From Candidatus Aenigmatarchaeota archaeon (GTDB lineage: Archaea > Aenigmatarchaeota > Aenigmatarchaeia > CG10238-14 > SpSt-28), in NCBI GenBank assembly GCA_038997165.1, contig JAWBAK010000001.1, positions 440,917 through 504,916 on the forward strand: 64,000 nt of DNA. The letters run 5' to 3'. Each line of letters begins with the position of its first letter. Positions within the stretch are counted from its first letter, which is position 1. The notes beneath the pieces are model-generated. The model saw nothing but the letters and a program-made list of their open reading frames with translations. It was not told where the DNA came from and ran no database searches. Shown here piece by piece: positions 1 to 64,000 of this stretch. The translations under genes were made by a program, and so were the position numbers.

Positions 1-514
1 AGAATTTTACAATAGAGCTTTAAGTTTAAAACAAGAAGGAATTATGCTTAAAAATCCACAATCTTTTTATATTTTTGGTAGACATGTTGGTGGTTGGTAT
101 AAAATTAAACCTATAATGGAAACTTTAGATGTAGTAATTGTTGGAGCAGAATATGGGGAAGGATCTAGAAGTAAATGGCTTTCTAGCTATTTATTTGCAG
201 TTAGAGATGAAGATACTGGCGAGTTATTAACTTGTGGAATGGGTGGTACAGGATTAACCGAGGAGCAATTTGAATTAATGACAGAAATATTAACTCCATT
301 AATAATTAAAAGAGAGGGGAATTTTGTTTGGGTAAAACCTAAAATTGTTGTTGAAGTTAGTTATCAAGAAATTCAAAAAAGTCCAAATTATACTAGTGGA
401 TATGCATTAAGATTTCCTAGAATAGAAAGAATAAGAGAAGATAAAAGTGTCAATGAAATAGATACTTTAAAAAGGCTTGAGGAATTATATAAATCTCAAG
501 GAAAAGCAGGATGA
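1..514 (+). CDS. lig: ATP-dependent DNA ligase, C-terminal part (5'-truncated by window edge)
   Basis: Frame is open from position 2 (EFYNRALSLKQEGIMLK = ligase motif IV), then motif V WYKIKP and OB-fold motif VI LRFPRIERIREDK. Confidence 0.95.
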   Translation, partial: EFYNRALSLKQEGIMLKNPQSFYIFGRHVGGWYKIKPIMETLDVVIVGAEYGEGSRSKWLSSYLFAVRDEDTGELLTCGMGGTGLTEEQFELMTEILTPLIIKREGNFVWVKPKIVVEVSYQEIQKSPNYTSGYALRFPRIERIREDKSVNEIDTLKRLEELYKSQGKAG

Positions 515-684
515 TAAATAAAATAGTTGGAATAATTTTAATTTTATTTGGTATTTATTTTGGACTAAAAAATAAAGAAGATATTTTTGGAAGTTTAAGA
601 TTTAATATTTTTAATATAAATAAAATATCAATACTAATTTCTTTATTATTAATTATTCTTGGAATAATTCTGATTTTATGGTAG
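511..684 (+). CDS. small two-TM membrane protein, 57 aa (not in ORF track)
   Basis: ATG at 511 overlaps the ligase TGA (ATGA). Translation MINKIVGIILILFGIYFGLK...ISILISLLLIILGIILILW*. Overlaps the next start. Confidence 0.65.
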   Translation: MINKIVGIILILFGIYFGLKNKEDIFGSLRFNIFNINKISILISLLLIILGIILILW

Positions 685-2435
685 AAGTTTTATTACCAGA
701 TAAATTAAAAGAAGAAATTGAAAATTTTATAAAATCTTTAACTGGAAATAAAAAGTTTAGGTTACATGAAAAAGAATATTGTATTCTTTCTATGCCTCCA
801 TATAGTTTAGATTTTACGCATTTTGCAGGGAAAGCAACTGAAATAATTTATTCAATTATATTTGGTTATGGAAAAAAGGGTTTTGATGTTTTTAAAGTAG
901 ATGAAAATTTATATGTTAGTTCAGCCTATCAACCTTTTTATTCTAATATAAGAAAGCAAAAAGAAGAAATTGAAAATAATATAAAAGCACAACTAGCTCA
1001 AATTGCTACAGCAATTACAGATACTCAATTAATTGCTCATGATTATAGAAAATATAAATATTTTTTAAAAATTTTTCTTGAATTAGATGAAATTCAAAAA
1101 AAATTAAATGAAGAAAAAAATAAAGAAAAAATCGAAGAATTAAAAAAAAGAAAAAAAGAATTGGAGCAATCTTTGAGAAATATTTTTATTGATCAAGTCG
1201 ATATTTATACTGGTGATTTTTCTATAATAAACATGGCTAGAACTAGATGGACAACTTTTATTTCAGATTTTCTTTCATTAGAAGAAGAAAAAACACCAGA
1301 AGATATTTTACAAAAATTTCCAAATATAACAAAGGCAGAAGCAATACAATTAGCTAAAAAAAATCAATTATATTTAATTTGGAGAGAAGAATTTAAAAGA
1401 GTTGTTAAAGAGAGAGAGGCAGAATTAAGAAAGTTATTAATAATGAGAAAAAATTCAATAGATAAATATAAGGAAATGTTAAGACCGTTGATAGCAAGAT
1501 ATTTTTCTTTCAAAGAAGAGCCCTCTATATTTACATCAACTTCTTTATCATTTATTAAACCAGCGACATATCCTTTATTAATTGAATCTACAAAATTGTG
1601 GTTAATTAAGTCTATTCCACCATTTTATTTTGAATATGAAAAGATAAGGCAAGCTTCTCTATCTTTAGAAAGGATTGGTTTAATATCAGAAAATATTATT
1701 AAGCTTGTTGATAAATCGAAAGAAGAAAAAATAAAAAAGATTGTAATGCCAGTAGAACCATCTGTTGATAGAGTTGTATTAGCCGGATTAGAAGTTATTA
1801 ATCAAAAATTTGGTACAAACTTTTCAATAAATGATGTTTTAGATATAAGAGAAAGTATTTATAAAAAGGAGTATGAAGTTTCTCCAGATAAAGAAAGATG
1901 GAAATTAAGTCCATATTATGTTTTTGTTGAAATTTCATTAGATAGAGTATTATTAAAAACATATTCTGGTATAGAAATAGAAGATTTTGCATTTAGTATC
2001 AAACCTTATTTGATTTCCCAAAACTTAGCATTTTTAATGTATCTTCAAACAAAAGCATTAGATACATATTATGAACAACAAATTAATTCTTTTTTTGGAG
2101 AATCACTATTAAAGGAAATAGAAATAGAGGTAGATGTAAAAGGTCAAAAAACTAAGCAAAAACTTAACATTTGGTTAGATATAAGAAGTTTAGATTATAT
2201 TTTTGAAGAGGAAGAAAATTATAAGAAATTGGAAGAAGAAAAAAGAAGAGAGTTTTATAACGTTTTAAGCGAGTATGTTATTAAATTTGAAGAAACTTTT
2301 CTAAAAAGAAAATATTTTGCTCCATATTTATTATATGAACGATCTTTTGCTGATGAATATTTTTTTGATTATGTCGTAGCTACGAAAATAGATATAGATA
2401 GAACAATTGCATCTGCGTTTGGCTTTCCAATATAA
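678..2435 (+). CDS. hypothetical helical/coiled-coil protein, 585 aa
   Basis: Long ORF with genome-typical codon usage and charged helical segments; no recognisable catalytic motif. Confidence 0.85.
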   Translation: MVEVLLPDKLKEEIENFIKSLTGNKKFRLHEKEYCILSMPPYSLDFTHFAGKATEIIYSIIFGYGKKGFDVFKVDENLYVSSAYQPFYSNIRKQKEEIENNIKAQLAQIATAITDTQLIAHDYRKYKYFLKIFLELDEIQKKLNEEKNKEKIEELKKRKKELEQSLRNIFIDQVDIYTGDFSIINMARTRWTTFISDFLSLEEEKTPEDILQKFPNITKAEAIQLAKKNQLYLIWREEFKRVVKEREAELRKLLIMRKNSIDKYKEMLRPLIARYFSFKEEPSIFTSTSLSFIKPATYPLLIESTKLWLIKSIPPFYFEYEKIRQASLSLERIGLISENIIKLVDKSKEEKIKKIVMPVEPSVDRVVLAGLEVINQKFGTNFSINDVLDIRESIYKKEYEVSPDKERWKLSPYYVFVEISLDRVLLKTYSGIEIEDFAFSIKPYLISQNLAFLMYLQTKALDTYYEQQINSFFGESLLKEIEIEVDVKGQKTKQKLNIWLDIRSLDYIFEEEENYKKLEEEKRREFYNVLSEYVIKFEETFLKRKYFAPYLLYERSFADEYFFDYVVATKIDIDRTIASAFGFPI

Positions 2436-2454
2436 TTATATCAAAGTTTAAAAA

Positions 2455-2838
2455 TTAAAGAATTAGACTGCTTCTATCTGCATAATTTACCGTATAATAT
2501 TTTGGTTTTAATGCATTTTTAATATATTCAAATGCTTTCCATGGATCAGTATGTTCTCCACATGTATAAATATCAACTGTAGCATAATTATATTCAATCC
2601 ATGTATGAATTGCAACATGACTTTCTGTTATTAATGCAATGACAGATACTCCACCCTTTTCTCCTCCAAAACTCCAGGATTTTATTTCATATAAATTTGC
2701 TCCAGATAATTTTACTGCTTCTATTACTATATTTTTAAGAATCTCTTCGTTTGATGCAACTTCTAGATCTATATAATAAAAATTACCATAAACATGCTTG
2801 CCAATTATTCTATTCTCTTTTTTATCTTCTTCTTTCAT
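2455..2838 (-). CDS. speD: pyruvoyl-dependent decarboxylase proenzyme, AdoMetDC/SpeD family (motifs resemble crenarchaeal arginine decarboxylase)
   Basis: Self-cleavage motif E|SH in [19 protein letters not shown], plus [17 protein letters not shown] and C-terminal YADRSS. Confidence 0.9.
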
Positions 2839-3682
2839 ATTATTATCAATATATAATATATATTGGTGTTAAATATATTTGGTGTGCGCTTATATACTAC
2901 TATCTATTACTCCATATATTAATTTTCAATATCACTTTAAAAGACTGAATTATTTTTAGTTTTGTTTTTTAATTTTTTGATTTAAATTCATAGAGAATTT
3001 TAAGTGCTTTAAAATTTTATTTTATTATTTTTTCTTCTTTTATTTTTTGTTTCATTTTTTCTTACTTCTTTACAATAATTTTGTAAATTACTTTATTATT
3101 GCAAAACTTTTTAGAAGTTTCACTGCAAATATAAAACGAAATAGAATCGAAGTTCAATACTTCATATGGACATATAACAGAGGTTAAACTGCTCTTGAAG
3201 AATGCTTCTAGTTCTTCTACGCTCTATATATGGAATACATAAACTGTTGTTAACAATTAAAAAACATGGATTTTTACAATGGAAAGAATTATAAAAAATC
3301 AGTTGGAAGATATGAAAAATCGATTTAAAAACTTTGAAAGATTACTGAGTTTATTAATTTCTGCACCTTTATTCAATCCTTATAATCTTCCAGTCTAAAT
3401 TCTCTTATTTTCGCTTTTAATCTATTTGAAATTCTTTATATACCTCACTAATGTAGGATCAAAAAGACTTCATCATATACACATAGTTAATTAGAGTAAA
3501 TTAGCTAAAATTATACTAAAATAGGAGATTTAAAAATAGCTATTAGTTAGGATTGAGTTAGAGAAAGCAATAATAAAAGTTTCTAAAATACAATAAAATT
3601 AAAGAATGAATGATACCAGATTTTAACATGGACAAGGTTTTATAAACTTATTTATTTTATTAAATTATTAAAAGTAAATTTT

Positions 3683-3757
3683 TGCCCCCGACGGGATTTG
3701 AACCCGCGACCACTGGGTCCGAAGCCCAGTGCTCTATCCAGGCTGAGCTACGGGGGC
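3683..3757 (-). tRNA. tRNA-Arg(TCG)
   Basis: Cloverleaf: acceptor GCCCCCG/CGGGGGC, anticodon arm CTGGG-CT TCG GA-CCCAG, T-loop GTTCAAATC; CCA not encoded. Confidence 0.97.
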
Positions 3758-3816
3758 TCATAATTTGTTTATAATTTGTTTTTATCAAAAATCTAAAATT
3801 GTAAAATGAAACTAAC

Positions 3817-5184
3817 TTAATATTCTAAAAATTGTTTTTCAAACTGTTTTACATATTCAACACTTTTTTTTGCATCTACAAATAATTTTTCGACTCTTTC
3901 TACATGGTTTTTATCTATTATCTTTGAGTTCTCTTCTTTTGCAACTATGTTTGCTGGATGTAATAATTGCATAGCATATCTTAAGCTATTTTTTATACCT
4001 AATTGAGTTAAATATTCTAGAGCTTCATCACTTAATTCAATTTTATCGTTTTTAGCCTTTATTTTAATAATTTCTCTAATTTCTTTTTCTGTATATGGTC
4101 TTGTATTTATAATTAATAGTCTATCTAGTAAATCTATTGGCATTGCGTGTGGAGATTTATAATCGGTACCTCTTATTGGCGCAATTCCTCTGTTTGTTGC
4201 AAAAATAAATATTGGGCTTAATTCTTGTTCCATTGCTCTGTTTAAAAATGCAAAAGTTTCTATATCTAATAAGCTACATTCATCAATAAAAACTACTCCA
4301 GGAACTAATTCTGCTTTTCCTTCTTTTATTAATTCTTTAACTATTTCATCAACTTCTTTTCTTATTTCACTATCTATTTCTTTTCTTTCTGCGCCAAAAA
4401 ATATACTAGCTATATCTATAGAAGATTTTGCTCTAGCTAGGTCTAATTGATGTAATGTAACTACATATACAAATTCTTTTTCTTTTAAAACTTTTCCTTT
4501 TGGTAATGGTATAGGTTTTTCTGCGGTTAATTCTTCTTCACTCTTTTTAATAACTCTTTCACTTTTTCCATATTTTACAATTCTACCACCATCTACATCT
4601 ATAGCAATAATATCTCCAATTTCAACTCCTTGTTGAACTAATTGAATTGCAAATGTTTGATCTACACTTAATTTTTTGGAATCTTCACTAGTTTCTAATT
4701 TAATAGTTGCTGAATAGGGAATTTGATAATATGGATTATAAGGATGCGGTTTATGTTTAATATCAAGCTCAGTAACTTCTCCTTCATAAACTTTTCTTAC
4801 TTCTCTTATTCTTACTCCAATTGCTTTTCTTAATGTTTGTGTTAAAAATTCGGTTTTTTTAACCTCTGCACTATATATTTCGCTAGCCGCTAAATGAACA
4901 AAGGGAACATCTTTACCAAGTTCTTTAGCAATTCCAATAGCTAATGCAGTTTTTCCGCTTCCTGGAGGACCTGCAATTAAAATTCCTTTGCCAGCAAACT
5001 TACCTTCTTTAATTAACCTAACAATTATACCAGCAGCTTCTCTAGCTTCTTCTTGTCCTACAAATCCATCTGCAATAAATTCTGCCTTTAGTCCTTTTAA
5101 ACCCAAACCTTTTATATGGCTATGTGCTGCTATTCTTTCAAATTCTCTTAATTCTTTAACTTCAGTAATTTCTCTTATTTCCAT
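3817..5184 (-). CDS. RuvB-like AAA+ ATPase TIP49 (Rvb1/Rvb2 family)
   Basis: AAHSHIKGLGL, GFVGQEEAREA, Walker A GPPGSGKT, Walker B VFIDE, ATNRG, DLLDR, SLRYA. Confidence 0.96.
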   Translation of the reverse strand: MEIREITEVKELREFERIAAHSHIKGLGLKGLKAEFIADGFVGQEEAREAAGIIVRLIKEGKFAGKGILIAGPPGSGKTALAIGIAKELGKDVPFVHLAASEIYSAEVKKTEFLTQTLRKAIGVRIREVRKVYEGEVTELDIKHKPHPYNPYYQIPYSATIKLETSEDSKKLSVDQTFAIQLVQQGVEIGDIIAIDVDGGRIVKYGKSERVIKKSEEELTAEKPIPLPKGKVLKEKEFVYVVTLHQLDLARAKSSIDIASIFFGAERKEIDSEIRKEVDEIVKELIKEGKAELVPGVVFIDECSLLDIETFAFLNRAMEQELSPIFIFATNRGIAPIRGTDYKSPHAMPIDLLDRLLIINTRPYTEKEIREIIKIKAKNDKIELSDEALEYLTQLGIKNSLRYAMQLLHPANIVAKEENSKIIDKNHVERVEKLFVDAKKSVEYVKQFEKQFLEY

Positions 5185-5221
5185 GATTTATATTTTAAAA
5201 TAAAGAGTAAAAAATTTAAAT

Positions 5222-5977
5222 TTATAAATATTTTCTTATTTCTTTAGATTTATCTATGGCTAAATCTAATAACTTTTCCATTTCATTAAATTTAAACTTT
5301 CCTTTCAATTTTTGAACAGCAACAATTTTTTCATCATCTCTTATTCCAAAAGCTATTAAATCATTTATAACTTGCTCTTCATCATAAGTTAAATCTAATA
5401 TATAAGAATCATTAATTTTTCCTATTGTTACATATGTTGGCTTATATCTTACAGGTAAATTACCTATAAATTCATTTCTTATTAAACTATTGTTTTCATA
5501 TTTTGGAATTTTAGTAGAATGTAAAGCAGCAATACTTGCTAATGCACTTGCATCTAATAAGTTTCCATCGTTAGAAATTACATGTATATCAACAAAGACT
5601 CCATAAACTTTTCCATCTTCTATAAACAGTTTTTCTAATTCAATCATTTTTGATTCTCTAATTATTCTATCTACTAATCTAGCCAATTCTATTGCATACT
5701 CATTTGGTGGACCTGGTTCAAATGTTGGATGTGCAATTGGAGGAAACTCTACATTTACTACTAGAATTCCTTCGTTTGGAGTATCTGGAAAAGGTTGTGC
5801 TAATTCTATTTTTACTCCAGCTATTACATGTGTATTTCCAAGTTTTACGCTTGCACTACCTTCAGCCTTAGGTATAATATTTTTTTCTATTTCAATTTTT
5901 CTATATTCTAAAAAACTTCTATTGTCTAATCTTTTTCCTTCTTTTAATACTTGTAAAACTATTCTTTCATCAATCAT
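5222..5977 (-). CDS. rrp42: exosome subunit Rrp42
   Basis: RNase PH fold motifs GKRLDNR, AEGSASVKLGNT, FEPGPP, DGNLLDA; follows rrp41. Confidence 0.95.
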   Translation of the reverse strand: MIDERIVLQVLKEGKRLDNRSFLEYRKIEIEKNIIPKAEGSASVKLGNTHVIAGVKIELAQPFPDTPNEGILVVNVEFPPIAHPTFEPGPPNEYAIELARLVDRIIRESKMIELEKLFIEDGKVYGVFVDIHVISNDGNLLDASALASIAALHSTKIPKYENNSLIRNEFIGNLPVRYKPTYVTIGKINDSYILDLTYDEEQVINDLIAFGIRDDEKIVAVQKLKGKFKFNEMEKLLDLAIDKSKEIRKYL

Positions 5978-6689
5978 GTTTTTCCAAATAATTCCTTAAT
6001 GCTTCTTTTTGTTTTTCATAAACAACTTTAGCTTTTTCCTTAAGCAAACTAAGTGCATATAGAAATTCTTCTTTTTTTAGTTCTCCATCCATTTGTAGAA
6101 GAACAATTTCATCTGTAGCAAATAAATAACCAAAAGATATATCAGCATTTCCATAATTATCTTCTAATTGGTTTAAATCAACTACAATTTTATCTTCTAT
6201 TTTTCCAGCAGTAAGTCCTACTATTAAATCTTTCATAGAAATTCCAGCTAATGCTAATGCTAAACTAATTGCATTTAACGATGTAACTCTAGTTGAACCG
6301 TCGCTAGAAATTATTTCTGCATAACAATCTATAGTAGCTCTTGGATATTCTTCTAAAAATATAGAGTTTTCTATTGCATCTCTTAAAACTTTAGATAATT
6401 CAATACTTCTTCTATCAGTACCAGGATTCTTTCTTGTATCTGTGCTAAAAGGTGCCATATTATATCTAACTCTTACTATAGCTTTTTCTTCTTCTTGTAA
6501 AAATTTTGGTTGTAAACTTCTTGCCCCATATACTGCTGCAATAGCAATTGTATTTCCAAAAGAAAATTTTGCACTTCCATTTGCTATAGGAATTATTCCT
6601 AGCTCGATATTTATATTTCTAATTTCATCTAAATTTCTTCCATCACTTCTTTTTCCATTTTCAAGTAGTTTTATATTTTCTTTTTTCAT
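5970..6689 (-). CDS. rrp41: exosome catalytic subunit Rrp41
   Basis: RSDGR, RYNMAPFST, DRRSIELS, DGSTR, LLQMDG. Confidence 0.96.
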   Translation of the reverse strand: MKKENIKLLENGKRSDGRNLDEIRNINIELGIIPIANGSAKFSFGNTIAIAAVYGARSLQPKFLQEEEKAIVRVRYNMAPFSTDTRKNPGTDRRSIELSKVLRDAIENSIFLEEYPRATIDCYAEIISSDGSTRVTSLNAISLALALAGISMKDLIVGLTAGKIEDKIVVDLNQLEDNYGNADISFGYLFATDEIVLLQMDGELKKEEFLYALSLLKEKAKVVYEKQKEALRNYLEKHD

Positions 6690-7345
6690 TTTTCCTCTAA
6701 ATATTTCATTACCATTTCTGTTAATCCTTTAAAGTGCGAATTTCTTTCGATAAATTTTATTGCATTAATAGCTTTTATCATATTTTCAGCTTTTTTTGAT
6801 TTTATCCATATGTATCCATTTTTTCCTACAATTATTTCACAATTTGTTTTTTCTGAAATTAATTTTATCATACTCATGTTTTTTCCAATAATTCTCGCAA
6901 CTTTTGCTGGATTTACACTTATTATTCCTCCACCATTTAATTTTCTAAGATTATCATCTTTTAGCGAAATTTGTATTATTTTATAATTTATTACGTTTAT
7001 AACTTTTGCATATATAATTTCGTTAATATTAATAATTTTGCTCAAATCTGTTCGATAAATATCTATAAATTCTTTTACAGCTTCTGCAATAGGTAAAAAA
7101 GCATAATTAATAGAGTTAATGTCAACAAACCAACCAGCAGCTTCTACTTCTTTTACTATTCCTATAACTTTATCTCCAACTTCTGGATAATAAGTGGAAG
7201 ATAAAGAAATTACTTTAGTTTTTTCTTCATCCTTTGAAATTAAAGAAACTTTTTTTGAAATAAATTTATTGTTAAGTTTATAGCTAAATTCATTCTTTTC
7301 AACTTCTTCTCCTGGCAATACTATTTTACCATATAGCTCAGCCAT
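6686..7345 (-). CDS. rrp4: exosome RNA-binding subunit Rrp4
   Basis: IVLPGE, YYPEVGDKVIG S1 domain, KH motif RIIGK...IIVGKNGYIW. Confidence 0.93.
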   Translation of the reverse strand: MAELYGKIVLPGEEVEKNEFSYKLNNKFISKKVSLISKDEEKTKVISLSSTYYPEVGDKVIGIVKEVEAAGWFVDINSINYAFLPIAEAVKEFIDIYRTDLSKIININEIIYAKVINVINYKIIQISLKDDNLRKLNGGGIISVNPAKVARIIGKNMSMIKLISEKTNCEIIVGKNGYIWIKSKKAENMIKAINAIKFIERNSHFKGLTEMVMKYLEEK

Positions 7346-8045
7346 TTTCTTTTCCTATTTCTTTAATTTCAATATCTTTTGAATGTTTATATAGTAAATT
7401 TAATATTTCATCCTTTGAGGCACTAATAATTTTAACTTTTAAAAATAAATAGTTTTCTAACCATTTTTCTTCTAAAATATTAATTTTTAATCTTTTAATT
7501 TCGTTTATTATTTTGCTTCCAATATTTAATGGAATTTTTACTTCCATTATAATATATTCTAATTTTAGTGGAATAATTTTTTTAAGTTCTTTTATGATAT
7601 TTTCTAATTGTATTTCAGCATCTATAAATGGATCTATACTAACTTTTGCTTGCTCTAAGGCTAATGCTATTCTTTGAGGTGGGTGTGGTAAATTATTTTG
7701 AGGATTTATAAATCTTTTAGAAATTAAATTTATTATTTGATTTCTTTTTTCCTCTATTAACTTTCTTTTTAATTCTGTTGGAATTTGAATTTCTCCTTTT
7801 GTTAAAATAATTTCTGCTATTTTATAAATATCTGTAGTATTAAAAGCTTCTTTTAATTCGTTAATTGAAGCTCTTTCAGCTTTTCTAGCATCTTTAAATA
7901 TGTCATTAACAGCTAGAATTTCTTCTATCTTATGTTTCTTACCTTGTTTATATTCAAATGCTTTAAAGGGATCAACCAATATTTCAAATTTTATATTTTT
8001 AAATCTATAAGAAGCTATTACAGATTTTTCTATGGATATACTCAT
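7338..8045 (-). CDS. ribosome assembly factor SBDS
   Basis: FEILVDP, IFKDARKAERAS, INPQNNLPHPPQRI; canonical position between psmA and rrp4. Confidence 0.95.
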   Translation of the reverse strand: MSISIEKSVIASYRFKNIKFEILVDPFKAFEYKQGKKHKIEEILAVNDIFKDARKAERASINELKEAFNTTDIYKIAEIILTKGEIQIPTELKRKLIEEKRNQIINLISKRFINPQNNLPHPPQRIALALEQAKVSIDPFIDAEIQLENIIKELKKIIPLKLEYIIMEVKIPLNIGSKIINEIKRLKINILEEKWLENYLFLKVKIISASKDEILNLLYKHSKDIEIKEIGKENG

Positions 8046-8719
8046 TCTTCTATTACTTTTGAAAATGGAGTTTCTTTTTCAATGTAAACAATTTCTATTG
8101 TAGCATCTTTTTCAACTTTTTTTAATATTTCTTTTGCTAGCTCTATAGAATCTTCTCTATTCATATTTTCTTTCCATTTTTGTTTTAATATTTTCATAGC
8201 AGCTTCTGATTGTCTTCCAATAGCAACAGCTTTCCATTCAAAAATTGCTCCACTAGGTTCTATTTCAAAAACATGAGCACCTTTAACATCAACACCACTA
8301 ATTATTAACCAAACACCAAAAGGTCTTAAACCGCCATACATTGTAAATTGTTGCATTTCATCACCTATAAATCTTGCTAACTCTCCAACATCTATTTTTT
8401 CATCATAAGTTAATGTATAAGATTGTGCTCTATATCTTGCTATTTTTGCTAAAAATCTTGCATCTGCTATTAATCCGCTAGAAACCATTCCAATATGATC
8501 ATCTATTTTAAATATTTTTTCAACACTTTCGCTAATTTGGAGTTCGTCAACAAATTTCGCTGCTGCGATTATAACACCTTTATTATATTTAAAAGAAATT
8601 GCTGTAGGACCTCTTTTACCAGCTTCTTTTGCATATTCTACTTGGAATAATCTTCCATCTGGACTAAAAACTGCTATTGTTCTATCGTAACCTAAATACT
8701 CTGGTAATAACTCTGGCAT
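8042..8719 (-). CDS. psmA: proteasome alpha subunit
   Basis: YDRTIAVFSPDGRLFQVEYA, SGLIADAR, RPFGV. Confidence 0.97.
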   Translation of the reverse strand: MPELLPEYLGYDRTIAVFSPDGRLFQVEYAKEAGKRGPTAISFKYNKGVIIAAAKFVDELQISESVEKIFKIDDHIGMVSSGLIADARFLAKIARYRAQSYTLTYDEKIDVGELARFIGDEMQQFTMYGGLRPFGVWLIISGVDVKGAHVFEIEPSGAIFEWKAVAIGRQSEAAMKILKQKWKENMNREDSIELAKEILKKVEKDATIEIVYIEKETPFSKVIEE

Positions 8720-8750
8720 ATAATTATCTACAACAATAAAATTTATATTT

Positions 8751-9968
8751 TTAATTATAGTTTGAATAACCTATTAATCTCCAACTTCCTTTAATTTGTT
8801 TAGAGATTAAAATTCTATCGTTTTTTTGAATTACAATTGGAAATCTTAATAAAACATCTAAATAATTTTCCTTTATACTTTTTACTATTCCAACAGTTCT
8901 TTGTGGTCCTATATTTATTAAAATCATATCATTTTCTTTTATTTTTATTTCTTTTTCATCTAACATATATCTTTGTAAGTATTTAATTTCAAATGATATA
9001 GAATTAACTTCTTTTGGAAGTTCATTAACTAAACTAATTATTCTTCCAGCTAATGAATCATTTTTTGCAATACTTGCATCTAGATTTGTTTGAATTCCTA
9101 TTAATCCTCCTGGAGTTGCTTCTTCAACTCTTACTCCACTTTTTCTAATTTCAATAATTTTTGCTGTTAAGTCGATAAATTTTCCATTATGATAGGCAGC
9201 TGGTTTTATTTCGATTTCATCATTTTCTCTAAATTTTCCTTTTATTACGCTACCCCCAAAAACAGCTCCTTTTAGTTCTTTTATTTTTGTTCCTGGCAAG
9301 TTTATATCAAAACTTCTTATTGCATACATTATAGGCTTTTCTTTTTCATTTCTTTGTGGTGTTGGAATAAATTTTTCTATTGCTTCTATTAAATATTCAA
9401 TATTAATATTAAATTGAGCAGAAATAGGAATTATTGGAGAGTTTTCGTAGGGTGTATTTTTTAAAAAATTTTTTATTTGAGAATAATGTTCTAAAAGTTT
9501 TTGTTTATCTCTTACTAAATCAATTTTTGTTTGAGCTATTACTATATTTTTAATTCCTGCTATTTCTAAAGCTTTTAGATGTTCTTCTGTTTGAGGTTGT
9601 GGACATTTTTCATTCGAAGCAATTACTAAAATTCCTCCATCCATTAAGCTGCTTGCTGTTAAAACCAAGCTCATTAACGTTTCATGTCCAGGAGCATCTA
9701 TAAAGCTAATTGCTCTTAAAAATTCAACATTTTTTGAAAAACATTTTGGACAAGCTTTTAAATTATTAATGTCAGAAAAGTAAAATTCACAATCTTTACA
9801 TTTATAAAATTTTGCATCAGCATATCCTAACTTAAGAGTTATACCTCTTTTCAATTCTTCGCTATGTTGTAAAGTTAATTTACCTGTTAATGCTTTAGTT
9901 AATATTGTTTTGCCATGCGCAACATGACCAACTAAACCTATGTTAATTATAGGTAATTCTTCTTTCAT
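8751..9968 (-). CDS. eif2g: translation initiation factor aIF2 gamma subunit
   Basis: GHVAHGKT, HSEELKRGITLKLGYA, Zn knuckle CKDC..CPKC, DAPGHE, CPQPQTEEH, RSFDINLPG, WRLIGY. Confidence 0.96.
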   Translation of the reverse strand: MKEELPIINIGLVGHVAHGKTILTKALTGKLTLQHSEELKRGITLKLGYADAKFYKCKDCEFYFSDINNLKACPKCFSKNVEFLRAISFIDAPGHETLMSLVLTASSLMDGGILVIASNEKCPQPQTEEHLKALEIAGIKNIVIAQTKIDLVRDKQKLLEHYSQIKNFLKNTPYENSPIIPISAQFNINIEYLIEAIEKFIPTPQRNEKEKPIMYAIRSFDINLPGTKIKELKGAVFGGSVIKGKFRENDEIEIKPAAYHNGKFIDLTAKIIEIRKSGVRVEEATPGGLIGIQTNLDASIAKNDSLAGRIISLVNELPKEVNSISFEIKYLQRYMLDEKEIKIKENDMILINIGPQRTVGIVKSIKENYLDVLLRFPIVIQKNDRILISKQIKGSWRLIGYSNYN

Positions 9969-10375
9969 TGTTGCGACTTTTTCTGCAAAAATTGTTTAAT
10001 TACTTCAAATTCTTCTAATGGTTTTTCTCCCTTTTTAATAATTTTCATATTAATTTGAACAATATCGCTACTAATTGTGTTTCCTCTAACTGTTTTTTTC
10101 TTTCTCTCTCCTTTCTTTCTTGGATGAAAACAGGGTGGAGAAGATAATAAAACTTTTTTCTTTACAGAACCTTCAACATTTGGATGCATTGGAAATCCAT
10201 CTTTATCAGTACCTCCTGTTATTTGAAGTTCGTATCCACTTAATCCGATAATATTTCCATCTATTTTATCTCCAATTTTTTTTCCAATTAGTTGCGGAGC
10301 TAGGGATTGATCTATTTCTATTTGATATGCTTTTCTTGTTTCTGGATCACTTACTACAATTTTCCATACCGGCAT
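9965..10375 (-). CDS. rps6e: 30S ribosomal protein S6e
   Basis: KIVVSDP, LQITGGTDKDGFPM, GERKKKTVRGN. Confidence 0.96.
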   Translation of the reverse strand: MPVWKIVVSDPETRKAYQIEIDQSLAPQLIGKKIGDKIDGNIIGLSGYELQITGGTDKDGFPMHPNVEGSVKKKVLLSSPPCFHPRKKGERKKKTVRGNTISSDIVQINMKIIKKGEKPLEEFEVIKQFLQKKSQQ

Positions 10376-10451
10376 AATTTATTAAAGATATAAATTTATA
10401 TTCATTCTCAGTTTTTAGTTCCTTAATATTTATATATTTATTTATTTTTAT

Positions 10452-12710
10452 TTAAACTTCGATTAATGGCTTAAAATTATTCCAAAGTTTTTTTATTATA
10501 TTTCTAAAATCTTCTGTAACATTCTTTTTATTCAAATCTAAACTTAACTTTTTCCAACCTTTTCCTAGAAACAATTTTCCAATTAAAACTTTCTGTTCAA
10601 ATTCATTAAGTAGATTTTGATAATTAGTTAGAAAATAAAATTTTGCAACTTCTTTTACAACATCTGTAACACTTTCATATGGCAATAAATCTTGTGAAAA
10701 TGCCTCTATTCTTTCTATTTGATTTTTAGTTAACAAGGGAAAATAGTAAGAATTGATAGGTTTGCTTAGTAGTATATATGCACTTTCTAATTCTATATCA
10801 TAATACGCATCAGATAAACTAGCAATTAATCTTTGTTTAAATTCAAAATAAATTTTTTCCACTATTTCTTTAGCTTTATCATTTAATGGCTTAATCCATA
10901 TAGTGCTATATTCTCCACTTGTTTCATTTCTCTTAGAAGAAATATGTAAAGGAACAAAACCGTTTTTTATCCAAAATTTTGCAAGCTTTGGTGAAATACC
11001 AAAAACAGTGCCAATATAATCAACTTTATCTTTGAATTCTTCTTCAATTTTTTTTATTGCATAACTTCCAATACCCAAACTAAATAATTTAGGATGAGTA
11101 GCTATCCTTACTATTCTAATTCCTTTCAATTTAGCAATTTCTTTTTCTCTATAATGTCTTAATAATATTCCTGGAATAATGTTTCCAAAAATCTCTTTAG
11201 CACCTTTTGATAAAATATAATTTATTAAATCGTCATTTAAATTACCTTCAAAACTAAGATGCAATGAATTTATAATTTTTTTTGTATTTTTTACATTAAC
11301 AAATCTGGCAAAATGGTGCGGAGCATCTGCTAATATTCCTAAATCTCTTGGTCTATTTCTATAGTGTGCAATAACATAGATACCAAAAAAATTTCTTAAT
11401 AATTCTTCATCTTCAAACAATTTTTCTATATCTATTTTTGAATATTCATATTCTTCTTTAGATATTTTCATTATATCTTCTTTATCTAATTCACAAGGTT
11501 CGCTATCTAATAAAAGAAAATCAAATATCCATTTTTCTACTTCATCATCAATTGAATATCTTATGGGTTCTTTCATTTCATATTCTATAAATTCGATATT
11601 TTCTTCTTTTAAGAATTCCTTAAATTTTATTTCAAAACTTCTGCCAGAACCTTCATAACCATGAATTGTAGACGAAAATATGCATTTTTCAAAATTTTTT
11701 GCTACTCTAATTAATATATTTGCCGATATTGCTGCTGCTTCGTCAATAATTACTAAGTCATATTTATTTTCTAAAATTTTTATTGGTTCACTATATTCTA
11801 TATAGCAATAATTTGTTATAATTTTATAATTTTCTTTTTTGTACTTAATTTTTAGCTTATTCAATCCAATCTCTAAAAATCTATATAATGTATTTACGTT
11901 TTCTTTTTCTAAGGAGCTTATGCAAATTTTTATTTTGAATTTTCTTTTTTCAAATTTATAAATTAAATTTGCTAAAAAAAGTCCTAAGCTAGATGATTTA
12001 CCTCTACCTCTATTTGCTTTTAATATAAAAACTTTTTTATCACTTTCAAAAAAAATATCTAATAAATTAATTACATTTACTTGATCTTGAGTTTTACAAA
12101 TCTTAAAAATTATTTTTGGTATTTTTGATTTCGGAAAAACTATCTTTTCTTTTTCCATTTTTTCTTTTTCTACTTTTCCAATCTTTTTAATTTCGATGTT
12201 TTCATTTTCAATAGTTACTATTGAAATTGGTTTTCCTTCAAATAATTTTTTTAAAAATCTAGTTTCAAAAACATTTCTTGGCATTTGATCAGAATATACT
12301 AGCAACTTTTTAAATTTATATTGATAGTCTAGAAATTCGTTCAATTTTCTAAAAATAAAAATTATTATTCCTCCACCTTTTATACTATCTACAATTCTTC
12401 CAATATCGTCTGGATGAATATTTTCTCTAAAATCTATAATAGCATTATCAAAGGTTTGACCTAAAATTTTTCTGCTATCTTTAAACTCAAGAAAATAAAA
12501 ATTTAGATTTAAGTTTTCAAACTTAGATTTTTCATTACTTACAAAAATCGAATTCTTACTTTCAATAATTTTAAAAATTTCTTTTAGAAAATCTAAATCT
12601 TTATCGCAAAAAATTGCTAAAATTCTTCTTTCATAGAATTTTTTAGCTTCTTTTTTAAGTTCTAAAACTAATTTTTTAATTTCTTCTAATTTCATATTCC
12701 AAATTTCCAT
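10452..12710 (-). CDS. tmcA: tRNA/rRNA cytidine acetyltransferase TmcA (helicase + GNAT)
   Basis: ANRGRGKSS, IDEAAAI, STIHGYEGSGR, AHYRNRPRDL, RIVRIATHP, FWIKNGF. Confidence 0.94.
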   Translation of the reverse strand: MEIWNMKLEEIKKLVLELKKEAKKFYERRILAIFCDKDLDFLKEIFKIIESKNSIFVSNEKSKFENLNLNFYFLEFKDSRKILGQTFDNAIIDFRENIHPDDIGRIVDSIKGGGIIIFIFRKLNEFLDYQYKFKKLLVYSDQMPRNVFETRFLKKLFEGKPISIVTIENENIEIKKIGKVEKEKMEKEKIVFPKSKIPKIIFKICKTQDQVNVINLLDIFFESDKKVFILKANRGRGKSSSLGLFLANLIYKFEKRKFKIKICISSLEKENVNTLYRFLEIGLNKLKIKYKKENYKIITNYCYIEYSEPIKILENKYDLVIIDEAAAISANILIRVAKNFEKCIFSSTIHGYEGSGRSFEIKFKEFLKEENIEFIEYEMKEPIRYSIDDEVEKWIFDFLLLDSEPCELDKEDIMKISKEEYEYSKIDIEKLFEDEELLRNFFGIYVIAHYRNRPRDLGILADAPHHFARFVNVKNTKKIINSLHLSFEGNLNDDLINYILSKGAKEIFGNIIPGILLRHYREKEIAKLKGIRIVRIATHPKLFSLGIGSYAIKKIEEEFKDKVDYIGTVFGISPKLAKFWIKNGFVPLHISSKRNETSGEYSTIWIKPLNDKAKEIVEKIYFEFKQRLIASLSDAYYDIELESAYILLSKPINSYYFPLLTKNQIERIEAFSQDLLPYESVTDVVKEVAKFYFLTNYQNLLNEFEQKVLIGKLFLGKGWKKLSLDLNKKNVTEDFRNIIKKLWNNFKPLIEV

Positions 12711-13314
12711 AAGGTAAAATCACTTTTGAATCAAAGAAATAAGAAGTATTTGATGAGATTAAAATTCCATCTCTATAGATATTCCCTTCTTTATTAATTA
12801 GAGATTTCACATCTATTCTAATATCTAAATTTAATGGAAAATCAAAAAAGTTTTTTATTAAAATTTTATATGAATTTTCAAAAGCAATTAATTTAACAAA
12901 ATTTCCTACATCTCTTTTCTCTACTTCTTTTATTATGAATTCTCTAATTTCTGAAGAAATACATACTTTATCTTCAATATAATTTACTTCTATTATTTCT
13001 CCAGTTTTTAAATAAAAAGTAGCGTTCTTTGGTAAATCGTAACAGTAAAAACTTCTTTTAATTAGATACGGATAATTTATTTTATATTCATAAGTTCTTT
13101 CAATAATATAAAAACTACTTTCTATATCTTTTCTTATCCAAATAAAGGCATTAGATATTTCAAACTTCCTAATAAGAGTTAATTTTGGAGTTTCTAAAAA
13201 TTTATATAAATTAAAATAAAAAAGAGAAATTGAAATAGTTAAAATTAGAGTTATGAAAAATCTTTTTATTGCAAGATTTTCTTTCAATCTTTTTATCTTA
13301 TCTAATCTTACCAT
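12676..13314 (-). CDS. hypothetical protein with one N-terminal TM helix
   Basis: 212-aa ORF packed between ABCE1 and tmcA; hydrophobic stretch FFITLILTISISLFYF. Confidence 0.7.
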   Translation of the reverse strand: MVRLDKIKRLKENLAIKRFFITLILTISISLFYFNLYKFLETPKLTLIRKFEISNAFIWIRKDIESSFYIIERTYEYKINYPYLIKRSFYCYDLPKNATFYLKTGEIIEVNYIEDKVCISSEIREFIIKEVEKRDVGNFVKLIAFENSYKILIKNFFDFPLNLDIRIDVKSLINKEGNIYRDGILISSNTSYFFDSKVILPYGNLEYEIRRN

Positions 13315-13316
13315 AA

Positions 13317-15068
13317 TTAAACATCAAAATAAATTCCTTTTTCTTTTTGTTCTCTATCTATTTTTGAATCGAATTTATTAATTCTTGGTCTATTTGTTTC
13401 TTTATCTTTTCTAAATGTAATTTGAAATTCTTTTAAAAATTCATTTATCCCATCTTTTAATTCATAGATTTTAGCTTTACCAAATGTTCCTGGATTACCT
13501 TTAAATAGCAATATTCTATGCGAAATGTAAGAAATAAAAGTTAAGTCATGATCAATAACTAAAAAACTTTTTTCTCTATTTTCAATAAAATTTTTTAAAT
13601 TTTTTATTAAAGATATTCTTTCTTCGATATCTAAAAAAGCAGACGGTTCATCTAAAATATATAAATCGGAATCTTTTAATAAACAGGCAGCTATTGCAAC
13701 CCTTTGCATTTCACCACCACTCAAATTTTTTACATTTTTCAGCAAAATTCTCTGTAAGTTTAGGGGAAATATTATTTCTTTTATTTCATTTTCACCAATT
13801 TTTTTAATTGAATTTAAATATTCTTCAACAGTTCCATCAAAATCTATATTAATAAATTGAGGTTTATAAGAAATAGAAATGCTTAAATTTAAGTTACTTT
13901 CAATTTCTTTAGCTAAAATTTTTGCAAAAGTAGTTTTTCCAAGAGCATTAGCTCCGATTACACCAATTATTTCCTTTTTTCTTATTTCAAAACTTTCAAC
14001 AAATAATTTAAATGAATCTAATTTTTTTTCAAAACTTTCAATTTTTATTAGAATTTCGTTTTTTGGTTGAATTTGTTGAGCTTTTTCAAACTTAATTTCG
14101 AAATCTCTAAACTTAATGTTTTCTTCTTTTATATAACCTTCAAAAAAATTATTAATACCGACTCTAGCTGATAATAAGTTACTTACAATTCCATATACAG
14201 ATGGCATTCCATAAAATATATGAATATAATCGCATAATGCATCTAAAAATGCTATGTCATGATCAACAATTATTGATGATTTGTCTTTTAAATGTTTCCT
14301 AAAAATATTAATTAAATTAAATCTTTGAGATATATCTAGAAAAGTTGTTGGTTCATCAAAATAATAAAAATCTGCATTTTTTGCTAACGAAATAGAAATT
14401 GCTAATGCTTGCAATTCTCCGCCACTAAGATTTTCAATATTTTTTTCTAAGATAGAAATTCCAAATTCGTTTAAAATAAGAAATATCTTTTCTTTATCTT
14501 CTTTTAAACTATCGATAATATCTTTAACTTTTCCTTTTAGAAGTTTTGGAATTAAATCAACTCTTTGTGGCTTATAAGAAAGCCTCACTTTATTTTCTTT
14601 TAATTTTTCTAAATAATTTTGAATTTCTTTACCTCTAAAAATTTTTATTAAATCTGAAATTTCATATTCTTTATCAATTTCACCAAAATTCGGTTTAATT
14701 TCTCCTATTAATATTTTTAACGAAGATGTTTTTCCAATACCATTTGGACCAATTATACCAACTATTTTATTTTCTATCGGAAAAGGTAAATTGTATAATT
14801 CAAAACCATTTATCCCAAATCTATGTATTGGTTTTTGATCTAATGGTTTTGGAAAATTTACAATTCTTATTGCATCAAATGGACAAACTTTAATACATAT
14901 ACCACAACCAATACAAAGATCTTCATCTATAGCGACTATATTTTTTTCTTCGTTGAAATAGACAGCTTTTTTATTATTTGTAGTTATTGGGCATTTAGAT
15001 ATACAAACTAGATTACATTTATCAAATCTACATAGTTCTCTATCTATTACTGCAATTCTTTTCTTCAT
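13317..15068 (-). CDS. rli: ribosome recycling ATPase ABCE1/RLI
   Basis: N-terminal 2x[4Fe-4S] Cys pattern (CIGCGICIKVCP), two ABC cassettes (GPNGIGKT, GANALGKT, LSGGE, DEP). Confidence 0.97.
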   Translation of the reverse strand: MKKRIAVIDRELCRFDKCNLVCISKCPITTNNKKAVYFNEEKNIVAIDEDLCIGCGICIKVCPFDAIRIVNFPKPLDQKPIHRFGINGFELYNLPFPIENKIVGIIGPNGIGKTSSLKILIGEIKPNFGEIDKEYEISDLIKIFRGKEIQNYLEKLKENKVRLSYKPQRVDLIPKLLKGKVKDIIDSLKEDKEKIFLILNEFGISILEKNIENLSGGELQALAISISLAKNADFYYFDEPTTFLDISQRFNLINIFRKHLKDKSSIIVDHDIAFLDALCDYIHIFYGMPSVYGIVSNLLSARVGINNFFEGYIKEENIKFRDFEIKFEKAQQIQPKNEILIKIESFEKKLDSFKLFVESFEIRKKEIIGVIGANALGKTTFAKILAKEIESNLNLSISISYKPQFINIDFDGTVEEYLNSIKKIGENEIKEIIFPLNLQRILLKNVKNLSGGEMQRVAIAACLLKDSDLYILDEPSAFLDIEERISLIKNLKNFIENREKSFLVIDHDLTFISYISHRILLFKGNPGTFGKAKIYELKDGINEFLKEFQITFRKDKETNRPRINKFDSKIDREQKEKGIYFDV

Positions 15069-15169
15069 AAAGCATTTAAATTTCTTTTCGAAATATATTT
15101 GAAACGAATAGTAATGTTTAACATTAATGAAAGAAATTAATATAAATCTTTAATGCTATTTATATTTAT

Positions 15170-18100
15170 ATGAAATACATAAAATTTTTAAAAGAATTAA
15201 GTAAAAACGATGTAAATATTGCTGGTGGAAAAGGTGCAAATCTCGGCGAATTAATAAATTCTGGAATACCAGTTCCTAATGGTTTTGTTGTTTTAGGAAA
15301 TGCATATAGGGAGCATATAGTTAGAAATAGAATAGATAAAAAAATTAAAGAAATTTTAGATCAAACAGATGTTGATAATACAGAGCAACTAGAAAAAAAT
15401 ACTGAAAAAATTCGAGAATTAATAAAAAGTGCGCCAATGCCAAAAGATGTAGAAAAAGAAATTATTGAGGCTTATAAAAAACTAAGTGAAATTGAAGGTG
15501 GTAAAGAAATTTATGTTGTCGCTAGAAGCAGTGCTACTGCAGAAGATATAAAAGAGGCAAGTTTTGCTGGTCAGCAAGAAACAATTTTAAATGTAAAGGG
15601 AGTAGAAAATGTTTTAAATGCGGTTAAAAAGTGTTGGGCTTCGTTATTTACTGCTAGAGCAACATTCTATAGAACAAAAAAAGGATTCGATCATTTAAAA
15701 GTTGATATTGCTGTAGTAATTCAAAAACAACTTGGAAAAATTTCTAAAGAAGAGTATTTAAAAGGTAAATATGTTGCTGGTGTAGCCTTTACAATACATC
15801 CAGCGAGTGGAGATAAAAATAAAATAGTTATTGAAGCTCATTATGGTCAGGGAGAAGCTGTTGTTAGTGGATATGTTACTCCAGATACTTTTGTTATAGA
15901 TAAAAGAACAGGAAAAATTTTAGAAAAACATATATCTAAAAAAACAAAAATGAAAATAGCAAGCGGAGATTTTGGATTAGAAGAAGTAGAAGTTCCTAAA
16001 GAATTAAGTGAGATTCCATGCTTAAATGATAAAATTTTAAGAGAATTGTGGAAAATTTTATTAAAAATTGAAAAACATTATAATTTTCCACAAGATGTTG
16101 AATATGTAGTTGAAAACGAAAAAATTTATATAGTTCAATCAAGACCTGTAACTGCATTTTTTGAAAAAAAATTAGATGAAATTAATATAAAAATAAAACC
16201 GATATTAAAGGGTTTAGCTGCTAGTGGTGGAATTGCAATAGGAAGAGTAAAAATTTTAAAGGATGCTTCAGAAATTAATAAAATAGAAGAGGGAGATATT
16301 TTGGTAACTACTATGACCGAACCAGATATGGTTCCTGCTATGAAAAAAGCAGCTGCGATAATTACAGATGAAGGTGGAATGACTTGCTTAGCTCCTAATA
16401 CAAAATTAATAACAAATTATGGTATTTTGGAAGCAGAAAAAGTTTATAAGTTAGTTGCTGAGGATAAAGTTGTTTATCTTTTATCAATGAATTTAGAAAA
16501 AAAATTAGTTTGGAAAAGAATTATAGCTGCAGGAAGAAGAAAAGACTATATTTATAAAATTTTTATAAGAGATTTTTTTGATGCTATCTATTTAACTAAA
16601 GATCATAAAGCAATAATTTTTGAAGATAGTCAAATTAAGAAAGTTCCTATTGAAATTTTATATAAGAGAAACATTCCATTAATTTCCATAGTTGATATAC
16701 CAGAAAAATTAATAAGTATAAACTCTAAAAAATTGGCATATTTAATAGGTAGTCTAATTGCTACAAAAAAATTATCAGAAATTATTGAAAATATAAATAG
16801 AGATAATTCTTATCAAATTCAAATATTAAAATCTGAATTATTAGAATTTGAAAATACATTTTTAATTAAGATATTAAATAATTTAGAAATATTTGTTTTA
16901 AATTTGGATAAGGAATCTACAAAATATTTTCTAAAAGGTTTGTTAAGTGTAAATAATTCTATTGAAATATGGGAAGAAAATTTAATCAAAGCAATATCTC
17001 TTGCTTTAATTAAAATCGGAGTTTTACCAGATATGATCAATGGCAAATTAATACTGAAAAAGGATAAATTAAAAAGAAGGAAAATCTTAAGATTTCCAAT
17101 TAATTTTATTTCGAAAGAAAAATATGATTATGTTTATAATTTTGAAGTCTATGGAAGTAATGAATTAGAAAAAAATTATATAATTTTATCTGAAAATTTT
17201 GTTCCAATATTAGTATCTAATTCACATGCTGCAATAGTAAGTAGAGAAATGGGAATTCCTTGTATAGTTGGAACAAAGGAAGCAACAAAAGTTTTAGTTG
17301 AAAATCAAATTGTTACTGTAGATGCATATAGGGGTTATGTATATGATGGAAAAGTTGAGGAATTATTAAAATATATTAAGAGCGAAGAGGTTGAAGTTGA
17401 AGAAGTTAAAAAATTAAAAACTAAAGCAAAGATATTGATGAATTTAGGAGTTCCAGAAGCAATTAAAAAGTATAGAAATTTACCATTTGAAGGAATAGGT
17501 TTAATGAGAATAGAATTTATAATTGGAAGTTATATAAAATATCATCCAAACTATTTAATTGAGCAGAGAAAAGAAGATGAATATATAAACAAGTTAGCAG
17601 AAGGAATTGCTTTAGTTGCAAAAGAAATATATCCTAGATTTGTTGTCGTAAGATTTAGTGATTTTAAAACAAACGAATATGCAGCATTAATTGGTGGAGA
17701 AAAATACGAGCCAAAAGAAAATAATCCAATGCTTGGTTGGAGAGGGGCATCTAGATATATAAGTAAGGAATTTGAGAATGCATTTAGATTAGAATGTAGA
17801 GCTATAAAAAAGGTTAGAGATGAATATAAGCTTAAAAATGTTTGGGTTATGATACCATTTGTACGAACTGTTGAAGAATTAGAAAAAGTATTAAAGATAA
17901 TGGAAGAAGAAGGATTAAAAAGAAGTGAAGATTTTAAAGTTTGGATGATGGCTGAGGTTCCAAGTAATGTATTTTTAGTTGATAAGTTTTCAAAATATGT
18001 TGATGGTTTCTCTATTGGATCTAATGATTTAACTCAACTAATTTTAGGAGTTGATAGAGATTCTGCGTTATTAGCAAGATTAGGATATTTTGATGAAAGA

Positions 18101-18313
18101 AATGAAGCTGTTTTAAGAGCTATTGAATATTTAATAAAAGAAGCACATAAAAATAAAGTAACTGTAAGTATTTGTGGACAAGCTCCAAGTGTATATCCGG
18201 AATTTACTGAATTTCTAGTTAAAGCTGGAATTGACTCAATTAGTGTAAACCCAGATGTAGTAATAAAAACTAAAAAATTAGTTTATGAAGTTGAGAAAAA
18301 ATTAAAAAGATAA
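15170..18313 (+). CDS. ppsA: phosphoenolpyruvate synthase precursor containing an intein
   Basis: GGKGANLGE, RSSATAED, SFAGQQET, phospho-His motif T|SHAAIVSRE split by the intein, NPMLGWRG, SIGSNDLTQ, ICGQAPS. Confidence 0.96.
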   Translation: MKYIKFLKELSKNDVNIAGGKGANLGELINSGIPVPNGFVVLGNAYREHIVRNRIDKKIKEILDQTDVDNTEQLEKNTEKIRELIKSAPMPKDVEKEIIEAYKKLSEIEGGKEIYVVARSSATAEDIKEASFAGQQETILNVKGVENVLNAVKKCWASLFTARATFYRTKKGFDHLKVDIAVVIQKQLGKISKEEYLKGKYVAGVAFTIHPASGDKNKIVIEAHYGQGEAVVSGYVTPDTFVIDKRTGKILEKHISKKTKMKIASGDFGLEEVEVPKELSEIPCLNDKILRELWKILLKIEKHYNFPQDVEYVVENEKIYIVQSRPVTAFFEKKLDEINIKIKPILKGLAASGGIAIGRVKILKDASEINKIEEGDILVTTMTEPDMVPAMKKAAAIITDEGGMTCLAPNTKLITNYGILEAEKVYKLVAEDKVVYLLSMNLEKKLVWKRIIAAGRRKDYIYKIFIRDFFDAIYLTKDHKAIIFEDSQIKKVPIEILYKRNIPLISIVDIPEKLISINSKKLAYLIGSLIATKKLSEIIENINRDNSYQIQILKSELLEFENTFLIKILNNLEIFVLNLDKESTKYFLKGLLSVNNSIEIWEENLIKAISLALIKIGVLPDMINGKLILKKDKLKRRKILRFPINFISKEKYDYVYNFEVYGSNELEKNYIILSENFVPILVSNSHAAIVSREMGIPCIVGTKEATKVLVENQIVTVDAYRGYVYDGKVEELLKYIKSEEVEVEEVKKLKTKAKILMNLGVPEAIKKYRNLPFEGIGLMRIEFIIGSYIKYHPNYLIEQRKEDEYINKLAEGIALVAKEIYPRFVVVRFSDFKTNEYAALIGGEKYEPKENNPMLGWRGASRYISKEFENAFRLECRAIKKVRDEYKLKNVWVMIPFVRTVEELEKVLKIMEEEGLKRSEDFKVWMMAEVPSNVFLVDKFSKYVDGFSIGSNDLTQLILGVDRDSALLARLGYFDERNEAVLRAIEYLIKEAHKNKVTVSICGQAPSVYPEFTEFLVKAGIDSISVNPDVVIKTKKLVYEVEKKLKR
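16385..17221 (+). mobile_element. intein (279 aa) in PpsA with degenerate LAGLIDADG endonuclease remnant
   Basis: Begins CLAPNTKL after GGMT; block B LTKDH, block F VYNFEV; ends VSN followed by +1 Ser of SHAAIV. Removing it restores GGMTSHAAIVSRE. Confidence 0.93.
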
Positions 18314-18319
18314 AGTTAA

Positions 18320-21300
18320 TTAAAAAATATTCTTAATTTCCATACTTTCTCTGTAAATTTCTTTTAAAATTTCTAGATAATCAATTTTATTTTCTTCAAT
18401 TAAATCCATTTTTCTTTCTAAATCTCTAGTTAATTCTTCGCTAATGTATTTTTCAAACTTAGCTTTTAAATATTGATAAACTTCTTTTCCTCTTTTTGTA
18501 GCAATAAGTTTATTTTTTCTAGAAATAGCATACTTTCTTTCTAAAATTTTTGAAATAATTGTTGCATAAGTTGAAGGCCTTCCTATTCCTCTTTCTTTCA
18601 TCAAAGAAATTATATCTCCTTGAGAAAAAAGAGAAATAGAAGGTTTTCTGAAATAATCTTTTTCAGGATCAAAAGATTTTATTTCATATTTTCCTTCTTT
18701 TAATTCAATTTTTTTTATCTTTATTATTTTTGTAAATCCTTCTTCAATAATTTTTGTAATAAATTCTTCTTCTTTTTCTAAATCTAATAATTTAAATTTA
18801 AATTTTGTTTTTTCAACTTTTGCAGGTTTCATTTGGCTAGCAATAAATCTTTTAAAAATTAAGTCATAGAGTAATAAATGATCTTTAGTAATTTTAACTG
18901 GTAATTGTAATAGTTTTAATCTAAGCAATTCAATTAATCTCTCAGAATCTATAGGTTTTGTAGGTCTTATACATTCATGAGCACCTTCTTTCTCCCAACT
19001 TCTCGGATAAAAAATTTTTTCTTCAAAGTTTTGAATAATATATTCTTTGGCTATATTTATTCCAAATGAAGAAACTGTAGTAGAATCTGTTCTATGATAA
19101 GTTATTAAACCACTTTCAAACAATTCTTGAGCAATTTTCATTGTTTTATTTGAATCAAATTTTAAAATATTTGAAGCGTCTTTTAATAAAGTATCGGTAG
19201 TGTATGGTGGCAATGGATTTAAAATTTCTTCTCTAACTTCAACAACTTTAACTTCAACATATGGATAATTTACAATTTTTTCAAAAAATTTCTCTTTCTC
19301 TTCTTTCTTTAATTTTTCAAATTCAAAAATAATTTTAATATTATCGAATTTTATTCTTAAATAGTCTTTTATACTATTTTTACTTTCTTCTGTTCTTTGA
19401 ATTATCCAACCTAGTACTGGGGTTTGAACCCTACCTGCAGATAATGTTTTTCTATTAAACTTTTCTTGAACTTTTTGGCTTAATTCAAAACCAAACCATC
19501 TGTCTTCAATTCTTCTAACAATTTGAGATTTAACTAAGTTTAAATTTATTTCTCTAGGATTATTTATTGCATTTCTAATAGCTCTATATGTTATTTCATG
19601 AAATTCTAATCTTTTAATTTTTTTATTAAAAAATCTTAAGAAATTTGCTATATCAAATCCTATTTTTTCTCCTTCTGCATCTGGATCAGTTGCTATTAGT
19701 ATTTCATCTACTTCTAAACTTAAATCTCTTAGAACATTTAAAATATTAATCTTATCTAATAGCTTTTCATTATCTTTTGGACAAAAAGAAATATTATCTG
19801 TATATTGAGAATTACATTTTGGACAAATCTTTATAGTTCCGTATATTGGAATAAAGTTATTATCTTTGACTAAAACTCCGTGAAATCCCTCTTTTGTTAC
19901 TAAATCGAAAACATGTCCTATACTAGCTGTTATTAGCAATATATAATCGCCAGTTGAAACTTCATAAATTCTTATACCATCTATATCTCTAATTGCTGGC
20001 GTTCCAAAGAACTTTGCAATTGTTTTTGCTTTTGTAGGACTTTCAACAATTAATAAACCTATTTTTAATAATTCTTTTAGCTTTTTTATTTCTAATTTCC
20101 CTTCTTTTATTTTTCTTATTAATTCTCTATCTTTATTAATTTCATTTAAAATTTTTTCTAAATTAACATCCTTTATATTTTTAAATTCTGCTTTTTCGTC
20201 AAACCATTTAATTTTCTCTTTTAAACTATTGAATGCTTTTTCTTCATCGATTAAAACTAAGCTTAAACCTTTTGAAATTCCTCCCGCATATAATCTGCTT
20301 GTTCTTCCACTTGCTTGAATATATGCTTGAACATCAGCAATTACAAAATAAAACTCTTCTTTATTTTCTTCAAAAACAAGCTTCTTACTATTTTTTAATT
20401 TTTCTATAAAATTCTTATTTTTTAATAAATCTTTTATAAACTCATAACTTTCTTTTAAAACTTGTCTACAATATTCTAAAAATCCTTCTAATTTTTTGTT
20501 TTGATTAATAGCTTCTATTACAATTTTTGCATTCTCTTCACTTAAACTTCCTATCTTTCTTAATTTGTTTATAATTAAATCTAGCTTATCTTTTTCCTCT
20601 TCTTTTTCTAAATATTCCCTTAAGTGTAATAGTAGCATTATTATTTTTCCAGGTCTAAATTCAGAGAGATCAATTCTAATTTTAAATTTTGGTACTCCAG
20701 CAAAAATTGCATATCTTATCACTTCTGGCAAATCTATTCCTCTAGCTAAGGGACTTCTATAAGAAGCAATTCCAATCAATACTTGTATATTTCCAGAAAT
20801 AAAATCATTAATTATTGATAATTTTGTTTTTTCTAGAGTTTTTGCGTTTATTCCTTTCGAATTTAAAAACTCTTCTAATTTTTTTGCATATTCAATTCCT
20901 TTATCCATAGGAACAAAAATTAAGCCTCCATTACCGAATTTTTTAACATATTCATAAACTTTTTCTTCAATGTTTTTTTCGAATTCATAAACATCTTCTA
21001 CATTCCTTATTCCTTCTATTCTTGTTCCAATTTGAAAGTTTAATAATTCGTTAAATAACATTACTCTTTTTGTTTTTGCTCTTACAGAAGCTCCACTTAC
21101 AATTAAAATTTTATTTATTGGTAAGGAATTTTTGATAATTTTTTTATTTTCTTCTATCTTTTCTTCTATATTTTTTCTTTCTTCTTCAGATGCAAAAATT
21201 AAACTTCTTCTCAATTCTACATTTTCCATTGCTTTTTCTATTATTTCATCACTAAATCCTAAAAGATTTAAAACCTTATTTATATTTTTAGAAGCTTTTA

Positions 21301-21967
21301 AAAATGAATCAACATCATCAACAAGAATTACATCAAAAGAAATATCTTTTATTAATTCAAATTTTTTAGCTAAAAACATATTAGTAGTTATAAGAATTTG
21401 AAAATCTCTATTTTTTAGCTTTTCTAAATTTTCTTCTTTTTCTTTTTTCTTTAGGAGCGAATGAAGAGCTATAATATTTGTTTGAAGATTTAAAGTATCT
21501 TTAAATTTTTTGAATTTTTCAAAAACTTGAGAGACTAATAAACTAGTTGGAAGTAAGAAATAAATTCTTTTCTTAAATTTTGTAGCTAAATATAAAGATA
21601 AAATTATTAAAAATGTTGTTTTTCCTGTTCCTGTAGGAGCCATTATTGCAAAAGATTGATTTTTAAAAACTCTTATTGCCCACATTTTTTGAGCACTCCA
21701 AGCAGAAGAATTTATAGCTTTTTTAAAAAATTTTAAAAAATCATTTACTTTTTTAATAAGTTTATAATATTTATTATAATTTTTTAATGTGTAATTTTTT
21801 CTAAGTAGTTTAATTATTTCTTTATAAAATTTAATACTTCCTGGCTTCAATTTTTTAATTTCTTCTGGAATAATTGGTAAGCATTTTTCACAGGGTAAAC
21901 TATATACTATTCTTTCATATGAAATTTTTCCGCTACAATTTGGGCATGTATTTTCATATATTAACAT
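18320..21967 (-). CDS. rgy: reverse gyrase
   Basis: N-terminal Zn finger CPNC..CEKC, APTGTGKT, DDVD, YIQASGRTSR, TOPRIM IVESPTKA / TDPDAEGE, catalytic GLITYHRTDS, GIGRPSTY. Confidence 0.97.
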   Translation of the reverse strand: MLIYENTCPNCSGKISYERIVYSLPCEKCLPIIPEEIKKLKPGSIKFYKEIIKLLRKNYTLKNYNKYYKLIKKVNDFLKFFKKAINSSAWSAQKMWAIRVFKNQSFAIMAPTGTGKTTFLIILSLYLATKFKKRIYFLLPTSLLVSQVFEKFKKFKDTLNLQTNIIALHSLLKKKEKEENLEKLKNRDFQILITTNMFLAKKFELIKDISFDVILVDDVDSFLKASKNINKVLNLLGFSDEIIEKAMENVELRRSLIFASEEERKNIEEKIEENKKIIKNSLPINKILIVSGASVRAKTKRVMLFNELLNFQIGTRIEGIRNVEDVYEFEKNIEEKVYEYVKKFGNGGLIFVPMDKGIEYAKKLEEFLNSKGINAKTLEKTKLSIINDFISGNIQVLIGIASYRSPLARGIDLPEVIRYAIFAGVPKFKIRIDLSEFRPGKIIMLLLHLREYLEKEEEKDKLDLIINKLRKIGSLSEENAKIVIEAINQNKKLEGFLEYCRQVLKESYEFIKDLLKNKNFIEKLKNSKKLVFEENKEEFYFVIADVQAYIQASGRTSRLYAGGISKGLSLVLIDEEKAFNSLKEKIKWFDEKAEFKNIKDVNLEKILNEINKDRELIRKIKEGKLEIKKLKELLKIGLLIVESPTKAKTIAKFFGTPAIRDIDGIRIYEVSTGDYILLITASIGHVFDLVTKEGFHGVLVKDNNFIPIYGTIKICPKCNSQYTDNISFCPKDNEKLLDKINILNVLRDLSLEVDEILIATDPDAEGEKIGFDIANFLRFFNKKIKRLEFHEITYRAIRNAINNPREINLNLVKSQIVRRIEDRWFGFELSQKVQEKFNRKTLSAGRVQTPVLGWIIQRTEESKNSIKDYLRIKFDNIKIIFEFEKLKKEEKEKFFEKIVNYPYVEVKVVEVREEILNPLPPYTTDTLLKDASNILKFDSNKTMKIAQELFESGLITYHRTDSTTVSSFGINIAKEYIIQNFEEKIFYPRSWEKEGAHECIRPTKPIDSERLIELLRLKLLQLPVKITKDHLLLYDLIFKRFIASQMKPAKVEKTKFKFKLLDLEKEEEFITKIIEEGFTKIIKIKKIELKEGKYEIKSFDPEKDYFRKPSISLFSQGDIISLMKERGIGRPSTYATIISKILERKYAISRKNKLIATKRGKEVYQYLKAKFEKYISEELTRDLERKMDLIEENKIDYLEILKEIYRESMEIKNIF

Positions 21968-21995
21968 AAAAATATCTATTTTTTATTATCAATTT

Positions 21996-22301
21996 TTAAC
22001 TTTTTAATTCTGATAGTTTCCATTTGGGAAATTTCTTTTTTATTCTATCTTCTGGTCTACCAATTAATATATCTCCCAAAACTTTCACTTTTTTATTATT
22101 ATCTAATTCAAAAAGAAAAATTGTTGATTTCTTTGGAACAACTTTTCTTTTTTTATTTTTCTTTTCAATTATAATTGTATTGTATGTCTCATCTACAACA
22201 ATTCCTTTTATTTTTTTTAAACTTTTATTTTTAGAATCTAAAATTTTTACTTTTAAACCAATTAATTCATGCCTTACTAAGTTATATTCATTTCTAACCA
22301 T
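21996..22301 (-). CDS. rnp1: ribonuclease P protein component 1 (Rpp29)
   Basis: [32 protein letters not shown]. Confidence 0.94.
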
Positions 22302-22337
22302 TATAAATTTAAATTTTTATCCTATAAACATTATTTA

Positions 22338-22619
22338 ATGAAGTTTCCAAAAGAAGTTAGAATATATTGTAAGTATTGTAAAAAACATACTTTACATACT
22401 GTTGAAATTTCGAAAAAAAGGCCGAGAAGAACTTTATCACACGGACAACGAAGATTTTTAAGAAAAATGAAAGGATATGGAAGTTTTCCTAAAGAAAATC
22501 CAAAGGGAAGAGAAAAGAGCGTTAAAAAAGTTGATTTAAAATTTAAATGTAAAGAGTGTGGAAAGAAACATTCCCATGGAAAAGGTTTTAGAATTAAAAA
22601 AATAGAATTTAAAAGTTAA
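22338..22619 (+). CDS. rpl44e: 50S ribosomal protein L44e (eL42)
   Basis: [30 protein letters not shown]. Confidence 0.96.
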
Positions 22620-22790
22620 ATGGCTAGTAAATTTTTAAGAGTAATTTGTTTAAAATGTAGAAACGAGCAAATTATATTCGAAAAAGCTAGTACAATTGTT
22701 AAATGTTTAAATTGTGGTCAAATTATTGCGAAACCAACTGGTGGAAAAGCTAAGTTAGAAAAAGTAGAAGTTATTGAAGAAATAGAATAG
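22620..22790 (+). CDS. rps27e: 30S ribosomal protein S27e (56 aa, not in ORF track)
   Basis: Manual translation MASKFLRVICLKCRNEQIIFEKASTIVKCLNCGQIIAKPTGGKAKLEK...; canonical position after L44e. Confidence 0.95.
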   Translation: MASKFLRVICLKCRNEQIIFEKASTIVKCLNCGQIIAKPTGGKAKLEKVEVIEEIE

Positions 22791-22807
22791 ATAAAATTAA
22801 CTTATTT

Positions 22808-23446
22808 ATGCATTATTTTATGGAAGAAATAGAAGAAGTAATAACTTTTGAATATATTAGAGAAGCTTACACTGCTGAAAAAAGTGAAAATAAATTATCG
22901 AAATTACCAAACGATTTTTTCAAAAAAGTAGACAGCTATTTAAAAACAAAAGAAGAAATATTTAAAAATACTCAAGATGAAAAAGTTAAATACGAATTAA
23001 AAAATGCTAAAAGAATGGTAGATGAAATAATTTTATTAAGATTGAAAAAAATAATTGATGCAGTTTTTATATTTTTAAAAAGCGGAAGTTTACCTTCTAA
23101 TATGTTACCAAAAGAAGAAGAGCTTTTTTTCAAAATTATAGATTTAGTAAAAGATTTAAAGAAAAATTTGTTTGAGTCAAAAGAAATAACAAAAACAAAT
23201 GAATCAAATAAAAATTTGAATTTAATAGAAAATAAAAATGAAAAGAAAATAGAAGATGATGAGCAGAAAATTGAAAGAAAAGAAAAAGATAGGATAAAAG
23301 TTAAAGTTCTCATTGAAATACCAAAGTTTATTGGACCTGATGGAAATTGGTATGGGCCTTACGAGAAGGGAAGTATTGTTGAGTTGGAAAAAGAAATTGC
23401 AAATTTTTTAATTGATGCAGGGTTTGTATCTGTAAGTTATACTTAG
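22808..23446 (+). CDS. DNA replication GINS subunit (Gins51 type); true start may be 22820
   Basis: LSKLPNDFF, RLKKI, NMLPKEEELF A-domain; C-terminal B-domain IPKFIGPDGNWYGPYEKGSIVEL. Confidence 0.88.
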   Translation: MHYFMEEIEEVITFEYIREAYTAEKSENKLSKLPNDFFKKVDSYLKTKEEIFKNTQDEKVKYELKNAKRMVDEIILLRLKKIIDAVFIFLKSGSLPSNMLPKEEELFFKIIDLVKDLKKNLFESKEITKTNESNKNLNLIENKNEKKIEDDEQKIERKEKDRIKVKVLIEIPKFIGPDGNWYGPYEKGSIVELEKEIANFLIDAGFVSVSYT

Positions 23447-23491
23447 CTCTAAAAAAGATATATATTTTTTTTAATAAATAATTATTAGTTT

Positions 23492-24463
23492 ATGGATGTC
23501 AATAGAACTGCAAAAATTAAATTAATAGGTTTAATGTTATTTTTAATTTTTTCTTTGTCGTTAATTTTTGCAGAGGAAAAAAAAGAAGGTATAAACATTA
23601 CAGAAATTACAGAAATTATAATTGCTATATTACCAATTATATTTGTTATTTTAATTTTACTTTATTTGGGTGGTTTTTTAAAATTTGGAAAAGTAGGAAT
23701 ACCTTGGCCTATTATTATTTATTCAGCAATTATAATTATAATTTTTGTATTACCTATATTACAAAAGTTTGGAATTATACACATATTTCCAGATAATCCA
23801 GACGAAATATTTAGCAGAGAAGAGTTTAAAGGATTTAAACAATATAAATTACCAGAAGGAGTATGTAAAGCATTTCTTTCTTTAAATATTAGTGAAAGTG
23901 TTTCTTGTTATATGCCTGCGTTCATATATTTCTTTTTATTACCTTTTGTTTCAATATATGCAATTACATGGGCATTTTTAAAACAGATTAAAATTTTTGA
24001 AGGTTTAGGTAGAAACCTAGAAGGATTGATTGCGTTTATTATAGCTTTTATGACACTTCCAATGGGTACTTTTATTTTATTAGTAGCACTTTGGTTTAGT
24101 GTAATGGGTGCATTTTCAATAGCAATTTTTGTAGCTATGTTTTTGGCTGGTGTGTTTTTCAGGGGTTTAGGATTCGTAGAGGAAAAGCGCTTTGAATATA
24201 TTGGAAAAAGAGCTAGGGATGAATACTTAAGAAAAGTACATAATGCAGCAAGATTAGCAATAGACAGAATTAATAGAGCTAGTGACGTAGATGAAATAAT
24301 AAGAGCTGTATATCAATTTATTGAAAAGACTGGACATGATGTAGATTTTAGTAAAATCGATGAAATTAGAAAGAAATCTAATTTAGAAGATGCTAAGAAG
24401 GCAGCAACAAGTCTGATAGAGGAATTAACTTCTAAAACAGGTTCAGCTTCTAAAACAGGTTAA
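23492..24463 (+). CDS. multi-pass membrane protein with soluble helical C-terminus
   Basis: Signal-like N-terminus, several hydrophobic segments, motif FLLPF..IYAITWAFLKQIKIF shared with 27820 and 28374. Confidence 0.8.
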   Translation: MDVNRTAKIKLIGLMLFLIFSLSLIFAEEKKEGINITEITEIIIAILPIIFVILILLYLGGFLKFGKVGIPWPIIIYSAIIIIIFVLPILQKFGIIHIFPDNPDEIFSREEFKGFKQYKLPEGVCKAFLSLNISESVSCYMPAFIYFFLLPFVSIYAITWAFLKQIKIFEGLGRNLEGLIAFIIAFMTLPMGTFILLVALWFSVMGAFSIAIFVAMFLAGVFFRGLGFVEEKRFEYIGKRARDEYLRKVHNAARLAIDRINRASDVDEIIRAVYQFIEKTGHDVDFSKIDEIRKKSNLEDAKKAATSLIEELTSKTGSASKTG

Positions 24464-26688
24464 TAAATTCTTTCCATAATTCTTTCTTCCCATCTTTTAT
24501 AAATTTCATTAGAATCTAATTTTCCAATCTCGTTTTTTACTTCTTCAGAGATTAGATTAAACAATTCATTACTCCATACAACAAACTCAGCCTCTAAAAG
24601 TTCTGGTCTTTTAAGTTCTTCGCTTAGTTCAACTAATCTTTGTTTTATTTTTGCTCTAAGTAAAATATTATTCCATACTAAATCCCAATTTCCATAAAAT
24701 TCTGGAATTCTTTTTGAAATTTCTCTTATAACAAAACTTTCTCCATTAATTAGTGTTTGAGTTGGTAATAAGGTATCTTCTTTTGCATTATAAATCATTA
24801 ATGGAGCAAATGCATTTTCAGCTAATGGATCTTCTTCCCAATGTTTTTTAACTTCGACAACTTCAACAACTCTTTTATATCTTCTTAATCCATCTGCAGA
24901 TTTTAAATTTGCAGAAATTATTATTAAATCTACCGCTTTAAAACTTGTTTTAGGAACTTTAAGATCATTAACAACTCTATCGAAAACTCCATATGCAGAT
25001 TCTCCATGAATTGTTCCAGCAACACTATGTGCCAATGCACCAACTCTCATTGCTTCAAAAAGCGTTAATGCTTCTGTAGATCTAATTTCTCCAATTATTA
25101 ATGCACTATCTCCCAATCTTAATGCAGTTCTTAAAGCTTCTTCAGCAGGTAATTCGCTTTCTACTTTTGTTATTACACTTCTAGATTTTAATCTTTCGAT
25201 ATTAAATCCTAATTCTCTCATTTGTGGTACAGGCAATTCTAAAGTATCTTCGATAACAATTATTCTATATTTTCTGGGAATTTCTAACATTATTGCTCCT
25301 AATAAACTAGTTTTTCCTGAACCTCTTCCACCAGCAACTAAAAAACTTCTTCCACCAGCAACTATAAAATTCATTAATCCAGCAAACAAAGGATTAATTG
25401 CTTTCTTTTTTATTAATAATGGTAAAGTCCATGGTTTATCTCTATGTCTTCTAAAGGCAAATGATAAACCTTCTGGATTTAAACTTCTTGTAGTAATTGC
25501 TACTCTAGCTTTTCCCTCTGGTATTGATAATTCAGTATCTAAAACTGGATTTGCTTCATCTAATGGTCTTCCAGAATATAATCTAAACTTAGTTGCCCAA
25601 TTTTCAGCTTCTATAGGAGAAATTACTATATTTGTTTCACATTCCTCGTAATTTGCGTGTTGAACAAAAATTGGAAGCATTCCTATTGGTGCATTAACAT
25701 AAATATCTGTAACATTTTCATCTGCAAGAATTCTTTCTAAAATTCCAAAGCCTACAGTATATCTAACTAGAATATCTGCCAATTCTTTCATTCTTTTTTC
25801 TGGAATCGGTATGTTTAATTCTTGTGAAACTCTTTTAATTAAGTCTAATTCTAAATTATAAAATGCTTCTCTTGTCTTTTGAAAATCTTTTAGTTCAGTT
25901 TCACTTGGTCTATGTTCTGCTAAATATTCTCTAACTTTTTCTAAAACCTTTATTTCATCGCTTGTTAATAAAAATTCTGGTGCATATAAAACATATACAT
26001 ATCTAACTTTGTTCGGAACTTTATAAATTTCAACTTTTATATTTTTAAATTCATATTCTTCAACTTTTATTGAATTTTTTGGTAATGTTAAATAAAATTT
26101 TGTTTCCATGAAGATTGGTCTTATTATTGGGGAAAAAATCTCTCTATAAATTCTTCTATCTCCAGGTCTATATAAATAATTTTCTTCTATTTCTTTTTCT
26201 CTCAATTTTTTTATTATATAAAGCTTTTCTAATTCTTCTAATATAGGATTTATATGATTTTCAACAAAACTCTTCAAAATATAATCTTTATTTTTTATTG
26301 AAATAAACTCCAATCTATTTTTTAATGAAATAAGTTTTTTATAACTTTCAATACAATCTGATTTTATGTTTTCTACTATTTCATTAAGAAGATTAAAATA
26401 ATTCGAAAGTTTTTCGAAAAATTTAATTTCTTCTGGAAATGCTGTTAATAATTTTTTTGAATGTATATTTTCGTAACAATTGGCAATTTCTTTCAATATC
26501 TTTGTTTGTTCATAATCATATTCTAATTCTCTTTCTCCAACGATTAAAATTTCTATAATATTTTTGTTTGCAATTAGATTTTCTATAACTAATTTCATTG
26601 TTTCTTTTCCATCTTCAATTGTTATTAAATCATTCCAACCAGCTCTTAAGTCTATATATAGTTTGTTTTCTCTTATGTTAATTTCCAT
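24460..26688 (-). CDS. type II/IV secretion (VirB11/CpaF/ArlI-family) ATPase
   Basis: Walker A GGRGSGKT, Asp box IEDTLEL, ALRLGDSALIIGEIRS, His box GTIHG. Confidence 0.93.
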   Translation of the reverse strand: MEINIRENKLYIDLRAGWNDLITIEDGKETMKLVIENLIANKNIIEILIVGERELEYDYEQTKILKEIANCYENIHSKKLLTAFPEEIKFFEKLSNYFNLLNEIVENIKSDCIESYKKLISLKNRLEFISIKNKDYILKSFVENHINPILEELEKLYIIKKLREKEIEENYLYRPGDRRIYREIFSPIIRPIFMETKFYLTLPKNSIKVEEYEFKNIKVEIYKVPNKVRYVYVLYAPEFLLTSDEIKVLEKVREYLAEHRPSETELKDFQKTREAFYNLELDLIKRVSQELNIPIPEKRMKELADILVRYTVGFGILERILADENVTDIYVNAPIGMLPIFVQHANYEECETNIVISPIEAENWATKFRLYSGRPLDEANPVLDTELSIPEGKARVAITTRSLNPEGLSFAFRRHRDKPWTLPLLIKKKAINPLFAGLMNFIVAGGRSFLVAGGRGSGKTSLLGAIMLEIPRKYRIIVIEDTLELPVPQMRELGFNIERLKSRSVITKVESELPAEEALRTALRLGDSALIIGEIRSTEALTLFEAMRVGALAHSVAGTIHGESAYGVFDRVVNDLKVPKTSFKAVDLIIISANLKSADGLRRYKRVVEVVEVKKHWEEDPLAENAFAPLMIYNAKEDTLLPTQTLINGESFVIREISKRIPEFYGNWDLVWNNILLRAKIKQRLVELSEELKRPELLEAEFVVWSNELFNLISEEVKNEIGKLDSNEIYKRWEERIMERIY

Positions 26689-26716
26689 AAATATATATTT
26701 TTAATGATAAACAATT

Positions 26717-27103
26717 ATGGTAGAAAAAATAAGTTCTCAGGATCAAAAAATTATAAATATTCTTAACGACATGAATTTATATTTAAAATTTTTAGAACAA
26801 AGAATTATTAAATTAGAATTGGAGTTAAAAACTTTGAATGAAAATTTTGAAAAATATAGAAAAACGGTTATAGAAGAAATAGATAAACTAAAAAAAGAGA
26901 GTTTATCTCTTAAAAATTTGATAGATTCTTTAAATTTAGAAATAGAAAAAATAAAATTAGAATTGAAGAAAAAAGCAGATTTAGTTGAAGTTAAAGAAAT
27001 AAAAGAATTATTTAATCTTTTTAATCCGCTTAAATCAACTTTTGTAACGAAAGAAGAAGTTAAGAGAATTATAAACGAATTAATAAATATTAAAAAAGAA
27101 TAA
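26717..27103 (+). CDS. coiled-coil hypothetical protein
   Basis: Heptad-rich 128-aa ORF divergent from the ATPase. Confidence 0.75.
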   Translation: MVEKISSQDQKIINILNDMNLYLKFLEQRIIKLELELKTLNENFEKYRKTVIEEIDKLKKESLSLKNLIDSLNLEIEKIKLELKKKADLVEVKEIKELFNLFNPLKSTFVTKEEVKRIINELINIKKE

Positions 27104-27109
27104 TTTATT

Positions 27110-27820
27110 ATGATTTTATTTGGTAGTAAAAAAGAAAAAAAAGAAGGTAAGGGAGAAATTCCAACAGAAAAAGTCAAAAATTTTTTAAATAAAGGGTTTA
27201 GCGAAATAGAAATTATTGATATTTTAAGAAAGGAGGGATATTCGCCAGAAGAAATTGATAAAGCACTTATGCAAGCTTCTATCGAAATAAAATCTTCTCA
27301 ATTATTTCAATCTCCTCAAACTTCATCGCAACAAAATTTAATTTCTCAAAATTTATCTTCTCAATCTCAAATTCTTCAACCTCAACTTCAAACTTCTCAA
27401 TCAACTTCTTTACAAACTCAAATAGTTGAAGTTAAGCCAGCTCAACCTACAAGTATACAAAAAGAAGTTAAAGAAAGTTTTGAAGAATCTCAGATAGATT
27501 ATATAAGTTTACAAGAATATATAGATTACTTATTGAGATCAAAAACTCAAGAAATAAATAAAAGATTGATGGAAATAAATTTAAAGTTTAAAGAGTTCGA
27601 AGAAAGGGTTTTAAGTTTAAAAGATGAAATCGAATCTGTATCAAAAGGTACGAAAGAAGATTTAAATAAGATTTTAAATGAAATAAGATTAAATAGAGAT
27701 AATATAAATGATTTATCAATAAAGGTTGAAACTTTAAATAAAACTTTAAAAGAACTTTTACCATCTTTAATAGAAAGCGTAAGATTATTAAGTGAAATAA
27801 TTCAAAAACTTAAATCATAA
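27110..27820 (+). CDS. hypothetical protein: small N-terminal helical domain, S/Q/P/T linker, coiled-coil C-terminus
   Basis: KGFSEIEIIDILRKEGYSPEEIDKAL, low-complexity linker, heptads. Confidence 0.8.
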   Translation: MILFGSKKEKKEGKGEIPTEKVKNFLNKGFSEIEIIDILRKEGYSPEEIDKALMQASIEIKSSQLFQSPQTSSQQNLISQNLSSQSQILQPQLQTSQSTSLQTQIVEVKPAQPTSIQKEVKESFEESQIDYISLQEYIDYLLRSKTQEINKRLMEINLKFKEFEERVLSLKDEIESVSKGTKEDLNKILNEIRLNRDNINDLSIKVETLNKTLKELLPSLIESVRLLSEIIQKLKS

Positions 27821-28377
27821 TGAATACTTTAGAAGAAATAATAAGAAATACTTTAATAGATACTGGAATAATAACTTTTATTGTTCCCTCGCTATTATTT
27901 ATGACTTTAGTTTATGTTTTTCTAACTCGATCAAAAATTGTTGAGTCAAAAGCGATAGCTGGAATAATTTCTTTTTCAGTTTTTTTATTAGTATTAATTT
28001 TTCCAATAATATCTGGAATTAATATTTCAATATTTCTTTCAACTTTTTTTGTTCAAATGTTTTTTCTAACTTTAATTCTTTTAATAGGTTTGGTAACTTC
28101 TTCTATATTTTATTCGGATTTTTCAAAAGTATTAGAGAGATTTCAAAGAAGCAGAAGTATGGTAGTAGCTATGATAGTATTAGCAATAGTAATTTTTGTT
28201 ACTAGTGGAATGTTATCTTTTCTAATTTCAACATTGGGAGGACCTTCTGTTGCTTATGAAAAATTTGAAGGAAAAGCTGTACCAACTGAATTTACATTTA
28301 CTCTAGCTCTTTTAGTTTTGTTAGTTATATTTGCAGTGATATTAGTTGCTGCTGGAAGGTTGATTGGTAGAGAATGA
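27820..28377 (+). CDS. multi-pass membrane protein
   Basis: About 5 hydrophobic segments; FIVP..L..LVY..L.RSKI motif. Confidence 0.8.
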   Translation: MNTLEEIIRNTLIDTGIITFIVPSLLFMTLVYVFLTRSKIVESKAIAGIISFSVFLLVLIFPIISGINISIFLSTFFVQMFFLTLILLIGLVTSSIFYSDFSKVLERFQRSRSMVVAMIVLAIVIFVTSGMLSFLISTLGGPSVAYEKFEGKAVPTEFTFTLALLVLLVIFAVILVAAGRLIGRE

Positions 28378-28910
28378 GCGATCCTATTACTGAATTAATT
28401 TTAACTCTTCAGAATTTAGGTTTTTTTAAATTTATTATTCCATTTATTTTAACATCTGCAGTTTTTTATGGATTATTAAGAAAAAGTAAAATATTTGGAG
28501 ATCCGAGAGAAAATATTGCCGTAAATGCTACTATTGCAATTTCTGCAGCTTTTTTAGTTTCTGCAGCTCCTATAATTGCTGGGATTGATATTACTTCTTA
28601 TCTTTCTGGTTTCTTAATTTATATAACATTTGTAATTGTTGCAATAATTGTAATTTCTTTTATTCCGTTTATTTTTAAACCTTCAATAAGCGAACTAGGA
28701 GCAACAATTAATAAAAAAACTTTTTTAGTAATGTTTTTTATTACTCTTATAATTTTTATTATTATTGGTTTACTAATTTTTAAAAATTTAAATTTTGCAT
28801 TTCCTCAAATAGCTTCCGAAGAATTTTATTCGACTTTAGGTTTAATAATATTTCTTATAATATTTTCAATAGTAATATATTTTTCTTTACGACCAACAAA
28901 AACTAGTTAA
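28374..28910 (+). CDS. multi-pass membrane protein (paralog of 27820)
   Basis: About 5 hydrophobic segments; FIIPFIL..AVFYGLLRKSKIF motif; ATGA overlap. Confidence 0.8.
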   Translation: MSDPITELILTLQNLGFFKFIIPFILTSAVFYGLLRKSKIFGDPRENIAVNATIAISAAFLVSAAPIIAGIDITSYLSGFLIYITFVIVAIIVISFIPFIFKPSISELGATINKKTFLVMFFITLIIFIIIGLLIFKNLNFAFPQIASEEFYSTLGLIIFLIIFSIVIYFSLRPTKTS

Positions 28911-29677
28911 AAATATTTTTCCGATATAAGTTCTAAACTTTCTTTTTCAATACTAGATAATTGAGATAGTAAAACTATTATAGAAGGTATTTCTATTTCT
29001 AATTCTTTTATTTTTTTAATTTTTCCAAAATAAATTTTTTCATCTTTAAAACCAATTTTACTTGCTACTAAAACTAAATCTTCTTCATTTATTATATTTT
29101 CTTTAAATTCATGTTCTAATTCAATTAAAAAGTTTAAAGCGTCTTTAGGCTTCAAAAATTCATTTCTTTCTATATCAATATCCAATAGACAAATCGTATG
29201 TAATTTGTTTTCTTTATTGATTTTTATATAATTATAAATGCTTTTTGGAAGTTCTGAAATTTTCGATTTAAGAGGTATAGTTATTATTTTACCAATTTTA
29301 TAACAACTTATTCCAAATGAAAAGATTGAACAAAAAGAGCAAGAAGAATGAATTATTTCAACTTTTATATTATTTTTTATTGCCTCATTTTTTAAAAAAA
29401 TATGCGTAGTTGCGAAAAATGGTTCGCCAAAAGTTAATATACAAACATTTTTTTCTTTTGCAATTTCTAAAATTTTTTTATAATTTTCTTCTAACTCATA
29501 TCTATTTAAAACAAAAATTTTTTTCCTTATAAATTTTTCTATTTCTTCTATAGAACTTTCAAACAAATTGGTATAATTTTCTAAAAAAATTATATCTGAA
29601 TTTTTTATTATTTCTAAACCTCTTACGCTTATATCTTTTATGTTTGCAATGCCCAATCCAACAAAATATAATGTCAT
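28907..29677 (-). CDS. dph5: diphthine synthase
   Basis: LYFVGLG, FLENYT, GEPFFATTH, YKIGKIITIP, LHTICLLDI. Confidence 0.93.
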   Translation of the reverse strand: MTLYFVGLGIANIKDISVRGLEIIKNSDIIFLENYTNLFESSIEEIEKFIRKKIFVLNRYELEENYKKILEIAKEKNVCILTFGEPFFATTHIFLKNEAIKNNIKVEIIHSSCSFCSIFSFGISCYKIGKIITIPLKSKISELPKSIYNYIKINKENKLHTICLLDIDIERNEFLKPKDALNFLIELEHEFKENIINEEDLVLVASKIGFKDEKIYFGKIKKIKELEIEIPSIIVLLSQLSSIEKESLELISEKYF

Positions 29678-30486
29678 ATTGAAATAATTTTTATTTTATC
29701 ATTATCAATTTTTAAAGCACTTGCTTTTTCGTTTCCATAATACCCTTTCATAGAAAAAACTGTGATGACTTTATTATTATGGTTATATTTTATTCCATTA
29801 CATGGTTCATGACTTCTTATTACTAATTTTAGCTTATTATCTTCTAAGAATCTATTTGTTATATTGTAACCGAATAAATAACCAATTCCTCTATAAGAGG
29901 GTAAAAAACCTTCTATTTCATACGGATCATTCCATAATAATTGATTCCAAACGGAAATCGATTGTTTCCCAATATCTTCAATTTTTATTCTTTCAATTGG
30001 AATTCCGCCATGCACAAAAAAGAAATGTTCATTATAAGCTGCTAAACTTAATTTATTCCAAAAATTTTTAATTTCTTGATATATTTCTAATGCTTTATTT
30101 CCAAATCTTGCTAATAACTGTCTTGGTAAATCATGAGGAGAAACTATATATTTTTCGAAAAATTCGTGATTTCCTCTTAAAAGAATAATTTTATCTTTAA
30201 ATTCATATTTTAACTTTAATATTGTATAATAAACATCAACTTGATAATTTCCTCTATCTCCATAATCTCCTAAAAAAATTATTGTTTCATCTTCAACAAA
30301 TTTTAATAAATTCATTAAAGAATCATAATCTCCATGTAAATCACCTATAACGAACAATTTATTATTTTTGATTTTTTCAACAATATTCTGTTTTTTAATA
30401 TTAGTTATAAGATCTAAAAATTCTTTAAAAGTTATCTTTCCAAAATTTTTATCTATTTCATTTAAAATTTCTTTAATTTCGCTCAT
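29674..30486 (-). CDS. PPP-family Ser/Thr protein phosphatase (metallophosphoesterase)
   Basis: GDLHG, GDYGDRG, LRGNHE, VHGG, LLWNDP, IRSHE, ITVFS. Confidence 0.93.
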   Translation of the reverse strand: MSEIKEILNEIDKNFGKITFKEFLDLITNIKKQNIVEKIKNNKLFVIGDLHGDYDSLMNLLKFVEDETIIFLGDYGDRGNYQVDVYYTILKLKYEFKDKIILLRGNHEFFEKYIVSPHDLPRQLLARFGNKALEIYQEIKNFWNKLSLAAYNEHFFFVHGGIPIERIKIEDIGKQSISVWNQLLWNDPYEIEGFLPSYRGIGYLFGYNITNRFLEDNKLKLVIRSHEPCNGIKYNHNNKVITVFSMKGYYGNEKASALKIDNDKIKIISI

Positions 30487-30512
30487 AAAAATAGTAAAAT
30501 AAGATTTTGTTA

Positions 30513-31190
30513 CTATTTATTGAAAAGTCTATATTTTAAACCTTCTTTAATAATCCAGAAAGCAACACCAAAAACTACTTTTATACCTCTTAATATTCTA
30601 CTCTTTCTATGATATTTAACTGTTACAGGTACAAAACCCAATTTTAAATTATTTTTTATACATTCTTTTAGAATCTTTGCTTCAATAATATATCCACCAC
30701 CTAAAACTTTCTTAAGAATTTTTGCTGCTTCAAATTTCATTGCTATATACCCATTACCTAAATCTCTAATATATTTACCAAAAAATAAGAAAAATAAAAA
30801 ACTCCAAAAATAATTTCCAAGCTTATGTCTAAAAGGGACATCTTTCCAACTTCTATATCCCTTAACTAAATCGTATCCTTCTTCTAATTTTTTAATTAAT
30901 CTTGGAGCTTCTTCTGGTAAATGTTGTAAATCAGCATCTATCAAAATTATATATTTCGTATTAGGTAAATTTTCAATTACATATTCGATTCCTGTTCTTA
31001 TGGCAAACCCTTTTCCTTTATTTTTTTTATGTTTAATAACTATTGCTCCACTTTTTTTTGCTATTTCATAAGTTTTATCTCTACTACCATCATCAACTAC
31101 TATTACTTCAAAATTTAGTTTTTTTAATCTTTTTACAACTTCATCTATTGTTTTTTCCTCATTAAATGCAGGAACTATTGCTACTTTCAT
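30513..31190 (-). CDS. family 2 glycosyltransferase (Dol-P-sugar synthase-like)
   Basis: VPAFNEE, VVDDGSRDKT, NKGKG, DADLQH. Confidence 0.93.
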   Translation of the reverse strand: MKVAIVPAFNEEKTIDEVVKRLKKLNFEVIVVDDGSRDKTYEIAKKSGAIVIKHKKNKGKGFAIRTGIEYVIENLPNTKYIILIDADLQHLPEEAPRLIKKLEEGYDLVKGYRSWKDVPFRHKLGNYFWSFLFFLFFGKYIRDLGNGYIAMKFEAAKILKKVLGGGYIIEAKILKECIKNNLKLGFVPVTVKYHRKSRILRGIKVVFGVAFWIIKEGLKYRLFNK

Positions 31191-31192
31191 AT

Positions 31193-31393
31193 TTATTTGA
31201 CAACCATCCTTATATCTTCTTTTTTTAATGTTTTTCTTTTTGAGTTTATCATAATTTCTTTTGCCAATTCTAAAATGTTTCTTGAATATTCTTCAATAAA
31301 AAATTGTAATTCTTCGATCGCATCTTTTGATAATCTTCTAACTTTTAATTCTTTTGCAAGTCTTTTTAATGTATTTATAGGGAATTTCTTCAT
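31193..31393 (-). CDS. archaeal histone (divergent)
   Basis: Histone-fold pattern FP...KRLAK...RLSKDA...LA....KRKTLKKEDI, 66 aa. Confidence 0.85.
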   Translation of the reverse strand: MKKFPINTLKRLAKELKVRRLSKDAIEELQFFIEEYSRNILELAKEIMINSKRKTLKKEDIRMVVK

Positions 31394-31399
31394 AAAATT

Positions 31400-31810
31400 A
31401 TGGAAGATTTTATAATTAAAACAATTTTGATAATAATTTTTAGTGGATTAGTTGGAATTGAAAGAGAAGTAAGACACAAGGCTGCTGGAATAAGAACTCA
31501 TATATTAGTTGGCTTATCTGCATTTATTTTTACACATTTTTCTATATTATATTTTGGTAATGCTGAAGCAGCAAGAATTATAGCAAATATTCTAGTTGGA
31601 ATGGGATTTATAGGGGCAGGAACTATAATTAAAGAAGAACATTCTGAAAAAGTTGTTGGAATAACTACTGCAGCTTCTTTATGGTTTGCTACTTCTATAG
31701 GAATTTTAGTAGGTTTAAATTTCTTAATCGAAGCTTTTATTCTATCTTTAATAGGTTTTTTTATTTTAGCTTCTAAAGAAATTTATTTAATTTTTTCTAA
31801 GAAATATTAA
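31400..31810 (+). CDS. MgtC/SapB family membrane protein
   Basis: GLVGIERE, AGIRTHILV, RIIANILVGMGFIGAGTI, GITTAASLW. Confidence 0.93.
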   Translation: MEDFIIKTILIIIFSGLVGIEREVRHKAAGIRTHILVGLSAFIFTHFSILYFGNAEAARIIANILVGMGFIGAGTIIKEEHSEKVVGITTAASLWFATSIGILVGLNFLIEAFILSLIGFFILASKEIYLIFSKKY

Positions 31811-32224
31811 ATGGTAGTTAGATTTAAGAAAAAAAGGAGGAGAGGAGAAAGGAGTTATCATGGTAGACATGGATATCCAAGAGGCGGAGGAAATAGGGGA
31901 GGAAGAGGTAGATCTGGAAAATTTGATCACAAATTAATGCATTTTTTAAAATATGAGAGAATTGAACAAAAAGGTTTTAAGTATCCGCTAAGAAGGGAGA
32001 AAAAAATTATAAATTTACAAAATCTTTCAAATTTAATTGATAGATTAATTTTTAATGGAGAAATAAATGAAAATAATATAGAAATAGATTTAAATAAATT
32101 TGGCTATGAAAAGTTAGTTTCAAAAGGTGAAATTAATAAAAGAATTATTGTAAAAGTAAAAAGTGCATCAAAAAAAGCTATTGAAAAAATAGAAAAAGTG
32201 GGAGGTAAAGTTATTTTAACTTAA
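31811..32224 (+). CDS. rpl15: 50S ribosomal protein uL15
   Basis: RGGGNRGGRGRSG, IDLNKFGYEKL..KG, ASKKAIEKIEKVGG; precedes secY. Confidence 0.93.
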   Translation: MVVRFKKKRRRGERSYHGRHGYPRGGGNRGGRGRSGKFDHKLMHFLKYERIEQKGFKYPLRREKKIINLQNLSNLIDRLIFNGEINENNIEIDLNKFGYEKLVSKGEINKRIIVKVKSASKKAIEKIEKVGGKVILT

Positions 32225-32227
32225 AGT

Positions 32228-33661
32228 ATGAATATAGATATAGAAAAAATAGTTTCATATTTTCCTTCTGTAGAAAAATTAAAAAGAGGTTTATCCTTTA
32301 AAGAAAAATTGAAATGGATGTTAATTATTCTATTGGTTTATTTTTTTCTTTATCATATTCCATTAATTGGAATTCTCCCAATTTATCAAGCTCCTAATCC
32401 TTTAGTTGCTTTATATTCTACATTAACAGGTGCAAGAATTGGAAGTATATTAACTTTAGGTATTGCCCCAATTTTAACTTCTTCTATTATAGTTCAAATT
32501 TTAGTTGCTTCAAAAATTATAAGTTGGGATATAAGAGAACCCGAAGAAAGAAAAAAAATTAGAGCATTAGAAAAATTAATGGCTATTATTTTTATATTTG
32601 TAGAAGGATTTGTTTTTACATTTTCTATAGGTAATTTTTTTCCTATAAAAAAAGGTTTTGAGTTTTTAATTTTTTTTCAAATTGTTTTGGGAGGATTTAT
32701 ATCTTTTCTTTTAGCCGACGCTTTAGATAAAATCGATATTGGAGGAATAAATCTAATAATTTTAGCTGGAATAATTTCTTCATTTTTTATAAGTTTATTT
32801 AGTCCGTTTTCTATTTCAAAAAACGGTAATTATATTCTATGGTTTCAAGAAAAAGATGCATATCCAATTGGAAAAGTAATTTCTTTATTTGTAGCAATGC
32901 AAAGAAACAATTTTGAAATATTTGTTACAAGTTTTATTTCTTTATTTTCAACATTTTTATTAATTTTCTTTGTAATTTATATTTTAAGATCTATAATAGA
33001 AATTCCCATTCTTCATTTTCAAATTAGAGGTTTTGGAAGACCTTTAGAATTTAGTTTGTTTTATACTTCAGTATTACCAATTATTTTTGGTTCTGCACTG
33101 TTAGCAAATTTAAATTTAATGTTTTTGGCTTCTGCTTCAACTTATATAGATGAATATAGATGCGGAATTTTTGGATGTTTTGATGCTAATAATAATCCAA
33201 TAAGTGGAATTGCTTATTATTTATCTTCTCCTAGAAATTTAATTTTTGAATTTATTGGTTTTGGAAATAGAGAAAAATTGTTTAATGAAATTATAAGGTT
33301 AATAATATTCTTTTTATTTTTTACTTTTATTTTGGTTGTATTTTCTTGGATTTGGACATATACGGCAGGAATGGATCCAGAATCTATTGCAGAAAATTTA
33401 ACATATTATGGGTTTGGAATTAGTGGTTATAGAGTTGATGAAAGAATTGTAAAAGATGTTTTAAATAGATATATTCCTTATTTAACAATTTTAAGTGGAA
33501 TTTTTGGTGCCTTAATAGCTACCTTAGCTGATATTAGTGGAAGCGTTTTAGTTTCGACTTCTTTAATAATTTTAGTTTCTGCATCTTATAACTATTTATT
33601 AATGTTTAAAAGAGAAAGAAGTGAAGATATACCAACTATAATTAAAAAATTTTTAGAATGA
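32228..33661 (+). CDS. secY: preprotein translocase subunit SecY
   Basis: FKEKLKW, GSILTLGIAPILTSSIIVQIL, FYTSVLPII, LNRYIPYLT; about 10 TM segments. Confidence 0.93.
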   Translation: MNIDIEKIVSYFPSVEKLKRGLSFKEKLKWMLIILLVYFFLYHIPLIGILPIYQAPNPLVALYSTLTGARIGSILTLGIAPILTSSIIVQILVASKIISWDIREPEERKKIRALEKLMAIIFIFVEGFVFTFSIGNFFPIKKGFEFLIFFQIVLGGFISFLLADALDKIDIGGINLIILAGIISSFFISLFSPFSISKNGNYILWFQEKDAYPIGKVISLFVAMQRNNFEIFVTSFISLFSTFLLIFFVIYILRSIIEIPILHFQIRGFGRPLEFSLFYTSVLPIIFGSALLANLNLMFLASASTYIDEYRCGIFGCFDANNNPISGIAYYLSSPRNLIFEFIGFGNREKLFNEIIRLIIFFLFFTFILVVFSWIWTYTAGMDPESIAENLTYYGFGISGYRVDERIVKDVLNRYIPYLTILSGIFGALIATLADISGSVLVSTSLIILVSASYNYLLMFKRERSEDIPTIIKKFLE

Positions 33662-34029
33662 GTTTTTTAGTAATTTTAATATTTGCAATGTTTTATTCAA
33701 TTTTTTCTACTATTATAGATTTTTTTGTTGAAAGAGATAAAGAAATTCAAAAAATATCTAAAAAAATTGAAAGTTATTTAAAGAAAAACTTAAAAGAAAA
33801 GGCGTTCGAAAATTACCTCAAACTTTTTGAGAATATGAAAAAATATATTATTTTAAATATTTCTATAGGAGTTTTTATATTTATAATTCTTTTGCTTCTA
33901 TTAAATAATACTCAAATATTAATGCCAGTTTTAAATATATCAATTAGTTGGTTTTGGATTTATATAATTTTTTGCTTAATCTTTAAATATTTTTTTAAAC
34001 TAATTTTTAAAGCATGGGAAAAGAAGTAA
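33658..34029 (+). CDS. membrane protein, probable reduced DUF106/EMC3-TMCO1 (Oxa1 superfamily) homolog
   Basis: TM-coiled coil-TM-TM layout, WFWIYI motif, conserved position between secY and L34e. Confidence 0.55.
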   Translation: MSFLVILIFAMFYSIFSTIIDFFVERDKEIQKISKKIESYLKKNLKEKAFENYLKLFENMKKYIILNISIGVFIFIILLLLLNNTQILMPVLNISISWFWIYIIFCLIFKYFFKLIFKAWEKK

Positions 34030-34217
34030 AAGTATATGGATTTGTAAGATGTGCAAAATGTAGGGGAATAATACATGGAGTTCCTAAAGCTCATAAGTTA
34101 AAAAAATTATCATTATCTAAAAAAAGGGTTGAAAGAATATTTGGTGGTTATCTATGTTCAAAATGTGCTAGAGAAACTATTAAAGAAAAAATAAGAAAAA
34201 TATTTAGATTAGTATGA
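34014..34217 (+). CDS. rpl34e: 50S ribosomal protein L34e (N-terminally short)
   Basis: [26 protein letters not shown]. Confidence 0.9.
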
Positions 34218-34822
34218 ATAAGCTATTAATTCCTAGAAAAATTTATTTGAAATATTTTTTACCTCTAGGAAAGGGGAAAAATAATTTGATGAAGAAATTT
34301 ATTTATAAAGAATTGCCTAATGGAAATGTTATTTTAAATATTAGAGAAATAGATAGAAGAATAAGAATGTTAGCTAAATATTTAGTTAATAAGAATGTTA
34401 TGATAATAAATAGAAATAAAAAATATTTTTATGCTTTAAAAAAATTTGAAGAAATAACTGGAATAAAGGTTTATTTAGGAAGATTTTTACCAGGTACTTT
34501 TACTAATTATATGAGTGAAAATTTTAAAGAACCAGATGCAATTTTAGTTTTTGATTTAATAAATGATAATCAAGCAGTTAGAGAGGCTTACGATATGAAC
34601 ATTCCAATTTTTGCTTTATGTAATTCTGTTTCGAATCCTTCTAAAGTAGATTTTATAATTCCTATAAATAATAAAAGTAGAAAATCAATTGCATTATTTT
34701 TATATTTACTAGCTAGAGAAATTTGTTATACTAAAAAAATTATTAAGGATTATAAAGAATTTAAATATAATATTGAAGATTTCATAGAAAAGAGATCAGA
34801 AAAAGAAATTTCTATTAAATAG
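34214..34822 (+). CDS. rps2: 30S ribosomal protein uS2
   Basis: [44 protein letters not shown]. Confidence 0.93.
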
Positions 34823-34969
34823 ATTATAAATGTTTATGTTTTTTGATAACTCTTAAACTAATTTTAATCTTTATCGAGATTTATTTAATAAATTTTTTCC
34901 AGTAGATAAATTTTCTTAGAGGAATTTCTAAAATATTTTTTAGGCTCAAAATTTTCAAAAAAATATTTT

Positions 34970-35070
34970 TGCCCCGGCCGGGATTTGAACCCGGGTCTGC
35001 GGCTTTCCTTTCATTAATCAATCCTTTCTGATCGAAAGGCCGCCATCCTTGGCCGCTAGACGACCGGGGC
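34970..35070 (-). tRNA. tRNA-Glu(TTC) with 28-nt intron at 37/38 (intron 35005-35032)
   Basis: Acceptor GCCCCGG/CCGGGGC, anticodon stem GCGGC/GCCGC, loop CT TTC G|A. BHB: central helix CTTT/AAGG, bulges CGA and AAA, intron helix TCA/TGA. Confidence 0.93.
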
Positions 35071-35114
35071 AAATAATTAACATAAATATTTTTAAAACTT
35101 ATTTATATTTTCTT

Positions 35115-35501
35115 ATGCAACATAATTTACTAGCAGATGCATTATCAAAAATTAAGAATGCAGAAAGAATAGGTAAAAAAGAGGTAATTATAAAAAGAAG
35201 TAAATTAGTAGAAAATGTTTTGAAAGTTATGCAGGAAAATAAATATATTGGAAGATATGAAATAATTCCTGATAATAAACAAGGATTAATAAGAGTTGAA
35301 TTAAAAAACAAAATAGTTGATTGTAATGTGATTTCTCCAAGATTTTCAGTAAAGGTAAATGAAATTGAAAAGTATGAAAAAAGATTTTTACCAGCAAAAG
35401 GAGTTGGTATACTTATTCTAACAACTTCAAAAGGAGTTATTGATAATAAAAAAGCAAAAGAGTTACACATAGGCGGAAAATTATTGGCATATGTTTACTA
35501 A
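35115..35501 (+). CDS. rps8: 30S ribosomal protein uS8 (start at ATG 35115, not 35049)
   Basis: LADALSKIKNAE, ISPRFSV, EKRFLPA, LTTSKGV, GGKLLAYVY. Confidence 0.96.
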   Translation: MQHNLLADALSKIKNAERIGKKEVIIKRSKLVENVLKVMQENKYIGRYEIIPDNKQGLIRVELKNKIVDCNVISPRFSVKVNEIEKYEKRFLPAKGVGILILTTSKGVIDNKKAKELHIGGKLLAYVY

Positions 35502-36066
35502 CACAAAAACAGAAAAAATATATAAGGAAGAAATTGAGATTCCAGAAGATGTAAAAATAGAAATTAAAGATAATAAAATATTTGTAGAAGGAAAGTTTGG
35601 AAAAACTTATAAAGAAATAAAACATATTTCGTTAAATAAAATAATATTTTTTAAAATAGAGAACAACAAGTTTATTGCATATACTTTGAAAACAAAAAAA
35701 GAATACATTGCTATGGTTAATACTATAATCGCGCATGTAAAAAATTTAATTGAGGGTGTAACAAAAGGATACGAATACGTTATGAAAATAGTTTATTCAC
35801 ACTTTCCAATAAAAGTTGAAATTAAAGAAGAAAAAGTATTTATATATAATTTTTTAGGAGAAAAAAGACCTAGAATTGCAAATATAGTTGGAAATACTAA
35901 AGTAGAACTAAAGGAAAGTTATTTAATTGTTAGTGGAAATAATATTGAAGAAGTTGGGCAAACATGTAATAATATCGAGCAAGCGACAAGAATTTCCAAG
36001 TGGGATAGAAGAGTTTTTCAAGATGGAATATTTTTGATCGAAAGAAGAAATATTATAAAAGAATGA
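35491..36066 (+). CDS. rpl6: 50S ribosomal protein uL6
   Basis: GVTKGYEYVMKIVYSHFPI, NFLGEK, DRRVFQDGI. Confidence 0.96.
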   Translation: MFTNTKTEKIYKEEIEIPEDVKIEIKDNKIFVEGKFGKTYKEIKHISLNKIIFFKIENNKFIAYTLKTKKEYIAMVNTIIAHVKNLIEGVTKGYEYVMKIVYSHFPIKVEIKEEKVFIYNFLGEKRPRIANIVGNTKVELKESYLIVSGNNIEEVGQTCNNIEQATRISKWDRRVFQDGIFLIERRNIIKE

Positions 36067-36425
36067 ACCCAAGAAAATTACCAGAATTTAAAAGACAATT
36101 AAAAGATTCAGTAAAAAGATTAAAAGGGAAGTGGAGAAAGCCGAGGGGAAAACAAAGTAAGATGAGGCTTCATAAAAAAGGTAAGCCAAAAGTAGTAAGA
36201 ATCGGTTATGGAGCACCAAAAGATTTAAAGTATAAAAATAGGGCAGGTTTTTATGAAATTTTAATAGAAAGTATAAATGATTTAGAAAAAATCAAAAATT
36301 TAGATAGGAATTTATATGCAATAAGAATTTCTTCTAAAATAGGAAAGAAAAAAAGAATTGAAATAGAAAATAAAATAAAAGAACTTGGTTTTAAAATTTT
36401 AAATCCTAAGTATGTTGCTTCCTAA
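36063..36425 (+). CDS. rpl32e: 50S ribosomal protein L32e
   Basis: PEFKRQ, WRKPRGKQSKMR, IGYG, KILNP. Confidence 0.95.
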   Translation: MNPRKLPEFKRQLKDSVKRLKGKWRKPRGKQSKMRLHKKGKPKVVRIGYGAPKDLKYKNRAGFYEILIESINDLEKIKNLDRNLYAIRISSKIGKKKRIEIENKIKELGFKILNPKYVAS

Positions 36426-37104
36426 TCACATTGGAATAATTCCAGATGGTAATAGAAGATGGGCAACAAAAAAAGGATTAGCTCCTTATATAGGTCATTG
36501 GTATGGCGCAAAAAAATTGGAAGAAATATGCAAATTTATCTTTGAATTAGGAATAAAAAAATTAAGCATATATACTTTATCTACTGAAAATTTAAAAAAT
36601 AGAAAAAAAGAAGAAATAAACGAATTATTTAAAATTTTTAAGACATATTTTAGAAAATGGTTAAAAGGAGAGTTCAAGGAAATTGATCTTTATGAAGTTA
36701 AAATAAACTTTTTTGGAAATTTTTTTATCTTACCAAAATCATTAGTAAAACTAATGAAAAAAATAATGCAAAAAACTTCAAAATATAACAAAAGAATTTT
36801 AAATATTCTTATTGCATATGGTGGAACTTATGAAATATTAAGAGCTGTTAAAGAAATGATAAAAAGAAAAGTAAAAATTGAAAAAATTGATGAGAAAGAA
36901 ATAAAGAAATATTTGTTTGTAAAAGATGATGTTGATTTAATAATAAGAACTGGCGGCTATTCAAGATTATCAAATTTTTTACCTTTACAATCTACATATG
37001 CCGAAATTTATGTAACAAAAAAACTTTGGCCTGATATTACTAAAAAAGATATTTTAGATGCAATTAAGTGGTATAGTAGAATTCAAAGAAAATTTGGTAA
37101 ATGA
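36412..37104 (+). CDS. uppS: cis-prenyltransferase (polyprenyl diphosphate synthase)
   Basis: HIGIIPDGNRRWA, STEN..R, DLIIRTGG..RLSNFL, WPD, QRKFGK. Confidence 0.95.
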   Translation: MLLPNHIGIIPDGNRRWATKKGLAPYIGHWYGAKKLEEICKFIFELGIKKLSIYTLSTENLKNRKKEEINELFKIFKTYFRKWLKGEFKEIDLYEVKINFFGNFFILPKSLVKLMKKIMQKTSKYNKRILNILIAYGGTYEILRAVKEMIKRKVKIEKIDEKEIKKYLFVKDDVDLIIRTGGYSRLSNFLPLQSTYAEIYVTKKLWPDITKKDILDAIKWYSRIQRKFGK

Positions 37105-38114
37105 TAATTATTATAGGTGCGGGAATTTCTGGTTTAAGTTTATCCTATTTTTTATCTTCTTTTGGAATAAAAAATTTAGTAATAGAAGTGAAAAAAGATG
37201 TTGGGATTAAGCATAGAAGCACTTGTTTAGTTTCTTCGAAAATTTTTAGATTACTAAAAGTTTTAAGTAAAAATATAATTTTGAAAAATTATAGAGTTGC
37301 AAACTTTTGGTATGAAAATAAAAAAATATTTAGTGTAAAGAGTAAAAAAGAAATGTTTTTATTAGATTATTTACAATTAGAAAAAGAAATATTCAATAAT
37401 ATCGATAAAACATTTTCTAATTTTTTATTCGAAGAAAAAGTTTTAGATGTTAATTTTGACAAAAACATTTTAATTACAAACAAAAGAAAAATAAAATTTG
37501 AATATATTATAGATGCTACAGGAACCTTTTCTTTTTTAGCAAATAAGTTTAATTTGTTTAAATTTAAGAAAATATTTAATTCTTTTGAGATTTTAGCTAT
37601 TCCAAAAAAGAAATTTGAGGATATTAATATATTTTTCGATAGAAAATTTTCAAAAACTAAATTTGGTTGGTATATAGATTTAAGCGGAAAATCACTCATT
37701 GGATTAATTGATCAGAAGTTGGATTTTCAAAAATTTTTGAATTTTATTAAAAAATTCGAAATTGTAAAAATATATTATTCATATTCTCATCCTATATTAT
37801 ATTGTGAATTAAAGAAATTACGATTAAAAAATAGTTTAATAATAGGAGAAGCTGCTGGTCTAATAAAACCATTTAGTTTAGGTGGAATAACTTATGGAAT
37901 AATTTCTTCATTCATTGCAGCTAAAACAATTAAAAATAATGAGATAGAAAAGTATGAAGATAAAATAAGAAAAATCTTTTTAAAGCCAATAATTTTTGGT
38001 AAATTCATAGATAAAATATTAAAATATAAAGTTTTTTTACAAACTATTTATTTTTTTAGATTAAACAATTTATTTAATTTTTTAGATCCTGACTTTATGA
38101 ATATAAACATTTAA
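37101..38114 (+). CDS. FAD-dependent oxidoreductase, geranylgeranyl-reductase-like (divergent)
   Basis: Rossmann IIGAGISG, IDATG, IGEAAGLIKPFSLGGI. Confidence 0.75.
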   Translation: MIIIIGAGISGLSLSYFLSSFGIKNLVIEVKKDVGIKHRSTCLVSSKIFRLLKVLSKNIILKNYRVANFWYENKKIFSVKSKKEMFLLDYLQLEKEIFNNIDKTFSNFLFEEKVLDVNFDKNILITNKRKIKFEYIIDATGTFSFLANKFNLFKFKKIFNSFEILAIPKKKFEDINIFFDRKFSKTKFGWYIDLSGKSLIGLIDQKLDFQKFLNFIKKFEIVKIYYSYSHPILYCELKKLRLKNSLIIGEAAGLIKPFSLGGITYGIISSFIAAKTIKNNEIEKYEDKIRKIFLKPIIFGKFIDKILKYKVFLQTIYFFRLNNLFNFLDPDFMNINI

Positions 38115-38520
38115 TTCCTCTACATTCGTAAAATATTTGTTTATCTTTAAAACCTTCGCAAATACCAGCTACTATTATTGTTATTTGTGTTTTATTGCAT
38201 TCGAACTCTATATTTTCAGTTATAATATTTCCAACGTCTAAAACATTTATCATTTTTGTAAGATTTTTTCCTTTATCTAAACAAATAAAATCTATAGTTA
38301 CATTCTCAGATTTTTTTCCAGCTTTGTGTTGTAGAACACAAGTATTTATATGAGTATTATTGTGACTACATTTTAGTTCAATTGTATTCATACAAATATC
38401 TGGAATATTTGATGTTTGAAAAGAAATATAGGAATTAAAAAAATGCCATAAAAAAACAGCAGCTCCAACAGTTATAATTGCTAATAAAACAGTAGCTATT
38501 AATGGACTAATTCCTTTCAT
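38095..38520 (-). CDS. archaeal type IV pilin-like protein (class III signal peptide)
   Basis: MKG|ISPLIATVLLAIITVGAAVFLW canonical prepilin N-terminus; Cys-containing globular head. Confidence 0.88.
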   Translation of the reverse strand: MKGISPLIATVLLAIITVGAAVFLWHFFNSYISFQTSNIPDICMNTIELKCSHNNTHINTCVLQHKAGKKSENVTIDFICLDKGKNLTKMINVLDVGNIITENIEFECNKTQITIIVAGICEGFKDKQIFYECRGIKCLYS

Positions 38521-38591
38521 AAAAAATAACTTTTACTTAAAAAATTATATATAGTCAAATAAAGGTATAAATATATTTATATAAAATATAT

Positions 38592-38837
38592 ATGGAGGAA
38601 AACAAAAAAAATATAATTTTTAATCATTTTTTATCTCCAAAATATTCGATACTTTCTGAAAATGAAAAAGAAGAACTACTAAAAAAATATAATGTTAAAT
38701 TATCTCAACTACCAAAAATATTTATTGATGATCCTGTAGTTAAAGCTTTGGGAGCAAAAGTTGGTGATATAATAAAAATAGAAAGAAATATATTAGGAAT
38801 AAAATCAATATATTATAGAGTGGTTGTAGAAAGATGA
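38592..38837 (+). CDS. rpoH: RNA polymerase subunit H (Rpo5)
   Basis: HFLSPK, QLPKI..DDPVV, GDIIKIER, YYRVV. Confidence 0.96.
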   Translation: MEENKKNIIFNHFLSPKYSILSENEKEELLKKYNVKLSQLPKIFIDDPVVKALGAKVGDIIKIERNILGIKSIYYRVVVER

Positions 38838-40350
38838 ACCAAAATCTATTAATTACATTACTTTTGAAATCGTATATAGAAGAAAATGGATTAGTTAAGT
38901 ATCAAATAGATTCATATAATGATTTTGTGACTAGAAGATTTCCAAAATTAGTTAGAAGTGTTGGAACAGTTAAGCCAGAAATTCCGGAATTAGGAGATAT
39001 AAAAATTCATTTTATAGATGCGAGAGTTAATAATTATCCAACATTTGTAGAAGCTGATGGAGTTGTAAGAGGAGAAAATAATCCATTATTACCATTTGAA
39101 GCAAGAATAAGAGGTTTAACTTATTCTACTCCAATGTATTTAAAAGTTATTACAGAGGTAGGTGGAATTAAAAGTGATCCAATTGAAGTTTATTTTGGTC
39201 AATTACCTGTAATGGTTAAATCGATTATATGTCCGTTATCTAGAATGAGTAGAGAAGAATTGATTAAAGTAAGAGAAGATCCAGATGATCCTGGGGGATA
39301 TTTTATAATTAATGGTGTAGAAAGAAATTTAATTTTGATTGAAGAACTTGCAAATAATAAGCCAATAGTTAGAAAAGTTGATCAAAATAATATAATTGTA
39401 AATTGTAGAGTAAATTCAGAAAGAGAAGGATATATTGTTAAACATCTTTTTGAATTAAAGAAAAACGGAATATTATTAGCTACATTTTCTGCTTTAAGAG
39501 ATTTTCCATTAGTAATTCTATTTAAGGCATTAGGAATAGAAAGTGATGAAACTTTATTAAATTTAATTTCAGAAGATAAAGACGTTCAAGAAGAATTTAT
39601 TATAAATTTATATGAATATCCTATAACTACTCAAGAAGAAGCTTTAGATAAAATTGGAGAATATTTAAAAATTCCTCAAAAAAGATTAAGGAAAGAAAGA
39701 GCTGAAATGATTATAGATAAATACTTTCTTCTTCATTTAGGTCAAACTAAAAAAGATAGAATAAATAAAGCAATATTTTTGGCAAAAATTGTCGAAAGAA
39801 TGTATAAGGTTGCTCTAGGAAAGGAAAAAGAAGATGATATTGATCATTATGCAAATAAAAGAGTAAGATTAGCTGGAGAATTATTTGAAATTTTATTTAG
39901 AACAATTTTAAAAGGAAAGCAAGGAGTAATAAATAGAATGATATTTAATTATCAAAAACTCGCAAAAAGAGGAGGTTTACCTCCAATTCATGCTGCAATA
40001 GATGCAAATTTTGTTACTAATATTGTTCAATCTGTTATGGCAGTAGGAACATGGATTGGAAATAGAACTGGTACATCTCAAAGATTAGAAAGAACTAATT
40101 TCAATAAAACATTAACACATTTAAGAGTTGTTAGCTCTCCACTAAAATCTACACAAGAACATTTTGAAGCTAGAGAGTTGCATCCAACACATTTTGGAAA
40201 ATTATGCCTAGTAGAAACACCAGAAGGACCAACTATAGGTTTGAGAAAACATTTAGCTATTTTTAGTGAAATAACTTTTGGAGTTAGTGATGAAGAAAGA
40301 GAAAAAATAAAAAAATTAATTGAAGAAGACATAGAATATAAAGTTGAATT

Positions 40351-40354
<4 letters not shown>
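38834..40354 (+). CDS. rpoB2: RNA polymerase subunit B'' (Rpo2N)
   Basis: QIDSYNDF, EARIRGLTYS, DPGGYFIINGVER, DHYANKRVRLAG, ETPEGPTIGL. Confidence 0.96.
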
Positions 40355-44599
<4,245 letters not shown>

Positions 44600-44628
<29 letters not shown>

Positions 44629-45727
44629 AATATATGAAAGTTTACCGGAAAATTTGAAGAAAAAAATAGATGATGCTATAAAAAAATTTAATTTAAAAGA
44701 GGAAAAAAAAGAAAAATTAATTTTAAGAGTATATGAAGAATATTTAAAGAATTTAGTTGAACCAAATGAAAGTATTGGAATTTTAACAACTCAAAGTGTT
44801 AGCGAACCAGCAACTCAAGCAACAATGAGAGTATATCATCTTGCTGGTACTGTTGGTTTAAAAATTACACTAGGTTTGCCAAGATTAATAGAGTTATTTG
44901 ATGCAAGAAAGGAAATTTCTTCTCCAACAATGATAATATATTTGAAAGAAGAATATAATAATGAAGAAAAAGCATATGAACTTGCAAATAGTATAATAGA
45001 AAAAAAATTAGAAGATTTAGCTTCTCTAATAATAAATTTAAGTGATTTTACAATAGAAGTAATACCTAATAATAAGGAAGATTTTGAAGAAATATTTGAA
45101 AAATTAAAAGAAAAAACAAAGGTTTGTGAAATTGAAAAGCAAAAAAATAAAATAGTACTAATTCCCAAAAAAGAGTATGAATTTAAAGATTTAAGAATTT
45201 TAAGAGATAGAATTTCAAAAATTACTATTAAAGGGATTAAAGGAATAGAAGCTGCAATAGTTAGCAAAGAAGGAAATAAATGGATTATACAAACTCAAGG
45301 AAGCAATTTAAAGGAAATATTAAAGCATCCTTGGGTTGATGAAACACTAACATATTCAAATAATCCGCATGAAGTTAAAGAAGTATTGGGAATAGAAGCT
45401 GCAAGAAATTTATTATTATTAGAAATATATAAAACATTACAACAACAAGGTTTAGATGTTAATGTAAGATTTTTATCTTTAGTTGCTGATACAATGTGTT
45501 TTAGCGGCGATATAATGCCAATAGGTAGATATGGTGTTGCAGGAAGAAAAGCTAGTGTTTTAGCAAGAGCTGGTTTTGAAGAAACCACAAAACATTTAAT
45601 AGAAGCTGGTGTAAAAAACTTAAAAGATGAATTAAAAGGATCTTTTGAAAATATTATGATTGGAAATATAGCAAAAGTAGGAACAGGAAGAGTAGAAATA
45701 ACAATAAAATATGGAGATAATAAGTGA
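44600..45727 (+). CDS. rpoA2: RNA polymerase subunit A'' (Rpo1C)
   Basis: EPATQATMR..H.AG, TLGLPRLIE, VLGIEAAR, SVLARAGFE, ENIMIG..AKVGTG. Confidence 0.95.
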
Positions 45728-45971
45728 AATAAAAGAAGAAATAAAAAAAGGTAAGGCAATTTATGGATTTAGAAAGTGTTTAAAATATTTAAAGTTAAAT
45801 GATCCTAAATTAGTTATAATAGCAAAAAATATTCCAGAAAATATGAAAAACGACATATTTAGTGCTGTTGAAGATAAGAAAAAAATAGTTCAAGTAGATA
45901 TGAGTAGCATCGAGCTAGGAGTTAGCTTAGGAAAACCATTTCCGATAAGTGTAATAGTAGTTAAAAAATGA
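45711..45971 (+). CDS. rpl30e: 50S ribosomal protein L30e
   Basis: L7Ae/L30e fold LVIIAKN, ELGVSLGKPF; canonical position after rpoA''. Confidence 0.88.
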   Translation: MEIISEIKEEIKKGKAIYGFRKCLKYLKLNDPKLVIIAKNIPENMKNDIFSAVEDKKKIVQVDMSSIELGVSLGKPFPISVIVVKK

Positions 45972-46369
45972 GAATTTTTGATAACGAAATAATAAGAATA
46001 ATTAATTTAGTTGAGAATTTATCAAATGTTAATGTAAAAGATGTTGTTATTTTTGATAATGTTATGTATATCGTTGTAGAGAAAAATCAAAGAGAAAAAT
46101 TAATTCATTTATTAGGTATTCTTAAAAAGATTTTAAACAAAGATATTAAAATATTGGAATACTCTTCAAATGTTTTTGAATTTTTAAAAGAATTAATTCC
46201 TTTTGTAAATTTTGTAAAAATAAAAAATTATAATGGAATTAAAGTAGCAGAAATAGGAATTAATAAGGTATATAAAGGAATAGTTTACGGAAGAAATAAA
46301 AGAAAACTTAAGTTATATAAAACTTTATTAGAAAGAATGTATAAAATTAACGAAATTAAAATTATTTAA
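45968..46369 (+). CDS. nusA: NusA-like KH-domain transcription factor
   Basis: KGIVYGRNK KH motif; canonical position between L30e and S12. Confidence 0.8.
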   Translation: MRIFDNEIIRIINLVENLSNVNVKDVVIFDNVMYIVVEKNQREKLIHLLGILKKILNKDIKILEYSSNVFEFLKELIPFVNFVKIKNYNGIKVAEIGINKVYKGIVYGRNKRKLKLYKTLLERMYKINEIKII

Positions 46370-46390
46370 ATTTTTATTAATAATTTAATA

Positions 46391-46813
46391 ATGCCAGGAG
46401 AATTTGCTGCAAGAAAATTGATAAAGAATAGAAAAAAATTTAGATGGAGTAAGTATGATTATAAATCTAGAGTTTTAGGTTTATGGAAAATGGATCCATT
46501 AGAAGGAGCACCACAAGCAAGAGGAATTGTAATTGAAAAGAGAGTTGTTGAACAAAAAAGACCCCATTCTGGATTAATAAAATGTGTAAGAGTTAAATTG
46601 ATAAAAAATGGAAGAGAATTGACAGCTTTTGTTCCAAAAAGTGGAAGTATTAATTTTATTAATGAGCATGATGAAGTAATTGTTGAACCATTAGGAGGAG
46701 CGCAAAAAGGTCCAATTGGAAGTATGTGGGGAATAAGATATAAAGTTATCGCAGTTAATGGTGTATCTTTGGATGCAATAAGAAAAGGTAAAAAGCAGAA
46801 GCCAGCAAGATGA
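46391..46813 (+). CDS. rps12: 30S ribosomal protein uS12
   Basis: [47 protein letters not shown]. Confidence 0.96.
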
Positions 46814-47406
46814 GCGAACTAAAATTATTCGGTAAATGGGATTGGAACGTTGAAGTAAAAGATATTGGATTAAAAAGATATATAAATCTAAAACCTTGTA
46901 TTATTCCTAGAACATATGGAAGATATAGTCAAATAAGATTTGGTAAAGCAAATATGAATATAGTAGAAAGATTAATTACTAAGATGATGGTACCTGGACA
47001 TAAGGGTAAAAAACATTTAGTTTCTTCAGCTAGATGTGTAGGAAAAACAGAAAAAATTATAAAAATAGTAAAAGAAGTTTTTGAAATAATTGAGAAAAAA
47101 ACTAAGAAAAATCCTATAGAAGTATTGGTAAGAGCTATAGAAAATGCTGCACCATTAGAAGAGCCAATATCTTATCAAGTTGGAGGAATTATTGCTAGAA
47201 CTGCTGTTATAGTTTCTCCGCAAAGAAGAGTTGATTTAGCGTTAAGAAATATTGTAAATTCTTGTTATAGAAGAAAAGTTGGTTTTACTAAAATGTCTGA
47301 ACTTTTAGCAGAAGAAATAATTGCTGCTGCTAATAACGATATTTCGAAAAGTTATGCATTAAAAGAGAAAGAAAGAATAGAAAAAGAAGCTGAAGGTGCT
47401 AAATAA
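46810..47406 (+). CDS. rps7: 30S ribosomal protein uS7
   Basis: [46 protein letters not shown]. Confidence 0.96.
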
Positions 47407-48196
47407 TTTTTTCTAATATTTCTCTTTGTTTTTCAGAAACTTTTTTAACAATATTTTCTAAATCTCTTGTATAGTGAATTATTAATTCTTTTCCTACTCT
47501 TCCCTGTAGCAAATCGATTTCATGCGATCTTAAATTATCAAAGAAACTTTCGAACGCCCTTCTAAAATCATATGGTTTAATATTATATTTTTTTAAATTT
47601 TTCCAATAACTTAGTTTTGATTTATATGCAATTTTTATATATTCAATGGCTTTTTCGTTTAAAATTGTTATAAAAACTTTTTTTGTCTTTCTTATTAATA
47701 ATAGTTCGAAAACATAGGCATCATATATTTTTTGTTTTTTAATTTTTTCAAAATTTTTTATAAAATAAATTAGTTCATGTGTTCTTAATCCTGTTAATAG
47801 ATGTAAAATTGTAGTTGCTTTTAATTTTTTTGGAAAATATTTAATTTTTTCAAGCAGTTCATCTTTATTAATTTTTTCTTCGAGTATTTTTGGAATTTTT
47901 GGTATATACCAGCTAATGTTTGCTTTTTTTCTTAGTTCATTAAATTTTTTATAATAAATATCTACATCATTTAATGCATCTAAGAATTTTGAATATGCTG
48001 CTAATGCCTGTAAAATATGTTTTTTTAAAGTTTTTTTATTTTCAGTAATTTTCTTAAATTCTATTGAAAAATCAACAGCATTTAAATTTAGTAAATATGA
48101 GTATTTTTTTGCATAGTTAACTAAATTGTTAATATGAGTTTTATTAGTGCATTTTAAACTTAGAAATTCTTTAAATTTGTTCCAATCTATTTGCAT
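47399..48196 (-). CDS. tyrosine recombinase/integrase (SSV1-integrase C-terminal-like)
   Basis: TGLRTHEL (Arg I), KTK, YDFRR (Arg II), IDLLQGR, C-terminal HY catalytic Tyr. Confidence 0.85.
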   Translation of the reverse strand: MQIDWNKFKEFLSLKCTNKTHINNLVNYAKKYSYLLNLNAVDFSIEFKKITENKKTLKKHILQALAAYSKFLDALNDVDIYYKKFNELRKKANISWYIPKIPKILEEKINKDELLEKIKYFPKKLKATTILHLLTGLRTHELIYFIKNFEKIKKQKIYDAYVFELLLIRKTKKVFITILNEKAIEYIKIAYKSKLSYWKNLKKYNIKPYDFRRAFESFFDNLRSHEIDLLQGRVGKELIIHYTRDLENIVKKVSEKQREILEKII

Positions 48197-48228
48197 AAAT
48201 TTTTAATTTTTATTTTCTAAAAAATATA

Positions 48229-48474
48229 ATGGAAGAGAGAATATTAAGAATAAACTTAAGAAAAGAATTGATTAAAAAACCAACATGGAATAGAAAAAAA
48301 TTATTAATGTTAAGATTAAAAGAAAAATTAAAAAGGATTTTAAAAGTTGATGAAATTAAAATAGGTAAAAATTTAAACGAATTTATTCAAAGACATAGCC
48401 CGAAAAAATTAACTTATAAATTTACTTTAAGAATTGAAAAAGAAGATAATATAGCAAAGGTTGATCTTGCATGA
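48229..48474 (+). CDS. rpl31e: 50S ribosomal protein L31e
   Basis: MEERILRINLR...P.W.R, IKIGKNLNEFI; precedes aIF6. Confidence 0.85.
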   Translation: MEERILRINLRKELIKKPTWNRKKLLMLRLKEKLKRILKVDEIKIGKNLNEFIQRHSPKKLTYKFTLRIEKEDNIAKVDLA

Positions 48475-49139
48475 AATACGAGCTTATAAATTATAATGGC
48501 GATTCAAATATTGGTATTTTTTTAAGAACATCCGAAGACATAACTTTAGTTCCTAAAAATATTGATAAAAAAATTACTGAAAAAATAGAAAAAATTCTTA
48601 AAACTGAAATTATTGAATGTAAAATTTGGGATTCATATTTACTTGGAATATTTTCGTGTTTAAATTCTAATGGATTAATTTTACCAAAAACAATTTTTGA
48701 TAATGAATTTAATTTTTTTAAATCGTTAGATTTAAATATTGGAATTATTGATTGCGATTATAATGCTATTGGAAACTTAATCCTTTGTAATGATTATTCT
48801 GCAATTGTAAGTCCATTAATTGATAAAGAAAGCTTAAAAATAATTAGAGATGTTTTAAATGTTGAGGTTATTGTTAGAAAAATAATGAAAAATAATTTGG
48901 TTGGTTCTATGGCTTATGTAACTAATAAGGGAATTTTATTTAATAGAAATATAAATGAGGATGAAGCAAAAGAAATTAGTGAAATATTTAAAGTGAAAAG
49001 ATATGGTGCAGGAAGTGTAAATATGGGAAATATTTATGTTTCTGTTGGTTTAATTGCAAATTCTAAAGGAATAATATTTGGAGAAAAAACTAGTCCTTAT
49101 GAAATTCAAATAGCATTAGAAGCTTTTGATTTTATTTAG
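48471..49139 (+). CDS. eif6: translation initiation factor aIF6
   Basis: NIGIF, NSNG, AIGNLILCND, VGS..VTNKG, GSVNMG...VGLIANSKG. Confidence 0.94.
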   Translation: MKYELINYNGDSNIGIFLRTSEDITLVPKNIDKKITEKIEKILKTEIIECKIWDSYLLGIFSCLNSNGLILPKTIFDNEFNFFKSLDLNIGIIDCDYNAIGNLILCNDYSAIVSPLIDKESLKIIRDVLNVEVIVRKIMKNNLVGSMAYVTNKGILFNRNINEDEAKEISEIFKVKRYGAGSVNMGNIYVSVGLIANSKGIIFGEKTSPYEIQIALEAFDFI

Positions 49140-49151
49140 TATATGTATATT

Positions 49152-49172
49152 TGAGGAAAAAATATATATTAG
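49152..49172 (+). promoter_or_regulatory. putative BRE/TATA promoter of the 16S transcript
   Basis: Purine run GAGGAAAAAA followed by TATATATTA about 25 nt upstream of the structured leader; AT-rich background weakens the call. Confidence 0.4.
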
Positions 49173-49281
49173 TGATTTAAAATATATTATAGGGCTTGTT
49201 CCGTCATTGTTTCGAGAGAGCATTTGCTCTATGAAGATGAGAAACAATATCCTACAAGCCTATAGTATCAGATGCCTTAAT

Positions 49282-49315
49282 GGCATCTGGTGATAGAGAA
49301 AAAGTTGTAGTGGTA

Positions 49316-49326
<11 letters not shown>
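49282..49326 (+). other. 5' strand of 16S pre-rRNA processing stem with BHB motif
   Basis: GGCATCTGGTGATAG-AGAA-(AAA)-GTTGTAGTGGTAATTCTGGCTGA pairs with 50790-50834. Confidence 0.9.
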
Positions 49327-50789
<1,463 letters not shown>

Positions 50790-50792
<3 letters not shown>

Positions 50793-50834
50793 GCTAGAAT
50801 TACCACTACAACTTCTAATCTATCACCAGATGCC
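50790..50834 (+). other. 3' strand of 16S pre-rRNA processing stem with BHB motif
   Basis: TCAGCTAGAATTACCACTACAAC-TTCT-(AAT)-CTATCACCAGATGCC, complementary to 49282-49326 (23 bp with one G.U, 4 bp, 15 bp). Confidence 0.9.
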
Positions 50835-50902
50835 AATTTCAAAAATTCTCAAAATTAATAAAAAATTCGAATTCTAAAAATAAATTATAGGTTAGATTAT
50901 AA

Positions 50903-50988
50903 GCGGGGGTCGCCTAGCCTGGCCAAGGGCGCTGGGTTGAGGTCCCAGTGGCTTAGTGCCTTCGTGGGTTCAAATCCCACCCCCCGCA
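50903..50988 (+). tRNA. tRNA-Leu(GAG)
   Basis: Acceptor GCGGGGG/CCCCCGC, anticodon arm CTGGG-TT GAG GT-CCCAG, long variable arm GGCTTAGTGCC, GTTCAAATC. Confidence 0.97.
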
Positions 50989-51021
50989 GTCGAATAATTG
51001 CTCTATACATTTTAATATTTT

Positions 51022-51741
51022 ATGGGCTATTTAGAAATAATTATATCATCAACAATATTTTTAATGTTATTGGTAACAGCTTTTCTTTTCTTGAATTATA
51101 GATTTCAAGAATATAAATATATAAATTCAGAAATTTTTTATAAAGAACTTTTGCTTTCATATTTTGATAGGCTAATATATTCTAATCCAAACGTTTATAA
51201 AGATTTGGTTATTAAAATTTTTGAAATTAATATTAGCGAAAGTGATAATCAAGTTATTTATATAAATTTCAATGTTAGTTGTGAAAAGAAAATAAATGTA
51301 ACATCTATAAGAATTTATAATTCTAATTTTTCTGAATTAGCATTTAAAATAAAAGATTATGATGTTTGTAGCGATAATAGTTTATATAGAGCTAATATAT
51401 CAATTTTTTTACAAAATTTTTCTAACAAAGAAATTTTATATGTTTTTATGTCATCTAGTTATGGAAATCCAATATTATATGATTTTGAAGAAAATTATAA
51501 AAATGCAAGTTATAAATATATAGGCACTATTACTTTAAAGGGTTTAGATCTTTTTACTTTTGAAAATATTGTAGAAGAATATTGTAAAAATAGAGGAGAA
51601 GTCGAGATAGAGGTTTTTGAAAATGAAAATATAATTATGAGTTGTAAAAAAAACAAAGCTGGAAATGTTTTTTCTTTTAATATGCCTATTTTATCGATTA
51701 ATGGAAAAAAACTAAATATAATTTTTAGAATTTTTGAATAA
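51022..51741 (+). CDS. N-terminally anchored exported protein (pilin-like)
   Basis: MGYLEIIISSTIFLMLLVTAFLFL hydrophobic N-terminus with Glu, followed by a sequon-rich beta domain. Confidence 0.7.
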   Translation: MGYLEIIISSTIFLMLLVTAFLFLNYRFQEYKYINSEIFYKELLLSYFDRLIYSNPNVYKDLVIKIFEINISESDNQVIYINFNVSCEKKINVTSIRIYNSNFSELAFKIKDYDVCSDNSLYRANISIFLQNFSNKEILYVFMSSSYGNPILYDFEENYKNASYKYIGTITLKGLDLFTFENIVEEYCKNRGEVEIEVFENENIIMSCKKNKAGNVFSFNMPILSINGKKLNIIFRIFE

Positions 51742-51742
51742 A

Positions 51743-52129
51743 ATGGAAAAATTTTTAGAATTGGCAATTTCTTTTACTATTTTATTATCTTTTATTTTTG
51801 TTTTTCTTTTTTATTCTTCCAATTTATATTTAGAAGATGATGAAATAATAAAAGTTAAAATTTATAATGTTTTAAACTCTTATAATCTTGAAATAAGAAG
51901 CTATGCGTTTTTAGGAAAAACAACTGAAATAGAAAATATTTTAAAAAATGAACTTCCAAAAATTTATGATTTTAAAGTTTTGATTTGTTATGAAAAAAAT
52001 TATGATGAATGCTTTAAAAATATAAAGTTTAATGCAAATAACGTTTTTTCTGTAAGTTATTTTTTTTCATCTAACTTTACTAACTATGAAAATATTGAAT
52101 TAATAATATATGCTTGGAAAAAAATTTAA
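51743..52129 (+). CDS. N-terminally anchored exported protein (pilin-like)
   Basis: ATG 51743, MEKFLELAISFTILLSFIFVFLFY. Confidence 0.7.
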   Translation: MEKFLELAISFTILLSFIFVFLFYSSNLYLEDDEIIKVKIYNVLNSYNLEIRSYAFLGKTTEIENILKNELPKIYDFKVLICYEKNYDECFKNIKFNANNVFSVSYFFSSNFTNYENIELIIYAWKKI

Positions 52130-52670
52130 ATCACAATTTTTTATAATTGCAACAGGAATATTTATATTAATTTTTAGTGTTAACTTTTTTTATTTTGGAT
52201 ATTTAAGTAAAAAAACTAATTATCCAAGCAATTTAATAATTTTAAGAACTATCGATAATTATCTAACAGAAGCAAACCTTCTTTTGGAAAATGAAAAAAT
52301 TTCAGAATTTTTTAGTTTTTCAGAATTTTTTATTAATACTTCTAAAAAAAGAAATTTTATTATAGAAGTTTTGTTTTCAAATATTAGTTTAGATTCTTCT
52401 CAAAAAAAGATTAATTTTGAAATATATCTTTTTTCTGAAAGAGAATATTTTTTAAATATTTCTTCTGATATAGATTTCTTAGCTTTTAATTTAGAGCCAA
52501 GAATTTTAAAAAATATAAATATTAGTTTTGAAAATTCTCAATTAATTAATATAACTATTTTTAATTCATCTTTTTTTATAGTAAATTGTGAATCAAATTG
52601 CAAATTTTTAATTTCTATGGGTTATAAAGATGATATAAAAATAATTAAATCTTTGCTTTTGAAAAGCTAA
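52110..52670 (+). CDS. pilin-like protein with KSQ-type class III signal
   Basis: MLGKKFKSQFFIIATGIFILIF; many N-x-S/T sequons. Confidence 0.7.
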   Translation: MLGKKFKSQFFIIATGIFILIFSVNFFYFGYLSKKTNYPSNLIILRTIDNYLTEANLLLENEKISEFFSFSEFFINTSKKRNFIIEVLFSNISLDSSQKKINFEIYLFSEREYFLNISSDIDFLAFNLEPRILKNINISFENSQLINITIFNSSFFIVNCESNCKFLISMGYKDDIKIIKSLLLKS

Positions 52671-52687
52671 AGAGTAATTTTATATTT

Positions 52688-53152
52688 ATGAAATTATTAT
52701 CGGAATTTGTTTCGAAAGTTTTGATTTTTCTTATTTCTATTATAGCTATTTCTATAGCTTTACTTTTTTTAAATCCTATAATAGATAGGAATTTAAATTC
52801 TATTTCAATTCAAGAAGCCATTTCTAATATGAAAAAAATTGAAGCTATAAGTAAAGAAGTTTTAAGCGAAGCAATAGGATCTCAGAGAGTTTTAGAGATT
52901 AGAATTTATAGAGGTATTTTATATGTTAATAATAGTTCAATCGTTTATATTCTAGAATCAGATAATATTCCTTTAGAAGATTTTACTAAAAAAGATGGAA
53001 ATTTATTTATTAAAAAAATTGGTAATACTTTTTCTATAACTTTAAATTTTGAATATGCAAATATTGTTGGCAATGTTTATTTATCTAGTGGAAATCATAG
53101 AATATGTATTCTTAAAGATGCTGAGCTAACAATAAAAGTTTATGTTTGTTAA
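52688..53152 (+). CDS. pilin-like protein
   Basis: MKLLSEFVSKVLIFLISIIAISIALLFL; paralogous to 53161 (IGS..I.I..G.L.V, IVGN..S.G). Confidence 0.72.
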   Translation: MKLLSEFVSKVLIFLISIIAISIALLFLNPIIDRNLNSISIQEAISNMKKIEAISKEVLSEAIGSQRVLEIRIYRGILYVNNSSIVYILESDNIPLEDFTKKDGNLFIKKIGNTFSITLNFEYANIVGNVYLSSGNHRICILKDAELTIKVYVC

Positions 53153-53160
53153 AATTTTTT

Positions 53161-54027
53161 ATGAGATTAATATCTAATACAATATCTCTTTCTATTTATA
53201 TAATTTTATCACTTTTTTTAATATCTTTTTTTTTATCTATTACTTTTAAAGAATTAATTGAAAAATCTAGAATAAGTAGCACTTTTTTACAAGTAATAGA
53301 ACAATTAAGATTTTTAGATGCTACAATTTTATATTTAAACAGTTTAGATATAGGTTCAAAAACAAGTATAAAGATTTATATTCCAGAAGGAAGATTATTA
53401 GTTAAAGATGGTAAAATATTTTATGAATTAGAAACTGTTTCAACTTTTGAATTTCTTAAAAATATTGTAAGATCTTTTAAAAATTTGGCATTAATATTTA
53501 GAAATGTTAGTATAAAATGTGAAATTAGAGAAAATAATTGTTTAGAAAGCGAGGAATGCATTTTTTCTATGTATAAATTAAATAATTCTCATATAGCAGA
53601 TTGCAATTCTTTAAATTATCCTTATAAAATTTGTTGTAAAGATTTAGAAATTAGAAAAGCTGAGACTTGTTATGAAAAAGAGTCTGAAATTCTTAGAATT
53701 TTAAAAGATGAAAACTCTCATGCAGGTTTTAATAAATATTCCTTTAGAATTTGCTCATATCCAATAATTTTATGTTCTTTAAAGAATAAATGTAGCAATA
53801 ATGAAATTTGTGTAGCGTCTTTTTATAAAGATTTTAATTCTCATGCAGCTGTATGTAATTATTATCCAAATAATCTTTGTTGTTATTCTTCTATTTCAGA
53901 AATAGGTAAAATAATTCTAAGTTATTTAGATATAGAAATTATTGGTAATTTTGTAATTTCTAAAGGAGAATATACCTTAGTAATAGAAAAAATCGATTTT
54001 AATAAAATAAAAATTTATGTATTATGA
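53161..54027 (+). CDS. pilin-like protein with three Cys-rich NSH repeats
   Basis: ATG 53161, MRLISNTISLSIYIILSLF; repeats ..NSHIADC, ..NSHAGF, ..NSHAAVC. Confidence 0.75.
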   Translation: MRLISNTISLSIYIILSLFLISFFLSITFKELIEKSRISSTFLQVIEQLRFLDATILYLNSLDIGSKTSIKIYIPEGRLLVKDGKIFYELETVSTFEFLKNIVRSFKNLALIFRNVSIKCEIRENNCLESEECIFSMYKLNNSHIADCNSLNYPYKICCKDLEIRKAETCYEKESEILRILKDENSHAGFNKYSFRICSYPIILCSLKNKCSNNEICVASFYKDFNSHAAVCNYYPNNLCCYSSISEIGKIILSYLDIEIIGNFVISKGEYTLVIEKIDFNKIKIYVL

Positions 54028-54497
54028 AGTTAATATCTGCTTATATAGCAACAATTATAATAGTTTTAGTAACTCTTACTATTGGATTTTTTGTTTATAC
54101 TTGGTATTTTCAATTTTTTCAAAGAACTGGTGAAGAAATTGAAAGGATTGAAGAAAAACGAATTTCTTGCCAATTTGGTTCATTTATAGTTTTAACAGAA
54201 ACTCTAAATTGTACTTTTGAATTTTTAAATTTTTCTTTAAAAAACAATGGTTACATAGATTTATATAATTTGAAAGTTGTTGTTTTTGATGGAATAAAGA
54301 TGCATACATTAGATGTTTATGATGAAAATGGAAATATTGCTGATATTAATAATCCATTAAAGCCTAATACTGTTAACAATTATTATGTTAATATTTCTGG
54401 AATTTCTAAAATTTTAAGTTTAGAGTTTTTAACTCAATGTGCTAATGTAAATATAAAGATTAAAGACTTAAATATATCATGTACACAGAAAGAATAA
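54024..54497 (+). CDS. archaeal type IV pilin-like protein
   Basis: MKLISAYIATIIIVLVTLTIGFFVYTW closely parallels canonical KGISPLIAT; LKNNGYIDL. Confidence 0.8.
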   Translation: MKLISAYIATIIIVLVTLTIGFFVYTWYFQFFQRTGEEIERIEEKRISCQFGSFIVLTETLNCTFEFLNFSLKNNGYIDLYNLKVVVFDGIKMHTLDVYDENGNIADINNPLKPNTVNNYYVNISGISKILSLEFLTQCANVNIKIKDLNISCTQKE

Positions 54498-55093
54498 AAA
54501 CAATTAGTAGGGGAATAATATTAATAATTTTAGGTATTATAATAGGTATATATCCTTTTCAAATAGTTGGAAATTTTTTAGAGGTTGAAAGTATTAGGGC
54601 AAATACTAAAAAATTTTATGAGTTATTAATACCAAATTCTATTGTTAGTGTTGAAAGTGTAAAAAAGGAGGGAGAAATGTATAAAGTTTTAGTTAAGTTG
54701 ATTTTAAATAATAATGTTAATTATATTGAAGCGTGGGTATCTAAAGATTCAAATATTTTAGTTGAAGGTGTAATATACTTAAAAGATTCTATTAAAACTT
54801 TAGAAAAATATAAGAAATTTGTAGAATGTTTAAATAATAAAGGAGTAAAGATATATGGTTTATTAGATTCTCAAAATTATCCTGATGCTGCATTATTAAC
54901 TTCTAGACAACTAAATTTATTGGGAAGATATTCTTATTTAATTTTTGTTAGTTGCGATGGTGATATGATGCAAGCATGTATAAATTCTGGAATAACACAA
55001 TTTCCAGCAGTAGTTTATAATGATAAAGTTTATTTTGGAGTTGGAGATATTGATTGGTTTTCTAATTTAACTGGATGTAAATTTATTGATTAA
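54479..55093 (+). CDS. membrane-anchored exported protein with thioredoxin-like C-terminal domain
   Basis: N-terminal TM; FVECL..KGVKIYG...FVSC....C...GITQFPAVVY...G......LTGC. Confidence 0.7.
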   Translation: MYTERIKTISRGIILIILGIIIGIYPFQIVGNFLEVESIRANTKKFYELLIPNSIVSVESVKKEGEMYKVLVKLILNNNVNYIEAWVSKDSNILVEGVIYLKDSIKTLEKYKKFVECLNNKGVKIYGLLDSQNYPDAALLTSRQLNLLGRYSYLIFVSCDGDMMQACINSGITQFPAVVYNDKVYFGVGDIDWFSNLTGCKFID

Positions 55094-55130
55094 AAATAAA
55101 TTTAATTTATTGTTTAATTAAATTTTATTT

Positions 55131-55901
55131 ATGTTAGAAAGAATATTATTAGTATTTTTAATTTTTATTTCAACTTTTTTTATTGCTATCTCTTATGATT
55201 GTCCATTACAATCCCATCCTTTATCCGAAATTTGTCCTATAGATGTTAATTTAAATATGAGAGGATTTAATATAACAAATGTTGGAGAAATTATTGTTAG
55301 TGGAAGAATTGTTGCATCGATTTTATGTATTGGTAATGATTGTAAATCTTCATGGCCTAGTATAGTTGAATCGGATCCATTTTGGTCTTTTAATATTAGT
55401 AGAATAAATATAGGATATTTAATTAAAAGAGGTGAATCTGGAATTTTTCAATCAATAATTTATGAAAAAAATGGTAAAATAGGTATTGGAACTGAAAATC
55501 CACAAGATACACTTGAAGTTATTGGTAATATAACTGCTAGTGGGATTATTAGAGCAAATAAAATATGTGTAGGAGAAAATTGTAGCGATATTCTTGGAAA
55601 CTTAAGTGGTCATGGTATAAAAAATACAATTGCTTATTGGTCTAGTGAAAATACTTTAGAATCAACTCCATTTTATGTTAATAGTAATTTTGACCTTAAT
55701 TTATCTTGGAAAAGTATTTTTAATGTTCTTTGGCTTAATTCAACTTATATATATTCTTCGGATTTGATTTATTCTTCTGGAAAAGTTGGAATATCTACAT
55801 ATCCGGAATATTCGTTAGATGTTATAGGTAATATTAGAGTTAGAATAGGATCAACTGTTTTTACTATTGAGAATACTGGAGATGTTTTAGTAGCACTATG
55901 A
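55131..55901 (+). CDS. secreted tail-fibre-like protein (VGIG repeats)
   Basis: Signal peptide; GKIGIGTENP..LEVIGNI, ICIGNDCKSSWP, GKVGIST..LDVIGNI. Confidence 0.8.
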   Translation: MLERILLVFLIFISTFFIAISYDCPLQSHPLSEICPIDVNLNMRGFNITNVGEIIVSGRIVASILCIGNDCKSSWPSIVESDPFWSFNISRINIGYLIKRGESGIFQSIIYEKNGKIGIGTENPQDTLEVIGNITASGIIRANKICVGENCSDILGNLSGHGIKNTIAYWSSENTLESTPFYVNSNFDLNLSWKSIFNVLWLNSTYIYSSDLIYSSGKVGISTYPEYSLDVIGNIRVRIGSTVFTIENTGDVLVAL

Positions 55902-57748
55902 ATAAAAAATATATATTTAATTTAAAGTATTATATTATGAAGATTAATATAGGTTTATCTCACATATTTTTAATCTTTTTAATGACTTTACTTTTTAACA
56001 CATCTTTTTCTCAAGGAAATTTTATAATAAGAAATAAAACAGATATAAACATAGTATATTTTATAGTTAACGGAACTACTGGTAGAGTTGGTATAGGATT
56101 AATAAATCCTCAATATAAATTAGATGTTAGCGGTGATGTTAGAGTTAGTGGTAACTTATTTGTAACTAGTGGAATTAATATTGGAGGTGATTTAAGTATA
56201 GGAGGAAATATAGTAATAACTTCAGGAAGAGTAGTACAAAATATAGCTAGTGTTGGAACTAATTTAATTCCTTCTAGTGATAATTCTTATGATTTAGGTA
56301 ATTCAACTCATAGATGGAGAGCTGTTTATGCAAGTGGATATTATATTGGCGCTACTCAAATAATTGATAGTTCAAGAAATATAATAAATGTTAATTGGGT
56401 TAATGCAACTAATATAAACGCAACTCAATCAATAAGAGCAAGTATTATTTATCAAGGAAACAATCAAGTTATAGATACGATAAGTGCAAATGCACCAATT
56501 ACTGTAAGTAGAAGTGGAAGTTCAGTAACTATTGGACTACAAGCAAGTGGAGTAACAGCAGGAACTTATGGATCTGCATCACAAGTACCTCAAATTCAAG
56601 TTGATGCATATGGAAGAATAACTTCTGCAAGCAATGTTAACATTGCTATTGATGCTAGCCAAATTGTTTCTGGAATAATTTCTTCTGCGAGATTAGATAG
56701 TAATATAGCTTGGTTAAATAGAACTCAAACATGGACAGCCCCTCAAACATTTAATGAAAACGTATGGTTTAATAAAAATGTTTTTATAGTCGGCAATATT
56801 TCTTATGTTAATGTTCAAAATTTAAACGTTAATGGAAGTTTCGTTCCAATAGCTACCGGAGTTTTTAGTTTAGGAAGTCCAGAATACAAGTGGAAAGATA
56901 TATATGGAATAAATATATATGGAGATAATGTTTATTCTGGAGGTAATTTGGTATTAACAAACGTAACCAATTTTGCTAATTCAGCAGATAGTGACATTAC
57001 AGTTAGTGGAACTTATAATAGCCTTAATTTACAAATAAGAGCTGGAGCTGTTGGAACAAATGAATTAGCTCAAATTTCTTGTCCTCCAAATCAGGTATTA
57101 GCTTCGATTGGTGGAGGTAGTTATACTTGTGTTGATGTAAATCCAGCAAATGTTATTAATGGTACTGGTCAGCCAGGACAAATAGCTTATTTTTCATCTA
57201 CTAATACATTAAGCGGAAGTAATCAGTTATTTTTGGATACTACGAATTGGAGAGTTGGTATAGGAACTACTTCACCAGTTAGAAAATTAGATGTGGTTGG
57301 AGATATTAATGCAACTCAAGCAATTTATTCAAGCCAAGGATATTATGTTGGCACAACTCAAATAATAACTTCTGGAAGAGTATTACAAAATATAGCTAAT
57401 GTTGGAACCCATTTAATTCCTTCTAGTGATAATGCTTTTGATTTAGGTAGTTTAACTAATAGATGGAGATGGGTTAATGCAACTAATATAAATGCAACTC
57501 AATCAATAAGAGCTTCTCAAATTTGTATAGGAAATGATTGTAGAAGTGCATGGCCAACTTTAGTAGAAACTGATCCATATTGGAATTCAAATATAACTGC
57601 TATTTCAGCTAATTATTTAATTAAAAGAAGTCCAACCGGTATAGCTCAATCGATAATTTACGATGATGGAGCTAAAGTAGGAATTGGAACAAATTCTCCA
57701 GCTGGTTTATTGCATATTAGAGGAGGAGATATAATAATAGAAGTGTAA
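55898..57748 (+). CDS. secreted tail-fibre-like adhesin 1 (616 aa)
   Basis: Signal peptide; three VGIG repeats, LIPSSDN..DLG...RW repeats, phage-fibre-like TAGTYG...VDAYGRITSA segment; many sequons. Confidence 0.85.
   Translation: MNKKYIFNLKYYIMKINIGLSHIFLIFLMTLLFNTSFSQGNFIIRNKTDINIVYFIVNGTTGRVGIGLINPQYKLDVSGDVRVSGNLFVTSGINIGGDLSIGGNIVITSGRVVQNIASVGTNLIPSSDNSYDLGNSTHRWRAVYASGYYIGATQIIDSSRNIINVNWVNATNINATQSIRASIIYQGNNQVIDTISANAPITVSRSGSSVTIGLQASGVTAGTYGSASQVPQIQVDAYGRITSASNVNIAIDASQIVSGIISSARLDSNIAWLNRTQTWTAPQTFNENVWFNKNVFIVGNISYVNVQNLNVNGSFVPIATGVFSLGSPEYKWKDIYGINIYGDNVYSGGNLVLTNVTNFANSADSDITVSGTYNSLNLQIRAGAVGTNELAQISCPPNQVLASIGGGSYTCVDVNPANVINGTGQPGQIAYFSSTNTLSGSNQLFLDTTNWRVGIGTTSPVRKLDVVGDINATQAIYSSQGYYVGTTQIITSGRVLQNIANVGTHLIPSSDNAFDLGSLTNRWRWVNATNINATQSIRASQICIGNDCRSAWPTLVETDPYWNSNITAISANYLIKRSPTGIAQSIIYDDGAKVGIGTNSPAGLLHIRGGDIIIEV
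56057..56233 (+). repeat. module A, 177-bp direct repeat (second copy 57934-58110)
   Basis: Identical by manual comparison. Confidence 0.93.
56235..56371 (+). repeat. module B, 137-bp direct repeat (second copy 59225-59361)
   Basis: Identical by manual comparison. Confidence 0.93.
57260..57398 (+). repeat. module C, 139-bp direct repeat (second copy 59101-59239)
   Basis: Four mismatches seen (g/a; aac/cta). Confidence 0.92.
57400..57664 (+). repeat. module D, 265-bp direct repeat (second copy 58128-58392)
   Basis: Identical by manual comparison. Confidence 0.93.
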
Positions 57749-57801
57749 ATAAATAAAATATAAGTTTAAAATTAAAAAATATTAAAAAGAAAAGATATTT
57801 T

Positions 57802-60453
57802 ATGAAAACAAAAAATTTTTATATTGTTTTGTTTTTGATATTTATTTTTATTAATATTTATAAACTAGACTTGGTTAGTTCTCAAGTATATAAAGATTTT
57901 ATAATTAGAAATATTTCTAATACTTCTACTGTTTATTTTATAGTTAACGGAACTACTGGTAGAGTTGGTATAGGATTAATAAATCCTCAATATAAATTAG
58001 ATGTTAGCGGTGATGTTAGAGTTAGTGGTAACTTATTTGTAACTAGTGGAATTAATATTGGAGGTGATTTAAGTATAGGAGGAAATATAGTAATAACTTC
58101 AGGAAGAGTATTGCAAAATATAGCTAGTGTTGGAACCCATTTAATTCCTTCTAGTGATAATGCTTTTGATTTAGGTAGTTTAACTAATAGATGGAGATGG
58201 GTTAATGCAACTAATATAAATGCAACTCAATCAATAAGAGCTTCTCAAATTTGTATAGGAAATGATTGTAGAAGTGCATGGCCAACTTTAGTAGAAACTG
58301 ATCCATATTGGAATTCAAATATAACTGCTATTTCAGCTAATTATTTAATTAAAAGAAGTCCAACCGGTATAGCTCAATCGATAATTTACGATACAGGAAC
58401 AAATGTTGGAATTGGAACAACTTCACCAAGCTATAAATTAGATGTAGTTGGAGATATAAGAAGTACAGGAAGTGTGATAACTTCAATTGTAAAAGCAGAG
58501 GCTCCTTATACTTACGTGGGACAGGCAGATAATCTATTAGGAGTGGCTAGACTTATGCCTAATGCTTTCGGTTTTAATCCACCTTATAAAGTTGAAGAAT
58601 ATAACCCAGGAAGTGGTACGTGGAACGACATAACCCAAAATTACACTTGGGGATATATCACAGATTTAAGGGGAACAGAAGTGGCAATTCCATTGGCAGC
58701 TAATGTAGATAAGACTATTAGATTTTACTTTAATATAGGAGGCTGGAGTGGGGGAGATCTAACTGCCATTGTATTATATGCAAGATGGATAAACAGCCTA
58801 AAACAAGTAAAGGTTGAATCTTCGACAACTTCAGATTTCTCAAGTGGAGTAACCACAAGATTAGATTGGAACGGAAATATAGGACATTGGGATGAGGTAA
58901 CTCTTTGGCGCTTGACAAGTAGAACTGGCGGTGATACTTATATTAGAGTCACTTTCACTTTTATGAGAACAAGTGATGGAGAAATAAGGATAAGGGAGCT
59001 AATGGGATTAAGTTATGCGGCTGTCGGTAGAATATTTGAAGGATATGTTCCATATAGTTGGGATCACAATAAAAATGTTTTCTTTTTGGGTAATGTTGGA
59101 ATAGGAACTACTTCACCAGTTAGAAAATTAGATGTAGTTGGAGATATTAATGCAACTCAAGCAATTTATTCAAGCCAAGGATATTATGTTGGCACCTATC
59201 AAATAATAACTTCTGGAAGAGTATTACAAAATATAGCTAGTGTTGGAACTAATTTAATTCCTTCTAGTGATAATTCTTATGATTTAGGTAATTCAACTCA
59301 TAGATGGAGAGCTGTTTATGCAAGTGGATATTATATTGGCGCTACTCAAATAATTGATAGTAATAGAAATTTGGTTAATATTAATCAAATTATTGCTGAT
59401 GGTCCAATGAACATAGATAGTGGAACTTTATATGTAGATTCGGCTAATGATAGAGTTGGAATTGGAACGGCAAGTCCAACAGCAAAACTAGACGTAAGAG
59501 GAAATATTATTCTTATTTCTCCCGATAGTGGAATATATGCATATGAAATGAGAAGAACAGATGAGGATAATAATTTACATTGGTGGAGAATATGGCATAT
59601 GAACAATAATTATAGAAAGAATGCACTAGAAATTTGGGAGTATTTAGCTAATACCTCTTATGATTCAAACCCGTGTAATAATAATCCTGGAGATATATGC
59701 GCTCCTCGAATTATTATTACTAGTGGAGGTAACGTTGGAATAGGAGGTATAGTTCCAAGCTATAGATTAGATGTAGCAGGAGATATAAGAGGTCAAAATA
59801 ATTTGTATGTTTCTGGAAATGTTGGTATTGGAACAACAAATCCACAAGGAAAATTACATGTTTATGATGGAACAAAAGAGTTGATGAAAGTTGTTAATGA
59901 TGCTGATGTTAGTGGTATTGTTGTTGGTAGTGCTGAGGGGGGAAGACATTTAATAATTAATGATGTTCCTCAAGCACGATGGGCTTTAGCTACTGGTGAT
60001 TATGATTTGTCTTTTCAGAATGATTATGGTGGAATATGGAATACAAGAATGATAATTACTGAAAGTGGTAATGTTGGTATAGGAACTACAGCACCTAATA
60101 CGTTACTTCATCTTTACAAAACTGATGGAGTTGAATTAAGAACGGAGAGTGATTGGAATTATGCAATTTTTAGAGTAAAAGTTGGTAGTAATATGGGATG
60201 GTTTGGACGAGGTATTGGATGGAGTGGAATAGGATTATATAATGATCAAGGAGGAGGTATTTTATATCTTGCAGATATAACAGGCAATGTTGGTATTGGG
60301 ACTCTTTCTCCATCAGAAAAATTACATGTTATGGGAAATATAAGAACTTCTGGAAATATAACTATTGAAGGTAATTTTATAAAGGATTCTTCCAATATAA
60401 ACAGAATCCAGTTTGATGCTATAAATAGAAATGTAATAATTTGGGTTGGTTAA
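57802..60453 (+). CDS. secreted tail-fibre-like adhesin 2 (883 aa)
   Basis: Signal peptide; eight xxVGIG(T)..P..(K/R)L(D/H)V repeats separating unique domains. Confidence 0.85.
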   Translation: MKTKNFYIVLFLIFIFINIYKLDLVSSQVYKDFIIRNISNTSTVYFIVNGTTGRVGIGLINPQYKLDVSGDVRVSGNLFVTSGINIGGDLSIGGNIVITSGRVLQNIASVGTHLIPSSDNAFDLGSLTNRWRWVNATNINATQSIRASQICIGNDCRSAWPTLVETDPYWNSNITAISANYLIKRSPTGIAQSIIYDTGTNVGIGTTSPSYKLDVVGDIRSTGSVITSIVKAEAPYTYVGQADNLLGVARLMPNAFGFNPPYKVEEYNPGSGTWNDITQNYTWGYITDLRGTEVAIPLAANVDKTIRFYFNIGGWSGGDLTAIVLYARWINSLKQVKVESSTTSDFSSGVTTRLDWNGNIGHWDEVTLWRLTSRTGGDTYIRVTFTFMRTSDGEIRIRELMGLSYAAVGRIFEGYVPYSWDHNKNVFFLGNVGIGTTSPVRKLDVVGDINATQAIYSSQGYYVGTYQIITSGRVLQNIASVGTNLIPSSDNSYDLGNSTHRWRAVYASGYYIGATQIIDSNRNLVNINQIIADGPMNIDSGTLYVDSANDRVGIGTASPTAKLDVRGNIILISPDSGIYAYEMRRTDEDNNLHWWRIWHMNNNYRKNALEIWEYLANTSYDSNPCNNNPGDICAPRIIITSGGNVGIGGIVPSYRLDVAGDIRGQNNLYVSGNVGIGTTNPQGKLHVYDGTKELMKVVNDADVSGIVVGSAEGGRHLIINDVPQARWALATGDYDLSFQNDYGGIWNTRMIITESGNVGIGTTAPNTLLHLYKTDGVELRTESDWNYAIFRVKVGSNMGWFGRGIGWSGIGLYNDQGGGILYLADITGNVGIGTLSPSEKLHVMGNIRTSGNITIEGNFIKDSSNINRIQFDAINRNVIIWVG

Positions 60454-60454
60454 A

Positions 60455-61726
60455 ATGTTAGGTAAAAAATTTATTATTATAATAGTTATTTTTGCGACTT
60501 TTTCATTAGTATATTTAAATTTATTTACAACATCTATCGAATCTTTTTTACTAATAAAAAATGATAATAAAAAAATTTTAAATGAAAAAATAAATAGTAA
60601 TTTAAGTTATTTTCAGGATTTAAAAACTATTGTTTTTTCAGATTTAGATCCAATATTTTGTAATATTAATTTTAATCCTCCATGGTTTGTTGTATATAAT
60701 AATGATGGTGGCTACTTAATTATTATAAGTTCGGAAGGAAATTTATTCATTAATACAACTTCTAATCTTATTATAACATCTTCTGTTAGACAAACTGGAT
60801 GGCTAAATGCATTTATTTTAAGAAATTCTTCTCATATTCTTTTTGCAGCTAATAGAACTCACACTCAAATTTATGGTGGATTTGTAGAAAATGTAAATCC
60901 AATACCAACTACAAATAGTTTTGTAGTGAGAAATCTTTCTAATAATGTTGTTTTAGCTATTTTTAATTCTTCAGATGGAAAATTTTATTTAAGAGGAAAA
61001 GCAGTATATACTGGAAGTCAAGCTGGATGTCCCTCTGATGGTTGGTATTGTTCAGGAGATATTCGTGAATATAGAGATTATTATTGTTATGCTCCTTCTG
61101 GTTCTTGTAGATATACTGTAACTCAATCTGAAAATTGTAATAATTATGATGTTTGTCTTAATTATGGAAATAATGCGGGCTGTGGCTCAGATCCCACTGC
61201 AGAAAAAAGAGATTATTATTGTTCTAATGGTGCTTGTGTATATACTTATTCTAGTGTAAATTGTGATAGCTATGATATTTGTACAAATGTATGTGGTGGT
61301 GACAATAAGATATATTCTTATAAAGATTATTATGTCTCTTCTTCTTGTACTTGTACTTATTCTTTAGGATCCTTAGTAGAAGATTGTACAACAAAAGCAT
61401 CTACTGATACAGATGGAGGAGATGCTCCATTTACTCAAGGAACTGTAACAGATTATGTAGGTTGTAGTGGAACAAGCTCAACTTGTAATGTTTATAATAC
61501 TTATACGGATTATTGTTCTAGTAGTACAACTTTAGTAGAATATTATCCGAGCGGTAGTAGTTATGGAAGTAAAACGTATGATTGCTCTGTATTTTGGACT
61601 TGTGATATTTGTTATGGGCAACAAGGTTTGCGATATGCTTGTTATGCATGTATTACAGGAAAATGTGCTGGTGGATGTAGTAATTCACCAGTTTCTGGTT
61701 ATACGTGTATAAATTGTGTAATATAA
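60455..61726 (+). CDS. exported protein with beta-rich N-domain and Cys/Tyr/Ser-rich C-terminal repeats
   Basis: ATG 60455, MLGKKFIIIIVIF; F(I/V)(L/V)RN repeats; (R/K)DYY(C/V) x3, DTDGG..TQGTV..TDYC..LVEYY. Confidence 0.82.
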   Translation: MLGKKFIIIIVIFATFSLVYLNLFTTSIESFLLIKNDNKKILNEKINSNLSYFQDLKTIVFSDLDPIFCNINFNPPWFVVYNNDGGYLIIISSEGNLFINTTSNLIITSSVRQTGWLNAFILRNSSHILFAANRTHTQIYGGFVENVNPIPTTNSFVVRNLSNNVVLAIFNSSDGKFYLRGKAVYTGSQAGCPSDGWYCSGDIREYRDYYCYAPSGSCRYTVTQSENCNNYDVCLNYGNNAGCGSDPTAEKRDYYCSNGACVYTYSSVNCDSYDICTNVCGGDNKIYSYKDYYVSSSCTCTYSLGSLVEDCTTKASTDTDGGDAPFTQGTVTDYVGCSGTSSTCNVYNTYTDYCSSSTTLVEYYPSGSSYGSKTYDCSVFWTCDICYGQQGLRYACYACITGKCAGGCSNSPVSGYTCINCVI

Positions 61727-62269
61727 ATTTGTTTAGATTATAATAAAATAAAATACTTTGTTTATTAATTTTGATAAAATTTTTAAAACAAATTTTTAAA
61801 ATTTAAATATATTTTACAAGCTAATATATAGTTACATTCTCGTTTTAAAGAAAAATCATTTATAATCACAACTAAATTTATTAATACAACTTTAATTTTT
61901 TATTGTAAATAACATTAATGAATTCTAAATTCTTTTTTCTTTAAAACTTTACTTTCTCTCATCAATTTTCTGCTTTAATTTTTTAGTTCAAAAGCAATCT
62001 ATGTAATCTAAATTGGTAGCAATTTTCTTTACTTAAACATTAGATTTTATTGCTACTATCTAACGTCTAAAGTTAAACAATTATTTCGAAACAAGTTCTC
62101 TAAATTGTACTTCAATAAATAATTAAAAAGATAAAAGGTATAGAAAAGGAAAAGTTAAGTAAACTTAACTTTATTTTTCTAAAAAGTTTCTATCCTTACA
62201 AAAAATCTAGAAAGATAATATTGCATATAATAATTTAATAATTTAGACTATTCAAAAATTAACATAATA

Positions 62270-62686
62270 TTCATAAACTCAAAAAAGAGCAAGCCAAATA
62301 GAAGCAAACTTATCAGAAATGAAAAACTTAGATAATGATTTATCAAAAATTGCTTTATTGCTAGTAAAAACAAGTAAAGAAAATATCAAGCAATTCAAAA
62401 CTTTATGCTAATAAATGATAGCACAACAATGACATACGAAATATCAGTTTATTTATTAAACGATGATATTAAATATTTTAAAAAACAAAGAATTTACTTT
62501 TTTGAAAATTATAGAACACCGATTACTGGACACATAGATATTTTACAGATAAGAAATGGTTTAATTCACATTTTAGATTATAAGCCAAATGCTGAAAAAG
62601 TAAATGCAATTAATCAATTAACAATTTACGCTTTGGCCTTAGCAAGCAGAACAAAACTTGCCGTTAAAGATTTTAAATGTGCTTGA
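62270..62686 (+). pseudogene. decayed PD-(D/E)XK nuclease-domain gene fragment
   Basis: TGHIDILQIR..ILDYKP..QL.IYALAL motif; upstream continuation (RASQI..IALLLVKT) lies in another frame; early TGA after DFKCA. Confidence 0.6.
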
Positions 62687-62881
62687 GTTAATCCAATAGA
62701 AAATTTTCATCACAATTGAAAAAAGTATCTCAACAGAAGGTTAACTTGTTAAAAATAACAAAGCTAAAGAGACAATTGACTGATAAGCTTGCTGAAAATT
62801 TCAAAATGCTGGGTTTGATGATAAAATTTGTTTTGAATTTTTTTTCCTTTACATGCCGTTTTAACTTTATTTTGATAGCGT

Positions 62882-64000
62882 TTAATCTTGTTTTAACAAC
62901 CATTTCCATAAAGGTATGCATTTAATTTTTTTGTTTTCAAAATTTAACTCATCTTCATAATCCCAAGTAATTATTAATAAATCTTCGCATTTTAATAATT
63001 CACTTGCTTTAATTAATGCCCTTATTTCTCTTTTTTCTATTTCATCTTTATTAGATGCATATGTTACTTGAATTAATTGCTTAATCTTTAACCCTTCTTT
63101 AATTACAAAATCTACTTCATACTCATTAGTTTTAAAATAATATATTTTGCTTAGTGGTCTATAGTTCGTGCTTCTGAGTAATTCTAAGTAAACTGTATTT
63201 TCCATCTTTTTTCCAAAATCTTTTTCAAATCTAACTAAATTAGATAAACCTAAATCACAAATATAAATTTTGTTTGGCCAGCTTTTTCTTTCATATAAAC
63301 TTTTTCTAAATTTTTCTACACAAAAGCAAAAAAATATATCGGAAATTTTATCGAAATAATTATAAATAGTCGATTTTGTTTCAACTTTTAGGTTTGAAGT
63401 TACATAGTTAGCTATTTTCCTTATACTAATCTCTTTTGAAAAATTTTGAAGAATAAATTCAAAAATTAAAGATGCCACATTTATACTTTTTATACCAAAC
63501 CTTTCAACAAAATCTCTATAGAAAATTAAATCGAAATATTCTTTAAGAAGTTTTTCTTTTTTCTCAAAAAATAATACAACTTCTGGATATCCACCCCATT
63601 CTAAGAATTCTTCTAAAAGTTTCTTTATTTTTATTTCCTCATCTAGAGAAATAAATTGCTTTATTTGTATTTCTTTAAACTTTAAAAATTCTCTAAAGCT
63701 TAATGGTAATAAAATATAGCTTAGGCTTCTTCCTCTAAGTTGCGTTGCAATTTCCTTAGAAAGCAGTTTTGAAGAAGAACCTGAAATAAAAACATAATAT
63801 CCCATATCAAGTAGTGATCGAACTAAGGATTCCCAACTATTAATTACTTGAATTTCATCCAAAAAAATATTTTTAACCTTTTCATTAAAATAATTTTCAT
63901 AAATTCTCACTATTTTTAAAATTTCTTCTGGAGTAACATTTCTGAATGCAATATTTTCAAAATCGAAATAAATACTTTCACTTTCCTTAGAAAATAGTTT
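62882..64000 (-). CDS. AAA+ ATPase with DUF4143 domain (COG1373-like), 5'-truncated by window edge
   Basis: Frame open to 64000; FLDEIQ, SGSSSKLL, LRGR, PLSFREF, GGYPE, KIYICDLGL, YEVDFV, IPLWKWLL. Confidence 0.92.
   Translation of the reverse strand, partial: KLFSKESESIYFDFENIAFRNVTPEEILKIVRIYENYFNEKVKNIFLDEIQVINSWESLVRSLLDMGYYVFISGSSSKLLSKEIATQLRGRSLSYILLPLSFREFLKFKEIQIKQFISLDEEIKIKKLLEEFLEWGGYPEVVLFFEKKEKLLKEYFDLIFYRDFVERFGIKSINVASLIFEFILQNFSKEISIRKIANYVTSNLKVETKSTIYNYFDKISDIFFCFCVEKFRKSLYERKSWPNKIYICDLGLSNLVRFEKDFGKKMENTVYLELLRSTNYRPLSKIYYFKTNEYEVDFVIKEGLKIKQLIQVTYASNKDEIEKREIRALIKASELLKCEDLLIITWDYEDELNFENKKIKCIPLWKWLLKQD

Follow-up and report, generated by a model that had tools for sequence, protein, structure and literature searches.

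The window analysed here is a stretch of 64,000 nucleotides from the 652-kb genome (94.5% complete) of a hot-spring DPANN archaeon (Aenigmatarchaeota), and all features mapped in it below lie on its forward strand. It harbours three tandem paralogues within a surface operon. Gene 0 (55131..55901) encodes a 256-aa secreted paralogue, which was recognised by tblastn against the own genome, shares ∼50% identity in its middle part with the tail of module D (see below) and has PHROG tail matches (E 1.5e-4). Gene 1 (55898..57748) and gene 2 (57802..60453) code for tail-fibre-like proteins of 616 and 883 aa, respectively, the latter matching phrog_9942 (E 6e-29) and phrog_3269 (E 3e-22). According to the ORF list and translations, the fibre genes are preceded by seven small, closely packed ORFs (51022..55093), none of which has a Pfam match. 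Six of them (51022-54497) look like pilins, with a hydrophobic helix at the N-terminus, and one of these, ORF 54024-54497, shows a weak, sub-threshold match to the UpsA pilin (E 6e-6, 26 bits at a cut-off of 130), while the seventh (54479-55093) has no function assigned. The two ORFs adjoining the fibre gene are also kept in the related genome G001, and ORFs matched by size only occupy this place in G005. Downstream, the gene of a Cys-rich secreted protein of 426 aa (60446..61726) starts before gene 2 has ended and belongs to the same operon; its 3' part exhibits 88% DNA identity to the syntenic gene of G012. The GC3 of the fibre genes, 0.10-0.145, is similar to the 0.085-0.105 of housekeeping genes.

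Genes 1 and 2 share modules, and the layout given in the original prediction, A-B...C-D in one gene and A-D...C-B in the other, was reproduced by an exact-match script and alignment. Gene 1 reads A-hinge-B, a unique middle M1 and C-hinge-D, and gene 2 reads A-hinge-D, a unique middle M2 and C-hinge-B, followed by more NVGIGT repeats. The two copies of module A (177 bp; 56057..56233 and 57934..58110), module B (137 bp; 56235..56371 and 59225..59361) and module D (265 bp; 57400..57664 and 58128..58392) are 100% identical, and those of module C (139 bp; 57260..57398 and 59101..59239) have four mismatches (57295 and 57355-57357). The 71-bp hinge (ITSGRVVQNIASVGTNLIPSSDN) is found at 56214..56284, 57363..57433, 58091..58161 and 59204..59274 as direct repeats which are mutually 93-100% identical. 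Arithmetic on the coordinates places the start of all four hinges in codon phase 1 of their own genes; hence, as had been claimed, crossovers between them keep the frame. The flanks are 43-77% identical and the tracts 100%, with sharp edges at which identity steps up from ∼50-75%, which excludes chance as the cause. Since all four combinations of upstream and downstream module types occur, the mosaic requires recombination with breakpoints in the hinge, again as predicted. Genome-wide, 14 exact repeats of at least 100 bp were detected, all of them direct and local (at most 3 kb apart), three being A, B and D. No inverted repeats were found at the locus, and a search of the whole 652-kb genome for further hinges or silent cassettes returned the four full hinge copies and no cassette.

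At least three joint motifs are conserved, the hinge among them, and the earlier view that all joins fall within the hinge is not supported, as relatives and other runs also join at the other two. The second motif, WVNATNINATQSIRAS (repeat family D6), is located at 56396..56460 and, inside the two copies of D, at 57470-57534 and 58198-58262; junctions fall at it in G012 and in an X6 contig (joint 56395->58198). The third motif, NVGIGTTSPxYKLDVVGD (NVGIGTTSP..KLDV in short; repeat family D2, reference copy 58402..58457), is present in 10 copies from 56084 to 60341, two of which are joined in an X3 contig (58428->59818). Contigs of other hot-spring runs show other joints at the same motifs. Six joints have at least 30 letters on the shorter side, and four of these are in frame: 56395->58198, 57364->58198 (33 nt between), 58428->59818 (463 codons) and 59846->60315 (156 codons). 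The remaining two, of 130 and 185 bases, are not multiples of three, their intervening letters not being known. The joints of X2, X3 and X6 were placed at 90% likeness, and such joints often stem from other organisms or repeats; they therefore show relatives, and not necessarily variants of this strain.

In related genomes, the hinge is paired with different sets of modules. P0002 carries an A-like module, the hinge and a D-head/B-tail chimera, and G001 has C and the hinge followed by the same chimera, joined to a gene-0-type N-terminus. In G012, which belongs to another genus, the hinge precedes D-head, J3 and M1 and also a full D, and a gene of 2718 aa shows interlocking exact repeats (81-123 bp) of its own. 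Compared with G012, DNA identity exceeds the background: module patches match at 87-95% and the hinge, with 2-3 of its 71 nt changed, at 96-97%, versus 67% in the RNA polymerase operon, 65-75% in nine matches in window positions 1-20000 and 78-90% in 16S pieces. The difference between the modules and the housekeeping genes (65-75%) indicates that modules move laterally, although selection on the DNA itself, and not recent transfer, may be part of the reason why the hinge is nearly identical in different genera. The distribution of C-hinge-D DNA is patchy: it occurs in 9 of the 118 genomes of the order (G000 counted), among them one of six other genomes of the same genus, two of nine in genus g2 and one of five in genus g8.

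The gene products are secreted and resemble phage tail fibres. A homotrimer model of the A-hinge-B segment scored 0.96 (best control 0.00), with a pLDDT of at least 91 and contacts agreeing by at least 96% between runs. In the calibration, which used two copies where this prediction used three, 21 of 30 solved same-chain pairs and none of 23 single chains attained the mark for this score, and passing it may mirror resemblance to solved fibres; the segment is predicted to form a trimer. In the M2 region of gene 2, AlphaFold2 and Foldseek point to a globular beta-sandwich resembling CBM32/F5_F8-type-C domains (58558..59037). In the model of 58372-59148, residues 63-222 have pLDDT values of mostly 83-96, versus 66.7 for the whole model. 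CBM32 modules lead the Foldseek search of the PDB (4a42_B, E 8e-5; 4zy9_A, TM 0.67 by target), 23 matches fall at E<=1e-3 and the Atlas points to the same fold, the likeness being moderate (TM 0.5-0.67 by target). The fibre-like character of the proposed adhesins is supported by the PHROG matches, the predicted trimer and the CBM32-like domain, and an adhesive role is plausible. Variation at the locus may alter what the fibres bind and may be under selection, and a part in host-range variation is conceivable.

X1, the probable source run, holds 96% of the words of the locus, and its 31-mer unitigs end precisely at module borders, that of module A, for example, being 57934..58110. These data bear on the view that the mosaic is an assembly artefact, in which repeats of 137-265 bp would have been misthreaded or two strain alleles stitched in tandem. 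The genome does come from a metagenome, contigs of relatives end inside these genes (G001:C15, G010:C13, G031:C3, G018:C94), and 31-mer unitigs are silent on which A copy meets B or D. However, unitig depth is 104.6 for A, 103 for B and 117.9 for D, ∼1.5-1.8 times that of the unique middles (65-69), the A-to-D junction has a unitig to itself (58081-58157) at a single-copy depth of 66.5, unitig 57635-57963 bridges the end of gene 1 and the start of gene 2, and others tie B to M1 as well as D to M2; the reads thus hold each module twice, together with the tandem order and the A-D junction. As the upstream and downstream hinge markers lie only 36 bp apart, repeat-resolution errors cannot account for the A-B and C-B joins of the assembly, which the unitig listing does not contain. 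Given, in addition, that any other threading would leave the same modules and junctions and that the locus sits on a 549-kb contig, an artefact is very unlikely.

An integrated virus or tailocin-like element, whose mosaic would be ordinary viral tail-fibre mosaicism, could account for the PHROG tail-fibre matches, the Peptidase_S74 domain (PF13884) of many database homologues and the GC3 of M2 (0.233 versus ∼0.10 elsewhere). This origin is hardly credible, since Pfam, PHROG and NCBIfam scans of 46.8-63.9 kb found no other viral gene beside the locus, no integrase was found in the genome, no S74 domain in these proteins (Pfam) and no relative in viral_contigs; moreover, codon use is native, the locus is syntenic in G001 and G005, with the RNA polymerase operon ∼10 kb away, and the fibre gene of G012 adjoins the same Cys-rich gene. 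Dedicated high-frequency switching, with the hinge as a selected recombination hot spot used in the style of a contingency locus to follow hosts, would agree with the in-frame outcome of every crossover, with the interlocking of three of the 14 long exact repeats at this locus and with synonymous sites of the hinge kept far beyond the background in G012. Likewise, hinge polymorphisms are reassorted among the seven compared copies, the TTA/TTG and AAT/AGT A/G variants occurring in all four combinations. Yet part of this conservation is accounted for by the hinge being a conserved protein motif of a wider family, other joints serve equally, and four hinges without silent cassettes would leave each cell a tiny repertoire. 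No associated enzyme was found either: RVT_1, Phage_integrase and Resolvase are absent from the profiles detected in the 94.5%-complete genome, as the original prediction of a locus with no RT or invertase had anticipated. Its further suggestion of exchange ongoing in the population found no backing in X1, the contigs of which (where rare variants are lost) contain no alternative junction, so that exchange may be rare on ecological time scales. Such switching therefore seems rather unlikely.

Exchange between the fibre repeats by ordinary homologous recombination or by gene conversion, with the joint motifs as islands of homology, is probably the best explanation. RadA is encoded at C1:233971-234687 (E 6.5e-93). 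Hjc was not found in the genome; conversion without crossover needs no Hjc. As all 14 long exact repeats are direct and local, local conversion appears to be a general habit of this genome, and the 11 repeats outside the modules, together with RadA, speak against the dedicated system originally proposed and fit general conversion among tandem paralogues. Under this explanation, short structural modules would be spaced by the hinge and the other two conserved joints, which general recombination by RadA would exploit, and short exchanges of 137-265 bp, either gene-conversion tracts or unequal crossovers, would begin or finish in the hinge. As to the direction and order of the exchange events, we infer that C was copied among the four repeats slightly before A, B and D were, giving rise to all four combinations. 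The same process would act between strains and on DNA from other Aenigmatarchaeota lineages, so that modules may be reordered, deleted, expanded or imported at a hypervariable locus, with products still in frame and foldable.

Cassette-type antigenic variation through gene conversion operates in Neisseria pilE/pilS and Borrelia vlsE. The present locus resembles these systems in its short conversion tracts with conserved borders that alter a surface protein, but it has no silent donor cassettes, both partners are full-length genes and there is no evidence of high frequency. The diversity-generating retroelements of DPANN archaea and the shufflons also target surface or binding proteins, presumably to vary binding; unlike the former, the locus has no reverse transcriptase and no pair of template and variable repeats with changes specific to adenines, and unlike the latter, no inverted repeats and no recombinase. 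Closer parallels are the distal tail-fibre/adhesin genes of T-even phages (gp37/gp38), where, according to Trojet et al. 2011 (PMC3157838), a paper citing Tetart et al. 1996 and 1998, recombination in or near conserved motifs creates chimeric adhesins. Both cases involve fibrous trimeric receptor-binding proteins (here predicted), variable modules between conserved exchange motifs, a module pool common to diverged genomes and no dedicated recombinase, and the archaeal sequences are akin to phage tail-fibre families (PHROG). The archaeal genes differ in lying on a cellular chromosome, in an operon with pilin-like genes, in having N-terminal signal/anchor segments, in lacking a virion context and a gp38-type adhesin, and in being two expressed tandem paralogues which exchange mutually. 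In the badA island of Bartonella henselae and other trimeric autotransporter adhesins, as Thibau et al. 2022 (PMC8859334) describe them, adhesins are likewise long, repetitive and trimeric, adjacent paralogous copies act as a toolbox, repeat recombination shifts length and domain order among isolates, and long reads are needed for assembly. The likeness is one of mechanism without homology, the archaeal proteins having no autotransporter anchor, neck/stalk or YadA motifs in an organism without an outer membrane. The locus is best seen as a further case of the known reshuffling of fibres and adhesins, as in T-even tail fibres and BadA-type adhesins, and not as a dedicated system.

Gene 1 (55898-57748) and gene 2 (57802-60453) are assembled from the same four modules joined by a 71-bp hinge. 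An exact-match script applied to 55000-61800 showed that module A (56057-56233 and 57934-58110, 177 bp), module B (56235-56371 and 59225-59361, 137 bp) and module D (57400-57664 and 58128-58392, 265 bp) are each present in two 100% identical copies, and the two copies of module C (57260-57398 and 59101-59239, 139 bp) differ by four mismatches at mixed positions. In the four-way alignment, the N-terminal repeat of gene 1 consists of A and B and its C-terminal repeat of C and D, and the corresponding repeats of gene 2 consist of A and D, and of C and B. All four pairs of the four-gamete criterion (A-B, C-D, A-D and C-B) occur, and the 2x2 module mosaic around a four-copy hinge put forward in the original prediction was thereby confirmed. 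The tract edges are sharp: in 30-nt windows, identity is 43-77% outside the tracts on either side and 100% within them.

The four hinge copies (56214-56284, 57363-57433, 58091-58161 and 59204-59274) share 93-100% identity with one another, and the 651,930-bp genome contains no other full copy. Within the hinge, the TCA/TCT marker goes with the upstream module and the ACTAAT/ACCCAT marker with the downstream one; the two are 36 bp apart, and the switch point therefore lies within ∼35 bp. According to coordinate arithmetic, each copy starts at codon phase 1 of the gene that contains it, and a crossover between any two hinges, whether within one gene or between both, would therefore keep the frame.

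Short-read assemblies of such fibre loci break or may be wrongly threaded, and the layout was compared with contigs of sequencing runs from hot-spring metagenomes, the habitat of all locus-bearing runs. This evidence consists of Logan contigs (31-mer unitigs) only, and the pairing of the A copies with B versus D needs long reads. Run X1, probably the source run, contains 96% of the sampled words of the locus and covers it outside 55100-56200 and 59520-61700. The ends of the X1 unitigs coincide exactly with the module borders. Unitig depths amount to 104.6 for A, 103 for B and 117.9 for D, versus 65.1 and 69.3 for M1 and M2, the unique middles of genes 1 and 2. The junction unitigs listed include A-D (58081-58157, depth 66.5), with A-B and C-B not among them, and a further unitig (57635-57963, depth 43.6) connects the end of D with A of gene 2, spanning the gene 1 stop codon and the spacer that follows it. 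Taken together, the depths and the linking unitigs point to about two copies per module, an A-D junction at single-copy depth and a physical tandem order. A subpopulation carrying a deletion was considered as the source of the lower depth of 57635-57963 and rejected, because the A-D junction would be lost with such a deletion as well, yet its unitig retains full depth; AT-rich coverage bias is the more likely cause. No alternative joint was found in the X1 contigs, so that the ongoing exchange claimed earlier is not demonstrated as currently active.

The simplest reading of the mosaic is general conversion or crossover at the hinge. Short gene-conversion tracts or unequal crossovers would start or end in the hinge, which would serve as a homology block between otherwise dissimilar modules. 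For example, if the two hinges of an A-B...C-D gene recombined by unequal crossover, precisely the two “new” junctions would arise, A-D where the intervening DNA is deleted and C-B where it is duplicated or released as a circle. The pattern requires a minimum of two events that broke within the hinge, the real history being beyond reconstruction; no single-event history, either one crossover or a Campbell-type integration, was found to account for all four pairs. RadA is present in the genome (Rad51/RadA family match, 308.7 bits) and Hjc was not found in it. Genome-wide, 14 exact repeats of at least 100 bp were detected, A, B and D being three of them; all are direct, no more than 3 kb apart, and belong to several arrays of tandem paralogues.

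Other local exact direct repeats of 106-297 bp are found on contig C1 at 187377-188813, 89103-89982, 97800-99539, 116179-117107, 130268-133332, 338110-339042 and 149784-150711, and on contig C4 at 1860-3716; they suggest further tandem paralogue arrays that may be under conversion. In addition, a gene of the COG1373 type with AAA_14 and DUF4143 domains (62882-63910, minus strand) has a 155-bp exact direct repeat in common with its neighbour just past the window (C1 positions 503814-503968 and 505158-505312) and has at least seven DNA matches of 68-84% identity in G012, a genome of another genus.

Several known systems generate comparable variation. A diversity-generating retroelement would be marked by a reverse transcriptase and by a template/variable pair differing at adenines; here, the repeats are identical or carry four mixed mismatches, and no RVT_1 match was found in the 94.5%-complete genome. 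A shufflon or other invertible segments would involve inverted repeats, of which there are none in 54000-61000, and a recombinase, whereas neither a tyrosine integrase (Phage_integrase) nor a serine resolvase (Resolvase) was found in the same genome. The view of a recombination-driven mosaic formed without reverse transcriptase or invertase is supported by these results. Silent-cassette antigenic variation would draw on partial donor copies elsewhere in the genome, but the genome-wide search returned no silent cassettes or promoterless partial copies: the full hinge is restricted to its four sites and tblastn homology to 55131-60453, and the check for further hinge copies or silent cassettes suggested in the original prediction thus gave none. 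Set beside gene-conversion mosaics among tandem paralogues, the locus displays sharp identical tracts, all four combinations and a RadA match.

In both mechanism and sequence kinship, the T-even phages offer the closest match, in their distal tail-fibre/adhesin locus. At that locus, chimeric adhesins arise from a pool common to the genomes by exchanges in or close to conserved motifs (Trojet et al. 2011, PMC3157838, where Tetart 1996 and 1998 are cited). The closest cellular analogue is the Bartonella badA island, the repeat arrays of which are reshuffled among isolates (Thibau et al. 2022, PMC8859334). The mosaic is best regarded as the outcome of general recombination between conserved joints of the fibre genes, and the diversification system proposed before is not demonstrated as a dedicated one. 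A further idea, that recombination-associated mutagenesis gave rise to the three hinge substitutions present in one copy each (56234 G, 58113 G and 57399 A), is weakened, because two of them, 58113 G and 57399 A, recur in hinge copies of G012 and one of these also in G001, the genome of a sister species; the recurring substitutions are shared polymorphisms rather than fresh mutations.

Other arrangements of the same modules were identified in relatives. According to the motif table and ORF translations, P0002, from a contig of a relative, combines an A-like module, the hinge, a chimera of D-head and B-tail, and the gene 2 linker. In G001, the RNA polymerase operon of which is 95% identical, an N-terminus of the type of gene 0 (the small secreted paralogue upstream of gene 1) is fused to C, the hinge, the same D-head/B-tail chimera, the linker and M2, where the contig stops. 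A 2718-aa gene of G012 contains both the hinge followed by D-head, WVNATNVNATQSVRAS and M1, and the hinge followed by a complete D, and has, in addition, exact repeats of 81-123 bp that interlock within the gene itself. Further joint motifs are WVNATNINATQSIRAS (3 copies here, repeat family D6) and NVGIGTTSP..KLDV (10 copies, family D2); given the arrangements in P0002, G001 and G012, these two motifs represent additional joints, the hinge being one of several. Giant versions of the fibre family are encoded by the 2718-aa frame of G012 (C1:411421-419574; L021 6421-14574, minus strand) and by a 4599-aa frame of another relative, G039 (C2, ∼174000-185000); in both, the C-like module is repeated many times.

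Contigs of other hot-spring runs, compared at 90% likeness, yielded 13 joints, six of them with at least 30 letters on the shorter side. Four of the six are in frame: a passage from B-tail to the second half of D in run X6, a 33-nt replacement of the hinge and D-head in X2, and two skips in X3, of 463 codons (with loss of M2 and C-hinge-B) and of 156 codons. The remaining two are not multiples of three, the letters between their sides not being available. Since joints at 90% likeness often derive from other organisms, and the X2, X3 and X6 contigs come from relatives 90-99% alike, these joints are read as arrangements in relatives and not as variants of the strain itself. The comparison of strains proposed in the original prediction thus brought to light other module combinations in relatives (P0002, G001 and G012), with within-population recombinants absent from the X1 contigs.

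The DNA identity between the genome studied here and G012 amounts to 67% in the RNA polymerase operon, 65-75% in nine matches in 1-20000 of the window and 78-90% in 16S pieces, versus 87-95% over 100-390 bp in the fibre modules, 96-97% in the hinge (2-3 differences in 71 nt) and 88% in the 3' part of the neighbouring Cys-rich gene. Patches of 81-88% identity are shared with G038, a member of another family with an RNA polymerase identity of 65%. The modules of G001, despite its close relationship, are only 79-93% identical and differently arranged, and G005 (RNA polymerase 81%) has almost nothing in common in the fibre genes. The C-hinge-D DNA occurs in nine of the 118 genomes of the order, this one included: in one of the six others of the same genus, two of nine of genus g2 and one of five of genus g8. 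Such a patchy spread, together with modules more conserved than rRNA, indicates that fibre modules move between lineages, and across genus boundaries, while the locus turns over quickly.

Genes 0 (55131-55901), 1 and 2 each have an N-terminal hydrophobic segment and, with tblastn homology confined to their own region, are the sole paralogues of their kind in the genome. Gene 2 matches the PHROG tail-fibre families phrog_9942 (E 6.2e-29), phrog_3269 (E 2.9e-22) and phrog_18345 (E 1e-16), and gene 1 matches phrog_7121 (E 5.5e-7). No Pfam family was detected in the three genes at E<=0.01, hence they are without the Peptidase_S74 (PF13884) C-terminal intramolecular chaperone, which is present in many of their database homologues. 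These number 1949 proteins at E<=1e-5 among 8000 candidates scored, most having little beyond the NVGIGTTSP..KL.V motif in common. The PDB sequence search with gene 1 gave no match at E<=1, the scan of viral_contigs with C-hinge-D no relative, and the search of metagenome_contigs for the hinge core no match, a weak negative as exact patterns only were used.

Three copies of A-hinge-B were modelled as an intertwined homotrimer with pLDDT of at least 91, contacts agreeing by at least 96% between runs. The score of 0.96, versus 0.00 for the best control, is a pass; in the calibration, which unlike this job did not use three copies, 21 of 30 solved one-chain pairs and none of 23 single chains came up to the mark. 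The pass may reflect likeness to solved fibres. The domain at 58558-59037 in M2 of gene 2 was modelled as a beta-sandwich (core pLDDT 83-96, whole model 66.7). The Foldseek search against the PDB gave 23 matches at E<=1e-3, most of them CBM32-type modules, which were also the best (4a42_B, E 8.3e-5; 4zy9_A, TM 0.67 by target), and the Atlas gave the same lead; Pfam returned no sequence-profile match to PF00754 (CBM32 / F5_F8 type C) in M2. In view of the tail-fibre matches, the trimer model and the predicted CBM32-like fold, the proposed adhesin function is plausible. The GC3 of the fibre genes (0.10-0.145) is like that of the genome (0.085-0.105). That of M2 (58393-59100) is 0.233, versus ∼0.10 in the other fibre-gene parts and housekeeping genes. 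At the protein level, this domain is 80% identical to P0002, the 4.2-kb contig of which was assigned to an Ignisphaera sp. bin; this points to either recent import of the domain or mis-binning of the contig.

The window belongs to an archaeal chromosome, with a 16S rRNA gene at 49316-50794 and RNA polymerase genes at 38834-45727; the genome comprises 652 kb in four contigs with 24.5% G+C. No virus or tail gene cluster was found around the fibre genes, the neighbours being non-viral (pilin-like small ORFs, a Cys-rich protein, 16S rRNA and ribosomal genes). The fibre genes are tightly packed with the upstream small ORFs, which have pilin-like N-termini, and with the downstream Cys-rich protein gene, and judging by the spacing, 51022 to 61726 looks like one surface operon. 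In the Pfam and NCBIfam searches, a UpsA match below threshold was the sole result for the fibre genes and the genes around them. The Cys-rich protein (60446-61726, plus strand; 426 aa) has a high content of Cys, Tyr and Ser and a recurrent CxxxxC-type spacing, gave no family match, and adjoins the fibre genes in G012 too. Elsewhere in the window, a single 1425-aa ORF (40351-44628, plus strand) comprises Rpb2 domains 4-7 followed by Rpb1 domains 1-5, so that RNA polymerase B' and A' appear to be fused in one frame, flanked by separate B'' (38834-40354) and A'' (44600-45727). An Rfam tRNA match of 101 nt and 50 bits at 34970-35070 (minus strand), not reported by ARAGORN, is possibly an intron-containing tRNA.

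DPANN archaea depend on attachment to host cells and, to our knowledge, little is known about their attachment proteins and the evolution of these. The mosaic may be linked to host range. A narrow literature search, which for one query retrieved papers on diversity-generating retroelements instead, brought up no account of mosaic tail-fibre-like genes from DPANN archaea. For Nanoarchaeota, Jarett et al. (2018, PMC6142677) report a high density of non-synonymous SNPs in predicted surface proteins, and for thermal Aenigmarchaeota, Li et al. (2021, PMC8407114) report RadA and type IV pili. The locus studied here offers a candidate attachment protein, namely predicted trimeric, tail-fibre-like proteins with a predicted glycan-binding-type domain, encoded next to pilin-like genes and having a clear route of change by module swapping at conserved joints. 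It seems rather unlikely that the joints, above all the 71-bp hinge, are kept near-invariant in DNA as recombination adaptors with which co-occurring Aenigmatarchaeota lineages reassemble host-binding fibres from a common module pool. If true, this would give archaeal cells an equivalent of the “networked” adhesin pool found in T4-type phages and would determine the hosts open to attachment by a DPANN symbiont. The finding is of moderate weight, which lies mainly in the sharing of modules across genera and in a candidate attachment apparatus for Aenigmatarchaeota.
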